A stretch of 64,000 nucleotides of DNA from Vermamoeba vermiformis (taxonomy: Eukaryota), in contig JBEWZL010000064.1 in NCBI GenBank assembly GCA_045837725.1, forward strand, positions 62,001 through 126,000, given 5' to 3'. This document shows positions 1 to 64,000 of this stretch, in pieces. Made by a program: the position numbers and the translations under genes. How positions within the stretch are numbered: position 1 is the first letter of the stretch; each line of letters starts with the position of its first letter. The notes under the pieces were generated by a model, which worked only from the letters and a program-made list of their open reading frames with translations, was not told where the DNA came from and did not search any database.

Positions 1-488
1 AGATCGGCTCATAAATAGTGCTACGCCTAGTTGTATGAACCATTGTGATGCAAGCACGAATAAATATACCACCTAAATAAAATAATTCAGGAAATTGCGA
101 GCGAGAGATCGATCTGGATGTCTGGAGCGATCTCTGGCGGTATTCCGCCTAAAAAATTCAAATAATTTTTATCTTGTAGTACACGTACCAGCCAAGCATA
201 ATACAGAGCGGATCCATCGGCTGTAGGCTTCGGCAGTAAATTTATGACAACGACCGCGACATATGTGAACGTCGCCAATAATACAAAATTATAATATAGA
301 GATATGTGGATCTCTAGGGTACTTCGCAGTTTAAATAATAAATATAATATAGAGAATAGGGTGAGCACGATAATAGCCGTTTCAAATACGGCCAGTCGAT
401 ATTGACCAATCTGCACTGTATACGAGACTATATGGCAGCACCCTATTGTATCATTCAATGACGTGCATGCGTCCTCGAGCTGAGGCAT
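1..488 (-). CDS. Multi-pass membrane protein, 5' part (runs off the left end); possibly 7TM/GPCR-like
   Basis: ATG 488, exon 1 to 189 with two hydrophobic helices, GTACGT donor at 188, TAG acceptor ~74, next exon reads VVYLFVLASQWFIQLGVALF. Confidence 0.6.
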
Positions 489-1036
489 TGATTTCCTTTT
501 GACAGACGAAGAAGAGTTAGATCGAATAAAATGTCAGGACAGGGGAATATTTTGAGTCTTATGGCGTTTACATATAAAATATTAGCTATTAATATTGTTA
601 CTTGATTTTTAAATTGATTAAATGAGAAACATTAACTCGGTTTTGAAATCTATTACGAAACATAATCAATAATTTGCATAATAATTATTCCCATTATTTT
701 AGCTGTTAAAATAATTTACTACATCGCATTATTATCGATAAAATTACTTACTATTGCTAATCTACAAAGCTTGTTTTTTAACGTTGAATATCGGCCATAA
801 AAATCAAAATATGCTACCTAAAGACACTCCACACGTGCAACTGTGTGCTATTGATCATTTGTCAAGCATAAGACAACATTGCTAAATTCGTTCTTCTTTT
901 CGAAATTTGGGCACGTGGCTTCAGAAGCTCCGAACATTCGAGTTTCAAAATTCGAGAACAGCTACCACAAATGCTACAAAATAACTAATAGCGAAAGCAT
1001 GATTTTAGTGCTTTGTTTTTATGTACATTTATCGAT

Positions 1037-2500
1037 TTACAGTTTGCTTTGAAGGATCTCGGCTTTTAAAGGTAACAATGCCTATTGTCGACATTAATGA
1101 ACTGTCTTGTTATGTATATACAATTATAGTTATCGTACCTCTACGGCTCGCTGCGCTAATATTTCAGGGATCTGCTGCGGCAAGAAATGATCGTTCTGCG
1201 GGAACATTTCTTTGTGGAATTCTTTGGCATTCGTAATACCATTTAAAGTTATATGCGAGTACTGCTCAGTCCACCAACTCTTGCCTCCGTACCACAGAAA
1301 CACTCGATTAGTCAACTTGTCCAAGTGTTGATTGAGGCCTGTTACGCCGCCCATTCTAAAGAATCCTGCTTCTGTGGCAGGCGCGCACTTCAAGAACAGC
1401 TTTCCGCTCGACGGGTCTTCTCTATAATATAATACCATTAGCTCGAGTGTGGTAACATAAGAGTGCTGGAAGACCAAAATGACACGTGTCATCAACATGT
1501 TCCCTGGAGCTCGTTTGAAGGACCGTACGAATTTCTCAATCGTCTTATGTAATATTATTAAGTTGTTATACGTACTTGAGTCCTTTGGTCATGTGAAGAT
1601 CAAAGATTCGCTTCTCCCATGTTGCGTACAACTCTTTCTTGCTTTTGAAGTTCTCGATCGCTTCTTGCATATTGTTGAACGACTCTTTTCTCTTCGCTGC
1701 TCTAATCGAAAATACAAAGTCATTTGCGTTGTATGGTGGGCCTGGCAGTATGACAGGCTCTGTTAATAGCAGCGTGTGGAACGTGCCCTTCGATATAATC
1801 TGCACACCGTCAGTTTAACAGCCGATCAAGCAATAAATGCGTACCTCTGCTGCGACTAGTGCTGCTGCTCCAAAGCTGTGTCCCATACCAACAAATGTCA
1901 ACGGACCTTTATATTTCTCTTTCAGGGCATTTATCACGAGTAATGTATCGATGGCGCTGATCCTAAAGAAAAAAATCGTGTGAATTAGACGCATGAAGAA
2001 AGATATAATATTTAAGCATTAGTACGCACCACCAATCTTGCATGTGCGGGTTTTCACCGAGCAAACTGTCACCGTGGCCTCGGTAATCAATGGTCGTTAT
2101 AGTCCAATCAAAACCAAGTTTACGCATATCATCGATTATAGGCTCCCATAGCTCTTTATGGAGTCCGTTTGCGTGGGCCTGAAAAAAAAATCAGATCACG
2201 GAGCGGAAGGTACGGCTACAGATCCCAACGTTTGGAAGTATTACCAAATGTCGAAAAGAATTATTTAAGCCAGTTTAAGCAATCGATACCATTAAAAGGA
2301 ACGATGACTTGAGCCATAATTTTAATAATTGAAAACTCAACAACAAAAAAATCAGAAAAATGTCGCTTAGGCAATTATAATTTAGAAAAGTGATCGCGTA
2401 CCATAATTAAGTGGTGCGTATTTCTTCCTTTGAATGTTTTAACCGCGAGTTGGATCCCTCCTCCAACAAGAACAGACCAATTCTCTACTTTATCTGCCAT
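1037..2500 (-). CDS. Peroxisomal alpha/beta hydrolase (Lpx1-like lipase/esterase), copy 1, 6 exons
   Basis: Spliced: MADKVENW...AHANGLHKELWEP...DYRGHGDS...GMGHSFG (nucleophile elbow)...DHFLPQQ...ILQSKL*; C-terminal SKL = PTS1. Confidence 0.85.
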
Positions 2501-2793
2501 TGAACTATTTATGTTGTTTACTCGCGTGGGTGATAATTTAAAACAGAATTTTATGGTTGAGCTTCGAAGCACAGACTGACTTCCGAAATTTCTTCTTCCG
2601 GCGTTCTACGTTTTGTGCACCATCTTCAGTCCGATCGTAAGTTGATTAGTTTTCCTCCAGTCCATTGTGTTTAGAAAGTGCCCAGTTTCGTGCACGAAAA
2701 TCACTAGGGACTGAAATATCTCGAAATTTTCCTTGGCCACTGAACTCAATTTGGCCCAGAAAAAATTTTCAGTAAAACGTAACGCTTAACGAT

Positions 2794-3804
2794 ATGGCTG
2801 ACAAAGATCACAACACGAGGGGCGGTTTTGTTGCGGATTTATTCGTGGGTGGTGTAGCAGCCGCTCTCGCAAAGACAGCTGTTGCTCCTGTTGAGCGAAT
2901 GAGGCTTTTGATTTCTTACCCGGTAGGCAGTCTCGTAATTTAAATAATGTTTTTGTGTATTTTTTTCTACATATTGTAAAACAGATCTGAATATTTGTCT
3001 CACTAACTAGTAATTCAGTACTATATGAAGCCATCTCTTCTGGACCCGATCAAATTTTTCCCCAGAGTTATCAAGGAAGAAGGAATTTCCGCATTGTGGC
3101 GAGGAAATCTGGTTAATGTTGTTCGTTACGTGCCGAATCAAGCCTTAAACTTCGCCTTCAAGGACTACTTCAAGAAAATGTTCGGCTACACCAAGGACAA
3201 GGACGGCTACTGGAAGTGGTTCACCGGTAACTTGGCTTCTGGTGGTGCTGCTGGTGCTGCTTCTTTGGCCTTCGTCTACTCTGTGGACTATGCCCGTACT
3301 CGTTTGGCTAACGACAACAAGTATGCCAAGAAGGGTGGTACTCGTCAATTCAATGGTCTCGCCGACTTCTACAAGAAGACCCTCGCTTCTGAAGGTGTTG
3401 CTGGATTGTACCGTGGTTTCATCATTTCTTGTGTTGGTGTCATCGTCTACCGGGGTTTGTACTTCGGTATGTTCGATTCCTTGAAGCCCGTGCTCTTGAC
3501 TGGCAACATGAAGGACTCCTTCATCGCCTCCTTCTTCTTGGGTTGGGGTGTCACCATCGGTGCTGGTATCGCTTCTTACCCGATCGATACTGTCCGCAGA
3601 CGTATGATGATGACTTATGGTGAAGCTGTCAAGTACAAGAGCTCTATGCACGCCCTCGTTGAAATCACCAAGAAGGAAGGTACTAGGTCTCTCTTCAAGG
3701 GCGCTGGTGCCAACATTTTGAGAGCCGTCGCTGGTGCCGGTGTCTTGGCCGGTTACGACAAGTTGCAAATGATCTTCGGCAGGAACCCTGAAGACCTACG
3801 GTAG
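2794..3804 (+). CDS. ANT: Mitochondrial ADP/ATP carrier
   Basis: Exon 1 2794-2922 ([17 protein letters not shown]), intron 2923-3018, exon 2 with LWRGN, [14 protein letters not shown] and RRRMMM signature. Confidence 0.95.
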
Positions 3805-3882
3805 CGGTGGTGGTGGGTAAATTTATTTGTAAATGAACTTCCACTCGATTGCAATTGTATCGTGAATATTCAATAAAACCCT

Positions 3883-4111
3883 GGTGCTTCTTATCCAATT
3901 GACGTGACGCGAAGACACACCACGGAGATTACCAACAACCAAGTGAAGTACCACAGTTCAATGCACGCTGTTGTGGAACTTGTCAAGCAGACAGGTGTCA
4001 AGTCTTTGTTCAAAGTGTTGGCGTACACTACTGCGATCACTCGCCGGTGCTGCAGCATTGGCTTGCTACGACTTGATGCAGAAGATTTGTAAGCAAGACC
4101 CACAGTACTAG
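3883..4111 (+). pseudogene. Degenerate duplicate of the ADP/ATP carrier 3' end
   Basis: ASYPIDVTRRH...VKYHSSMHAVVELVKQTGVKSLFK then, after a net 2-nt loss, LRSLAGAAALACYDLMQKICKQDPQY*; colinear with the ANT C-terminus, RRRMMM lost. Confidence 0.8.
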
Positions 4112-4150
4112 GTAAATAAAGAAGGGCCTAACGTACCCTTGCTCGAGTAT

Positions 4151-5514
4151 TTACAACTTGCTTCGTGTTGTCAGCTGCAACAATGGAGTCAATGCCTAAG
4201 ATCGGTTAGAATGGTAAGAATATCGAATTTGAAAGGCACGTACTTCTAAAGTCTTTTCGGCGATGATTACAGGCTTCTGTTGTGGGATGAAAGTGGTCAG
4301 TGTTCAAGAACTCTTCGGCGAAGAACTCCTTGGCGTGTCTCAGCTCAGTGTACAGCACTGGAATGAACGCTGATGGCCACCAACTCTTCTCGCCGTACCA
4401 AATAAACACTCGGTTATTCAGTTTGTGCAAGTGTTTATCTAAGCCAACTGCTCCTCCGCTTTTGAAGCACCACTCCTCCGTTGATGGCGCGCACTTCAAG
4501 AACAGCTTTCCACTTGACGGATCCTCTCTATAGTATCATACCATCAGATCGAATCTTACAAAAATGTCGGCACATTAGATACGGAATTGATGACAGACGT
4601 ACCTGAGTCCTTTGGTCATGTGAAGATCAAAGCACCGTTTCTCCCATGTTGCGTACAACTCTTTCTTGCTCTTGAAGTTCTCGATCGCTTCTTGCATGTT
4701 GTTGAACGATTCTTTTCTCTTCGCTGCAATGACTGAGAACGGGAAGTCATCGACATTGTACGGTGCTGAACGGATCACGGGCTCGATCAAAAGCAACGTG
4801 TGGAACGTGCCTTTAGCTATTACCTAGTATGCCACAAGTAAGATCATGTACTGTCAATATTGTGCTATCATACATACCTCTGCTATCATGAGCACTGAGG
4901 CACCAAAACTGTGGCCGAGACCAACAAATGTTATCGGGCCTTTGTACTTTTCTTTCAGCGCATTTATCACTAACAATGTATCCAATGCACTTATCCTATT
5001 ATAGATATATTAAATTGATATCCGAGAGCAGTGAGCTACTTACCACCAATCCTGATGCGGAGGGTTTTCACCGAGCAAACTGTCACCGTGACCTCTGAAG
5101 TCAAAGGTCGTTATTGTCCAATCCAGACCACGGGCCCTTAGCTCGTCGATGATTGGCTCCCATAGCTCTTTATGAAGCCCATTAGCGTGTGTCTGAAAAA
5201 CAAAATCAGATCACGGAGCGGAAGGTACCGGGACAGATCCCGATTGATATTGCTGATTAATCATTCAAAAATAGACAATATAAATAATATTATTTAGTCC
5301 TATTGTTTGGAAGTTGCTTTACACGCTTAACGAATTTAAATTGCATCCATCAAACTTGCAACCTTGAGGGCAAACAAAGATATCTTTGTGATAAATTTAT
5401 TTTCATAATGCTTACCATAATTATGTGGTGCGAATCTCGTCCTTTGAATGTTTTAACCGCGAGTTGGATCCCGCCCCCAACAAGAACAGACCAATTTTCT
5501 ACGTTAGCTGCCAT
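4151..5514 (-). CDS. Peroxisomal alpha/beta hydrolase, copy 2 (apparent +1 frameshift at 4290-4292)
   Basis: Same exon structure as copy 1; HANGLHKELWEP, RGHGDS, GLGHSFG, final exon ALTPLLQLTTRSKL*. Confidence 0.8.
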
Positions 5515-5678
5515 TTCTCAATAAGTTAACTACCAAAAACTACAACCTTTTGATGTGTTGAACAGTATTTCACAATTAAAAAATTCACTCTAGGTCCAGA
5601 CGAGTCAAAATCCCTGGTTGGGCGAGCCAACTGCATTTTTTCACCGTAGATCGTGCAACAACACTAATTGTTCCATAA

Positions 5679-6679
5679 ATGCTTTCTAGGAATCACTTCA
5701 TACAAGTTGCACGTCTACTTACGTCTGGAAAGCGCGGTCTTTCTCGTGCTCAAAGATCGTGCATCAATGTCGTTACCTTTCGCCACTTTAACTCCTCAAT
5801 AAAGCCACAACAGAATGCTGAACAGCCTGAACAAAATATTACCAAGCCTCCAACACAAAATAAGCCCAAGAAATACTCTAACAAATTATTTGACCAAGTC
5901 AAATCCAAATCTCTTGGTAAACAGAAGAAAGACCCTGACACGCTTGTTTATGAATTGAAAAAGGATAACGGAAATGCTATTATGGCCAACACATTATTTA
6001 CTCTTGCGGCTGTAAGTTTATAACAAATAGATCTACTTTTTTCGTTCACGAATATTTATTTTAATACACACAGTTGAATGTTATCGTGCAAAATTAGTTG
6101 TATCATATTTATAACACGCATACATATATATTAAAAATATTTTGAGCAAATTTATTACTCGATGAAGTCACTAACAGATCTCAGTTTCCAGTACACGCAT
6201 GGGGCTTCATGACACTGACAGACAAGCACCTCCTCTTCTTCCCATTGTCATTTAGTATCTTATGGCTATATTACAGTATTAAAAAGGCCCACAGTCAAGT
6301 CAAGAGGCTAACTTTTGTTTCGATCCCCGTTGAACGTAAAACCGATCCAAAGCAAGCAGACTCAACGACTTATACGGAATATATTGACGGAGTTCAAATA
6401 ACAACATATAATGCCCTCGGTCGCGAGCGATCAGTCACAGTACCTCGACTGCAGATCAAGCCTCTGCTCGATGATGTCGATCAATCGGTGCCCATTCGTC
6501 ACTTCAAAGTGATGGAGAAGACCGCGCTGCCCTATCTCAGTGCCGAGGAGAACAGTTCTATTGAAAAAGCAAATACGAATAAGAATTCTCTAGTGCGTGC
6601 CACTCAGTACTCGATCGACTTGAAGAAAGGCGAGACAAAACGGCCAGATCTGTTTACTTTGTTCTTGCATGGCATGTAA
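5679..6679 (+). CDS. Probable mitochondrial membrane protein (TMEM70/186/223-like)
   Basis: R/S/L-rich presequence-like N-terminus; exons 5679-6011 and 6185-6679 join in frame; two hydrophobic segments then VKRLTF...ITTYNALGRERSVTVP. Confidence 0.5.
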
Positions 6680-6924
6680 TGGTCTTAGTAAGATATACAG
6701 ATGTAAATAAACGAAATTTCAGCACATTCCTGTCCCGTTTTCGTCCGATCTTCGAAATTGAAGGGATCGCGCAATTTTATTTGAAAGGCGCCTTTTCAAA
6801 GGACATATTTAAGCCGAATTCAGATTACATGGTGCTTTAAAATCTTTGTTGGTTGCATAAGAAACTGTTTGAGTCATTAGCGACATTTATAACTATTTTT
6901 TTTGATCGGTGACAACAGCCCACG

Positions 6925-9900
6925 ATGGATTTGATGTCGCAGTGGCAGCAAAGCGAGATGTTCTCGCAGGGGCTCAATCCTCAAGAAGATGTGAGGAACA
7001 TCGAGGATGAGAACCCTATTTTTAAGACCACTCGCGTCGACTTTGAACCTCCACATGAAATCTGCTCATTGGTCACCAGCAATAATACTCTTATAATGGG
7101 CTTTACAAACTCACATATTATTCGATTGAATTTGGCTGATGCCGAGGAGCTTGAAGGTAAGTATTGATTAATTATGAAAATTCAAACGAAATATGTAAAA
7201 AATAATTTCAAAGCATATTAACGTGCGTTACAAGCGCAAAAATTATAACCAGTAATCACCTAAATAATACTCATTTTTTCCCATTACTTGCAATTAATTG
7301 AATCGATCTGTCAGATCTAAATATCTTCCAATCAAATTTAATCCGAATAATTAAAAAACTAACGATTGTATAATAAATCATAGCAAATTGCATTTCTAAT
7401 AATTATTATTACACAGATATTGAAATATCCAAGAAGCCAAACCAGATTCGCGAGCTGTTTCTTGATCCAACAGGCAATCACCTTGTTATAGCCTCAGTAT
7501 CAGATGAAAATTATTATATTCACTCGAGCTGGAAGAAACCAAAGCTATTAAGCAAATTGAAGGGCGAATCCATCACCGCGATTGCTTGGGACAAAAATAA
7601 TCGAGACACAATGGCCACTCATGCATTTTTAGTGGGCACGGCTACTGGTCAGATTATAGAGACCTCTATTGAAGCCAAGGAACATTTCTTCGTCGCTGGC
7701 AAAGAAAAATACGCCAAGGTACTGCACACGATCCCGCCAGACAATCGTGGCAAAGTGTGGCCTATTACTGGCTTGTATTGGTACGTCAATATATGATATA
7801 TCACATAATTTCCAAATATTTTGTGGCCTCGTGTTCAAATTGTCAGATCAGCTACTTACAGCAAGATTTTTATAATAGGGAGAGATATGCCCAACAAGGC
7901 GCTAGTATTGACATGTCAGGCCCGGTGTCTAATAACGATGGCGTGCCTGAGCCTTCACAAAGACTCGTTGTGTTCGCGTCCACAGCGCGTATCATCCACC
8001 AGTTCATCGGTGGTCCGTCACTCGAGGCCTTGTTTGCCAAGTACGAACAAATGCCTGGATATCAATTAGAGCCGCCAGGTACGTGTCATAATATCTTATC
8101 GCAGCCTTGACTGTGCTTCACAACGCTTGAAAAATCTTTCCAAAAAAGGCAAGTCTAACGAGTACTTCGCAGAGGGTCCGCTCGACTACAGCTCGTTGCA
8201 CATCTTCGCTAAGAAGATCAAAGAAGGTGTGCCGCCACTGCCAGCCTTGGCTTGTTTGATGGGCCCTGGTATCTTCCGCGGTGACATTATGTTTTCAGCA
8301 CACGCAGACTCACCTACTGGTCTGCTGTCTGACACCAACCTCGTGGCCCTCGAACAAATTACAGTTAAAGAAACCGTGCCTGAGCCCAAGCCTACTAACA
8401 CGAGAGATGTTGGTCTCAATCGATTGGGTGACGCTTTTGCTGGTGAGTATACATTCTCATACTATTCAAGACACAACGCTAATCCTTGTCTCTCTCTGCA
8501 GGCGTTGGTCTTAACAACAATAACAACACCAATCAACGACGAGGACAGCCTCAAGCGACGCTGCAGCTACCACTGGCCATGTGCGTGTCAGCGTTCCACT
8601 TCTTGCTCTTGTTCCAAAACAAGGTCACCGCAGTGTCCACCCTCAACACTGAGCCACAATGGGAGCACGTGTTCCGCACATTTGACAACAAGCCCTTGAA
8701 GATGAAGGGTCTCGCACGTGATCCTATGCACGGCGTGACATTTGTGTACAGCGCCAATCACGTGTTTGAAGTGCACGTGTCTGACGAGGACCGCAATGTG
8801 TGGAAGATGTACTTGCAGAAGAAACAATTTGACGCCGCGATTAGTTTCTGCAAAGAGCCCTGGCAACGCGACATTGTGTACACGGCACAAGCTGAACACT
8901 TGTTCAATGGCAAGCAGTACGAGGACGCAGCAGTCTACTACGCTAAAACAACAAAATCATTCGAGGAAATCACGCTCAAATTTATTCACATTGGTCAACG
9001 CGATGCTTTGAGAACGTTCTTGAAGCAGAAATTGAACTTTATCAAGACCCGCGAAGTGACGCAATTAACCATCATTTGCACGTGGTTGACTGAGATGTAT
9101 TTGAACAAACTCAACGACCTCGAGACGAACAACAACTTGACGGCCATGCGTGCCATCGAGGACGAGTTCAAAGAGTTCATGACGCGGTACCACGAGTTCA
9201 TGAACCCGAGCACGACCTTCAATCTCATGAGCAGTCACGGCAGAACTAATTCGCTTTTGTTCTATGCCAACTTGATCAAGGACACGGAACGAGGTATGTT
9301 TCATATGAACGAGAGTTGTACGATGTTTATTAACGACTGGTGCAGTGCTGGTGCATCACATCAATCAAAACCGATACAAAGAGGCCATTGAAGTGTTGAA
9401 ACAGCGTGAGAATGAGCTCAAGGACCCGAGCTCGCACGGCATTTATTACAAATACGCCTCGGCTTTGTTAGTCCACGAGCCCAGTCTGACCACAGCGCTG
9501 TTGATCAAGAGTCCTTGGCTCGAGCCGCGCTTGTTGTTGCCAGCCTGGATGCATTATCAACAACAGCTGCAAGTGACACGCAAGGCCCCGATTGGATTCA
9601 AGGCCACGGGAGTGAAGAGCAACAATGTGGACCTGAACGTGCAAGAGAACTACGCCGTGAAGTACTTTGAATGGGCCGTGACGCGCTTGAAGAGCACTGA
9701 CATGGCCGTGCACAACTACTTGTTGTCACTTTACGTGGAATTGCCCGATCAAGCACCGCTCATCAGCTTCATCAAGCAGCGCGACACTTACTTTGACTTA
9801 GAGTACGCGCTTCGTTTGTGCACCAAGTACAACAAGACACACGCTTGCGTGCTATTGTACAGGTAAGTCAACTTTGAAACTTGAAACTTGCGAGCAGATC

Positions 9901-10770
9901 TAACCAGATCTGAAATAGTAAAATGGGCATGTACGAAGAGGCAGTTGACTTGGCACTCAAAGTCGATATTGAGCTCGCCAGACAGAATGCTAACATGCCT
10001 GAAGACGACGTTGAACTGCGCAAGAAGTTGTGGCTGAGAATTGCTCGTCACGTGGTCGAAGAAGAGAAGAACATTAAGAAGGCAATGAACGTGTTGAATG
10101 ACTGCGATCTCTTGAAGATTGAAGACATTTTGCCGTTCTTCCCTGACTTCGTGCTGATCGATGACTTCAAGGTACGGCCCGTCTATTCGAGTGACACGTG
10201 TCACTTTGTATTTTTTCACGTGTCATCACAAAGTTCAGATCTGACGTGTCATTGTATTAATAGGAAGAAATTTGCCACTCACTCGAAGACTACAACAAGC
10301 ACATTGAGGACTTGAAGACAGAAATGGTGTCCGCGACGAACAGTGCTGAGCTCATTCGCAAGGACATCAAAGATCTGCGCAACAAGTACGGCTTTGTCAC
10401 TGGTGCTCAAAAGTGCGAAGTGTGCCGATACCCCGTGCTCACGCGCTCGTTCTATCTCTTCCCTTGCCAACACGTGTTCCACACTTCGTGCTTGGTCGAT
10501 GAAATTTCAAAGCACCTTGATGCCGTCAAACTCCGTCGCTTGCAAGATCTGCAACGCCGAGTCAAAGAACTTGCGACTATTCAAGACAACGCGAATAACA
10601 ACGCGCCTAACGGAACTCTCAACGGTCTCTCAGAAGACGATCAAGTGCGCGAGGAGTTTGATCGCATGGTCGCCTCAGAGTGCATTTTGTGCGGTGACGT
10701 GATGATCAAATCAATTGTCAAGCCGTTCATCACCGCTGACGATGCAGATCTCAAGGGCTGGGAGATCTAA
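6925..10770 (+). CDS. VPS18: Vacuolar protein sorting 18 (HOPS/CORVET subunit)
   Basis: FLDPTGNHL, DEDRNVWKMYL, SFEEITLKF, TWLTEMYL, LKIEDILPFFPDFVLIDDFK, C-terminal RING (CEVC...FPCQHVFH...ASECILCG); multi-exon. Confidence 0.95.
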
Positions 10771-10812
10771 AACAAATTCTTTTTGTGAATAAAAATTTGC
10801 TCGTTCAATTTA

Positions 10813-12206
10813 TTAAAACCAATCGCCCTTGAATGAATAAGGAGGCAGTATAACACGTGTGAGGTGGGGAAATCTGATCAGCGAATAAGTCATCTCTGCG
10901 ATGCGACGGCTGACTGACGTACTGAAGTCGAGTGAGCGCAAGTTGGTGAGATGTTCGCCCAACACAGTGAGCACTTGATCGACATCTGACATACCACCCA
11001 GCTCAAGGGCACGGAGCTTTCGCAGTTTTGTCAGGAGTGGCACAGCTTGCTCTTGCGTGAACGTCCAGCGAACACTAAAACTGAGTGACACGAGTGAAGT
11101 GATCGACATCAACGCTGCCTTCAATTGGTCGCTGTAGATGCTAGCGCCTATTGCATGTAATTCCTGCAACTGAGTGAGCTTTGCGAGGCCATTTAAATAT
11201 CCAAGAAAGCTCTTGGCTGAGAGGTGAGTCAACGCAGTGCAGCGTGCCATAAACTCGTCAGTTGTGCATGTGTGAAATCTTGAATTGTCCAGAGACAGCC
11301 TTTCTAGATTAGGCAAAGCTGTGAGGCGCAAAAGTAAAGATCCGTCGAGGACTGAATCGTTGAGTGTGAGTCGTGTGACACGTGTCAAAGTACCGCTGGG
11401 AATGTCAAATGTGTTGTGTACGCGTAAGGTGCAAGTCAAGAACTTCCAGATTAGCGAAGCGAGCCCAGAGCTGCGGCTCCCAGAGGAACTTGTTCGAGAT
11501 CTCGAGCTTGAGCGCGGTCAACTGTGTCAAGTCTTGAATGGGCCGCAGTGACTGCGTTTCATCGCCTAGAAGCAACGCGCGCAGTGGTTGGATCCGCGTT
11601 AGATGGATCAAATGATGATCGGGCAAGTAGGTAACAGCAGTCACGTCTAAAGACTCTAGATTCGAAAATCGTGCGCAGAGTTCGTCAAAGTTGATCAGAC
11701 TCAGATCTGCGCCGCGTAGACTCAGCGAACGAAGGCGCGTCAGATGTGACGTTTGCAGGACTTCTTTGAGTTGATAGTTATGGAAGTGTGAGTTTGGCAA
11801 CTCTAATTTTTGTAGGTTGAATGCTTGAGACACGAGCCACTTGAAGCGTGAGTATTTGATCGAGACAGATCCAAACTCTAGCGAGGCAATATAGTGCAGA
11901 CCTCGTGTAAACGAGGCATGATCTGCAATAAAGAACCTAAAATAAACATTAGTATTTTGCAAATTGATTGCCCAACAAAAAAACTTTTTAGGAAAGCAAG
12001 AAGAATGTTGGATCGCATCATTGCTGCTCAATAAATCTAATTTAATTTAAAATCCTTGTCATTTATGAGTAATACATTATTTATCACTATGATTTAAAGC
12101 ATTATCGAGCTTACCTAATGAGATCGCGATGTGGAACATAACCTAAGATAATCGAAAGTATTTCATTCGGAACGCTTGTAAACCCGTTACTGTGACATTC
12201 TGTCAT
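10813..12206 (-). CDS. F-box/LRR protein (frame change near 11410-11440)
   Basis: Exon 1 12206-12115 FTSVPNEILSIILGYVPHRDLI (F-box-like); exon 2 has LxxLxxLxL repeats split over two overlapping ORFs. Confidence 0.75.
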
Positions 12207-12335
12207 CAGTATGGTATTTAAAAATAATGTTTTCCATGCCCGCGAGACCAATTTGTTCAAAATTTTATCAATTTTAGATCTGACCACGTGCTAAGATCTC
12301 ACAAGCTATGTACAAATGAACCTAATGAATCTTTC

Positions 12336-13661
12336 TTACAGGGGTTGTAATTCACTAGCTCCTTTTTTGGCCAGTTCATCAGCCTTTTCATTGCCATAAA
12401 TCCCTGTATGGGCGGGGACGTACGTCTGCATCCGCTGTTAGACATGAAGTTCCTCTGTGTATTATATACGTACCCATAATACTTTCCCTTCTCTATTTGT
12501 TATGATTTCATCGAGCGTCTTGAACAGATCCAGATTCTCGACTGTTTTTTTGAAATTTGTTTTCTTCCAGTTCGGCATCCACTCCGTCATGGCTACAAGC
12601 ATAGAACTCATTAATATTGTGGTGCATGTATATGACATACTAACAATCAGCACTACCTTTCATAACATAATGACTGTCTGTTCGCAGCTCTACTGGTTTG
12701 TCCGTTTCAACTTGCCTAAGTGCAGCAATCGCAGCCTAATTTCCAGCCAAAATAAAATTAATAAAATTTTGTTAAAACGAACGTAAAGTAACGCACCATA
12801 ATCTCAGCACGTTGATTGGTTTGTTTTGTTCCTTCCAATGGCAAGCTAATGTTTCTATGTTGACACGTGTCAAACGCTATTTTCATGACCAAAAATGGCA
12901 ATAGGGTACTCACCGTTTATCGTCTTTACCAAAAAAGGCACCGTACCCCGCCTTGGCGTGTGGCGTGCCGTTGTTTGTGCAAGCCCCGTCGATGAAGACT
13001 ACGACTGGCTGGTCACTCGAGTTGGCAGTTGTGCCGTAATTCTTCAACATGGACGCGTCAACTTTATCCGCAGAATTCAATTCTTCTAGGACAGTATTGA
13101 CATCTTTCTTTTCAGCGGTCTTTTTTGTCCTCGGTTTGCGTTGTTTTTTAGGGCTCGTTGTGCCGCTGGTCTCGTCGGCTGATTCTTTTGGAATTTTTGT
13201 AATTGTTTTTAATTCGTGGTCTATATGAATTTCGCCGTGCTCGTTCTGAAACACAAATTTTTCATTTTCAACAATTAATGTGATATTTTTGGCTATTTTT
13301 TGGACTTTTTGCGGTGGTTCTTCAGGTACATTATTATTCGAACTGGCACTTAATATAAGCGCTTCAAGTTTTCTTTTTTCACCAACAGGCCCATCAATAT
13401 CTAGTATCAATAATGTTATTATAGCTAAATATGGCTATTTGCATTCGTACTCAAGTACTCTTTGGCCTCTTTTTCTGATACAAAACTCTTGAACTCACTG
13501 CCTTTGAATCCCGTGACCTGTGCATTGCATTCGTTCCTTATTCGACCATATAAATTAACATATTCTAATATAATGCTAATGATCGCGTACCAATCAGTGT
13601 AAATGCCTGGTTTGCGGCCTTTTCGCACAGCGTACCATTTGGGAGTATTTCGTTTTGACAT
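12336..13661 (-). CDS. RNASEH1: Ribonuclease H1 with N-terminal hybrid-binding domain
   Basis: WYAVRKGRKPGIYTDW...FKSF; VFIDGACTNNG...AGYGAFFG; TNQRAE; VENLDL; YVPAHTGIYGNEKADELAKKGA. Confidence 0.93.
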
Positions 13662-14184
13662 TGTCCTCAATATTGTTGAAATACGAAATAACTGATCGAT
13701 AAATTAATATTATTTAGATTTAATAAGCGTGACATACGCTCATCCAAGCACGGAGGACCTAAAATATTAAAAAAAATTAGTTGAGAATAATTCAAACAGT
13801 GATTAAATAATAAAAAATAAGTAAAGAACGAATATAATATACCATAGCGAATTATTTTAAATTCTAATGCATATTACATCAAGATCCAAACACGAAATAA
13901 GATTCTACATTACAAAGCTAATAATACATCGATAATATTGTGCCCTAATACACAAAAGCATACCTAGAAAAATAAATTGTGTTGTTTGGATTGCTTTGAA
14001 CGAACTACTGACTTGACAGAAAAATCATTTTTGGATCGTTCGAACTGCAGTCGATTACAAATTTCAGAGTAAGCTAAAACTTTATTATTTTACATGGGTT
14101 GTTATAGTTATGTATCATTTCGCGGTCCTCCTCTCTTACAGAGCAAGACTACGCGCAGAAAAAATTGGCGCCAATTTCCGGATC

Positions 14185-16593
14185 TCAATGCAAGTAGCCG
14201 CACTAGGAGTCCAATTAGTATGTTTAATAAGAAATAAATATTGCCTTTTTACTTACACCGCTCCTGATGTACTCTTCAAGACCACCAGTCTTAGATGCGA
14301 CGAGAACCTGTTGCGTATCCACTGTCATTGGCACTAACGGGTACGTAGATGACGGAAATACCTTAAATCCAGCGTTAATATCACAAATTATTGCCATAGT
14401 GGGCATAATATACTTACTGCATTCAACAAAATGTCCAATGGCACGTTGCTCTTGGTAAAATTATACATCGAGCCCAGTCTACGAATTAATTTCCGTTAGA
14501 TCCTTACTATATTATATAAATAGCTCCTATATAACACTTACTTGTGCTTTTCTTCCGTTGAGACTGATTGCCACCAGCTAAAAAGTATTGATGAGTACCC
14601 GTGACTTTGCGTGCCTAAATATAGTAATGGCGCGTACCTAGGCCCATTCAACGAGTGCACAATGCTCTTGCTCTTTGGGTCATAATAACTTATTGCTAAA
14701 CTCGTCGGTTCTGTGCGGCTGAATCGGATCAACAAGTGCTTCGGATGGTCCTTCAGCAATTGCTAAAAACCATCGTGGTAAGAAAGGTGATAATAGTAAG
14801 AGAGACTAATAACTTACTGTTGCATATAACCGATTAATAAAGCCGCAAAATCCTCGGCCCATAATGTATTTTTCAAAGTTATCGAAGAATTTCTCCATTG
14901 GTCCAAATAACGACACGAACACGTGCCACCTACAAACGAATTAGCACAATACATGGTAATAGTGAATTAAAGACGCTTACTTGTACGTTGTGACGACGTT
15001 GTCTTGCGGGAAATTCAATAAATAAACAAAAAATGAATCGACACGTCCTGGATCTGTGGTGTCTTTTTTGATGTGTTTCTGTAGCAATTTTCGTACCACA
15101 TTTTTGTAAAAATACTACGTATAAAATATTAGTAATTATACAACTCATATTTAAAGCCGTACAGGCTATTTCGCTTTTTTATAATTATTCTAATTTTTAA
15201 AGGTTAAGAATAACCAAATCGGGAAAGCGGTAAACTGCCGTATTCTTAAGTATGAGCATGTACTTTGAAGCATTAAGTAATAGCTATTTTCGATAAGGTG
15301 CGGGAACTTACTCTGAAACTGCAAAAGTGCGTGTTTTTGCCAACGGTTAACTCCCAGATCGCACACGCCTGCAAGAATTAGCGTTAAATTAAGATGTAAT
15401 ATACTAGGCACGAGCTAATGTTACTTTAGGATCGCTAATAATCATTGAGGGTGTTTCTACTAGCGCCATGGTTTTCGGATCACCTTTCAGCGGGAACATT
15501 TCGACGAGCTGTGTCAGTAACCTGCATATCAAAACAATTCTTAGAATTTATTCGCTTATTATTCCTATTTAGCGCAAAAAAAACTTTCTTATCGAGCAGA
15601 CTCGCGTTTTCAAAAATGAATCAATTAAATGGCAGAAATGGCCTGGGAATGCAGGTTGAGCGAGAGCATATTATAACGTGTAATTTCTCGTGGGTCAATA
15701 ATACTACTATGGAAACTTTGACAAGAAAAGTCGATCTACAAAAATAAAAATGAAAAAAAGTATTACCTTCTCAGACTGAGCTCTAATATATCAAAATTGA
15801 TCGTCATTTCCATCTCCTTGCGCGCTATTTGCCCCAAAATTTTTACAGTCGATTCCATCATGTCTGTCAGCAACGCCAATACGACATTATAAGCTTTGGT
15901 GCTCATCCGTTTCTTGATGACAGCTGATTGCTGTAAATAATTTTTGATGTGCAAGTTGGTGTTTAATAAATAATCTAATCGCGTATCATCGGGTCTGTAG
16001 TCTAAATTGCCCTTCATGTCTCGCTGGATCTTTTCAATCCTTCCTTTCATTTCCTTTAATAGCAAATTAGCGTATGGCCGAGGTAAGATCAATAGTAGAG
16101 TAATAATATGATCGTATTTAGCGTAAATAGAATCACTATTGAATAAAGATTCGATCCGTATTTGGTTCGGACTTTAAAAAAAGTATTTTCGAAATTCAAA
16201 TTGCAAAAGTATTATATAACGTGTGCTTAGACTAAGTATAATCGAGGATAATTTACCTTGTCGTTTTTCTGGTCCAGGGTGGCGACTAAAAAAACACCTT
16301 CATCGATCTGCTTTGCTAGAGCAGCTGCTTGTGCTAAATTCTTCTCCGTATGGTGCTTCCATAATAAGGGAGACTCGCAAGCGACGTACCAATTGCGATT
16401 CACCAAACAAGCGGATCCTATATCCAACGTTCGAATCTCCAACAAGAGCTGCGATTTAATTGACTATATTTAGTAAATTTAATTTACATAATATATTTTG
16501 ATGCATTACCGGCAATATTAGATCCTGCTCTGGTTTTGTAGTTGTGATATCACCCAAATCCGTTTCGTGATAGGGCGTCGTCAAATATTCCAT
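14185..16593 (-). CDS. F-box protein with Cbl/SHK-type EF-hand-SH2 region
   Basis: LILP|SIKSQLLLEIRTLDIGSACLVNRNW (F-box-like); IISDPKACAIW; VTTYKWHVFVSLFGP; GFCGFINR...LLIRFSRTEPTSLAISY (SH2-like); about 11 exons, internal boundaries partly uncertain. Confidence 0.65.
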
Positions 16594-17115
16594 AGTCCTC
16601 TACTCTATCGCTCTCATGTATTATTTTATCTGTGACTGCTATCGCTGATAAGATTGATTGCAGTTGTGTTTACGCCTTGCGCAGCTGGAACAAAAATTAA
16701 TTAACGATAAACACTGTAAATTCCGGACACCAAAAGCCGTATATTCTTACTACAGATGTCGAGCGTTGAGGGTAGTTGCTAGACTTGTAGTAACGGTGGG
16801 TTTCTTTGCCCGCGGACTAAATTTCAAATTTGGATCTCGGACCAAAATGGACTTATTTCTAGTGAAATCTTGTGCCTTTGTATTAGCGTTGATGTACTAA
16901 TGAACGGAGGACAATAAAATGTGTCGGCAATGGATTGAACTTCGGGAGAAAACACAATGAAATTTAACCCAATAAAAATTCGCCGGCTATTCTTGATTGC
17001 AAATTTGATAGGCATTCATTATTATTGACCCATCAATAGGACTGCAACGCGCCTTTTGTATATTGTAAATAAATTAGAACTACGTTCGTCTTTGTATATT
17101 TTGTAAATAGCCACA

Positions 17116-19091
17116 ATGGAATGGACGTCATACACAGACACCGGACTTGAACCACGGTAAATAATTTATTTTATATTACATTATATAATAAATATATGCT
17201 ACGATATAGGGCTTCCACTTAAAGATTAATTCGATCGACGTCTGATCATAATTTTGTTTTTTGGGTAGGGCTTGGCATACCGCAAATACGATTGGAAATA
17301 AAGCTCTATTCTTTGGAGGTGCATCTTATTCACGACTTAGAACCTCAAAATGCTATAATGAAATTGTTGTCTATGATCCAGGTATTTGAAACTCCCATCT
17401 GTTTTTGGCTAGATACGGATAATAATACGCGTTCTTTCACTTGCATTTTATTACCGATTTTTATGGTTGTTTATTGACATTTGAACCTTCCAGAATTATT
17501 GACATTTTCGCCTATCACAACATCTGGTGACGTTCCACCGCCCCGTGCAAGCCACACTTCTTCACTGGTAAGTGCAATGTATTATGCAATTTTTATTCTA
17601 TATCCGTACAATTCAGAGGCGATTCTGTGGAAATTTCGTGTCTTTTTTCGTCGATCGAGCTCGAACACTTCACAGCCAATTGTAGCTAATTGACTATGAC
17701 AGTACCTATCCGATAAAATCTTCGTTCATGGTGGAGAACGACGAGATAATGGTGAATTACCCCGCTATCATCAAGATGTTTATACTTTCGATGCCAGTAA
17801 GTTACTTACTAAACACGTCTCGCTAGAATTCTCACTAAGTAATAATTACAGCTGAAATTCGGTGGCAAAGGCAATCAGTAAGAGGTACTCTGCCCGAGCG
17901 AGAATGTCATTCGGCCAGTGTCATTGACAACAAACGAATTTACATTTTTGGAGGCGCAACCTACGACGGCGCCTATCACTACTACGACGACACTACGGTC
18001 ATTGATACAGGTAAGCAACGATGTTGTCAAATAGTTTGTTTTATTTAGTAACACGTGATTCAGTCAGCATGCAAAGTATGAAAGTAGACGCGCGCGGTGA
18101 TAAGCCCGAGAGCCGTGCTGGGCATTCCGCGACAGTACTGCCCAATGGCAAGATATTTCTGTTCGGCGGTGAAGGTGTTGTGGACGGCTGCTATTTTAAC
18201 GACAGCTTCATGTTTGATCCAGGTACGCGGCACAACTAATGACACGATGCGAATTTGGTGGATTACTAACCCTATATTACTAGCCAATAACACTTGGAGT
18301 AAAGTTGCGACATCTGGTCGTATTCCACCTTCACGTGCAGGTCACTCGGCAGTGTTGATGGGGCACAAACTGTACATTTATGGAGGCTACAACAGCAACG
18401 GCACCAAGTTCTTTTACTTCTCGGACATGTACCGCTTAGATATTCGTAAGTAGCTTCGTTTTTCGTTAATCTCCTCTGGCTTCTTATGTACGAGTTGCGG
18501 GTACGTGAGCCTAACCGATTTTGCTTGTAGGATCAATGGAGTGGGAGAAACTAGACAACCTTATCGGCCCTTCACCCGTCGAAATGAGTTCACACGCAGC
18601 CACGGCGATTGACGAGAACAAAATGATCATTTTTGGTGGCACAAAGGACAACATGTTTTACAACAACGCCTTTGTTCTGGATACACGTACGCACCAACAT
18701 CACATCTAACACGTGTCTATTACTAAATTTATCTTATGCAGAAATCTCTTTGAAGAAGCTGTGCATGGCTCAGGTGGCAAAAAATCGTTCCTTGACAAAG
18801 ACGGTCAATCGCCAAAATATTTTGCCTTATGACCTCAAGGACGAGTTTGTACAATATTATGTCAAGTACTACAACTTGCCTAGTGACTGCAAGACTCGCG
18901 AGAGAAGCAACTCGTGCGGATCGAACAGCTCGATGAGCGAGATCAGCTGGATTTCTTCAGAAGACGAATCCATGGGCTTTGATTCGGATTCGGATATTTA
19001 TATGGAAGATATTCCTGGTAATTACAATGACCCTCTTGGCGATTTTTTTGAACACAAGCCGATCGAGGTAGAAGGACACTCGTGGTGGTAA
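17116..19091 (+). CDS. Kelch-repeat protein with C-terminal BC/cullin box (KLHDC3-like)
   Basis: Six kelch repeats (PPPRASH, RAGHSA..., IFGG/FGG/YGG) over 9 exons, then SLKKLCMAQV...LPYDLK. Confidence 0.8.
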
Positions 19092-19262
19092 ATAGCGTAC
19101 GTTACATTATTGTAAATATGTAAATAATATAATGTAAATACTAATGGAATAAAGGAATATTGTAGATATTATTCATAATTAATTTTTTCTAATTTTTTTC
19201 GTGCAGGTGGAGCAGAAGTCTGTCTTCTGCGTGCTTAGAAACGAGATCAATGTTGTCGACGC

Positions 19263-19355
19263 GGAAATGTGAACCAGAAACAAGCAGGAACGGCCTTTAA
19301 TTTCTAGGAACTGGATGGGGTCGTTATTCCAACTTGTTTCTGGTTCACATTATCC
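19263..19355. repeat. Long hairpin with perfect 19-bp inverted repeat
   Basis: AATGTGAACCAGAAACAAG (19266-19284) and its exact reverse complement CTTGTTTCTGGTTCACATT (19333-19351), with additional inner pairing. Confidence 0.9.
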
Positions 19356-19487
19356 TATTCGTATTAATTGTTGATGGGCATTAAAACTGATCAGTTCTGT
19401 AAGAGTGTACCACGAATGATTAATCAGTCGACTCCGTAAGTCAATCACTGCAATAGTACACGCAATTACTAACATATTAATAGAACA

Positions 19488-22400
19488 ATGCAACACCAAG
19501 GAGAGCAACGAACTATCAAAACACTCGTTATAATTTTAATCCTAATTGAAATTGTGCTTGCATCTGTACAGCTCGAGACGAAATTGCAACTGGCATCCAA
19601 ACGTGCTTATTTTTCAACTGTACAAGCTGGCAACAAGATCTTTTTTATTGGAGGATACGAGCACAGCGACTACGTTGCATCAGATGTGATTGATGTTTTG
19701 GATTTGGCATCCAGCTCCTTTGAAACTCCGCTCAACTTGTCAACACCACGAGGTCGTATTTCGTCGATCGTAATTGGCCCGAAGATATACATGGTTGGTG
19801 GTATTTCTTACTCCTGTCTTCCCTTCACGTATTCAAGCGAGAACAACAACTTTTCTACAAGTGGCTTCACTTCCGGACCAACAGTACGACGACCCATTCG
19901 CATGGCTCTCCACGACTCCACTCTCACTGTCATTGGAGCTTATTCGGTTGATTTCATGAACACAACAACAAAACAATGGACTCACAACTAACAACTCACA
20001 CGTGTCATGTCACAAGTGTTTGACACGACAACTATTTCACACCACAACTCTGTATTCGTCGTTGGCGGCAAGAATGCGACATCTCAACAAGAACTGACGA
20101 GTGTGTGGGTGCTTGACTCGCCATCAAGTACGCCAGAAGAGTCTCATGACAAAGTTGCACCAGTCTCTTCTTCGATGTTCGTTGGTTCTTGGTTCGACGA
20201 AGACAACTCAGCAGTGGTGATTCAGTTCTCGAATCAATGCTTGGTGTATCACACATCATCACGGACATGGCTGCGAAGAGACACGAACAACAACTCGATC
20301 TCATCAGTGTCGTTCCAAAACAGCACAAAGGTGTTCTTCACAGATGGCTACTGGACAATCGATTGGCATCACATGAACGACACGTGGACATCACTCGATC
20401 AAATCAACATTGCATTCACAGTTGGTGATCAACTCGTGTTCTCATCAGGCCAACAAATGACCATCATGACAAACGATACCTCCGTTACTCAATCAGTCGA
20501 TATTGGTCCTCTTGCCTTGTCAATGCAAATGTCATCGTCACACTTCCTCCTAGTGAACACCAGTAGCTCCATGTTTGTCTACGACGCGTCTACAAAACAG
20601 TTGAATCCCGTCTATAGTGCTCTAAGATTCGTTCCCGTCAGCATTTTTCGAGGCAACAATTCACAAGTTTACGTCATTGGTGCACTTCAGGGCGCAACTT
20701 TGCAGTCCGTTTTCATCACTGTCCAACCAGATTCATCGTTTCAAACACTCGTGTCGACCTTATTTCCTCAAGTCCTGATTGGCAATAACTTCTTTAACCT
20801 AACCAACGGCACGTGGGCTGCAGCTGACTCTCCATATGATGTACGTTCATTCGATCAAACATTTCCGACGGCAATATGGACCCAACAAGGCGATGAATTT
20901 TACCTGATGCAAACTTCATCGTTCACCTCATCTCCCAATGCTCTCTCGCAGTACAACGCCGTCGACGTCTACAATTATGTTCGAGGCGAATGGGAGAGCT
21001 CTATTCCCATGACGGACATCCCTGTTTTGGTGAACAAGTACTTCCCAGTTGTGGAGTTTGATGGAGTGCTGCATGTATTTGTGAGGAATATCGTCTTTCA
21101 ACTGAATGCGACTGGAGATTGGAACAGAAAGTCTGTCGGCGCCTCGAATCTAGCAGCATCGCTAACACATCCGACTTACGTACCAGTCCCCGTAATCGAC
21201 AACACAGCCTACGTGCTGGATGCCGGAACCGGTTTACTGACCTCAACGCCGGACATGAGAGTACAGGCAATTTCAACCGGATTAGTGGGATTATCACAAC
21301 AATTGGTCAGCACGAAGACGCAAGTCATTCAATCAATCGTCGTAAACTCAAACTACAGCCTCATCGCCACTTATGATATCCCGAGCAACAGCTGGAGAGG
21401 CGTGCAATTTGTGCCTCCTCAGTCCATGGTCTCGATTGCTGTCTATGATGGCGTAGTGCTGGCTCTTGGCGATGACACGGAGTCACTTAGCTACTTAAAC
21501 GTTACCTCCGATCAATGGACCAGTGAACCCTTCGACAACGCACACGTGCCTGCTTCAATGTTCACACTTCAGTTGTCGAACTACAACAGAACAGTGTTGG
21601 TGATTGCAGGTGGATATCACAGAACAAGTCGACATTACACTGATGAAGTCAAGTTCATCACCATCGATATTGAATCATCACCACTTGAAGCTTCTCCATC
21701 GACAACTGTCACCACTCCTTTGTCACCACAACAAACAGATTCAAGTGCTTCCACCATTGTTATTGCAGTCGTTGTTCCAGTCGTGATCATTGCCGTTGCA
21801 GCAGTGGTTCTTGCAATACTGTTGGTGAGAAGAAAACGACAACGAAGAAGAACACAGTCAGCATCAACAACGATCGGATTGGAACAACAGTTCGGTGAGT
21901 GGTTCATTCCATTCAGTGACATTCACTTTGGCACTCAGCTTGGTCAAGGAGCGAACGGCCAAGTGTTCAAAGGCAAATGGAAGAACACTGATGTTGCGTT
22001 GAAAGTGAGCATGACACAAGCGAATCAAAGTGTCATCTCCGAACTGTCACTGATGATCAACATGCGACCTCATCCAAATGTCGTGCAACTCTTTGGATTT
22101 AGCGTGCATCCTGAAACGAACAGTGTTATATTGATCATTGAGTACTGCAACGGCGGATCGTTAGACAAGCAACTTATGGACAAGAACGCGTCAGAAATAC
22201 CCATCAATCAGAAGGCTTCAGTTGTTGCATGGCATCGCTCGTGGTGTCGTTCACTTGCACTCGAACAACATTGTGCATCGAGACTTGGCAGCGCGCAATG
22301 TGTTGTTGCATCAAGGAGAACCAAAACTGACAGACTTTGGCATGTCACGCATTGTGGATGATCAACAACAACGAGGCACAACCAAATCAGAACTTGGACC

Positions 22401-22760
22401 CATTCGATGGATGTCACCTGAGTCACTCGGCGGCAAACAGTACTCAACCAAGTCAGGCAAGTCTTCGAATAATATATTTACACAACTCAATCAGCTTCTA
22501 ACGCTTCGTTGCTTTCAGATGTGTGGTCATTTGGTATTCTCATGTTCGAAGTGCTTGCACAGCAAGAACCTCACCTTGATGAAGATCCAATCGAAGTTGG
22601 ACGCAAGATCAGAGACGAAGGACTCACACCTCACCTTCCATCATCGTTGGAGTGCTTGAGTGACTTCACATCGATCATGAATCAGTGTTGTACATTTGAT
22701 CCGAACTATCGTCCAAGTATCGAACAAGTCCTTCAAAAACTCGAGCAGATTCCTCTGTAG
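19488..22760 (+). pseudogene. Receptor tyrosine-kinase-like gene, copy 1, disrupted
   Basis: Colinear with copy 2 but TAA at 19989-19991 where copy 2 has GAA, and an extra G at 22214-22215 in the kinase domain; GC-AG intron 22457-22518. Confidence 0.75.
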
Positions 22761-23335
22761 GGCAACAATCGTCTTCATTCATTCGCACAGCGAAACTAAT
22801 TTATTTATAAAGAAGAAAACTAATAACGAAGCAAACGTAATTATAACGTAACGTGTACTCGCAATTAATAAGACATTGATAGCTGGTTCTTGAGTGCGTA
22901 TTGTTTGCATTTAAATTGCAAAATTTGCCTTCCACCTTTTAAACAGTACGCAGCAAGTCACCTCCACTACTTACCGAAATAAATGTTTTTACAATTAATC
23001 CGTGTCAAGCAACAGATAATCAACAAAAATCGGATAATGCAGTCTGAAAAAATCGGATCGGGTGGATGGGGAAAGGAAGGTAAGCTTCGAATAATTAAGC
23101 GTAACAAGTTACCTCGTTGCCACTTATTTTTTTTATTCTGACGGTCCCCATTTTAGCAATTGCGGACCTAAAAGCATGTAAAAAGACTGTGTTTTGCTTG
23201 ATGAACGTTGGCAAGACCAAAACCACGAGCCATCTTAAGACTTAAGTCCGGAGAGTATTATCCGGTGGTAAGATATTAATTTTTGCCAGCTGTTGTTGGG
23301 AATCTAATTTCGATTTTCAACAGAATGAATCAAAG

Positions 23336-26300
23336 ATGCAGAATAGCCCCGCAACGCGAAGATTCGCAATACTATTATTTATAATAGCTGTTTCCGAAAC
23401 AACGGTGGCAAATGTCCAGATCGAGAAGACGTTTCAACTGACATCCGATCGTGCATATTTCTCAACTGTGCAAGCTGGCAACAAGCTCTATTTTATTGGA
23501 GGATACGAGCACAGCGATTATGTCGCTTCCAATGTCATTGACGTATTTAATTTGCAAGATGGAACGCTAGAAAAGCCGCTAAATTTGTCAACACCTCGAG
23601 GCCACGTTTCGTCAATAGTTATCGGTCCGAGGATATACATGGTTGGTGGTATTTCTTACTCTTGCCTTCCTTTTGAGTATTCAAGCGAGAACAACAACTT
23701 CACGACAAACGGAATGACATCCGGACCAACAGTCCGACGACCCATTCGCATGGCTCTCCACGACTCCACACTCACTGTCATTGGAGCCTATTCTGTTGAT
23801 TTCATGAACACAACAACAAAACAATGGACTCACAACGAACAACTCACACGTGTCATGTCACAAGTGTTTGACACGACAACTATTTCACACCACAACTTTG
23901 TATTCGTCGTTGGCGGCAAGAATGCGACATCTCAACAAGAACTGACGAGTGTGTGGGTGCTTGACTCGCCATCAAGTGCGCCAGAAGAATCTCGCGACAA
24001 AGTTGCACCAGTCTCTTCTTCGATGTTCGTTGGGTCTTGGTTCGACGAAGACAACTCAGCAGCGGTGATTCAGTTCTCGAATCAATGCTTGGTGTATCAC
24101 ACCTCAACGCGAGCATGGCTGCAAAGAGACACGAACAACAACTCGATCTCATCAGTGTCGTTCCAAAACAGCACGATGGTGTTCTTCACAGATGGCTATT
24201 GGACAATCGATTGGCATCACATGAACGACGCGTGGACATCACTCGATCAAATCAATTTTGCATTCACAGTTGGTGATCAACTCGTGTTCTCGTCAGGCCA
24301 ACAAATGACCATCGTGACAAGCAATACCTCCGTGACTCAATCAGTCGATATTGGACCGATTGCACTGTCAATGTCAATGTCGTCATCAATATATGTGCTA
24401 GTGGACTCGAGTAGTGCGATCTTCATGTACCACGCCGACACCAAGGAGTTGATTCAAGTTGCTCCAAGTGTCGAAAACTTACAGCCTGTGAGCATATTTA
24501 GAGGCACCGCTTTCATTCACGTTATTCAGAGCCGGGTCACAAGTAGTCAAGAGCTACCACTGCTAATCACCCTCGATGCAAATGGAATAGTTCAATCTTG
24601 GAATATCACGCATACTCCGCTAGTACTGATCGACGACAACTTCTTCACGCTTGACCTCGGTGGATGGTTCTCGTCCACGGCACCAACTGATGTGCATCCA
24701 ATGGGCAGTGCCTTTTCTTCGCCATTCACTTGGACCCAACGAGGCAACCAGCTCTACGTCATGCAAATGCCCTTTTCCCTCAATATTCCTCCTCCTGCTG
24801 CCACTGGGTATACTGCTGTAGACGTGTTCAACTACGGGGAAGGTATCTGGGAGGACTCTATCCCTGGCGTACCGTCACCTGCAAACACTTTTTTACAAGT
24901 AGCTGCACTCGATGAAAGGCTTTGTGTCATTTCAAGAAATACTTTACTACAGTTGAATACCACCGGCGGATGGAACGTTGGGTCATTTGGAGACACAAGT
25001 GTAACGCAACCGCTGGTACATCCAACTTACGTGCCAATTCCTGTGATCAACAACACGGGATATTTCAGAGATACAGCAGATGGGTTTTATATCACCACAA
25101 CAGCTATGAACGTGCAGCACATTTCATCTTCTTCAAGATTGAACTCGCGACAAATTGTTAGCACCAACACTCAGGTTATCCTCTCGCTCACATTAAATGG
25201 GTACTACACGAACCTTGCAGCCTATAACATCACAAGCAACACCTGGATAGGCACACTTTTCGATACCCGACAAGCAATGCTGTCCATAGCGATGTACGAT
25301 GACGTGGTGCTCGCTCTTGGTGATGACGTGGGGTCCCTCAATTATTGGAACATCTATTTCGAACAATGGACGCGCGTGCCCTTCGACAACGCACACGTGC
25401 CTGCTTCAATGTTCACCCTTCAGTTGTCGAACTACAACAGAACAGTGTTGGCGATTGCAGGTGGATATCACAGAACAAGTGGACACTACACTGATGAAGT
25501 CAAGTTCATCACCATCGATATTGAATCATCACCACTTGAAGCCTCTCCATCGACAACTGTCACCACTCCTCTGTCACCACAACAAACAGATTCAAGCCCT
25601 ACTTCCACCGTTGTTATTGCAGTCGTTGTGCCAATCGTGATCGTTGCCGTTGCAGCAGTGGTTCTTGCAATACTGTTGGTGAGAAGAAAACGACAACGAA
25701 GAAGAATACAGTCAGCAGCAACAACGATTGGATTGGAACAACAGTTCGGTGAGTGGTTCGTTCCATTCAGTGACATTCACTTTGGCACTCAGCTCGGTCA
25801 AGGAGCGAACGGTCAAGTGTTCAAAGGCAAGTGGAAGAACACTGATGTTGCGTTGAAAGTGAGCATGACACAAGCGAATCAAAGTGTCATCTCCGAACTG
25901 TCGGTGATGATCAACATGCGACCTCATCCAAATGTCGTGCAACTCTTTGGCTTCAGTGTGCATCCTGAAACGAACAGTGTGATATTGATCATTGAGTACT
26001 GCAACGGCGGATCGTTAGACAAGCAATTGATGGACGAGAATGCACCAGAAATGCCCATCAATCAAAAGCTTCAGTTGTTGCAAGGCATCGCTCGCGGTGT
26101 CGTTCACTTGCACTCGAACAACATTGTGCATCGAGACTTGGCAGCACGCAACGTGTTGTTGCATCAAGGAGAACCAAAACTGACAGACTTTGGCATGTCA
26201 CGCATTGTGGACGATCAACAACAACGAGGCACAACCAAATCCGAACTTGGACCCATTCGATGGATGTCACCTGAGTCACTTGGCAGCAAACAGTACTCGA

Positions 26301-26603
26301 CCAAGTCAGGTTAGTTGTTACCTATAACCCTGTCAATATTGACTAACCAGTGCCTGTTCAGATGTGTGGTCGTTTGGTATTCTCATGTTCGAAGTGCTTG
26401 CACAACAAGAACCTCACCTTGATGAAGATCCAATCGAAGTTGGACGCAAGGTCAGAGACGAAGGACTCACACCTCAACTTCCATCATCGTTGGAGTGCTT
26501 GAGTGACTTCACATCGATCATGAATCAGTGTTGTGCATTTGAGCCGAACTATCGTCCGAGTATCGAACAAGTCCTTCAAAAACTCGAGCAGATTCCTCTG
26601 TAG
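23336..26603 (+). CDS. Single-pass receptor tyrosine-kinase-like protein with kelch-like ectodomain, copy 2
   Basis: Signal peptide, kelch-like motifs (KLYFIGG, LSTPRG, IYMVGG), S/T/P stalk, TM then RRKRQRRR, GQGANG, VALK, HRDLAARN, DFG, GPIRWMSPES; intron 26310-26361. Confidence 0.9.
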
Positions 26604-26685
26604 GGACAACAATCGTCTTCATTCATTCGCACAGCGAATCGCAATTTATTTATAAAGAAGAAAACTAACAACGTAGTGAACGAAA

Positions 26686-27602
26686 TTATTGTGGCGGTGG
26701 TACTGGGATATTTGTGGGAAGAGAAGTAGCTCCGGCACTCGCAGCACTGTTAGCAATGAGTGCATCCACATCGCAAGGGCACTGAGAGTAATAGTTTGTA
26801 GTCGGGTAGTAGTAGACGGTGACTTGAATGTTGGCAGGGAAGATGAATTCTAATTGCGGACCCGAGTTCCACGCCAGTACGCTGCGGAATGGTTGTGAAT
26901 TCAAATAGTTGCCCGCACTGTCAGCACGACTCCTCACAGTGCAGCTATTGTTCTTGAAAGTGCGGAATTCATCACGTTGCCCTTTGTAAAAAGGCTTTCT
27001 GTTCGAATAAAAGTCCGCTCTTTCGGTAGTAAAAGTGAAATCGCTCTCGTAAGTGCCATTGGTGTAGGTGCCTGATACAAAGATTAAGATGAGTATTGCT
27101 CAATATAAGACACATTATTATCCTTCCTTACCTAGAATAAATAGGGGTACCAAAGTAGCGTGTTGGACGGCAACCGACTCAACAAAGATCAAAGGATAGT
27201 CTACGTGTTGTCGGCCGTAAACACTGTACGACGCTCCTCCATTGCAATGATCGGTCAACGTGCCAGAAAGAATTGCCCATGCGTCGTTGAAAGCAGCAAT
27301 GGCTGTTTGCTTGTCAAACAACGATTTGAGGAAGCCAACAACTTACCATTAATACCTTGGTATGAGAAGAGATACAACTGAAAGGTGACGCACCCCGAGG
27401 TATCAGTGAGAACTAAAGATTGATTGTACGGGATGTACAGATTAGCCCCGTTTTCGAGGGCTATTCTCCAAGGAATAGTTTGGTTGAACAGCGTATTCGA
27501 TGGGCTTGAGCACTGCTCGTTATTAACCTCTTGGTTCGCAAAGCACTGTTGACACGCAACAATAACGAGGAACAAAAATGCTAGCATTTGAAAGGGCGTC
27601 AT
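26686..27602 (-). CDS. Secreted protein of unknown function (3 exons)
   Basis: Signal peptide MLAFLFLVIVACQQCFA; two GT-AG introns join the three ORF pieces in frame; several N-x-S/T sites. Confidence 0.7.
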
Positions 27603-27980
27603 GGTTGTGGATTAGGACGTCCTGCAATAATAATTGAATTTGCTTGGAGCAGTATCCTTTAAAGGATGCTAAAAATTCATTAAATATCAATGTACTATTT
27701 GTTGAACAAAAAGATATTGAAAGCAAGGATTAACAAGAGCAGATTTCTTGGATATGTTGCATTGTTATTACAACCACTTGCGTAATATGGTAACAAATAT
27801 CAGAACAACTCTTAAGCATACCATTTCGGACAAACAAAATTACCTCGAGAAATATTGGTACTACTAGAATGAATTTCCAAGTCAATCTGCCTCGCTTATT
27901 AAACGGTGCACTAAATAAAAGCTGCTCATTTTCTCGTATTTTTTTAATAGCGACTATTGTACAACAATTGTTTTGGCATT

Positions 27981-28760
27981 ATGAAGCTCGGTATTGTTCA
28001 ACTAGCAACGCTCGCCACATTATTTGTTCTCGGCCAATCTCGGCTGTGTCCCTCGCAACACTCGACCGACACAGTGAGCACGGTTGAGGTCGGCGAGTTG
28101 CTGGAATTTCCTAATACAGGGTACTTTTTCGTTGTTGACAATCGGCAACAAGATTGGTTATTGCTCATGGTCGAACAGAGTTTGTGGGTTTCAAGAGACG
28201 GCAAGTACTGCCCTGACTTACAACTCACACTAATTAGAATGGTAGATCCAATTCGTTCATATGCATTCTTGAGAGGATACCTTTATACACCGGAGCCAAA
28301 CCGCTTGATCTACTACTTCTACGCAGAAGGTCCAATCTCGGACTTCAGTATTCGTGGCAGTCCTGATTTCAAGTGGGCCACTCTCAAAAACATTCAGATT
28401 AACGGTACGACGATAAAATTGTTAGATTTGAAGTAATTTGACCACCTCTCAACAGGCACTAGCACCACGTACTCTCCGCCATTAGTCTTCACTGTCACTA
28501 TTCCTTACGCGGACTTCTGGAGTGATGAGCCGGCAGACGACATCTCCACGTCCAGATGGATCAACGAAGATCCCGATAGTGGATGCGTAACTGAAGCTCT
28601 CGATTCTGGCGGAAGAAATCGTCTGATCTCCAAGAGTTTCCCGATTTACTTCGACTTCAGCGACGGATTGCGTTTAGAATTCATCATACCACAAGGTGAA
28701 CCGAATGCATTCTACGTAGCATCCATTTCCGAGCGCTTGTACAAGAACTGCGGTTGTTAA
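27981..28760 (+). CDS. Secreted protein of unknown function, paralog of 26686-27602
   Basis: Signal peptide MKLGIVQLATLATLFVLG; GTACG intron ~28404-28456 joins an open final exon ending LYKNCGC*. Confidence 0.7.
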
Positions 28761-28846
28761 CAGCAGATTTGTGAGGTTTGAGAGCAATAAATAATTACCT
28801 TGACAAATAAGAGTGAAGTGCAATAGCAAGCTATTTAGTAGCGACT

Positions 28847-30137
28847 CTATACAACAATGTCTTCATAATCCTCATTGCTCGCATTCGGAGCGGGTCTGTT
28901 GTTGGACGGAGAACCAGCAGGTTGAGTCGGAGAGCCAGTGTAGAATTGTGGCACGTTACTACTGGGCATAGGATCGTGATCGAGATTGCCGCTGTCAGCA
29001 CTAGCGATGGGCACTGACTGCGAGTGCGAGCCAGAACCCCAGTGAACGGGCTTGAATCGACCTTCAGTGGTCTTCCATCGCTTGTAGAGCCAATAGATAA
29101 CGCCTCCAGATACAGCTAATGGGAAAATGAACCACGGGAATGCGACAGCCGTAAACTCCCACGTCAAGAAGAGCATAATATTAACGATCACTAGGACCAT
29201 GCCGAGCACCGACCACAAGCGACGGTCTCCTTGCACAAAAATCATGTGATAAATGATCACGGGAATGGCCAAAGTGAAACATGGGTAGACCCTGTGTTAC
29301 GAACTTAGCCGGTTTATCCATTGCAAATCACTTATTCTGACGTACCACCACGGGAATCCACGACCGTAGAATAGCCAGCTCAAGAAGAATGTCAAACAAA
29401 CGAGCCAGTACTCGTGCAACATGGCTGAGGCCCAGTCTTTCTTCTGCACGAAATGGTACGCTACACAGCCCATAGCAGATATCAACGCGGGATAGATGAA
29501 CCATGGAGGCTCGAGTTTCCTAATTTGGAAAGCGATTAGCGACTCGAATAATGCGTCCTTAGCGTACATTTCACCGACGGGTTGTGTCAATCCCCAAGTC
29601 AAAAATAATATGACATTGAAGATGATAATGAGTGCCAGTACTCCCTTCCAATAGAGAGAATTGCTGAAGTAATAATGCGCCGTCAAAGACATGGCGAAAA
29701 AGCCGAAGGGGTAGATCCACCACCAAAAGGCTACCAAGGCATTAGTGCAATCAAAAATAATAGCAATGGCGCTCAAAACTTACTTTCCGACGGAGAGTCA
29801 GCTGCCCAATGGAATACTGACGAAAATAGTGTTAGAACTCCTTCAATAATACAACATTTTATTTGAAAATTAAAGACAATCGTGATTGTAAATATTAAAC
29901 GTGTATCTTTCGCATGAAAATGGTCTATTATTATTTTACGAAATTTTGATTAATTACGAAAAATTTTGCGATCCACGTACCAAAGAGAAATAAAATAGAT
30001 ACGCTTAGGGCAACCAATAAGTGAATTAGGAATTTTGAGTCTAATTTTCTGATTCTTTGATAATGCGCCACTAAATAGTCCTCATCCTCGGGCGGCGATG
30101 TTGCCGCCGAGCCGGCATAAGGCTGAGTCGTGCTCAT
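28847..30137 (-). CDS. Multi-pass membrane protein with repeated helix-pair units
   Basis: Repeated WWIYP / PWFIYP / PWWVYP / PWFIFP motifs between hydrophobic helices; P/S-rich tail; about 4 exons. Confidence 0.7.
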
Positions 30138-30248
30138 TGTGGTATTTAATATTTAAACAAAGTTACAATGGTAAACATGATTTGTCAAAAAAAAAAAGAT
30201 CCGAAATTCGCGCGGAAATTAATTGGGTGGATGGTTGACTTTATTGAC

Positions 30249-32243
30249 TTAGAATCCGTACATTGGACTAGCATAAGCCATAGGAGGTACATTAGGGTGA
30301 GGCACAGCATCAAAACTTGTAATCTTAGGCTTCATGTCCGCTTTGGTGAATTGAATGAATGCGCCCTTGTTGCCGACTTGATCGCAGTAGTTGGGCGCAG
30401 AGAAGACTGTAATCAACTTGCCATCAGCTTCAATCTCGTAGCCTTGGTCCTTAACCTCGTGAGAGCGAATGACAAGGTCTAAGTGTGCTTGTTAATAATA
30501 GACTTCAAATCACTGGCCAATACGCGCTACATACCCAACTTGTTCGTCTCCAAAAACTTCTTTGTGACATCAGGGCCAAAAGCCAAGCCAACGCCACGCT
30601 ATGCCATAAGTTAATTACATATAAGATGTGAGAACGGTGAGTGCTTACCTTGCTAGGACCACGACCAGGCAAGGGTTGAGGATCGCTCCACAATAGCTCG
30701 CTCATCAAGCCGTCCTCTGGAGGTTCACGGTTACGGTCAATCTTCTTAATATCTTCTAGTGTCACTCCGTCCTTGCTGAACAGACCTCCGTGCACGACAA
30801 TAACTTTGTTCTCGATCACGTGCGCTAATGGCAACACGCAGAATACTTCTGAGTATAAATCATAGGCCATATCGCTGTATTTTTTCTTCATTTCTCCTTC
30901 AAAGCCGTACATTTTGTTCATCATCTTGCTCTCGTGGTTACCGCGAGCCAAGAAGAAGTGATTAGGATAACACAACTTCCACGCCAAGAGTGTCAACAAT
31001 ACTTCCACGGAGAAGCTTCCTGTGCACAGAGAGGGTTAATGAAGTCTAAACTTAAGAGCCACTAGGTAGCTGTGGAAAACAATACCTCTGTCGACAAAAT
31101 CACCGTTGAACAGGTACATGTTCTTCTCGCTGGGCAGACCATTGAGCTTGAAAATGTTCAGCAGATCATAGAATTGACCGTGCACGTCACCACAGACGGT
31201 CATCTTGGCATCTTCAGGGATAGTAATTTCGACAAGAGTCGGCTGCTGTTGCAAAAGTTTCTTGGCTTCGATGCCAATTTGATAAACAAATCTAAACAGC
31301 GTCAGTGACTCAACCCCTCTCTTATGTATGTTAATGATACGTACTTTTTGTGAATTTTACGTTGCTCTTTGAACTCCTCCATCATCTTTTCAACAAACTC
31401 AGAAGTGACTGGAACGGTCATTTTGGGGCCTTTGTAGTCATCACCAATTTCTAAACCGATTACATTAGGGCTGCATAGTGAAATACCCTCGTAACATACC
31501 CATAACTTCCAATTGGTGCATCAGCCTTTCGACAACGGTCTTCTTGTCGTGATCCATTGAGATGGCTTCGGCAAACCTAGCACACATAAATTAGCGACAC
31601 GTAACACGAGCCATTGACCTTACAATTTCTGCTGCTTAGCTTTTTTGCATTGCTCAAACTTGTCACGAGCCTCCTTGTCTGCCGGCGCGTGTTGAATTGT
31701 GGATTTGAAGTCGCTGATAGCCAAATCGAGCTTGCCGAGGAAATAGTGCGCGCAACCACGTCTAACATATTTGTTAGTTTCTCCGCGGATACATTTGCCG
31801 TTAAACTACCTGTAGTAAGCCTTGGCCATTTTGGGATCCAACTCGATTGCCTTCGTTGCATCAGCGATAGCAAAGCCGTAGTTCTCAATTTTTAAATTGG
31901 CAATTGCTCTATTAGAATACAGAACCTAGTAAAATAAGCGTTGCTCAGTGTCAGATCGGAATATTTGCAAATAAACGACAAAAAATAAATTGTAAATATT
32001 AAAAACACAAATACTTCAAAGCGTTATAGACATTTAAATACCGCGCACATCCTTCGTAATTTAATTAATTATTTAACGCGTCAAACTTACGGCGTTGGTT
32101 GGATCAAGCTCGATCGCTTTTGTGTAGTGCTGAATGGCAGGGCCGTATTTAAGATTCTTAAAATAATCATTTCCAAGGTTCTTCTCTTTCTCGGCCTCTT
32201 TTTTTGCTTGTTCGAGCTCCATTTGTGCTATCCTCTTGTTCAT
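30249..32243 (-). CDS. PPP5C: Serine/threonine protein phosphatase 5 (TPR + PPP domain)
   Basis: TPRs (GNDYFK...[14 protein letters not shown]), [44 protein letters not shown]. Confidence 0.95.
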
Positions 32244-32479
32244 TCAGTTGCACTAACGAAGTCAGCGATCCACAGGCCGTATGAATGTTCCAACCGACAA
32301 AGAACGATGAGAATTATATTCAAATTTGCTAAAGGTGCTCCTGTGGTACTAACGGCGATAAGCTAACGAAACGCCGGATAAGGCGCGAGATCTGACCGGG
32401 TGTCGTTGTTCAAATCAATTGCTAACTTTACTACAAACATATAACACATTGGAAATAATAATACTCCTACAGTACTTAT

Positions 32480-33254
32480 TTAAGTCCATTTCTTTCTCAA
32501 TTCAATCGTCATTTTGGATTCGATGCCTTCTTTGACCATCATCTAGATAGGAAATTAGCAATCATGCTTAAAAATGAATTAACATAATAATAACGTACTT
32601 CATCAAATTCCTTTGGGCTTATCTTTCCATCTTTGTCCAAATCGTAAGTTTCGAGTGTTTGGGCTGCGATCGACGAAATTTGTTCCTCCGTGAAGTTATC
32701 GCCAACCATTAGCTTTAAATTTTCTACCAAATCATCGTGTGTAATAAATCCATCGTTATTTATATCATACACTTTGAAAGCAGCTAAATAATGATGAAGA
32801 TTGTCAATAATTATTGTTTTTGTAACACAATATCAGCACTACGTAGGATTATAACGAGCCAAAAATCAATAAATATTACCTTTTAATTTATCTTCTAATT
32901 TTCCACCAGGAGTGAAGGTTGCTAGTGTTTTAGCAAATTGAGTGAAGTTGATGTGCTCGTCAGAACTAGTCAATTGAAAAAGAGCAGCGACTCGCGACAC
33001 CATTGGGTTCATAGCCAATTCTGGTAAGGCTAATATTTCTTCCATTGTAATAGTGCCTGAATTGTCCTTGTCTAAATTTTTGAAACGATTGTATAACTTG
33101 CGGATGTCTTTGGGCGGCACTACAATAATATTTAAATTAAATAATTTAGAAGGGATATTTTATGATAAGCAATAGCTTTTGGATTCTTACATCCAGTTTC
33201 TTTCTGAATCTCTTGCACATCCTCTCCACGCAAATTTGATGTATACGCACCCAT
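32480..33254 (-). CDS. Calcineurin B / CHP-like EF-hand protein
   Basis: MG start (myristoylation-type), LYNRFKNLDKDNSG, PELAMNP, AFKVYDINNDGFIT, LKLMVG, DLDKDGKIS. Confidence 0.9.
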
Positions 33255-33663
33255 TGTTGTGTTTATACGAATATTGTTAAATACAAAAATAGCGTCTGGC
33301 ATGGATTACACTTTTTTGGCTTTTACCAAAATAGGACATTTGCATGGAGTTAGGTGACCGTTTTTTCGGTCGGATCATTTTGAATTATTTCAAAATCAAC
33401 AACACAAGTCATTCATTTGACTTATAATAGAGGTAAGAAAATAATTTTGAACCTTTACAGTTCGAATTTACAAAACTTGTGCAGTACAACCGCAAAAAAG
33501 CACCTAAATGACATACACGTAGTAGCTTATGCTTTAATAAATCCAACGTACAACGCCAATTAACGCTTTTTTACCTACAGAATCGTCGAGTAGAGAAGTT
33601 TACTCTAGTTTCGGAGAGGCATCCGTGTTGTTTCGCTAATAATACCAAAACAACTCCGGAGGA

Positions 33664-34374
33664 ATGGCAGAGGGATTTTTGGCTTTTGTAGACAAGGAAT
33701 ATTTGGAAATTGAGGCAAAACCTCAAGTCGAAATTATTAGGTACAGATTTAAGAACCGGGTTAATTAATCGCAATTATTAACCAAATCCTGTCGAAAGCA
33801 AACGAAGTTCTACCAGGATTGTGGTCGTTGATACTGAAGCCGATAGTAAAAAAAAGGAAAAGAGCAAGGAAAAAGAGAAAGCGAAGGAAAAGACGGATCT
33901 TCCGGGCAGTACGTAACAATTCAATCTACAGACGTGTCACATTAATTAACATAATATGTGGTAGTTCCAAAAGAAGAAAAGGTTAAAGGCTTTTTGGACT
34001 TCATCGAGGAAGAAGATCCCAGCGAAAAAATTGAGATAGTTTCGATTCGTAGAGGGCCTTCAACGTTGAGTAAGATTTATAATTAACTCATTAATATTCA
34101 CTAAAACTTATTGTTTGACCAAATAGATGGGTCCTCGGCGGTAGGTTTTCTAGACTTTGTCGAGCAAGGCAAAAATGAAAGACCACCAGAGATCCAGAAG
34201 ATCACTTCAAAAAATTCTTCAAGGAATGTATCTCGAAAGACGAGCAGACAATCAGTTGATCCCACAAATTCCATGCGCGAGGAAGAATTTTCAATCGAGT
34301 CTCAGCGCAGTACATCGTCTATGAAATCAGACAAATTAAAGAAGAAAAAGAGCAAGAAGGACAAGCTGAAATGA
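33664..34374 (+). CDS. Small charged protein with three GFL(A/D)F repeats
   Basis: Four exons spliced at GT-AG give MAEGFLAFVD...KGFLDFIE...VGFLDFVE...KKKKSKKDKLK*; likely 5' UTR intron ~33432-33580. Confidence 0.6.
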
Positions 34375-34482
34375 GCTCACCAATCTGATGGCTAACTTGT
34401 TACCACTTTGTTTATATCGCCTATACACTTGTAAATTGATTTTTAAATAATACTTTTCCGTTTTGTTTCAATTATTCTAGTA

Positions 34483-36805
34483 TTACATGGACAACACGTT
34501 GACGCAAATCTCGCACAACAGCTAGTGAAAGAGTTAATAATCATATATTACAACGACAAATTCGTTCAGCTTACCTGTCCGTCCTGCTCGTAAAAGTTGT
34601 CGGCATCGAGCTTGGCCTCGCAGTTATCGCAATTGAAACAATCTCTGTGCAATTGTTTGTCTGACAGCGCAATGTACTCGGCATCAGTAATAGTGCCCAA
34701 GCAACGAGAGCAGACGACTAAGATCACAGGTTAGTGATTATCACCACATTATTACAACCAAGCTTTACGTACTTCTTTCCATGTCGCTCTCACCATCGCT
34801 GAATGTGTCTTCTAAACGACTCGAGTTGCTTCGTGGAGTATCGTTCAAGAAGTTTTCAGAGTTAGATCTGCTCATGCTTCCTCCACCACTGTAACCGCCA
34901 TAACCACCATTGAGACTAGTATTGCTCGGTTGTTTAGTCATAGGCTGTCGTTGAGCTTGAGGTTGAGGAGGCTCTTCATAGCCAAAAGACTCCAACGGGT
35001 CATTGACACGTGACTTGGTCAATGCACCAACGCAAGACTTGCAGTAAGGCTTGTTCTCAACGCTCAAGAACTCCGCGGACAAGTTAACATTGCAACGTGT
35101 GCAAGTGAAGCAAGAGGCGTGCCAGATTTGTCCCAAGGCCTCGAGTTGAGAACCTGTTACTTCTTGACCACATTTGCCGCACTGCGCAAGTACTGTTAGA
35201 AAAGAGTTACAAACAATTGCACCGACATACCTTGCCAGCTCCAAGACAAGTTTGATGGACATAGCGACCGTCTGAGTAGCGCAAGAATGTGCCGGTCATA
35301 CCTTGACCGCAGCGGCAGCAGATATATTTGCTTTTAATGCAGTTAGCGCACTTAATAGCGTCACCATCGGCAAAGAACTAAACTACGTTAATCATTCGAT
35401 CTACCAACCTAGTTTAAAGGTCTTACTTGATTGCTTTGCAATAACTTGGAGCAAGTCGAGCACGTGAAGTGTTCCTAAGAAACGATTAGCCATTATTTTC
35501 GATATTGTTATTAGTCCTTACTTTATGATAATGATGGCCAAGTGCGATCAAGTGTTCGCCCATAATCGGTTGGTGACAGTTGCGGCAAGAAACTCCGCTG
35601 TAGTTCGTATTAGAACATAACCCGTGCAATAAAACCACGTGGTACGTACCTTTGACTGCCACGAGGACTTCTGAGCGGCTGATTGCTGACAGGTTGTGTC
35701 TTGTTTATGTTGCTCAAAGGCAACTTAGGTGCACCAGGGTTAGCCATTGGTGGGGCGACGGGATTTGAGGGAGCATTATTGCCTCCGGTATCTGAACCAA
35801 CGTAAATAACCTGTCAAATAGCTTTTGTAATTACGTACCTGAAAGTGCATCGCGCATGGCACGTTCAATTCTCAAAGGCAGACCGAGACGAGGCCAGTCA
35901 TCGGGCCTCAGAGCGGTCAAATCACCAACTGTTTCAATTTCATTGCGTCTGAATATGTCCATCCACTGTTGAACACTCGCTGCGTCACGACCGAGATTAG
36001 TAGCCACGACTTGCGCGAGTTTCTGAACAGTATCTGCGTCAGTTAGACGTGAGTTGCTCGGGGCTTGGAAATTGATGGAGGGTACAGTTGGTGGTGTTGG
36101 GGTGGGAGTCGGGGCAGGCGTGTGCATTGGAGCAGGTGCTACCTTTGGAGGGGCAGCTGCCATTTTTGGAGGTGCAGCGGTTGGTGTGGCATTGAAATTG
36201 TTGGTGCTTGGTGTCTTTACGGGTGCTTTGGGAAGCCCAGCCGAAGAAGGCTGGCGAACTGGATTTGGGTTGGATTGTTTGGGAGGAGCTGCTGTAGCTG
36301 GCTTTGTGAGATTTGTTTGCGAGGTTTGTGTCGTCATTTTAGGCGTCGATGGCTTGTTCAAGGACTCCACCAGCGCATCTAGTTCTGAAAAAGAATCCAA
36401 AGAAATACCTGAAATAATGAAAATCGATCAATATACAACGCACAATCGCCCATCGTGAATTGTTTGGAGGACTTTAATTCCGTTAATTTGGATACAGCAG
36501 GAAAAATAAATCCAACCGGTTGGTTAATTACTTAATTAAGATTAAAAGTAAAGATAAATATTATTATTATTATTATCTACGGGAGTAATTATTATACCTG
36601 GACTTGGAAGGGAGGGTTCAACAGGACGGCTCGCTGCGGTTTTTGTATTTAACGACGGTACGCCATTAGAACTGCTAGTTGTTCTAGTAAATGCAGGATT
36701 TGTTGCAGGCTTGGAAACTTTAGGAGCAGCAGGTTGGGGGGTGCCCATCTGCGTCTCCGTTAACTTCATCTCCAGATCCGCCAATATATCATCAAAATCA
36801 GTCAT
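34483..36805 (-). CDS. Paxillin-like LIM protein with LD motifs and SAM-like domain
   Basis: FDDILADL and ELDALVESL (LD-like), Pro-rich linker, SAM-like WMDIFRRNEIETVGDL...LGLPLRI, CxxC/H LIM fingers. Confidence 0.8.
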
Positions 36806-36961
36806 CTTCGTTGTGTTATATATAATACAATTAGTTATGAATTTGTCAGCACAAACAGAGACGCCAAATTGCAAAATGTTCAAATTAATCTCGCAATGCG
36901 AGATTTCTGTGCACGCACATCCACAAACTGACGGATTCAAGTTTATGCAAGCAATATAGAT

Positions 36962-38249
36962 TTATTGTTGATGGGGTCTCATCACCGCAGGCTGATCAAT
37001 AAAATAACGCAGATATTTTCTAACAGTGGCGTAATGAGGAGCACCTGAATACTTTCTATCAGCAACAGCGGCTACGTTATCAAGCACCGCTCGAGTGTGA
37101 GGAGAGAACAAATAGCGTTGGCTTAAAAAGTGCCAGTACATCAAGCATTGAATGATCAACGAGAAGCGGTAACTAGAACGACAAGTCAGCAAGAGCTCAT
37201 TAATCAACCGCATTACTTACAACAACACGTTAAACAGTAAGACGGGTACATTGGCTACCTCGACATAAGACGAAAACATCTTCAGCGTAGGCGTAGCTTG
37301 TAACACTTTGTCGGCCAGTGGAGCGATTGGCCTATTACCAAGTCAGATGCATTTACTTAGCATTAAATCTAGTTACTCACATATTGGCGAGGGGTGTGTC
37401 GCGCAAATTAGGCACCACATTCATCGCATATGTTGCAATCGCCAAAACAGCCATGATGGCCACGGGTAATAATTCCACTAATGAAACAAGACTAAGATTG
37501 CTGCAATATCGTAGCAAATACTTACAAAGCATCGGAGGTGCCATTAGGAATATAGAACAATAGGCCAAGTAGTTAGCAAACTCGTGTGCCATTGGCTGAC
37601 GCATGTAGTTTTCCATAGTGAGGCCACCAGGCTGTGGGCAATTATTAACTCGTTGTGACTTCTATTGGATCTCGCTTACCTTTACAATAGAGTACATAGA
37701 CAATATGCAGCCAATCATCGAACCCCACAGAGCTCTGCTATGATATCGGCGGGTGCTTTCTTCGTGGAAACTGATCGTGTATAACAAGACGTGGAATAAA
37801 GACCAGAAAAAGCTAACGAATGTCGCAAACTGCCACTTATTATCACCTTGTTGCAAGTAGTTCAGAAATGTGTAAGCTAGTTGAGCAAAGTATGAGGGTT
37901 GTCCCGGAGCGGGGTTCATTGGGTTGGCTGGGTGCGGAGGCACAGCGGAATATCCAGGAGGGGTATTATTTGTGTAATTTGGTGTCGAAGACGCTGTAGA
38001 AGGCTCGCCAATAATTTGGAAATTTGGATCCTAGAACGAAATTATTTGTTATGACGTAATTATTTCTTCTAGCAGGCAAAAATTACAAAAAATCAAAATT
38101 CAACTTACAACATATTTTTTATACCACTTCTGCCTCAAACGCTGCAATTGTTGCGCTGCGGAATTGGGATCGGCCAAAATCTCTACTGAGTTTAGGTATG
38201 ACTGCCACCGCGGGTCTGCCTCGAAATTAAAGGATTCAAAACTTGACAT
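36962..38249 (-). CDS. TMEM33: TMEM33/Pom33-family ER membrane protein
   Basis: N-terminal FNFEADPRWQSY...WYKKYVDP, NYLAYC, SLLPVAI, YVEV, YWHFLSQRY..SPHTR. Confidence 0.8.
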
Positions 38250-38491
38250 TTGTCAAAGTTCAGCTGCTTTCGTGTTGATCTGTGCGAAAAAAATCGACAA
38301 AAACACGACGAATTTTCTTGGTGTCACTTTATTGCAGCATTATTTGAGCTAGAGTGACAGCAATACTACGCTTCAATATTATTTATTCAATTTATATTAT
38401 TGCTCGATCATAGAAGACCTAGAGCCGATCTATTGGATTTAGTCGGCTTGACAAATATCATCACTGGCAAATATCAATTTACTCGCCAGTC

Positions 38492-39494
38492 ATGCAAAAC
38501 AATATTAAAAAAATCGACTTGTTGTCCAGTCTTCGAGGTATAGTATTACTGTGCACAGTAGTTTCGAATTTCCCACACAGAAGTATTTAAATAATTATTT
38601 TAGGGCTAAGAAATGGTATAATTAGCGGCGTTCGTATACGATTGCCATATGTTATGCAAGGCATAATTTATGCCATTATTTTTCGCGACAGAAAGTAAGT
38701 TAGACAGATCATCTACAAAATCGATATTAACCTTCTTTAAACAGACTAGTATCTCGTGTCTCATTGCTGATTAAACAAATGCTATCCCATGGACGAAACT
38801 TGGGTCTATTTGCCCTAATTTACAAATTTATATGCTCAGTTCTGCGGAGCGTGGGAATTACAGGCGGAATCGAAAGCTGGATCGCAGGATTTGCTGGAGG
38901 ATTTTATGCATTTGGCGACAGTAGAGGCATTTCAGGCAGTGTAAATAATCAAATTGTCCTCTATTTGTTTGCCAGGTAAGTTGAAGACAAAGCTGTTGCT
39001 GATCTGAGTTTCATTTTCTAATTGTCGTTCCCTGCAGAGGATTCGAAGGCGCGTTGCGATTGCTAGTAAAACGTAATTATCTACCACAGAAGATGGACAT
39101 TAGGAAGGGCGTTGGGTTCCGCGTGTTTGCTGGGTACGAAAATGAGATCTGGCTCTTAACTGTTAACGATCCTAATCATAACCTTTCTATAGATTTACTC
39201 TAGCACTTATATTGTATTTAACTGAATATCACTCGGAGGTTTTGCGACCTGCGTTCATGTCTACTATGGACTATATTTATTATGAATCTGATTCTGGGCC
39301 TGTAATGCCGAGCTATTCCACCAAGTTTGCTCCGTTTATTTGGTACGTGATCGCATTAATATATTAGTCCCATATATGCTTGATGTATTGACGCCTGTAC
39401 TATTTGTAGCCTCATTGTATTTACTTTGATTGGAGGACTTATAAGCAAGGATTTGCGACTTGAAAATATGCTCAATAGAATGCCCTGGCTGTAA
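38492..39494 (+). CDS. PXMP4: Peroxisomal membrane protein 4 (Tim17 superfamily)
   Basis: RGLRNG...GVRIRLP, HGRNLGLFALIYK, AGGFYAFG, SVNNQIVLYLFAR, STMDYIY. Confidence 0.88.
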
Positions 39495-40288
39495 ATTGTA
39501 ATTCTCGATTCTATTTAATGTTTGATTAATAAACTTATCCACGATTCCACCATCCTGTCAACTTGAAGATCTGATCCACAAATTAAACAACTACAAATAT
39601 TGCAAGTAGGGCAGAGCATGCCGTGGGTCCATATTCTCGCTGATGTGTCACAGTTCCGAGATAGAGGGAGATAAAATTGTTAAAAGTTGTTTGTGAACGA
39701 ATTTTACAACAACAAAATCTTTTTGGTTCATTCGTAATTATATTTCACTATCAAAGCAACAAAGTAGTTCTTTAGTGCGTTGATTTACAAGGTATGTTAA
39801 ATTTATAACTTTGCCTGCAGCGGACAGTCGGTTGTTTGTTACATCCAGCAAGTTTAATGTCTAATCGAGAGTTAATGGCGGAAATTTCAATTTGCATACG
39901 CTTCGTAAATAATATGATGTAATACAAATTCACTAGACACCAACTCTCCCGTACCATTAACGAATCTATTATTTTTTATATTAATCCTTCTATTTGGTTT
40001 TAATCTAATCCAATATAACGTACATTTTCGATATAATTTGATTTGAAGCTTATATAACGGAAACTCGCTGGATTTAAATTTCAGATGCGTTGGAAACACG
40101 TGCACATTCTAACTGGGACTGTCCGCTTGTTAAATTATTCAAAATTAAATTTGAAGCTAATTTGTTGTCAAGAATCAGTTTATATACTTCAGTAAATCTT
40201 AAAGATTTTTGTTAATTTTATTGCCGATTCGAAAAAGTTGTCGGCGAGAAATCTCCCTAGTATTGCTTGTACTAACAAAAATAATTAG

Positions 40289-43207
40289 ATGGCATCACTT
40301 TTGAAGAGTATCGATGCTGCTCTTGAAGCAGCTGCTCAACGCGAGATGGACATGGAAGAGGAGGCCATGCGCAAGTATCTTGACGATCTCGAAGAGCAAG
40401 AGCGTCTCGAGCGTGAAATGAAAGAGCGTATTGCTCGTCGTAAAGCCGAGGCAGCTGCTAAGCGTGAGCGCGAAGAACAAGAGCAGATGGAAAAGTTCAA
40501 GCAAGAAGAAGAGGAGCGCGAACGTAATGAACGTGCCATGAAAGAGCGCATTGATAAGAGAAAGGCTGAACTCGCTGCAAAGCGTGAACAAGAGGAGCGT
40601 GAACAAATGGACAAGTTCCGTCAAGAAGAAGAAGAGCGTGAACGCGCTGAAAAGTCTATGCGTGAACGCATTGAGAAGAGAAAGGCCGAGCTTGCCTCAA
40701 AGAAAGAGCAACAAGAACAAGAACAAATGGACTTGTTCAAGCAAGAAGAAGAAGAGCGTGCAAAGATCGAGAAGTCCATGAAGGAGCGCATCGAGAGGAG
40801 AAAGGCTGAGCTGTCCTCTAAGAAAGAACTCGATGAGAACTCTCAAATGGAGATCTTCAAGCAAGAAGAGGAAGAACGTGCTCGTGCTGAAAAGGCCATG
40901 AAAGAGCGCATTGCTCAACGCAAGGCCGAACTTGCCAACAAGAAGGAACAACAAGAACGCGAGCAAATGGAGCTCTTCAAGCAAGAAGAAGAGGAACGTG
41001 AACGCGCTGAACGTTCTATGAAAGAGCGCATTGAACGCAGAAAGGCTGAGCTTGCTGCTCGTAAAGAGAGACAAGAACAGGAACAAATGGAAATGTTCAA
41101 GCAAGAAGAAGAGGAACGCAATCGCGCCGAAAGATCCATGAAGGAGCGCATCGCTCAACGCAAGGCCGAACTTGCCAACAAGAAGGAACAGCAAGAGCGT
41201 GAACAGATGGAGATGTTCAAGCAAGAAGAAGAGGAGCGTGAACGCGCTGAGAAGGCCATGAAGGAGCGCATCGCTCAACGCAAGGCTGAACTTGCCAACA
41301 AGAAGGAACAACAAGAGAAGGAACAAATGGACTTGTTCCGTCAGGAAGAGGAAGAGCGTGCTCGTGCTGAGAAGGCCATGAAGGAGCGTATTGCCCAACG
41401 CAAGGCTGAGTTGCAAGCCAAGAAAGAACAGGAAGAGCGCGAACAAATGGAGCTCTTTAGACAAGAAGAGGAGGAACGCGCCAAGATCGAGAAGTCCATG
41501 AAAGAACGCATCGAAAAGAGAAAGGCTGAGCTCTCTGCCAAGAAGGAACTTGATGAGAACTCTCAAATGGAGATCTTCAAGCAAGAAGAGGAAGAACGTG
41601 CTCGTGCTGAAAAGGCCATGAAAGAACGCATTGCTCAACGCAAGGCCGAACTTGCTAACAAGAAGGAACAACAAGAGAAGGAGCAAATGGAATTGTTCCG
41701 TCAAGAAGAAGAGGAACGTGAACGCGCTGAAAAGTCTATGCGCGAAAGAATTGAACGCAGAAAGGCTGAGCTTGCTGCTAAGAAAGAGCAACAAGAGAAG
41801 GAGCAAATGGACTTGTTCCGCCAAGAAGAAGAAGAACGTTCCCGCGCCGAAAGAGCCATGAAGGAGCGCATCGCTCAACGAAAGGCTGAGTTGCAAGCCA
41901 AGAAAGAACAGGAAGAGCGTGAGCAAATGGAGCTCTTCAGACAAGAAGAGGAGGAACGCAACCGTTCTGAAAAGGCCATGAAGGAGCGCATTGAGAAGAG
42001 AAAGGCCGAGCTTGCTGCCAAGCGCGAGCAAGAAGAGCGCGATCAAATGGACTTATTCAAGCAAGAAGAAGAAGAGCGTGCCAAGATCGAGAAGTCCATG
42101 AAAGAACGCATCGAAAAGAGAAAGGCCGAGCTCTCTGCCAAGAAGGAGCTTGATGAGAAGTCTCAAATGGAGATCTTCAGACAAGAGGAAGAGGAACGTG
42201 CTCGTGCTGAAAAGGCCATGAAAGAACGCATCGCTCAACGCAAAGCTGAATTGCAAGCCAAGAAAGAAGCTGAAGAGCGCGAACAAATGGAAAAGTTCCG
42301 TCGCGAAGAAGATGAAGCTAGTAACTCAGAAAAGGCCATGCGCGAAAGAATCGAAAAGCGACGTGCTGAACTCGCCGCTAAGAAAGAACAAGAGGAGCGC
42401 GAGCAGATGGAGAAGTTCCGTCAAGAGGAAGAAGAGCGCGAACGCAATGAACGTGCCATGAAGGAGCGCATTGCTCAACGCAAGGCTGAATTGCAAGCTA
42501 AGAAGGAGCAAGAAGAACAAGAGCAAATGAACAGATTCAAGCAAGAGGAAGAAGAGCGCGAACGCAATGAACGCGCCATGAAGGAGCGCATTGAGAAGCG
42601 AAAGGCCGAGCTTGCTGCCAAGAAGGAAGCCGAAGAGCGTGAACAAATGAACAAGTTCCGCCAAGAGGAAGAAGAACGCGAGAGGACTGAAAAGGCCATG
42701 CGCGAACGTATTGCCCAACGCAAAGCTGAACTCGCCGCCAAGAAGGAGGCCGAAGAGCGTGCTCAGATGGAAAAGTTCAAGTCTGAAGAAGATGAGGCCT
42801 CTCGTACTGAACGTGAAATGCGTGAGCGCATCGCTCAACGCAAGGCTGAGTTGCAAGCCAAGAAAGAGGCTGAAGAACGTGCTCAAATGGAGAAGTTCCG
42901 TCAAGAAGAGGCTGAGCGCGAGAAGACTGACAAGGCCATGAAAGAGCGCATTGAAAAGAGAAAGGCCGAGCTCGCTGCCAAGAAGGAAGCCGAAGAGCGC
43001 GAACAAATGGAGAGGTACAAGCGCGAAGAAGAAGAGAAGAATAAGGCTGAAGCTTCGCTCAAAGAGAAGATCGCCAAAAAGAAGGAAGAATTGGCTGCTA
43101 AGAAACAACGCGAGCGTGAAGCTTTGATGGAGCGATACAGAGCACGCATGAATAAGACCGACAAGCAAGCTGAAGATAATTTGAGCAACTTGTTGAAGAA
43201 GCAGTAA
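40289..43207 (+). CDS. 972-aa E/R/K-rich helical protein made of 40-aa tandem repeats
   Basis: Uninterrupted ORF; unit QMEKFKQEEEERERNERAMKERIDKRKAELAAKREQEERE; strong AAG/CGT/CGC/GCC/GCT codon bias like myosin II. Confidence 0.9.
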   Translation: MASLLKSIDAALEAAAQREMDMEEEAMRKYLDDLEEQERLEREMKERIARRKAEAAAKREREEQEQMEKFKQEEEERERNERAMKERIDKRKAELAAKREQEEREQMDKFRQEEEERERAEKSMRERIEKRKAELASKKEQQEQEQMDLFKQEEEERAKIEKSMKERIERRKAELSSKKELDENSQMEIFKQEEEERARAEKAMKERIAQRKAELANKKEQQEREQMELFKQEEEERERAERSMKERIERRKAELAARKERQEQEQMEMFKQEEEERNRAERSMKERIAQRKAELANKKEQQEREQMEMFKQEEEERERAEKAMKERIAQRKAELANKKEQQEKEQMDLFRQEEEERARAEKAMKERIAQRKAELQAKKEQEEREQMELFRQEEEERAKIEKSMKERIEKRKAELSAKKELDENSQMEIFKQEEEERARAEKAMKERIAQRKAELANKKEQQEKEQMELFRQEEEERERAEKSMRERIERRKAELAAKKEQQEKEQMDLFRQEEEERSRAERAMKERIAQRKAELQAKKEQEEREQMELFRQEEEERNRSEKAMKERIEKRKAELAAKREQEERDQMDLFKQEEEERAKIEKSMKERIEKRKAELSAKKELDEKSQMEIFRQEEEERARAEKAMKERIAQRKAELQAKKEAEEREQMEKFRREEDEASNSEKAMRERIEKRRAELAAKKEQEEREQMEKFRQEEEERERNERAMKERIAQRKAELQAKKEQEEQEQMNRFKQEEEERERNERAMKERIEKRKAELAAKKEAEEREQMNKFRQEEEERERTEKAMRERIAQRKAELAAKKEAEERAQMEKFKSEEDEASRTEREMRERIAQRKAELQAKKEAEERAQMEKFRQEEAEREKTDKAMKERIEKRKAELAAKKEAEEREQMERYKREEEEKNKAEASLKEKIAKKKEELAAKKQREREALMERYRARMNKTDKQAEDNLSNLLKKQ
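40360..43140 (+). repeat. 120-bp coding tandem repeat, 22 well-conserved plus 2 degenerate units
   Basis: CARATG recurs every 120 nt from ~40484 to ~43004 without indels. Confidence 0.95.
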
Positions 43208-43756
43208 GAATCTCGATCAACAAGATCTCGAACCAATGTCTAAATAGTCACCTCCTGTACCTTTTTAGTATATAAATTATTTAATCGCTACATGGTTTGT
43301 AACGCGCAGAAATAGAAACCTTTTTGGGCACGGGTGATCTGCTGTCAGCTCGTCATTTTGGAGATCTCGCGCCGAAATTGAACGCTATCGAAGCAAAGGT
43401 TCTTCTCGAGAACTAATCTGACATGACCAAGTATAGTAAGCCATCTTGAATTAGAAAAAACGTTTTTGGACAAGCACGTGGAAAAAGATATCTACGAGGG
43501 CGGAAACATCACAACACAATCATTTGCCGTCCCAATAATAGAACACAATACACCATTCATTGGTAGGTATTTGCTCTTCTAATATGTCTTGACCCAGAAA
43601 TCATGAATCGATGTAATTATGTAATGCCCTGTTTATTCAATGGTCAGATGGACGGTTCCCAAGTCCAAAAGCGCTAGTAATTGTGATTACGCTTCCAAAA
43701 ATTTCAATTATCTCGAGGTAAATAGCTAATTCCCTCCATTTTCCAGATCGTACGGG

Positions 43757-45370
43757 ATGGCGCTTTCAAAACCAGAACTCCCGTTCTTCCACGCACCATG
43801 CAGCGTCACCGTGCATCCCCATACAGGAGATTCTCACTTTAGATTTGCCTTGGAACTGTTTGTGAACATATTTAAGGGCGCATCTAAAATATACGGTCCC
43901 CTTTACTTCTTTTCGGCCCTCACAAACGGAAAAGGTCCCGTTTATTGGGTCAAAAGAACAATACCCAGTATTATACGAAGCAGCTTATTCCTAGGTAATT
44001 ACGCCTTTATCATCAAAAAATCGATTTAAATACAGATCCTGCGATTACGGATCGCAATAATTATCGTACTAATTTTTAATGCGGTAGCTGTTTATGGATT
44101 TTTATATGGAAGAGTATCATGCTTTATCATGAGCATTTTGAAGGGAAATTATCGCATTGCTTACTTTTTGGGATCGTACATTGGCGCACTTGTTTCTATT
44201 TTGATAGAAAAGCCCTTTAGAAGAATCGAACTGGCTGTATATGTCATGAATCAAGCTGCCGAAACAACCTTCCGAATGTTAGTAACAAGAGGTACGTTAT
44301 CACTTTCGTTTTGTGAGCCACATATAATTTATATTGCCTAACACAGGTTACATGAAACCAATCAAATACGGCGTTGTAATGTTATTTTCAATTGGCCTGG
44401 CAATTCTCACGTACTTCCATAAATTTGATCGTGACTCTCTGGGCAGCAACATCAACGGATTGATGAAAGTATTCGTGGGCGTTGAAGACGAGCGCGATTT
44501 TGTTGAAAAGCGATTGCACAAAGCATTTGGAGCTGTACGTGACACTGCAGTGCGACTGTACTCGCGAGGAAAGAAACAGCACGCAAATGACGGTGATCAA
44601 GAGGGCAATTTTTTCACGGGTACGTTACAGATTGATATGTAATTAGCGATGCTGAAATTGACCTAATTAGGCCGTCACAAATGCTGTTCACACAAATGCA
44701 GCTGTTTTGAATACACGACCGTGGGTTTCACGAAAGGATTTTCACTCGGATACACTTTCAAGGAATAAGTCTTAGCTACTTCATTCTCCAGCAATGAACC
44801 ATTTATCAATACCTGTTACAGAGTCTTTTAGCTATTGCACCCACGCTGTTCAATCCGAAAGTGTTGACGATTAAGTCAAAGCGACGAGCAGCTCTGACCA
44901 AAGCATTCGGCAAAAAATCATTGCAGTTCGGTTTATTTGTGGCTCTCCTATCAGGCTTGGTTCGTTTAGTGAACTGCTTGTTGAGACGAGTACGCGGTGT
45001 GGAGGACGGAGTTAATGCGGTGGTGTCTGGACTGATTGCAGGCACATCAACAGCGCTAGCCAAGAGTGTAGAACTGTCCATGTACATTTTGGCAAAGGCT
45101 GGTGAGGCCGTCTTCAGAGCCCTAGTCTCGCGCAAGTATTTGCCTTCCGTGCCATATTGGGATGCTATCTTGTACGCACTTGCCACTGCCATTCTGTTCT
45201 ACGCCTCAACTTTCGAACCATTCAACTTGCGTCCATCGTACGTGGCCTTTTTGTACCGTGTCAGCAGTGGTAGCTTTCGTAGATTCTTCAACTCTAGCAA
45301 GGGATTGCGAGATGAATTTTTGGCCCATTGGTTTCCGGGCATGATTAGTCCCAAGCTTGCTGCTTTCTAA
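43757..45370 (+). CDS. TMEM135: TMEM135-like peroxisomal membrane protein
   Basis: PCSVTVHP, IYGPLY, RSSLFL, ILIEKPFRRIELAVY, RHKCCSH, FEPFNLRPSY; one intron needs a non-canonical donor. Confidence 0.85.
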
Positions 45371-45463
45371 CACTGCGATGATGTAAATAAAAAGGACTGA
45401 TTATTATGAATTTTCTATTGTACGATTTATTAAATAAGATAAAAACACAGAGGTTTTGTTCGC

Positions 45464-48400
45464 TTATTTGCCGAACAAAGCAGAGATGGTGCGGGCCTTC
45501 TCTTGCAAGTCTTCACGTTCCAAAGCAAGACGGGAAGCCTCGTTACGAGCACGTTCGACTTCGTCCTTCAAGCCACGGATTTCGTCCTTGAGCTTGTTAA
45601 CCTCAAGTTCAGCCTTGCGCTTTTCGGCTTCAGCGTTGGCAGCACGATCTTGCTCCTCAACGAGTCTCTTCTTGGCGGTCTTAAGCTCGCCTTCAACTCT
45701 CTTCTTGGAGTCGGCGTCCTTGGCACCACCAGACTTGAGCAATTGAAGCTGCTTACGGGCATCAGCGGCTTCAGTCTCGGCACGTCGGCGAGCCTTCTCG
45801 AGCTTGGCGATTTGGTTGTTGAAGGTAGCAACCTTGGTGTTGAGGTCCTCAAAGTTGGCTTCAGCTTGACGCTTGGAGCGTTCAGCGTTGGCACGGCTGA
45901 TGCGCTCTTCCTCCAACAAGTCGCGGAGCTCAATGGACTCACGCTCGGCTTGTCTCTTGGCCTCCTCGGTGGATTCGCGGTTGCTAATCTCACGATCGAG
46001 AGCCTTGCGCATATCCTCGAGGGCGGATTGGTGAGTGCGCTTGAAGTTCTCCAACTCAGCCTTGCGGTCCTCGGCGTCATCAAGAGCGTCCTTCAAGTCC
46101 TCAACGGTCAAAGTGAGCTCACGGATGGTTTGCTCAGCCTTGGCCTTGACGCGTTCAGCATCATCGGCAACGTCGCGGTACTCCTCGAGTTGAACCTCGA
46201 TGGCCTTGCGGGACTTCTCAGCAGCAACGCGCAACTTGTGTTCTTGCTCGATCTGCTCAGTAAGGGCGTCAGCCTCTTCTTGGAACTTCCAGGCGAGTCT
46301 CTCTTGCTCGTCCTTCTCAAGAGCGAGTTGTTCGAGCTTCTCCTTGAGCAAGCGCAATTCCTTGGCAGCCTTCTTGCGCTCCTTCTCGGCCTTGGACTTG
46401 CCCTTGTCACCACCGTCGAGTTGAGTCTTCAAGGTCTTAAGATCTTGCTCGAACTTCTTGGCGTTACGATCGGCTTCAGTGCGAGCCTTCTTCTCGTTGT
46501 CAAGAGCACGCTTGGTGTCGGCGAGTTCCTTCTCGATCTCACGCTTGATCTCCTCGAATCTGTCACGAGCCTCAGATTCAGAGTCCAATTGCTTGCGCAA
46601 CTCAGAGATCTCAAGATCCTTGCGGTGCTTGATCTCTTCTAAGTCAGCACGAGCGTCCTCGGCCTCTTCGAGTTGATCACGGAGGTCTTGGAGTTCGACT
46701 TCAAGAGCACGTTGAGTCTTGCTGAAACCATCGCGAGCAGAGGCGCTTTCGTCGACCATATCCTTCAAGTCAGCGACCTCAGCTTCGAGAGCCTTGACGC
46801 GCTTCTCGGCGTTGACACGAGCAGCACGTTCGCGCTCAATTTGGTCCTTGTAGTCCTCAATCTCGTGTTGGATGCGACGAGCCTCTTCGTCAGAGAGCTT
46901 GCCACCCTTGCCTTGGTTGGCCTTGGCTTCCTTGAGCTCCTTCTCGAGCTTCTTGAGCTTCTTGTCAGCGGCAGCCTTCTCCTTTTGGGCGTTCTCCAAG
47001 CGACCAGCCAAGTCGTCAAGGTCAGATTGCAACTTCTTGCTGTTCTTGTCCTTGTTGGCTCTTTCACGAGCTTCGTCGTCCAATTGGCGGTGAGCATCCT
47101 CCAACTCGCGTTCGAGAGCGCGACGGGCCTCTTCGGCTCTTTCGCGGTTCTCACGTTCGCGGTCAGCAGCGCGGCGAGCCTCATCGGCTTCCATCTCAGC
47201 GCGGCGACGGAGTTCTTCAGCCTCTTCCAAAGCTTCAGAAGCACCGGCGTTGTCACGGAGGTCACGCAACTCGTCTTCCAAGTCGCGGACTTGCTTCTCC
47301 AAGCGAGAGCGGGCAGAGCCGTCCTCGTTGGCACGCTCAGACAACTCTTCGAGTTCACCCTCAAGTTGTTTGCGGATGCGATCGAAGTTGGCGTTCTTGT
47401 TTTGCAAGTCAGCGTTTTGGGCTTGGAGTTGATCGAGTTGGTCTTGGAGACGACGCAAGAGACCCTCTTGTTGGTCGACGGTGGCAGATCTGTCGGCAAC
47501 AGCCTTCTTGAGGTCCTTGAGTTCACCTTCGGCCTTCTTGCGAGCCTTGTCGGCCTTGCCAAGTTCCTTTTGGGCCTCATCAAGACGGCCAGCCAAGTCG
47601 TCGAGGTCGGCCTTCATCTTGTTGTTTTGACGTTGGGCGTCCTTCAACTTGTTGCCATCCTTCTCGTAGGCACCGCGCAACTCATCAAGTTCAGATTCCA
47701 ACTTCTTGATGGCTTGCTCAGCACGGCTGCGAGCATCGGCTTGGTCGTCGAGTTGACGTCTGAGTTGGTCAGCCTCGGACTCGTACTTGGCCTTGACGGC
47801 AGCAAGTTCCTTGTTGTCGTTGAGGTGAGCATCCATCTCGTCTCTGAGATCTTCCAACTCGTCGTGGAGGGACTTGGCCTTCTTGTCGGCGGCGGCACGG
47901 TTGGCCTTCTCCTCCTCGAGGGCGTCTTCGACCTCATTCAAACGGCTTTCAAGATCCTTGCGAACCTTGTCAGCAGCAGCGCGGGCCTTAGCCTCAGCTT
48001 CGAGATCGGCTTGGGCGGCATCGAGATCAGCAGCCAAACGACGAGCCTCCTTGTCCAAGCTTTGGGCGCGGGCGGATTCTTCGTCCAATTGGCGTTGAGC
48101 AGTCTTCAAGTCGGCTTCAAGCTTGCCCAAGCTCTTGCTGTTGCCTTGCAAGCCCTTCTCGGCGTTAGCCAAGTCGGCACGAGCATCTTCCAAGTCTTCC
48201 TCGAGTTGGCGGCGGAGCTTCTCGAGTTGTTGGTTCTTGCGTTGTTCCTCATCGAATCTTTCTTGGAGACTCTTGAGTTCAGCAGCCAATTGAGCCTTTT
48301 CACGCTCCAACTTTTGGATCTTGGCGTTGGCTTCATCGAGTTGACGCTTCAAGTCTTCAACAAGAGAGTCCAACTTGGTCTTGGCAGAGTAGAGTTGTTC

Positions 48401-51400
48401 GCGTTCCTTGCTTTCGGCTTCCAATTGAGCGTGAACATCTTCCAAGTCTTCTTGGGCTTGCTTCAATTTGCGAGCCAAGTCAACCTTGTCCTTGCCAGCG
48501 CTGTCCAAACCGCTAGAAGCAGAGTCGAGAGCGGATTGCAAGCTCTTCTTCTCCTTCTCCAAGTTAGCCTTGACCTTGTTGAGGGCATCAAGCTCGTCGC
48601 GGAGCTTGTTCATGTTGGCAGTCAAGTTCTTGATGCTATCCTCAGCAGAAGCACGGGATTGAGATTGGTCATCAAGAGATCTCTTGGTGTTGGCCAACTC
48701 GTTTTCAAGACCCTTCAAAGCCTTCTCGAGTTGAGTGCGGTTCTTGTTCTCTTCGTTGAACTTGGTGGTCAAGTCATCAAGTTCCTTTTGCAACTTGGCG
48801 CGTTGCTTCATCAAAGAGTCCTTAGCAGCGCTCTCGCTGTCCTTGGTGTTCAAGGCCTCGTCGAGATCGTGCTCGGCTTGAGCCTTAGCCTTGCGCAATT
48901 GTTCGATGATATTCTCATCTTCCTCCACGCGGGTACGCAAGTCCTTGAGGTCTTCGTCGAGTCTCTTCTTCTCAGAGAGAAGCTTGTTCTTCTCGGCGAC
49001 TTCACGATCAAGATCTTGAGCCAAAGCTCTGGCCTTGGAGTCGAAGTTAGCCTTAGCTTGTTCAGTGTTGCCCAAAAGGGAGAGCTTGTCCTTAAGCTCG
49101 TCTTCCAAGTCGGTAACACGTCGGTTGAGAGCCTTGAGTTGCTCCTCGGCTTGGTCCTTGCCGCCTTGCAATTCAGAAGCCTTTTGCTTGGTGGCGAACA
49201 AGTTCTTCTCCAACTCGTCGATCTTGCCCTTCAAGTTGTCGATGTTCTTGGTCAAACCGTTCTTGCTATCAAGCTCGGCCTTGAGTTGCTCTTGCAACTT
49301 CTTGATTTCTTCCTCACGCTTGGAGATTTCCTCCTCGAAGTTGCGGTGCTTGAGTAAAGGTCTAGCCTTAGTGAACAATCTGTACCAGGGCCAGTTCTTG
49401 AACTCCAACCAAGCACGGATGTTGCGTTGGATAACTTGAGCAGCGACAGACTTCTCTCTCTTCTTCTTGTAAGCCTTACGGGCGACGAAACCACGAGCAG
49501 CGGCTTGGATGGCAGGGATCAATTCACCAACCTTGCGCTCACGAGCTTCTTCAATAGCAGCCAATTGACCGGCCTTGAAGAAGATCTTGGTGAGACCCAT
49601 ACGGTATTGCTCGGGGTCGACGACCTTTTGGCTGACCATCAAATCAATCAAAGATTGAGTGGCGGCCTTAGAGTCGGCAGCACGACGAGGAACGTTGCTG
49701 GAGAGAATGTAGTATCTCTTCAAGAAGTCAGGGTAGAGAACTCTGTTGGGCCAACCCTTACGAGAGATTCTGATACCTTCCAAGACACCGTTGCAACGGA
49801 GTTGTTCAAGGACGATGCGGTCCTCGACCTTGCCGGGTTGTTGGGCGTGGTTGGGCAAGATGCAACGAATGAAGTGAGGGCTGGTGGAACCCAAAGTCTC
49901 CATCAAGTCGTTCAATTGCTCACGGTATTGAGCAGCGACAGTGACGAAAGAAGCACCCTTAGGGCCCTTGGAGGCGCGAGAGGATGAGGAAGAGCCAGCA
50001 GGCAGGTCCTTGCTCAAAGAGTACTCAGAGAACCATTGGCTCAAGTACTTGTCCTTAGCCTCAATGATCGAGGTTTCGAGATCGAGGGCCAAGGGGTCCT
50101 TGTTCTTCTCCAACCAGAGGGTGGTGTCGTATTCGACTTCACCGGCATAGTGTTGAACAGAGAAGTTGGTTTCCTTGCCGAGTTGGGGCTTGCGGAACTT
50201 GGGGTGTCTGCCTTGGTGGTTTTCGTTCAACTTGGTGAGGAAAGATTGATCGGTAGCCTTGGGGAAGACGGATTCTTCGTCCAACAAGATGAGGATACCC
50301 TTGGGTCTCTTCTCGATCAAATCGATAGTGGCCTGAGAGTCCATACCGAAGTCAATGAATTGCCAATCGATCTTCTCTCTCTTGTATTCCTCTTGTTCGA
50401 GGGTGAACATGTGGTGGTTGAAGAATTGTTGCAACTTCTCGTTGGTGAAGTTAATGCACAATTGTTCGAAGCTGTTGTTCTTGAAGATTTCGAAACCGGC
50501 AATATCCAAAATACCAATGAAGTTATCCTTGGGGACGACTTGGAGGGTGGAGTTGAGCTTCTCGACGACCCACAAGAACATACGACCGTAGAGGGCCTTG
50601 CAGAGAGCGTCACGAGAGGCACGAGCCTTGTCGAGGTTGAGGGTGGTTTGGACGAATTCCTTGTCTTTACCGACACGGATACGAGGACGCAACAAACCGT
50701 CTTCGAGTTTCTTGGGCTCAACCTTGAGCATTTCAGCGGCGGCTTCGAGTTCAACGCGATCCTTGAGCGAGCAAGCATCAGCACCTTCGGCTTGGAAGGG
50801 CAAGTTACCCATGTGAAGGATGGCGGAGATGACACGCCACATGTGGTCACGTTCGTCGGCATTGAAACCAAGAACTTCCAAGGCAGCAAGAGTGGCCTCG
50901 AATTCCTTGGCGTCATCCATACCGTTGACGGTGGTGCAGCCAGAGTTGTTCAAGAAGTTGTAGTCAGAGGCAGTGGTGAGCTTGTACTTGGCCTTGTCAG
51001 CGCTGGACAAACCAGTAAGGAGTTGGTAGAAGATGTGGAAGCTACGCTCTCCTTGACCTTGAGAGACGACACGAGACTTCTCGAGCAAGTAGACGACGAT
51101 CGAAGCACCAGAGATGAAACCGGATTTGTCGAAGGTGATCTTGATGAATTTACCGAAACGAGAAGAGTTGTTGTTCTTGTTGGTCTTGGCGTTACCAAGA
51201 GCTTCCAAGAGAGGGTTGGCTTGGAGCAATTGCTTCTCCAATTGACCCTCAGCACCAGATCGACCGGCAATGGAAGCCAAGTATTGAATAACCTTCTTGG
51301 TGTTTTCGGTCTTACCAGCACCAGACTCACCACTAAAGAAAAGATTTGTGAGTTATAATTTTCTCAACAGGAGGCAAAAAGATTTTTCCAAATCTAGATT

Positions 51401-52145
51401 TCGTAACAAAGTCGTAAAACGGTTTCTATTACTTACGTAATGAGCATAGACTGGTTCTTCCTGTCTTGGATCATAGCACGGTAAGCGTTATCAGCCATAG
51501 CGAAAACGTGAGGAGGAACTTCGTCCTTTCTCTTGCCGATGTAATGCTCAATCATTTCTTCGGTGTAGATAGGAATGCGTTTGTAAGGGTTAAGAGCGAC
51601 GCAGAACAAACCGGAGTAAGTCTGAATGAAAACCAGGTTAACTAACACGCTAACTAAATTAGAGTTAATTTCAACTTACGTAAATGATATCAGCATCGTA
51701 ACGAAGCTTCAAGTTGTACATGACAGCAGGTTCGTTCAAGTTAGACAAGGTAGCGCAGTCATCAGCACCATCGAAACGAGGAGGGTTCATTGCGTGAACA
51801 TCTCGATCGCGTCTGTAGGAGCCTTCCTAAATTTCAGACAGTTAGTTTGTGATACAGTTGAGTTGAGCAAGTTATTATATTAGTATCAAAGGGGTTAATA
51901 ATCCACGAGGTTATATTATTTGTGGTAAATTTTAAATTTTAAACCGCAATGTAACTCACCTGACCGGTCTCTTGGATGAGAACCTTGGTGTTGTCACCCT
52001 CTTCGCTGAGCACTTGAGCGGTATAGAAGGCACCTTTGCCATCAGGAACCCAGACGAAGGTCTTGTCCTTCTGTTGAATGAAGACGTGACCCTCAGGACG
52101 TCTGTATCTGAGGTATCGTTCGAAGTTGGAAAGGTCCTCCGCCAT
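45464..52145 (-). CDS. Myosin II heavy chain
   Basis: [54 protein letters not shown], two IQ motifs, WPWYRLF, long coiled-coil tail; three coding introns in the 5' part. Confidence 0.97.
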
Positions 52146-52774
52146 CTGGTAAAATAAGTTAGCGTTACGCTGCCCAAGGTACCAAATTGCAACCGGGATT
52201 GAACGTACCGTGTGGTAGTGTTTGATAAAAGTTGAGTGATAAACTGATGCCGAAGATTTTTTTTGTTTTTGTTTCTCCCACGCAATCTTTTTTGTGGGCT
52301 AAATCTTTTAGGCCAGATTTTTCGTTGGCCAATAGTTTCTCGTCAAAACCACGAGTCGGAGTGTGAATCAGAACGCACAATTTAAAAATTATTGTAGTTT
52401 ATACAACTGCCGAGACCTTGCTACCGGTCAACCAGCTCAGATCGGATGTACAGTTGCTAAATTTTCGCCAGCTTCATTCAAATTGCCAACAGTTGCGACA
52501 ACACGTCTCACAAAAAGATATGCACGGCGATTCGGTAAATTTAAAATATTAGGTGCATAGTTACTCTCCTGCGGACTTAATCTGGTAGAAAATTCAGACG
52601 GAGACGGGATCGCCCGTCTGTGTTACTTTATTCATGTTTGCAGACCACTTCCATTGCGCTTGCGCCCCCGCTTACTTCGTCGCGAATTAAGCCGCAATCA
52701 ACCGTTGATTTTTTGGCTTATGCGAGAAACCCGTGCAATACTTCGCCAACTATTATTGCAAGCAAACAATGCCA

Positions 52775-55351
52775 TTATTTATTTACAATATTAGAGAACG
52801 ATTGGACAGCGTCTCTAAAGGTCGCTTCGTGTTTGTTAAGCGAATCCAAATGTTGCTCAGCAAACCGCTTCTCGAATTTGAATTTTTGATTATTGCTTTC
52901 AGTTTCAAATAACTCTTCTATTTTCTTACTATCCATAGTGCTTAGCGAGTTCTGAAACTCAAGGCCAATCTTAGTTTGCCTGTACGCACCAGATCCAAAA
53001 TTAGCTCTTAATGTTGATGGAATTAAGATCAGGAGGTATATATAAAACTGCTTACACAGCAACCAACAGCGTATTGTAGCACTTTAACGAGACGTTGTGA
53101 ATAAACTTCGTTTTGATGGCGCGGAACACTTCGTTAGCCAATGCTGTAATGGATTTCGGATCTTCCGTTGGAGACACTTCTTTCTTGTTCGGATAGCTGC
53201 CAGAGAATAAGCAAGCTTATAATTAGAATATACTGGCTTACCTAAAGTTCTCCCAATACAACGCGCGGGTCGAAAAGAACTCCTCGCGACAACTCTCTTT
53301 GCACTGTGCCACGAGCTCGTTGATGAATGCGGTGCTCACATCGCGCAAGTGTGTGAAGAAGTGCGGGAAGTGAGTGATGATCAGTCCGCGAGTTTTATCT
53401 GCGTAGTGTTAATAGTACTCTCCCGTACTAGTTACATACTTTTGGTTGTCTTGCCTTGGTGATGTCTGATCACTAACTCACACGATCTCTTCACTATGTA
53501 AGCACATCGTACGAACAGTTGATCGAGCAAAGGATAGAACTGCTTGTGAGCATTGGCTCGCGCAGTCTCGCATGCCTAGTGAAGTCAGATTAGACGAGCG
53601 AATATGATAGTAGCATTACGTACAGTCCACGCGTGTCCTGATACATTGTTCAGCTTGTTGGGGCCTGAAGACGAGGCGAAATCATCCATCGACGCGTTAC
53701 TCAGCACTTGTAGCTCTATCACTGCTTTGAACTCTGCCAGCAACCGTTCAAACTGTTGTGCACCGTACACTCGCACGTTTTTGTGTGGCAGTTGCATCGC
53801 GTTGTAATTCACATCGAGCTTCTTGCCTTCACTGTCAAGCCACTCACCTGCCTCTTGGACCTCTTCACTGAGTGTTTGACCCGATTGAAGCGGATTAACT
53901 GCGTCATTGTTGTTAGATCGCCATCATTTTCTACACGTTGTACTTACTCTCAATTGATCCCGCGAATATTTTCTCAATGCTGTTATTCAGAGCGGCAGCG
54001 TGAGTGAGTGCTATTGACTTGAGCCGATCAACTTGCAGCTCTTGGAGTCGCGAGTCCCATTCAGAAATCTCTTCTTCGTATTTTTGTTTCGTGTGTCGTA
54101 TCTTATTTTGTGTTGTTGCAATCACTTCGCGATAATATTTCCAGGTGACATTTAACAGTGCTCGTCTGAAGTTGTGAATGCCAATGTGTTGTTCAAGTGT
54201 GCGATCATTCTTGAATTCAGTCTCTAGTGCATCAGTGTCAGACAGGTACAAGTTGTGCAACTTGTCACGATATTTGCTCGGGTCCAAGTGAATGCCGCGA
54301 TCTTTCACATCGAGCAGTGACAGAAAATATGCGCGGCCATGCGTGCCATCAATGATAGCTCTGAGGGCTTTGACAAATTCTTGCGGGTCATTGAATGACT
54401 TGCGAAATGTCTCGAAGTTGGTGTACACGAACAACGTGCGTTCTAAGCGCGGGTCTAATTTCTGCACAAAATCGAATGCTTTCATCTTGCTCCACTCTTT
54501 TGCTTCTTCAATGCATATAATAGTTCTATTGTGTGATTTGGCGAGTTCAACAACTGCGTGGCCATGTCAGTAATAAGTAAAACCGGATTCATGCAACCCT
54601 ACCTTTGCCCTCGATCTCTTCAGCGAGATTGACCTTGGACTGATCGGGGTTGAATATTAGTCCAGGTGTATCGATCATAGTCACGCTCCACAGGTCTTTC
54701 ATTTCAATTTGGATCTGTGTTGGTCCCGTGGCAGTCGAGTTCCTCTTTGCAATTTCAGCAGACATTTGTTTGATGTCAATGACTTGATCATTTTCTTTGC
54801 TGTTGTCTTTCTTCAATATGAATAGCGGAGATTTCGCTTCTTCTTTGTTCGTGACTTTGAAAAAGAATGGGCGCTTCGTCGAGGTACGTGCGCGGGAGTT
54901 AATGGTAAAATAACGAGGATATTGGGTCAATAGCGAGTGTGTTATTGTATTCAAGGATATCTTTGTTAACGTCGGTAAACATGGCACCAAGAATGGCTTC
55001 TAAAGCGGATGTTTTACCGCTTTGAGATGGACCAACAAATACGACCTCGGGGGCGGGAAATGCTATATTTAGTCTGGCAAAATTATTATTTAATATTATC
55101 GTTTAATATTAAATGGCACAGTACTTGTAAAACTCATTTCAATTTTGTAATTGATAATTAAATTTTGAGATCCGAAATGCGTAATCAATCAATGCTTACT
55201 CTTTTGTGACATGAACAATTTTCTTGAACGCGTCTTGAACTGGTGGAGCAAAATGAGGATAATCCAACCATCTACAAGGAATCGTTAATAAACTACCCTT
55301 GATCCACTTTACAAGCCAACTAATTATCATATCTGCATACCTATCTGACAT
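52775..55351 (-). CDS. Dynamin-related GTPase (DRP5A/ARC5/Dictyostelium Dlp clade)
   Basis: APEVVFVGPSQSGKTSALEA (G1), TSTKRP (G2), IDTPG (G3), RVYGAQQFERLLAEF. Confidence 0.85.
54888..54960 (-). other. U12-type AT-AC intron
   Basis: 5' ATATCCTT, branch-like TACCATTAAC, 3' CAC; removal restores NKG-TSTKRP in frame. Confidence 0.88.
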
Positions 55352-55609
55352 TTTGATTGTAGCTGTTAACACTTATATAAGTAGACGTTTGTTGTCGAGG
55401 GCTACAATACAGAAAATACGATGCTTTTGAGATTTCTTTCGAGATAATTTCGGCTGCTGACACTCCTCTCTGATTCACCACAGTTGAGGTACTACGACGT
55501 CGTAGGGTTGAAAATGTAGCTCGGGTAAATCTGCTTCGGGACTTTTCGGAGACGGCTGGCAGTTTTTCTTTTCATTTAAATTTTGTACACAAGACCAAGC
55601 GACATCCGT

Positions 55610-56790
55610 ATGTTTATTAAGAGAATGCTCGGATCAATTGCAATCGTTTTCTCAGCCACAACAATATTATTCGCAGCGTTGATCGTAACGAAACATCGAA
55701 AGCTGAAAAGAGAACTCAAAGAAGTGGATGTCAACAGTCTGAATCTCGAACGATACTCAGGTAATTAGGATTATTTTATTAATATCGATGTCATATAGAA
55801 TATTTTACGTATTTTATTTTCGAATCGACACGAATTTTACAATATTTTCAAATAATCTTTTCGAATTAGCCGTTGACTTCAGAGTTCAAGTTCGAGTGCA
55901 ATACATTCCTATGGCTTCATATTAATATATACTCTAATAGTAACAACACGAGTGGAGAATCTACCATACCCCTTCAAGTGGGCTATCGGTCGCATGTCTT
56001 TCTTTCCGACCCTGTTCTACAACGTGATTCTCGATTATTTCATCCCTGAATTGAACTGGTACTCGAGAATAGACAACAATATTATATTAGGTGCGTAATA
56101 TGAGGCCATTGGTAATTCGATTCGCAGCTGATCCGTTATTTTCTTGCAGGTGCCTTGCCGTTCTGGACCATTGTGCCTGCCCTGCATAAAGAAGGTATTT
56201 TGAGGCATAATATAGACGCTAATAATACTCTCAATATCACGATGGAATACCTTCAATATATATGGCTCGTGTACTAACCTCGTATTCTTGTCTGCAGGTG
56301 TGCGCGGAGTGATCAATACGTGCGAAGAGTTCGCAGGCCCACAACGCACGTACGCCAAGCACGGCATTACTCAGTTGCGCTTGCCGTGCATCGATTATTG
56401 CTCGCCCACTCTTGAACAGATCGAGGCTGCCATGAAATTCATTGCTGAATTCGTTAATAGAGGCGAGTCTGTATATAGTAAGTACTAGACTTAATGCGAG
56501 TATATTTTTAATAGTATCTAGTTTCTTAACGCGTCGTGCTGGCGTAGAAGATCCGTCATGATATTTACTTATTACTTTTTCTATTATCAGTCCATTGCAA
56601 GGGAGGCAAGGGTAGATCAGCGACGGTAGTCTTGGCCTATTTGATGCAGTACCAAGCCATGACCAGACAACAAGCCCAGCGCTTCATGATCAGCAAGCGT
56701 CGTCAAGTGAGTCGCTATTTGTGGCAGCGCAAAGTGCTGGTGGAATTTGAGAAGAAATATGACTTGCCTCGCGAGAGGTATAGAGATTAA
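55610..56790 (+). CDS. PTPMT1: PTPMT1-like dual-specificity / phosphatidylglycerophosphate phosphatase
   Basis: FFPTLFYN, WYSRIDNNIILGALPF, VRGVINTCEE, QLRLPCIDY, VYIHCKGGKGRSAT. Confidence 0.85.
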
Positions 56791-56971
56791 GGCCAATGTT
56801 AACTACAACACGTGCTGATTAACTCTTGGATCACGTGCTCGCGAACATTTGTCTTAGGGTCGAATAATAAATTATTCATTTGCTTTGTATGTAGGCACAG
56901 TAGTGCATGTTATACAAATGTCATATTTTTAATGAGGTGGTCAACAATTAGGAATAATTAAAGCAACCAGC

Positions 56972-58591
56972 ATGGATCTGCTTATGTCAGCATACGGTGA
57001 AAGCGACGACGAACAAGAAGTTAATAAAGAGCTCCTAAATAATGATAATACCGAAGATACAACAGTGAATAAGACGAGTGAGCGCATTGAAGAGAAAAAC
57101 AATAATAATTCATTACTTGGTAATTATTTTTTTATTCTTTTAGCTAACCACCTCATCAATTCAATTAGTCGATTATTTTATAATTTAGCTAAGGCATTCA
57201 AATATTAGATCCGACACAAAAGAAACGTAAAATTGACAGTCCGTACGAGAATACATCCAACAAACGACTAAAAATTGAGTGCACCTCTCGTACCTGCAGT
57301 GCCTGGTCGATATATTAGCAAAAGAGAACGCGAGGCAATGAAGGTAAACAAAAACACGAGGGGATTATGTGTTGTGACTGATCCACTTCACGCTTGTAGG
57401 GTGCAGACACAAGTCATATTAAAAACACATTACTGTGCGACAACACTGCGGCTCTTCAACGGGATATCGCACTTCATATTCAAGAGGCATTGAGTAATGT
57501 ATGAGTGTTGTAATAACACGTCAAACTAGCGTACTCACTAACAGGCTTACATCGCAGCCACTGCCCAGTCACCTCCCCACACGCAGCACATTTCAGCGCA
57601 AGTTGTACTCCTCCGCCGTTAGTGCAACACGTTGGAGACCAGTGACTGGCACACTGCTGGCCACGAGTTCATTAGACGGAAGTGTCATGTTACTCGATCA
57701 CAGCGGTACTGTTGTGCGGCACTTGACGCACTCAGCAGCAGTGAAAGATGTACAGTGGCATATCAGCGGCGAGCACGTGATCAGTGGAGGATTCGACAAA
57801 AGTGTGCGAGTGACAGATGTCAACACGTGTCAAGTGACCAATCAGCTCTCACTTCCTGAATACATCACGTGCATTAAACCACATCCCAGTGAAGCTAATA
57901 GCATTGCGATTGGCACCTTCAAAGGCGGGTGTGAGTGTTGGGATTTGAGGACCAATGAGTGAGTACTTCAAAACCGACACATTGCCGTACTAATATATTC
58001 AGGGCATCAAAAGTGTTCAAAGGTCTGCACGGCAACTTACAAGGAGTGGAATTCATCAACGAGGGCATGCAGCTTGTCACGTGTGCTGAAGTGACCACTC
58101 GAAATTCAATGGACAAAGCAGTGATGGTGTGGGACTGGGAGGCAGTAAGTGCATGTCTCACCAATCTATCAGTTCAGTTGTAACCGTCATGTTGACAGGC
58201 AGCACCGCTCTCGAACCAAGTCTATCACGAGTCGTACACGTGCACTAGTGTCAAGCGACATCCATCTTCATCACACTTCCTTGCGCAATCAAATGGTGGC
58301 TACATTGCGATATTTTCAGCCAATTCACCGTTCAAGCTGAACAAACACAAGAGATTTGAGGGCCATCAAGTGACTGGATTTAAAGTTGGATTTGACATCA
58401 GTTCTGACGGGCAATATGTGCTGTCGGGTTCTGCTGATGGACAGATGTACTGTTACAACTATCAGTCCGCTACATTGGCGAGAAAATTGCGAGTGTCAAA
58501 TAGTCCAGTGACGGAAGTGGCGTGTCATCCAGTGCTCGAGTCGCTTACTGCTTTTGGCACGTGGGATGGAACAATCAGCTTGTGGCAGTGA
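56972..58591 (+). CDS. WDR25: WD40 protein WDR25-like
   Basis: MDLLMSAYGESDD start, PGRYISKRER, FLAQSNGGYIAIF, KLNKHKRFEGH, WDGTISLW. Confidence 0.8.
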
Positions 58592-58640
58592 TAAAAACGA
58601 ATTTACATTTATTAGGTGATATTTATTACAAGACAATGCT

Positions 58641-61600
58641 TTATTCAGCTTTGACTTTCGGCTCTTTGAAGCGAGGTTTCTTTGGAATAGTGCGCAGAAT
58701 GATGCGTTCAGGTGAGCGATACAATTCTATCAACTCGCGGTAGAATGATTCTTCGAGCTCTAGATCACCGTCTTGTCGCGCCAAGAAAATGTCCTAAGAA
58801 GACAAAAAGATTGGCATTGAGAGTTGATGCTTATCGTGGACTTACCTTGCAGAATGATCGCAGCTCGTCGACTTCGTTCATATCTTCAAACATAATGCGC
58901 ATGTATTGTCCGGTCAGTGACAGACGCAAGAAGCGGCCAACAGTCAAGACAACACCAACATCTGTGCAATAAGTTAAGGAGAATCAACGTGTTACGCGTA
59001 ACATAAAGTCACTAATGTTTCATGAGGTGTTAAGGATACAGAGTCCGACAATGCCGGTGGTCGCGACTACTGACGCAATGCCCGTGGGCACTACGTTGGA
59101 GATTGTGACGAGACTCGTATCGTTAGTGGCGTAGAGTCCCGAGGGTTTGTACTCTTGCATGTCCCAATAGCGTACGACTTGCGGCACAACTGTGTTGCCG
59201 ACCGTGATGAAGAGCTCCTTGGTCACTAATCTGAACATCACTGACACGGTGCTATCTTCACCTGACGGTGTGCTGCAAAGGTGTTATTTTGGGCCAATGA
59301 AACTAACAGATAACTTACGTCACTAATCCCGAGACTGGCAATCGATAGTAGCGAGGGAAGAGATTAGTGATTACAAACGTGTCGTTCAAATCATCGAGCA
59401 CGTCAAGTATGTTGTGCATATCCTCAGATGTGAGTGACTTGAAGCCCTTGATGGTCAGTGTTTGGTCCTGTACAGCTGTTAGCGGTGTTAACAAAGTGCA
59501 GTCACCGTACCTCTGGTGGTTGATCACGACGGAACACGAATTCGTAGCTCATTTGCGTGTCTAATCGTAGTTCTAAGCGAGCTTTGAGCGCGACCATTGC
59601 TGGCGGAGATATGCCCCACACATCGCCTGACGAGGTCGACATGTTCATGATCTGCATGTTCGTCCGGTCATCGGGCAGAATGAAGCTGTAGCGATTGCGC
59701 AACTCGTCAAATGCACTGGGACTGAACTCACTCGTCATTTCAGCGCGTGACAGTGAAGTTTCGTAGAGGGCGTCAAATCCTTCGATTGAGACCGTGCCTC
59801 TGAAGCTACGCACGTAGTTCGGTTGATTACCTGGCGCGCCTTGCATCAGCGCCAAGAGCGGGAACCAAATCAGAGCGACTAAGAGCAAGAACAAGCCACC
59901 TCCGATGCTCGCTTTGAGGTACCACGGCTGTTTGTCACCTGGTTTGCGCTCGGTGTTGCGCTCAGCTTCGATACGACCCAGCACGAGGAATATCTCGTCG
60001 AAGAGATCTTCAAGCTTGAGCCACTCAAAGAAGTGCAGGGCAGTGGTGGTGACAGTCCAGTCCAACAATGTACTCAACTCCCACAAGAAGGGAATGGCAC
60101 GGTAAATCTGGTCAGTGTGAGTGATTGTGTAGGCGTATTAAAGGCACTTACAATAAAGATAATGCGACGAGTAAGGCCAGGGTGATCTGTTTCAGTCAAG
60201 AATCTGCCTTGAGGAATGCTCGGGTAGCCGTGGAAGATCTGCAAACCTGACAAAAACAAGTAGGCCAACTTGAGTATGTAGAAGATGATAAGCGTTGGAC
60301 TCGCGGAGAACATCCTGAGAGTGTATTGTTAATGTAGCGAGACAAGTGTTAGTTGCGCACTACGTACTTGTTGTTCTTGAAGGGCAAGTAGAATAGGAGG
60401 TAATAGTGATAAAAGATCACCATGGCATAGTGCCACACTAACTTAACGCTCGTCGCGCGGAACAAGCAGAGCACTCGTTCGACTAAAATGAATATGAATT
60501 GCACGAGAATAGTGAGCACATAGATTGTGGGCAAGCGACTCTCCAAGATGAACTATCATAGAGATATTAGCTCACGTTCAATATGTCGTATTGGTTGAAT
60601 TTACCTCGATGACGTTGCCTCCGTCAATGCCCGTGAAGTCTCCAGGAACTAACAACAGATAGAAGAAGCAAATAATTTCTGCAATAACGCATTAATGACT
60701 GAAGTGCAATCACTGGATGTCACTTACCGATGATGAACAAGCCAGGATAAAGATCACGACCGACTTTACGCAGCATAACAGTGCTGAAATGACGGCGAAT
60801 CATCACGAAGAATCCAGTGAAGCAGCCATGTCGTGGTTTGCTGGGCCTAGTGACCGGCTTGGTAGACTCTTCTTGATCTGTTTCCAACTCTACATCTGGC
60901 TCGTCGGAGCTCGAGTCTGCTTTGCGTCTTCCAAGGGTCGGCGAAGTATTTGGAGCCTCGAGATCTGGAGGCAGTTGTGGTATAATCTCACTCTCACGCA
61001 ATTGTTTTGGTGAGTGCGGCTCTGAGGCAGTGAGTTGAGAGCCCGAACGAGTCTGACGTCGAGCACGAGCTTTGGAGCCGGCAGTACCTTGCAAACGTGC
61101 AATAGGACCTTTAGGAGAGCGAGGTGGAGTGACAGTAGCTTCAACAGTCTTGCTCTCAGATGTGGGCTTGGTAAAGCTCCACCATCCGTGCTTCTTGAGG
61201 TTGTGACGGTGGAACAGAATTGCGAGCAGTGTGATGAGGTCCCAGAACACAGCCAAGATGTACGGGTCTTCAAACTTAAAGATGCCAACAAACGCTGGAA
61301 TAGAGGCTCTTCGGCCATCGTTCTTGACCGTGCAACGCGCTTCAGAGCAGTGAGGCTGCAACTCCCAGTAATCTCCCTCATTCGCTTGACAATCGCAGAA
61401 TATGGTGAACTGATAGACGAATTTGATGACCAGCACCAAGTCCAAAAACAAGATGGCAAAGCGCCAGTAGTTCTAACGACACAATTAGCAATCTAATGTG
61501 AATACTGACGAATAATTACCCTGTGAGGACGAGGCTTCTCTAACAAGGCATAGAGCAACATGGAGGCAGGCAAGATGATGGCGAGAACATTAGCGTAGAT

Positions 61601-64000
61601 GACAGCATTGAGCATCATGATCATGTACACCAAGTGCTGCGAATATCTTTGCGATACTTTCTTAATGCCAATAGCAATCTTCGCGGGGCGAGAACGTTTC
61701 ATGTCAGTCAAGTGCGTGTGATGAGTGTAGGACATCTTGTCAAGGAGACGAATCAAGCCATCAGCTGCTTTGAGCACGGCTGCAGGTGTGCTGCACGACT
61801 TGGATTTGGCCTCAGTGTCCACAGGCTGCTCACCCTCTTCAATGATGATTGACGCAGAGTCTGGCTTCTCTTTGACCTCTTCGATCGCACCTTCAAGTGG
61901 CACAATTGTCTCCTCACTACTCTCAGCGCTCTCGTAATTGGCAGCGTCATCGATACTAATGCAGTAAGTTAATACAAATACACTAACAGCGATCTAGGTC
62001 AACGTACTCCGAGTCACTGTCTAGCGGGTCCAAGATCTCTGGGCCCATTTCAGCACGCTGTTTCTCCTCTTCTTCTTGCTTTCTTTGCATTTCCAATGCT
62101 TCTTTCAAGAATTCCTGAAGCAAATGGTGAGTACTTGTGCGCGGAGAAGTTACGATAGCCAACTTACTCCTGAAACAGACCAGCGCACTGTTCTGTTGCC
62201 CGATGTGTCTTGTTGAATTTTGAGCGCACCAATCGATTGCAAGCGCTTGATATCAGCTGTAGTGCTGATCTTGGGCGTATGTTCTGCTGAGCTGGCTGGT
62301 TTGGGCGCTGTTTCAGTGACTTGAATAGGCGGCAAGGGACCAATACCAGGTGCAGATGCGTTAATGACCTCCGCTTGACCTCGGCGTTCGATGTTGGCCC
62401 AGAGCTCATTTTGACGCTGGCGACACAATTTCACTGCAAGAGGTAAGTACACTATTAAAATACCCATATTGTTACTCACATGTCTCGAGCTGTTCTTTTC
62501 GATGAGCTTTTTCACGTTGCAAATGCTCCAGTTCTTTGTCCTTTCGATTCTTGTACTCGTGGTAGCGTTGTTCAGCTAACTTGACTGCCTTGGCTTCGTT
62601 AATGGCCATCAATTGCACAACCAGATCAAATTCAGGACGTGAAAAGAACTGCAGTAATAAGTTAGCATCAATTCGATTACTGTACCACTGTCACATACCC
62701 ATTTCTGAATGTGAAGCAGCAAGAAAATGATGTAGTCGAACACCACCAAATCAGTGGCTTCATTCTTCTTGCGCAGACCAACCACATTCTGCCATGCTTC
62801 AGGCAGAGCACTGCCCTTAATGAATGGTATTTGATAAGCCAATTGGATGAGCAAGATGGCGTAGTTGTAGTATCGAGCCCAGCGCCAAAGTCGGTCGCGC
62901 TTGTGGTACATTTCGTGCCCAGCATAGAGGAAGATGAGAGCGAAGCACACGTAGCCGAGCGAGAGCAAATCGGGTTGTACAGTAGCAGCAATGAACACGA
63001 AGACCAACACCCAGTACTGCGAATAGCGGTAGGTGTAGAATTTGAATGCATCGCGCCAATACCGCGAGTGTCGCATAAAGTCCTCCAGAGACGAATTAGA
63101 TTCCACAATGGCGTGCCAGTACTTGGAGCTTCGTAATGCGGGCAGTGTTGGCTGCAGCTTGTAGATGTGCACAAAGACAAAGTACAACAAGTAGTCTGCA
63201 ATCAGATAATAGGCATTGGGCATGGCAATACCGAGCCATTGTTGCAATTTGACGGGCAATGCAGTCCATGGAGCACTGGGTAGAGTTGGCACCCCTAAGG
63301 GCAAGCCTAGATTGAATGCGTATTGCAAGATGATGACGAAGATGAGCAGCAGCGAAATGACTGCTTGGAACACTCTTCGCTCAAAGACACGACGCGGCAT
63401 CGAGGAACAAATGCCGAGGAGCAACAGATAGAACAACGCGACCATGTTGTAGCGCACGAGAACTGCGATGACGAGTGTGACCAGGACGAACTGGTAGAAG
63501 GTGATCTTGAAGAGGTTAGACAAGAACCACTTGGTGCCCTCTAAAAGCTCGTGGCGGTGGAATTTGCCAACACCCGCGGACCTTGAAGTCATTGGAGTAC
63601 TCGAACAAGGTGATCTCGCGCTTCTTGGGCATCAACAGGCGCACAATCTCTTCGGACTTGTACTCTCGTGAGCCTGAGGGTGAGGCCTGGTTGATTGGCT
63701 GTGCCTAAAGAGGTGAATAAATGCGGGGATTGAACACGGCGTCTCTGCTTACAGCTTTCATTTGAGCCTTGAAATCATGCTTCCAACGTCGTGCAACGCG
63801 AGACAAGATAACGAAGAAGATAATTGCCGCGTAGTCCTGCAAACATTAATACAGTCTATCTACTGGACTTAGGATACTTACAGCGACGAGGTAGAAAGTC
63901 GAAGGATGCAAGAAAAGACCAATCCATTCCATGAGCTGTGTATTTGCAATGTACACTCGAGCAGGGAACTGATAGATCATTTGAGCCAACAACAAAATCT
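58641..64000 (-). CDS. PIEZO: Piezo mechanosensitive channel, 3' part
   Basis: IPFLWELSTLLDWTVTTTAL, WLKLED, LIWFPLL, GIVGLYVGVVLTVGRFLR, DIFLARQ, LIELYRSPE; continues beyond the window. Confidence 0.95.
58962..59039 (-). other. U12-type GT-AG intron in Piezo
   Basis: 5' GTATCCTT, branch TTCTCCTTAAC ending ~10 nt before the 3' end, CAG; removal gives GL-Y-VGVV. Confidence 0.9.

Follow-up and report, generated by a model that had tools for sequence, protein, structure and literature searches.

How can two neighbouring genes of one genome be about 95% alike in some of their parts and unalignable in others? The question is raised by the 64-kb stretch of DNA analysed here (the window), in which two receptor kinase genes stand in tandem, copy 1 at 19488-22760 and copy 2 at 23336-26603, each with a single short intron. 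An earlier note on the same DNA had ascribed the pattern to gene conversion that homogenises the signalling part, while a recognition module is kept diverse or swapped.

Two tandem receptor kinase genes

The host protist is intron-poor and amoebozoan-like: its myosin II has Balamuthia as the best named match (53%), ahead of Pelomyxa (47%) and animals (37-51%), and among solved structures Dictyostelium myosin II comes first. The two genes are tandem paralogs of a multigene family, with no further copy found in the 64-kb window either by tblastn or by a family profile run over six frames (E <= 1). The gene models are the following.

Gene 1, exon 1: 19488..22456, plus strand; from open reading frames, Pfam and the alignment with gene 2; codes for the putative signal peptide, the predicted propeller ectodomain, the membrane helix and kinase residues 1 to about 180
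Gene 1, intron: 22457..22518, plus strand; 62 nt, GC-AG, the reading frame being restored across it
Gene 1, exon 2: 22519..22760, plus strand; kinase C-terminal lobe, stop TAG at 22758-22760
Gene 2, exon 1: 23336..26309, plus strand; open frame, from open reading frames and Pfam; Kelch motifs at aa 39-122, membrane helix at about aa 759-782 (25610-25681), kinase from aa 814 (25775)
Gene 2, intron: 26310..26361, plus strand; 52 nt, GT-AG, with a CTAAC branch-like site; splicing gives ...STKSDVWSFG..., through which the kinase domain continues
Gene 2, exon 2: 26362..26603, plus strand; stop TAG at 26601-26603, whole protein of 1071 aa

As it stands in the window, the frame of copy 1 is broken twice, by a TAA at 19989-19991 and by a base too many near 22211-22214. 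Contigs of the independent DNA runs X1 and X2 read G at 19989 (201/201 depth in X1, 899/899 in X2), the X2 contig omits one base at 22214 (374/374 depth), and a 557-nt independent contig over 19989 corresponds to copy 1 (its block A, defined below) at 20/23 copy-diagnostic positions. Since both the stop and the frameshift are missing from these contigs, copy 1 is probably intact, the two lesions being probably assembly errors or strain variants, and the candidate view of copy 1 as a pseudogene was rejected. The RNA runs X15 and X17, which bear the same species label, yielded 1 and 0 reads and say nothing about expression.

Each gene product is a type I receptor kinase, in which a putative signal peptide is followed by some 16 Kelch-like blades, a single membrane helix and the cytoplasmic kinase domain. 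The Pfam matches of gene 2 to Kelch_6 (38.6 bits, cut-off 25.3), Kelch_2 (28.0, cut-off 21.3) and Kelch_1 (25.4, cut-off 20.1) all lie at aa 39-122, and PK_Tyr_Ser-Thr scores 151.7 bits; the later blades of the window's two genes gave no Pfam match, while in the relative P0146 Pfam Kelch matches fall in later blades, at aa 608-740. The signs of topology are a hydrophobic N-terminus, a model helix at aa 767-807 followed by RRKRQRRR, and 12-16 NxS/T sites in the ectodomain versus 1-2 in the cytoplasmic part; the ectodomain has only 2-3 cysteines. The AF2 model of the ectodomain has some 65 strands over aa 25-729 (pLDDT mostly 84-97) and has tandem propellers as its best Foldseek matches. VIA matched it to seven-blade propellers at Z of about 23, with Z 23.4 (rmsd 3.1, 302 aligned) for one of galactose oxidase and 23.1 (rmsd 2.7, 284 aligned) for G-beta. 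According to this model, the blades are predicted to form tandem beta-propellers, which would be N-glycosylated. In the Protein Atlas, only generic Kelch clusters were matched (best score 0.88).

The kinase translation shows HRDLAARN and PIRWMSPE, the catalytic loop and P+1 loop forms typical of tyrosine kinases, with the glycine loop, the VALK lysine and DFG intact, and its best solved relatives were EGFR (1.3e-30), an Src/Abl ancestor (4.6e-28), BTK (about 1e-25) and B-Raf of the TKL group (2e-24). The catalytic core is thus intact, and the closest resemblance of the domain is to tyrosine or tyrosine-kinase-like kinases.

Blocks of at least three ages

The alignment of the two copies divides the genes into the following blocks, listed with the coordinates of copy 1, those of the partner in copy 2, and the DNA identity.

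Block N: 19563..19871, plus strand; partner 23411-23719; patchy, of intermediate divergence; 241/309 (78%)
Block A: 19872..20506, plus strand; partner 23720-24354; young; ectodomain aa ~131-335; 606/635 (95.4%)
Block V: 20507..21527, plus strand; partner 24355-25378; old; about 8 propeller blades, aa ~340-681; 574/1042 columns (55%; 39 gap columns), protein identity ~43-44%
Block B: 21528..22456, plus strand; partner 25379-26309; young; last blade, stalk, membrane helix and kinase N-lobe; 887/932 (95.2%)
Shared 3'UTR start: 22761..22835, plus strand; partner 26604-26680; 69/77 columns (90%) over the first 75 nt, where the similarity stops, with 30/72 (42%) beyond

Exon 2 (22519-22760) is identical at 235/242 positions (97.1%), the introns at 24/63 columns (38%), which amounts to unalignable, and the 5' flanks at 67/199 (34%). 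The intron is thereby a second unalignable island besides V. The right boundary of V is as sharp as had been noticed earlier, with 53 differences in 21381-21527 followed by 5 in 21528-21700, and the word CCCTTCGACAAC has just two exact occurrences in the window (21528, 25379), where chance would give 0; on the left, the step from 29 differences over 19886-20486 to 34 over 20507-20598 is almost as abrupt. The earlier note had placed the alike and the diverged blocks correctly to within about 10 nt, but its wording "almost base-identical" is too strong for 95%. The motifs that it listed as shared across V (WTQ.G, Y.AVDV.NY, HPTYVP.PVI.NT) were recovered in the translations of both copies, and the signal-peptide region does differ, with 34/75 letters identical (45%) over codons 1-25.

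The silent sites separate the blocks still more strongly. Fourfold sites differ at 9/93 positions in A, 16/169 from B to the end (aa 682-1071), 19/45 in N and 53/71 in V, and the contrast of V with the flanking A and B (53/71 versus 25/262) has a Fisher p of 7e-27. The Nei-Gojobori dS is 0.12 in A, 0.07 in the B ectodomain, 0.14 in the kinase, 0.96 in N (from 0.3 to >2 in 40-codon windows) and about 3, that is, saturated, in V. The uniform synonymous divergence that the earlier note had named as fatal to its reading is thus not seen: at silent sites the alike blocks have diverged by about 0.1, whereas V is saturated, and the blocks have had different histories, beyond protein constraint. Because the silent fourfold sites differ between blocks, at about 10% versus about 75%, the mosaic does not come from protein-level selection alone; selection on codon bias is ruled out as its cause, since all the blocks lie in one transcript and A (0.51/0.53 in the two copies), V (0.53/0.51) and the kinase (0.49/0.52) hardly differ in GC3, which is lower in N and B. 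Of the dN/dS ratios by block that had been proposed, the one for V is 0.16, i.e. below 1, but with saturated dS it is unreliable and weak either way, and the two copies give no signal of diversifying selection.

Accordingly, both genes are patchworks whose parts fall into at least three age classes. The young class, with silent divergence of about 0.1, comprises A and B together with exon 2 and the opening 75 nt of the 3'UTR; the third age class, intermediate and patchy, is made up of the first 130 codons; and the saturated or unalignable class consists of the central eight blades and the intron. The non-coding DNA fits the mosaic, with the 3'UTR start 90% alike and the intron and both outer flanks at the random level.

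The mosaic among relatives and its origin

The kinase search returned 41 proteins at least 60% identical over the kinase, with Kelch domains in 37/41. The family is sizeable, and it is seen almost only in metagenome and transcriptome sequences. Block A is 93% identical between the window copies versus 56-65% to the 10 nearest relatives for which there are data, and the kinase 96% versus 71-81% to the closest relatives, orthologs or not, while block V stands at 43% versus 20-38%; across organisms, conservation is lowest in the central block and highest in the kinase. The candidate existence of ancient V lineages common to several organisms was rejected, the V blocks of copy 1 and copy 2 being mutually closest (43% versus at most 38%).

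Among the relatives, which come from metagenome or contaminant contigs that can be chimeric and which might represent strains or alleles instead of paralogs, the pair P0005/P0006 is 78% identical in N, 94% in A, 41% in V and 97% in the kinase, P0001 and P0002 have identical ectodomains with kinases only 78% alike, and P0179/P0180 share 99% of the kinase, 48% of A and 31% of V. The best partners of P0004 change along its length (P0003 in N at 95%, P0001/2 in A at 99%, P0002 in the kinase at 100%; possibly strains), and it differs from P0001/P0002 only at reference aa ~385-496 and ~597-630, the ectodomain being otherwise 99-100% identical. Kinases 96-99% alike are joined to whole ectodomains 26-55% alike in P0179/P0180, P0009/P0030 and P0009/P0184. 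Block A reaches at least 85% in 10 of the 820 pairs among the 41 sequences, and V is below A in 9 of these 10; breakpoints fall at conserved motifs (around PVSIFR, VDVYNY and PFDN) in three independent pairs, and a core at aa ~385-510 is variable in 3/3 pairs examined. As far as their sequences tell, relatives in other organisms show the same kind of mosaic. One related locus each was found by alignment scans of the metagenome and of the genome contigs, a single-protein scan of the metagenome contigs having returned none; each of the two is a single copy with no tandem partner within its own short contig.

The best explanation, to which we give a probability of roughly two in three, is recurrent non-allelic gene conversion or recombination within the multigene family, with the central blades escaping. 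Exchanges among the family members would be repeated and would start and end in family-conserved motifs, and they would prevent the kinase and part of the ectodomain from diverging within a genome, while stretches too diverged, or those whose diversity is favoured, would drop out of the exchange; the central blades might then bind different extracellular ligands in each paralog, with the same kinase output. The conversion proposed in the earlier note is retained in this form, given that the mosaic recurs in relatives, but it does not act on the signalling part only, as homogenisation also extends to some 200 residues of the ectodomain (aa 131-335) and to its last blade. At this locus itself, the two window copies allow no donor, tract or direction to be demonstrated. 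Kinase segments have a summed contig depth of about 4-7x the flanks in X1 and X2, which is not a copy number, and contigs diverge from the window at 22078, 22324, 22428, 22514, 25789 and 25827, which suggests that many paralogs share the kinase.

Against conversion stands the intron of 52-62 nt, unalignable between exons 95-97% alike, where ordinary conversion tracts, a few hundred bases long, would be expected to carry so short an intron along. The homogenised blocks, moreover, are without an excess of GC3, another point against conversion, A, V and the kinase being alike in this respect, and a signature of GC-biased conversion was rejected. No listed short-read contig (31-letter rule) spans a block boundary, the pieces stopping 16-30 nt beyond, and therefore the phasing of the blocks depends on the assembly of the window.

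The reading that survives best beside conversion, although unlikely, is that of a recent tandem duplication followed by import, in which V, the 5' parts and the intron of one copy were overwritten from a distant third paralog. Young flanks with old inserts fit the same data, and the two short patches of P0004 within near-identical ectodomains resemble short-tract import. However, the import would need at least three separate events (5' patches, V, intron) and leaves unexplained the kinases that are 96-99% alike despite ectodomains 26-55% alike; the V blocks of the two copies are each other's closest, and the X1/X2 depth over both of them, not itself a copy number, is about that of single-copy flanks and hints at no near-identical donor.

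The exons 95-97% alike end exactly at the unalignable intron, so that the homogenisation is exon-precise, and a third paralog in the read contigs leaves the window exactly at the intron 3' end (loose end 22514). Spliced RNA or cDNA might have served as the template of homogenisation, keeping a shared kinase across diversified recognition receptors in an amoeba; we hold this improbable, and RNA-templated conversion would be concluded only if the exon-precise pattern holds across the family.

An artefact of the assembly, in which copying or polishing put a single sequence at two loci, or two haplotypes of one locus were wrongly placed in tandem, is very improbable. The stop and the frameshift of copy 1, unsupported by contigs, do point to local errors or another strain, 11/24 listed variant letters in the contigs match the letter of the other copy, and block A of copy 2 has poor contig cover in X2 (depth 0 and 24) and thin cover in X1 (15 and 59). 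The copies, however, differ at 29 positions in A, 45 in B and 7 in exon 2 and are not collapsed, contrary to what the earlier note had allowed for; the 557-nt contig independently matches copy 1 block A, whose depth of about 1.5x the flank is suggestive of two near-identical copies sharing words; between the copies, no relation is seen in the outer flanks or in the spacer (34%, 42%), which excludes haplotigs; and unrelated assemblies show the same mosaic.

A single old duplication of uniform age, with the alike blocks under stronger purifying selection and V evolving fast, possibly under positive selection, would agree with the order of conservation across organisms but is contradicted by the silent-site data and scarcely credible, for within one transcript, fourfold-site differences in unchanged codons are eight times as frequent in V as in the alike blocks (75% versus ~10%), the 3'UTR start is 90% alike beside an intron at the random level, and identity within the genome far exceeds that between organisms in A and the kinase and hardly does so in V.

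Known receptors and possible recognition

In clustered protocadherins, in Brassica SRK/SLG and in plant receptor-kinase clusters, conversion keeps the constant parts alike, with the specificity parts diverged. Tandem receptor clusters such as the Arabidopsis one (PMC3136440) resemble the present locus in being tandem paralogs with escaping ectodomain parts; unlike in those plant and animal clusters, the protein family here is another, the host is unicellular, the ectodomain is partly homogenised and the intron escapes. The pattern is well known from such clusters, and the window provides a clean example of it in a new lineage and family, with no new principle.

Sevenless/ROS1, MET/RON and the plexin Sema receptor tyrosine kinases are, like the proteins here, type I, with a propeller ligand-binding ectodomain and a TK-type catalytic loop, and the Sevenless ectodomain 9bfp_A was among the Foldseek matches (rank 38, E 1.7e-14). 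However, the window proteins have Kelch-like blades instead of YWTD or Sema ones and are without fibronectin, EGF and cysteine-rich modules, and the host is amoebozoan-like, not animal. For holozoans, Suga et al. 2014 (PMC4342544) describe, in the passages covered, lineage-specific radiations of receptor tyrosine kinases in which the kinase is conserved and the attached ectodomains vary; a figure legend there names a "Kelch motif" among the domains of annotated tyrosine kinases, and a table gives 0 group A TKs in Acanthamoeba, Dictyostelium and Naegleria. Those receptors are group A TKs of Holozoa, and a mosaic or conversion analysis is not among the passages of that paper covered here.

In Amoebozoa, transmembrane kinases are represented by the Entamoeba TMK family, by 7 predicted transmembrane tyrosine kinases in Acanthamoeba and by 3 receptor-like ones in Physarum, according to the covered parts of PMC4053784, PMC4758236, PMC10463195 and PMC2211552, where a role of Entamoeba PATMK in phagocytic recognition is also reported. 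As described there, these kinases are, like those of the window, single-pass amoebal receptor kinases with TK- or TKL-like domains. The Kelch double-propeller ectodomain predicted here is not described for amoebal kinases in the covered parts of PMC4053784, PMC4758236 and PMC10463195, in whose main texts the word "kelch" has 0 occurrences; in the literature covered, namely main texts outside subscription journals, neither a Kelch-ectodomain receptor kinase family of amoebae nor its mosaic evolution was found described.

Free-living amoebae need to distinguish prey, pathogens and kin, and amoebal surface receptors are poorly known; a role of the present family in the recognition of prey, pathogens or self is conceivable. 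The family evolves by an exchange of parts, with a near-constant kinase and scaffold and with central blades that differ between neighbours, so aa ~345-680 (core ~385-510) are the first place where ligand specificity may be sought, and the mosaic offers natural chimeras for testing it. The central block is not, however, a self-contained module. Single propellers aligning over the model range 23..730 had suggested a complete nested propeller; when the block was folded alone (pLDDT 88.5, pTM 0.64), its propeller matches were confined to residues ~150-347 (at best Z 13.2, with 186 aligned), and alignments over its whole range had an rmsd of 12-21 Å, so that it does not close into a single propeller.

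Gene structures and block ages

Two tandem receptor-kinase genes lie head-to-tail on the + strand, with the following features:

Gene structures (window coordinates)
19488-22456 (+): gene 1 exon 1, built as in gene 2
22457-22518 (+): gene 1 intron, 62 nt, GC-AG
22519-22760 (+): gene 1 exon 2, built as in gene 2
23336-26309 (+): gene 2 exon 1, open frame
26310-26361 (+): gene 2 intron, 52 nt, GT-AG
26362-26603 (+): gene 2 exon 2, stop TAG at 26601-26603; protein of 1071 residues in total

No third copy was found in the 64 kb by tblastn with gene 2 or by a six-frame family profile (E <= 1). Two lesions interrupt gene 1 in the window: a TAA at 19989-19991 and one surplus base near 22211-22214. 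Position 19989 is G in the contigs of both independent DNA runs of one species label (depth 201/201 and 899/899), one run omits one base at 22214 (374/374 of depth), and the contig over 19989 has the gene 1 letter at 20 of the 23 copy-diagnostic positions there. Because the run contigs are free of the lesions and the covering contig agrees with gene 1, this gene is probably intact, the lesions being assembly errors or strain variants. Among 24 variant letters in the read contigs, 11 are the other copy's letter at the same position, which could be strain conversion polymorphism or a mixing of paralogs during de Bruijn contig building or assembly polishing.

The mosaic proposed in the earlier note, near-identical blocks around a hypervariable ectodomain block of ~1 kb, was borne out together with its coordinates by the block-wise DNA identity; the high likeness of the flanking blocks stands, while "almost base-identical" overstates an identity of ~95%.

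DNA identity of copy 1 and copy 2 (copy 1 coordinates; identical/columns)
5' flank: 67/199, 34%
Codons 1-25: 34/75, 45%
Block N, 19563-19871: 241/309, 78%
Block A, 19872-20506: 606/635, 95.4%
Block V, 20507-21527: 574/1042, 55%
Block B, 21528-22456: 887/932, 95.2%
Intron: 24/63, 38%
Exon 2: 235/242, 97.1%
3'UTR, first 75 nt: 69/77, 90%
Past the first 75 nt of the 3'UTR: 30/72, 42%

The right boundary of V is abrupt, with 53 differences in the 147 nt upstream of 21528 vs 5 in the 173 nt downstream, and the motif quoted for it beforehand occurs only twice, at 21528 and 25379; the left boundary lies at ~20490-20507.

Fourfold-degenerate sites, scored only in codons with the first two bases agreeing between the copies, differed at 9/93 in block A, 16/169 from B to the gene end, 19/45 in block N and 53/71 in block V, the last being saturation (Fisher test: V vs A+B, p = 7e-27; N vs A+B, p = 4e-7). 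The Nei-Gojobori estimates of dS and dN/dS for copy 1 vs copy 2 were, respectively, 0.12 and 0.24 (block A), 0.07 and 0.21 (B ectodomain), 0.14 and 0.15 (kinase), 0.96 and 0.24 (block N), and ~3 and 0.16 (block V, where dN/dS is unreliable at saturation). Selection on codon usage cannot cause this pattern, since the blocks belong to one transcript and GC3 is alike in A, V and the kinase. The blocks thus differ in age, not merely in constraint. A single old duplication, of uniform age with unequal protein constraint, is highly improbable, the uniform synonymous divergence along the gene that the earlier note named as contrary to its reading being rejected by these silent-site differences. No sign of positive selection on V was obtained from copy 1 vs copy 2 (dN/dS < 1, with dS saturated).

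Protein build and the place of block V

Pfam reports Kelch motifs at aa 39-122, all above threshold, and PK_Tyr_Ser-Thr from aa 814 (151.7 bits). The glycine loop, VALK lysine, HRDLAARN, DFG and PIRWMSPE are intact in translation, and the HRDLAARN catalytic loop and the PIRWMSPE P+1 loop are forms typical of tyrosine kinases. The best solved relatives of the kinase are EGFR, a Src/Abl ancestor and BTK, with B-Raf so close behind that TK and TKL are not separated. An AlphaFold model based on 27 family sequences gave an all-beta ectodomain of ~65 strands in roughly 16 blades (pLDDT mostly 84-97), then a helix at 767-807 and a basic stretch. The proteins are thus predicted to be receptor kinases of type I whose ectodomain is a Kelch-like tandem propeller, this topology being assigned because the NxS/T sites are mostly outside (12-16 vs 1-2 inside).

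The top Foldseek matches were tandem-propeller proteins, namely Utp21, Pwp2, IFT-A, an extracellular sensor domain of Bacteroides and, at rank 38, the Sevenless ectodomain; their TM-scores are low (0.13-0.22). By VIA, seven-blade propellers align across residues ~23 to ~730 (Z ~23), so that the last blade would share a ring with the N-terminal strand. Block V (aa ~340-681) takes up about eight consecutive blades, with five blades ahead of it in block A and the last blade opening block B. Modelled alone, V folds confidently by pLDDT (88.5), but its pTM is 0.64. Matches to known propellers are confined to the second half of V, for instance that of the KLHL7 Kelch domain (residues 151-347, 186 aligned, Z 13.2, rmsd 3.5), and propeller alignments over its whole length give rmsd of 12-21 Å; V, as modelled, is therefore not a complete structural module. 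V as a self-contained inserted propeller was rejected by the isolated fold and the partial matches.

Relatives and the origin of the mosaic

The full-length search gave 29 matches, 10 of them with matching ectodomains (41-53% identity), all from metagenomes or contaminant contigs. Of 833 matches at E <= 1e-3 in the exhaustive ectodomain search, 15 reached E <= 1e-30, and the Kelch and kinase build of ~1000 residues was present in 10 of the 18 examined. At E <= 1e-40 the kinase-region search returned 109 proteins; 41 of them are 60-81% identical, 37 of these with Kelch domains. All gene-caller products end just past one shared KS-G, which makes the place of the intron common to the family. A second tier of receptor kinases (P0201-P0267, kinases 37-52% identical) has other ectodomains, among them LRR (P0223), P-domain (P0212, P0217, P0225), legume lectin plus EGF-like (P0231) and Kelch forms of shorter length, which suggests a wide receptor-kinase radiation across this protist group.

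The mosaic recurs among these relatives, which come from other organisms. P0005 and P0006 are 78% identical in N, 94% in A, 41% in V and 97% in the kinase; the nearest neighbour of P0004 is P0003 in N, P0001/2 in A and P0002 in the kinase; P0001 and P0002 have identical ectodomains and kinases only 78% alike; and in P0179/P0180 and P0030/P0184 kinases 98-99% alike stand on ectodomains 31-66% alike. In the three pairs compared, the breakpoints fall at family-wide conserved motifs, and aa ~385-496 are variable in 3/3. Between the window copies, identity is 93% vs 56-65% to relatives in block A, 96% vs 71-81% in the kinase and 43% vs 20-38% in block V, the last excess being slight. The summed read-contig depth over kinase segments is several times the flank depth (depth is not copy number) and read contigs diverge from the window at six points within the kinase region, which fits many paralogs with common near-identical kinase pieces.

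We consider repeated non-allelic gene conversion or recombination among members of a multigene family the likeliest origin of the mosaic (probability about 0.65). It would have homogenised the kinase, the stalk and membrane helix, the last blade and blades 3-7, while the central blades, the intron and portions of the 5' end would have escaped. The main rival, in which the genes duplicated recently and old sequence then entered from a third paralog, is rather unlikely: the two window copies by themselves are compatible with either origin, but near-identical kinases on diverged ectodomains throughout the family favour homogenisation. An assembly artefact is very improbable: none of the listed short-read contigs spans a block boundary (31-letter rule) and contig cover of copy 2's block A is thin, but 81 positions in the alike blocks separate the copies, their outer flanks are unrelated, and copy 1's version turns up again in an independent contig.

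Although the exons on either side are 95-97% alike, the introns of the two copies are no more identical than random sequence, the shift falling exactly at the splice sites. The donors differ (GC in gene 1, GT in gene 2), and the contig of another paralog leaves the window at the intron 3' end (22514), a third intron variant. A 60-nt intron would be expected to travel often with ordinary conversion tracts; its escape may be a barrier effect of heterology, and it is unlikely to point to a spliced template for homogenisation.

Entamoeba, Acanthamoeba and Physarum are known to have transmembrane kinases, and the papers searched for the word do not mention Kelch (PMC4053784, PMC4758236, PMC10463195). 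A search of openly accessible papers gave no description of this receptor family or its mosaic. The family is apparently undescribed; the evolutionary pattern is already known elsewhere, gene-conversion-shaped mosaic receptor paralogs being well known in plants and animals. The locus is of value mainly because it singles out the central blades as what probably determines specificity in this amoebal receptor family.

Other open frames of the window

Upstream of gene 1, an open frame at 18097-18453 (+) has a Kelch-like GG motif stretch and falls outside the receptor family in the profile scan (E <= 1). Just downstream of gene 2, small frames at 27255-27602 (-) and 27957-28436 (+) have hydrophobic signal-peptide-like N-termini and may encode secreted proteins. 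The 972-aa frame at 40289-43207 (+), without a Pfam match, is built from a 120-nt (40-aa) unit repeated ~21 times in tandem, is extremely E/K/R/A-rich with strong AT and GC skew, and probably encodes a coiled-coil repeat protein. The myosin II heavy chain at 45464-51280 (-), with motor, IQ and coiled-coil tail, has its nearest named relative in Balamuthia (53%) and its nearest solved structure in Dictyostelium, which makes the organism amoebozoan-like; its uninterrupted 1938-aa frame indicates an intron-poor genome. Piezo and Vps18 homologs are also present, and at 59502-63592 (-) Piezo domains (THU, anchor, cap) are spread over several open frames, which are pieces of an intron-bearing Piezo-type channel gene.

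What the first reader, a model, noticed from the sequence alone, without database searches (positions are those of the whole stretch)
40289..43207. Candidate actin-strand ruler: 972-aa helix with an exact 40-residue period, 2.3 kb from myosin II
Seen: about 24 units of exactly 120 bp without indels; by eye no Pro or Gly; i/i+4 E-K/R patterning with a sparse fixed hydrophobic stripe (M2, F5, M19, I23, L30); codon bias matching the myosin II gene; no globular domain. Known: ER/K-rich chains form single alpha-helices, and tropomyosin's actin-binding pseudo-repeat is about 39-40 residues. Inference: a ~145 nm helix (972 x 0.15 nm) whose 40-aa (~6 nm, 11-turn) unit could contact one actin subunit each, i.e. 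a tropomyosin/nebulin-like filament binder or myosin-filament partner. I do not recognise the family.
Basis: partly seen in the sequence, partly recalled or inferred. Interest (0 to 1): 0.8.

Follow-up and report, generated by a model that had tools for sequence, protein, structure and literature searches.

The report
Exact 40-residue charged helix protein
This is a real, expressed amoeba-type gene for a 972-residue protein that is almost entirely one long charged helix made of 23 identical-length units, and its relatives elsewhere carry an actin-binding "headpiece", which hints at, but does not prove, a role along actin filaments.

Summary
ORF 40289-43207 (+) encodes 972 aa: a 26-aa cap, 23 units of exactly 40 aa with no indel, and a truncated 24th unit. 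It has no Pro, Gly, Cys, His, Trp or Val. RNA contigs show a 497-nt intron in the 5' UTR, an in-frame stop upstream, and an end near 43281, so the CDS is whole and has no globular domain.

All 36 listed strain differences in the CDS are synonymous. The protein looks like an ER/K single alpha-helix and not a heptad coiled coil. A conserved Met/Phe/Ile/Leu plus basic patch recurs every 40 residues on one face.

Pfam, PDB and ESM Atlas give nothing. A profile of the unit finds an unannotated eukaryotic family, including Arcella intermedia. Six of 10 metagenome loci and 2 of 16 database proteins end in a villin headpiece. The window protein has none.

The actin link is therefore supported only at family level. 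One unit per actin subunit, and any tie to the myosin II gene, remain untested; a TMEM135-like gene lies between the two. Homologue periods are mostly 40, with some 39 and 38.

The parts
39757..39789 (+). 3' end of a non-coding first exon (5' UTR); its true start was not determined
   Evidence: RNA-run contigs join 39789 to 40287 (X15 record 1, and X4). An in-frame stop lies 9 codons before the ATG in the spliced form.
39790..40286 (+). 497-nt GT..AG intron in the 5' UTR, ending 2 nt before the start codon
   Evidence: The joint 39789>40287 skips 497 nt, has GT..AG ends, and appears in 2 of the 4 runs laid.
40289..43207 (+). Complete coding sequence, 972 codons plus stop, in a single exon
   Evidence: all 36 listed strain variants are synonymous
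40289..40366 (+). 26-residue N-terminal cap (MASLLKSIDAALEAAAQ...), predicted helical
40367..43126 (+). 23 tandem units of exactly 120 bp / 40 aa (consensus MExFxQEEEERxRxEKAMKERIAxRKAELAAKKEQEEREQ)
   Evidence: Gap-free alignment A1; TRF; spacing 22 of 22 = 40; a single helix in AlphaFold2 models
43127..43204 (+). Truncated 24th unit and C-terminal tail (MERYRARMNKTDKQAEDNLSNLLKKQ). The tail motif Y..MN.T.K.AED.L.N.L is shared with the headpiece-less relative on L008.
43208..43281 (+). 3' UTR; transcript contigs of two runs end at 43281
   Evidence: X4 record 14 and X7 record 18 both end at 43281; depth is 0 in 43414-43647
40727..40846 (+). First of three variant units ending ...KKELDE(N/K)SQ (the others are 41447-41566 and 42047-42166). 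They mark block duplications of several units and are possible hinge points.
   Evidence: The single-sequence AlphaFold2 model breaks the helix only at aa 179-183, inside this unit, with pLDDT about 62.

Best explanation
The gene encodes a rod-shaped protein that is essentially one uninterrupted, highly charged alpha-helix of about 140 nm. The helix is of the ER/K single-alpha-helix type and is stabilised by i/i+4 Glu-Lys/Arg pairs. Unlike ordinary single-helix spacers, it shows the same conserved patch every 40 residues (about 6 nm) on one face. The patch is a basic amphipathic segment, AM(K/R)ERIxxRKxELxxKK, plus an MxxF/Y motif, and the patches are separated by acidic stretches. The protein belongs to an unannotated eukaryotic repeat family whose other members end in an F-actin-binding villin headpiece. 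My best reading is that the helix lies along an actin filament, with each unit offering one equivalent contact per subunit of a long-pitch strand. This would make it a side-binder, stabiliser or length-setter, a single-helix counterpart of nebulin or tropomyosin. The window protein would be a headpiece-less form of this family. Shown: gene model, expression, purifying selection, exact period, helical and non-heptad character, family membership, and headpiece fusions in relatives. Inferred: that the periodic ligand is F-actin, and the 1:1 stoichiometry. I put about 0.85 on the structural part; the confidence figure given here covers the whole statement including actin side-binding.
For: The gene is real and constrained. 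It is spliced and polyexonic at the 5' UTR in RNA-run contigs, has an upstream in-frame stop, shows 36 of 36 synonymous strain variants, and has unit-to-unit dN/dS of 0.14 with saturated dS. It is helical and not a heptad coiled coil. E+K+R make up 56.9% of residues. Net i/i+4 opposite-charge pairs are 3.4 per 16-residue window, against 1.4 in the myosin II tail of the same window. The best heptad a/d occupancy reaches 0.625 in 0% of windows, against 43% for the myosin tail. Hydrophobic periodicity power is 67.9 at 3.636 (=40/11) and 0.1 at 3.5; the myosin tail gives 101 at 3.5. AlphaFold2 gives helix 2-178 and 184-265 at pLDDT 89.9, and one helix 2-119 at pLDDT 94.1 when the alignment is supplied. 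Conservation is position-specific, which a passive spacer would not need: M1, Y/F4, E8, M18, R21, I22, R25, E28 and L29 persist at 40-50% identity in distant relatives. The modal spacing in relatives is exactly 40, in 59 of 81 cases. Actin link: a villin headpiece sits at the C-terminus of relatives P0018 and P0021 and of L002, L004, L006, L007, L009 and L010. L002 is a 758-aa ORF with about 15 exact 40-aa units, a linker and a headpiece. Geometry, from my own arithmetic on recalled filament parameters: 40 x 0.15 nm = 6.0 nm. The axial repeat along one actin strand is 5.5 nm, and the path is about 5.8-6.0 nm at 4-5 nm radius. A 99.0 degrees-per-residue stripe is what a helix following a right-handed long-pitch path would need. 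Precedent: nebulin binds one actin subunit per simple repeat and uses a conserved Tyr and charged residues (passages of bioRxiv 10.1101/2021.10.06.463400).
Against: The window protein has no headpiece or any other known actin-binding domain: Pfam finds 0 families, and tblastn of 7 headpiece tails finds nothing in or beside the gene. The relative that shares its C-terminal tail (L008) also lacks a headpiece. The repeat also occurs in two VIT-VWA-type proteins (P0017, L003), an architecture with no known actin link, which fits a general rod or oligomerisation module at least as well. Some relatives have 39- or 38-residue units, or Pro/Gly in the variable part of the unit (P0016, L008). There is no sequence similarity to tropomyosin, nebulin or any solved structure. 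The geometric fit is loose, and 40/11 is also close to the natural twist of a free alpha-helix. The headpiece-bearing loci L004, L006, L007 and L010 are close variants of one another, so the independent headpiece-bearing genes number about five, not eight.
Confidence: 0.35

Rival explanations
1. Self-associating rod. The alternating acidic and basic 40-residue charge blocks and the sparse straight hydrophobic stripe drive staggered or antiparallel side-by-side association of the helices into dimers, bundles or fibres. In headpiece-bearing relatives this would make the protein bivalent, a long actin cross-linker. In the window protein it would form a cytoskeletal fibre or scaffold of its own.
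For: Positions 16-33 of the unit carry net +4.9 and the rest net -5.4. A crude charge-matching score is repulsive for in-register parallel pairing (-0.089) and best at staggers of about 17 or 23 residues (+0.047) or antiparallel (+0.040). The conserved stripe M1/F4/M18/I22/L29 lies within about 100 degrees of arc, and its 3.636 periodicity keeps it straight. The module's presence in both headpiece and VIT-VWA contexts suits a general oligomerisation rod.
Against: Only 5 of 40 positions are strongly hydrophobic, with gaps of 12-14 residues, which is far below a real coiled coil. No heptad or hendecad signal is present. The charge-matching score is a simple calculation with small amplitudes.
Confidence: 0.25
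2. Passive single-alpha-helix spacer or constant-force spring. The helix only sets a distance of about 140 nm between whatever binds the short N-terminal cap and the conserved C-terminal tail, as single-helix segments do in myosins, INCENP or drebrin. On this reading the 40-residue period is a by-product of growth by unit duplication.
For: ER/K composition and i/i+4 pairing. A continuous helix in AlphaFold2. The C-terminal tail motif is shared with L008. Single-helix domains acting as linkers and springs are described in the abstracts of PMC4183817 and PMC5378345 (listing).
Against: A spacer needs composition, not position-specific residues. Here individual Met, Phe/Tyr, Ile, Leu, Arg and Lys positions and the exact unit length persist at 40-50% identity and under saturated synonymous divergence. 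Twenty-three units show no indel although dS is about 1.5.
Confidence: 0.2
3. Array of binding sites for a different repeated ligand. Candidates are calmodulin-like light chains on each basic amphipathic segment, microtubules (as for the INCENP single helix), nucleic acid (as for the CAF-1 KER helix), or acidic membranes.
For: Each unit holds a basic amphipathic 17-mer. Single helices that bind microtubules or DNA directly are reported in the abstracts of PMC4571873 and PMC10335832 (listing).
Against: No IQ motif is visible by inspection of the consensus. Six nanometres does not match the 4/8 nm tubulin lattice (recalled). Net charge is slightly negative, -12 over 920 aa. The only recurrent partner domain in relatives is an actin-binding one.
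Confidence: 0.1
4. Non-functional low-complexity ORF or an assembly artefact of a DNA tandem repeat.
For: The opposite strand also carries long open frames (449 and 280 aa), as expected over a codon-periodic repeat.
Against: The transcript is spliced in the + sense. Near-identical sequence is found in runs of 10 studies. All 36 variants are synonymous in the + frame. Relatives exist in other eukaryotes.
Confidence: 0.01

Closest known systems
ER/K single alpha-helix (SAH) domains (myosin VI/X, INCENP, drebrin, CAF-1 KER region)
   Same: It is very rich in E/K/R, has dense i/i+4 opposite-charge pairs, lacks Pro/Gly, has no heptad seam, and is predicted as one long isolated helix. Some known single helices bind a polymer directly: INCENP binds microtubules and CAF-1 binds DNA with length selectivity (abstracts seen in the listing).
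   Different: Known single-helix domains are segments of 30-200 residues inside multidomain proteins and, as I recall, are conserved in composition and not by position. Here the whole 972-aa protein is the helix, it is built from an exact 40-residue unit, and it carries a conserved hydrophobic/basic stripe.
Nebulin / nebulette simple repeats
   Same: Both have many tandem helical units of about one actin-subunit length. Both have a conserved aromatic residue and conserved charged residues in each unit. Both show higher-order super-repeats; a 360-bp period is seen here. Nebulin binds one actin subunit per unit and acts as a ruler (passages of 10.1101/2021.10.06.463400).
   Different: There is no sequence similarity and no SDxxYK motif (and inspection). 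Nebulin units are 31-38 aa, fold as helix-kink-helix-loop, and absorb length differences in the loop. Here the units are exactly 40 aa with no loop. Actin binding is not shown here.
Tropomyosin
   Same: Both are elongated helical proteins with a quasi-repeat of about 39-40 residues that matches the actin long-pitch strand (period recalled, not from a call).
   Different: Tropomyosin is a two-chain heptad coiled coil with seven periods. This protein has no 3.5-residue signal and low a/d occupancy, no Pfam tropomyosin match, and 23 units.
Villin-headpiece proteins (villin, dematin, abLIM, supervillin)
   Same: Relatives of this protein end in a bona fide headpiece (PF02209), as those proteins do.
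   Different: The window protein has no headpiece. The N-terminal parts of the relatives are the 40-residue repeat array, not gelsolin, LIM or dematin-type domains. The only named headpiece proteins found with the L002 C-terminus were ordinary gelsolin-headpiece proteins at E about 1e-4.

Membership tests
ER/K single alpha-helix (SAH) | High E+K+R content with dense i to i+4 (and i+3) opposite-charge pairs | tested here: met
   E+K+R is 56.9%. There are 294 opposite against 34 same-charge i/i+4 pairs in 920 aa. The count is 3.4 net pairs per 16-residue window, against 1.4 in the myosin tail control.
ER/K single alpha-helix (SAH) | No continuous hydrophobic seam | tested here: inconclusive
   There is no heptad seam. 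However, a sparse conserved stripe of 5 of 40 positions, within about 100 degrees of arc, is present.
ER/K single alpha-helix (SAH) | Monomeric, stable helix in solution | not testable with these tools
   AlphaFold2 predicts a helix. The oligomeric state needs circular dichroism plus AUC or SEC-MALS.
Two-stranded coiled coil / tropomyosin (PF00261) | Heptad (3.5-residue) hydrophobic periodicity with filled a/d positions | tested here: not met
   Power at 3.5 is 0.1, against 101 in the myosin II tail. 0% of 28-residue windows reach a/d occupancy of 0.625, against 43% in the tail.
Two-stranded coiled coil / tropomyosin (PF00261) | Match to the family profile | tested here: not met
   Pfam scan of the whole protein finds 0 families at E<=1. 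HMMER's bias filter may suppress weak matches.
Nebulin repeat (PF00880) | 31-38-aa unit with an SDxxYK motif; match to the family profile | tested here: not met
   No Pfam match. The unit is 40 aa and its consensus has no SDxxYK.
Villin-headpiece protein (PF02209) | C-terminal headpiece domain | tested here: not met
   It is absent from the window protein. No tblastn hit of 7 headpiece tails falls in or just after the gene. It is present in relatives.
The 40-residue 'MxxY..AMKERI..RKxEL' repeat family defined here | Tandem units matching the profile with modal spacing of 40 | tested here: met
   The window protein has 23 units and 22 of 22 spacings = 40. In relatives, 59 of 81 spacings = 40.

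The most novel reading that the evidence does not exclude
Amoebae and other microbial eukaryotes have a previously unrecognised class of actin-filament side-binders built from a single alpha-helix. One exact 40-residue unit contacts each subunit of a long-pitch strand. Some forms are anchored by a villin headpiece; others, like this one, are headpiece-less. The number of units (23 here, about 127 nm of filament) would set or stabilise filament length, making this a non-muscle, non-metazoan analogue of nebulin or tropomyosin that arose independently.
Probability: 0.3. Interest if true: 0.85.

Novelty: new variant of a known kind. Interest (0 to 1): 0.66.

Why it matters
Length-setting and strand-stabilising actin partners are known mainly from animal muscle (nebulin, tropomyosin). 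A single-helix protein with an exact, selected 6-nm period, from a family tied to villin headpieces, would be a simple and testable model of how a helix can read a filament lattice.

It would also add a cytoskeletal component to amoeboid cells. Even if actin is not the ligand, the protein would still be useful. As far as I recall it would be among the longest and most regular natural ER/K helices, and the position-specific conservation shows it does more than act as a spacer.

The family has no Pfam model and no named member in the databases searched here. Defining it would therefore annotate a set of currently hypothetical proteins.

Tried and rejected
- **Whole-protein searches found nothing.** Pfam gave 0 families at E<=1, PDB sequences gave 0, and the word-indexed protein search gave 0 of 7998 candidates at E<=1e-3. 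ESM Atlas had no usable hit for the window protein or for L002. Composition-biased queries are penalised by these tools, so these blanks are weak evidence.
- **Profile A3 against PDB.** The only row was a designed helical repeat at E 9.4, which is meaningless.
- **Homodimer prediction.** Two copies of a 5-unit fragment returned 'no answer' (score 0.00, controls not run). This counts neither for nor against self-association.
- **Raw RNA reads of run X23.** No reads laid, so this is no test.
- **Depth differences between this gene and its neighbours.** I did not use them as a measure of expression, because the runs were chosen with this gene.
- **Prokaryotic genomes and viral contigs.** Pattern matches (590 and 262 stretches) included no relative confirmed by tblastn.
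- **Search with the C-terminal 199 residues of L002.** It returned only 2 ordinary gelsolin-headpiece proteins at E about 1e-4.
- **A headpiece exon downstream of the ORF.** I looked for one and rejected the idea. The transcript ends at about 43281, depth is zero beyond, and tblastn finds nothing.
- **Weak tblastn hits of headpiece tails elsewhere in the window.** Hits at 54.2-54.4 kb and 12.5 kb (E 0.2-0.7) were not confirmed by Pfam.
- **Literature.** Four full-text searches turned up no paper describing this repeat or joining a villin headpiece to a single-helix array. None of the 15 listed papers contains 'villin headpiece', and searches gave nothing relevant. One Amoebozoa actin-binding-protein review has no mention of headpiece, villin or repeat. 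Supplementary files could not be read.
- **Recalled families rejected by inspection only.** These were IQ motifs, a WH2-like reading of the C-terminal ...NLLKKQ, trypanosome 38-aa microtubule-associated repeats, and 11-mer lipid-binding repeats.
Full report
**1. The observation**

The ORF at 40289-43207 (+) is real and encodes 972 residues. Tandem Repeats Finder reports a 120-bp period over 40487-43035 and a 360-bp super-period over 40496-42291.

Printed in register, the protein has three parts:
- a 26-residue cap;
- 23 units of exactly 40 residues (aa 27-946);
- a 24th unit cut short after 26 residues.

The 23 units align in 40 gap-free columns at 79% mean column identity. M1, E10, E20, I22 and E28 are invariant. 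F4, E7, E8, E15, M18, R21, R25, K26, A27, L29, K32, E34, E37 and Q40 are at least 90% conserved. There is no Pro, Gly, Cys, His, Trp or Val.

**2. Gene model and expression**

Near-identical sequence is held by runs from 10 studies. I laid contigs of one run recorded as RNA-seq (X15) and two runs whose RNA label is the tool's guess (X4, X7).

Two of these runs (X15, X4) join 39789 to 40287 across a 497-nt GT..AG intron. Contigs of two runs (X4, X7) end at 43281, and depth is zero in 43414-43647.

In the spliced form an in-frame stop lies nine codons before the ATG at 40289. The intron is therefore in the 5' UTR, and the 972-residue protein is the whole product. There is no hidden globular domain and no downstream headpiece exon. 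The raw-read RNA run X23 laid no reads, so it is no test.

**3. Selection**

All 36 strain differences listed inside the CDS are synonymous; 35 fall at third codon positions and one at a first position.

Between the 22 full units, identity is 77%, 80% and 50% at codon positions 1, 2 and 3. Median dN is 0.22, dS is 1.54 and dN/dS is 0.14, over 122 usable of 231 pairs. The array is old, and both its sequence and its length are held by selection.

Codon usage (RSCU over nine amino acids) correlates with other ORFs of the window as follows:

| ORF compared | Correlation |
|---|---|
| myosin II | 0.90 |
| mitochondrial carrier | 0.72 |
| Piezo fragment | 0.48 |
| kelch-kinase ORFs | 0.01 and 0.10 |

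It is what strongly expressed genes share, not evidence of a functional tie.

**4. Physical character**

E+K+R make up 56.9% of residues. I/i+4 opposite-charge pairs outnumber same-charge pairs 294 to 34.

I used the coiled-coil tail of the myosin II gene in the same window as a positive control:

| Measure | Repeat protein | Myosin II tail |
|---|---|---|
| Hydrophobic periodicity power at 3.5 residues | 0.1 | 101 |
| Power at 3.636 (=40/11) | 67.9 | 0.4 |
| 28-residue windows with best heptad a/d occupancy >= 0.625 | 0% | 43% |

AlphaFold2 gives helix 2-178 and 184-265 from the single sequence (pLDDT 89.9, pTM 0.32). For three units with the family alignment it gives one helix 2-119 (pLDDT 94.1).

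The only predicted break, at aa 179-183, lies in one of three variant units ending ...ELDE(N/K)SQ.

Within a unit the strongly hydrophobic positions 1, 4, 18, 22 and 29 fall within about 100 degrees of arc. Positions 16-33 carry net +4.9 and the remainder net -5.4. The helix therefore shows a basic, partly hydrophobic patch every 6 nm, with acidic stretches between patches.

**5. Relatives**

The whole protein finds nothing in Pfam, PDB, the word-indexed protein database or the ESM Atlas.

A 40-column profile of the units, run against 1.84 billion representatives, finds 15 proteins at E<=1e-3 with a best E of 7e-10. All are short fragments that show the same unit.

A broadened profile finds 16 proteins in the 5.8-billion set, and a metagenome scan gives 10 loci. 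The architectures are:
- **Repeat array, linker, C-terminal villin headpiece.** This is seen in P0018 and P0021 and in L002, L004, L006, L007, L009 and L010, with PF02209 E-values of 2.6e-11 to 6.4e-15. L002 is a 758-residue open frame with about 15 exact 40-residue units. L004, L006, L007 and L010 are close variants of each other, so there are about five independent headpiece-bearing genes.
- **Repeats inside a VIT-VWA-CBM20 protein.** This is P0017. A similar C-terminal region follows the repeats on L003.
- **Repeats plus an unrelated shared C-terminus.** These are P0016 and P0019.
- **A headpiece-less form, L008.** Its last residues share the motif Y..MN.T.K.AED.L.N.L with the window protein, so it looks like an orthologue type.

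Two hits are transcripts of the amoebozoan Arcella intermedia. The window also carries a class II myosin, so an amoebozoan-like source is plausible. No relative was confirmed in prokaryotic genomes or viral contigs.

Across homologues, 81 consecutive anchor spacings break down as follows:

| Spacing (residues) | Count |
|---|---|
| 40 | 59 |
| 39 | 8 |
| 38 | 1 |
| 29 | 1 |
| 55-116 (missed or interrupted units) | 12 |

A few relatives have Pro or Gly in the variable stretch between the MxxY motif and the AMKERI segment (P0016, L008).

**6. Surroundings**

- Upstream (38.5-39.5 kb, +) lies a Tim17/Pmp24-family gene with short GT..AG introns.
- Downstream (43.7-45.4 kb, +) lies a TMEM135-like gene.
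- The myosin II ORF follows on the opposite strand at 45464-51280, and its first ~200 residues lie in at least one further exon.

Nothing links the repeat gene to myosin II beyond distance, which carries little weight in a eukaryote. No other copy of the unit is in the window.

**7. How it most likely works**

A passive single-helix spacer needs only composition. Here specific Met, Phe/Tyr, Ile, Leu, Arg and Lys positions and the unit length are conserved at 40-50% identity. The units themselves are therefore probably binding sites, or self-association sites, with a 6-nm period.

The only recurrent partner domain in the family is an F-actin-binding headpiece. The 6.0-nm unit is also close to the path length per subunit along an actin long-pitch strand: 5.5 nm axially, and about 5.8-6.0 nm at 4-5 nm radius. 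This is my arithmetic on recalled filament parameters.

I therefore favour a helix that lies along F-actin with one unit per subunit, at confidence 0.35. Nebulin is the functional precedent, with one simple repeat per actin subunit and a conserved Tyr and charges.

The rivals are:
- **A staggered, self-associating rod (0.25).** It is favoured by the charge blocks and by the VIT-VWA context.
- **A passive spacer or spring (0.2).**
- **Another periodic ligand (0.1).**
- **An artefact (0.01).**

The window protein lacks a headpiece. If it binds actin, it must do so through the units alone, and this is the main weakness of the favoured reading.

**8. Comparison and novelty**

The protein behaves like an ER/K single alpha-helix in composition and predicted structure. 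It differs in being a whole protein built from an exact unit with a conserved stripe.

It is not a member of the tropomyosin, nebulin or headpiece families; each was tested and not met. The family has no Pfam model, and four literature searches found no description of it. Supplementary files were not readable.

I rate it a new variant of a known kind, with interest 0.66. Confirmed actin-strand binding would raise that substantially.

Noticed in passing
window 20007-22361 and 23336-26314 (+): Two neighbouring ORFs combine N-terminal kelch repeats with a C-terminal Tyr/Ser-Thr-type protein kinase domain. This is a tandem pair of kelch-kinase genes whose codon usage is very different from that of the repeat gene and myosin II.
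   Followed up: partly
window 38500-39545 (+) and 43747-45370 (+): Both genes flanking the repeat gene belong to the Tim17/Pmp24 superfamily. Upstream is a Pmp24-like gene with five 50-67-nt introns. Downstream is a TMEM135-like gene with an N-terminal Cys-rich region plus a Tim17 domain.
   Followed up: partly
window 45464-51280 (-): The class II myosin heavy chain ORF (1938 aa) starts aligning at about residue 207 of solved myosin II motors. The first ~200 residues must therefore lie in one or more exons further upstream, beyond 51280.
   Followed up: no
window 60720-63592 (-): ORF fragments match Piezo transmembrane helical units (PF23188, PF15917), so a Piezo-type channel gene lies here.
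   Followed up: no
window 40727-40846, 41447-41566, 42047-42166: Three variant units end in ...KKELDE(N/K)SQ and are each followed by an MEIF unit. This shows growth by duplication of multi-unit blocks. The single-sequence AlphaFold2 model breaks the helix only at the first of them (aa 179-183), so they may be hinges.
   Followed up: partly
P0002-P0005 (metagenome proteins): Four close relatives (about 80% identical to the window unit) each start at M1 of a unit and run into AT-rich nonsense after residue 29-33. P0002 and P0004 are each reported on a 5885-bp longest contig. This suggests a species in which every unit is followed by an intron at the same position.
   Followed up: no
P0017 and L003:390-929: The 40-residue repeat is inserted between the linker and the C-terminal QQF(D/N)GSW-type region of a VIT-VWA(-CBM20) protein. 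This is a second, unexpected context for the module.
   Followed up: partly
window 40882-43036 (loose ends and inserted letters): Contigs of runs X4 and X7 run from this gene into other E/R/K/Q-rich coding sequence that is not in the window. The organism therefore probably has at least one more ER/K-rich repeat gene, which assemblers confuse with this one.
   Followed up: no
window 34765-35262 (-): An ORF with a LIM domain (PF00412, E 4.6e-13) lies 5 kb upstream. No link to the repeat gene was found.
   Followed up: no
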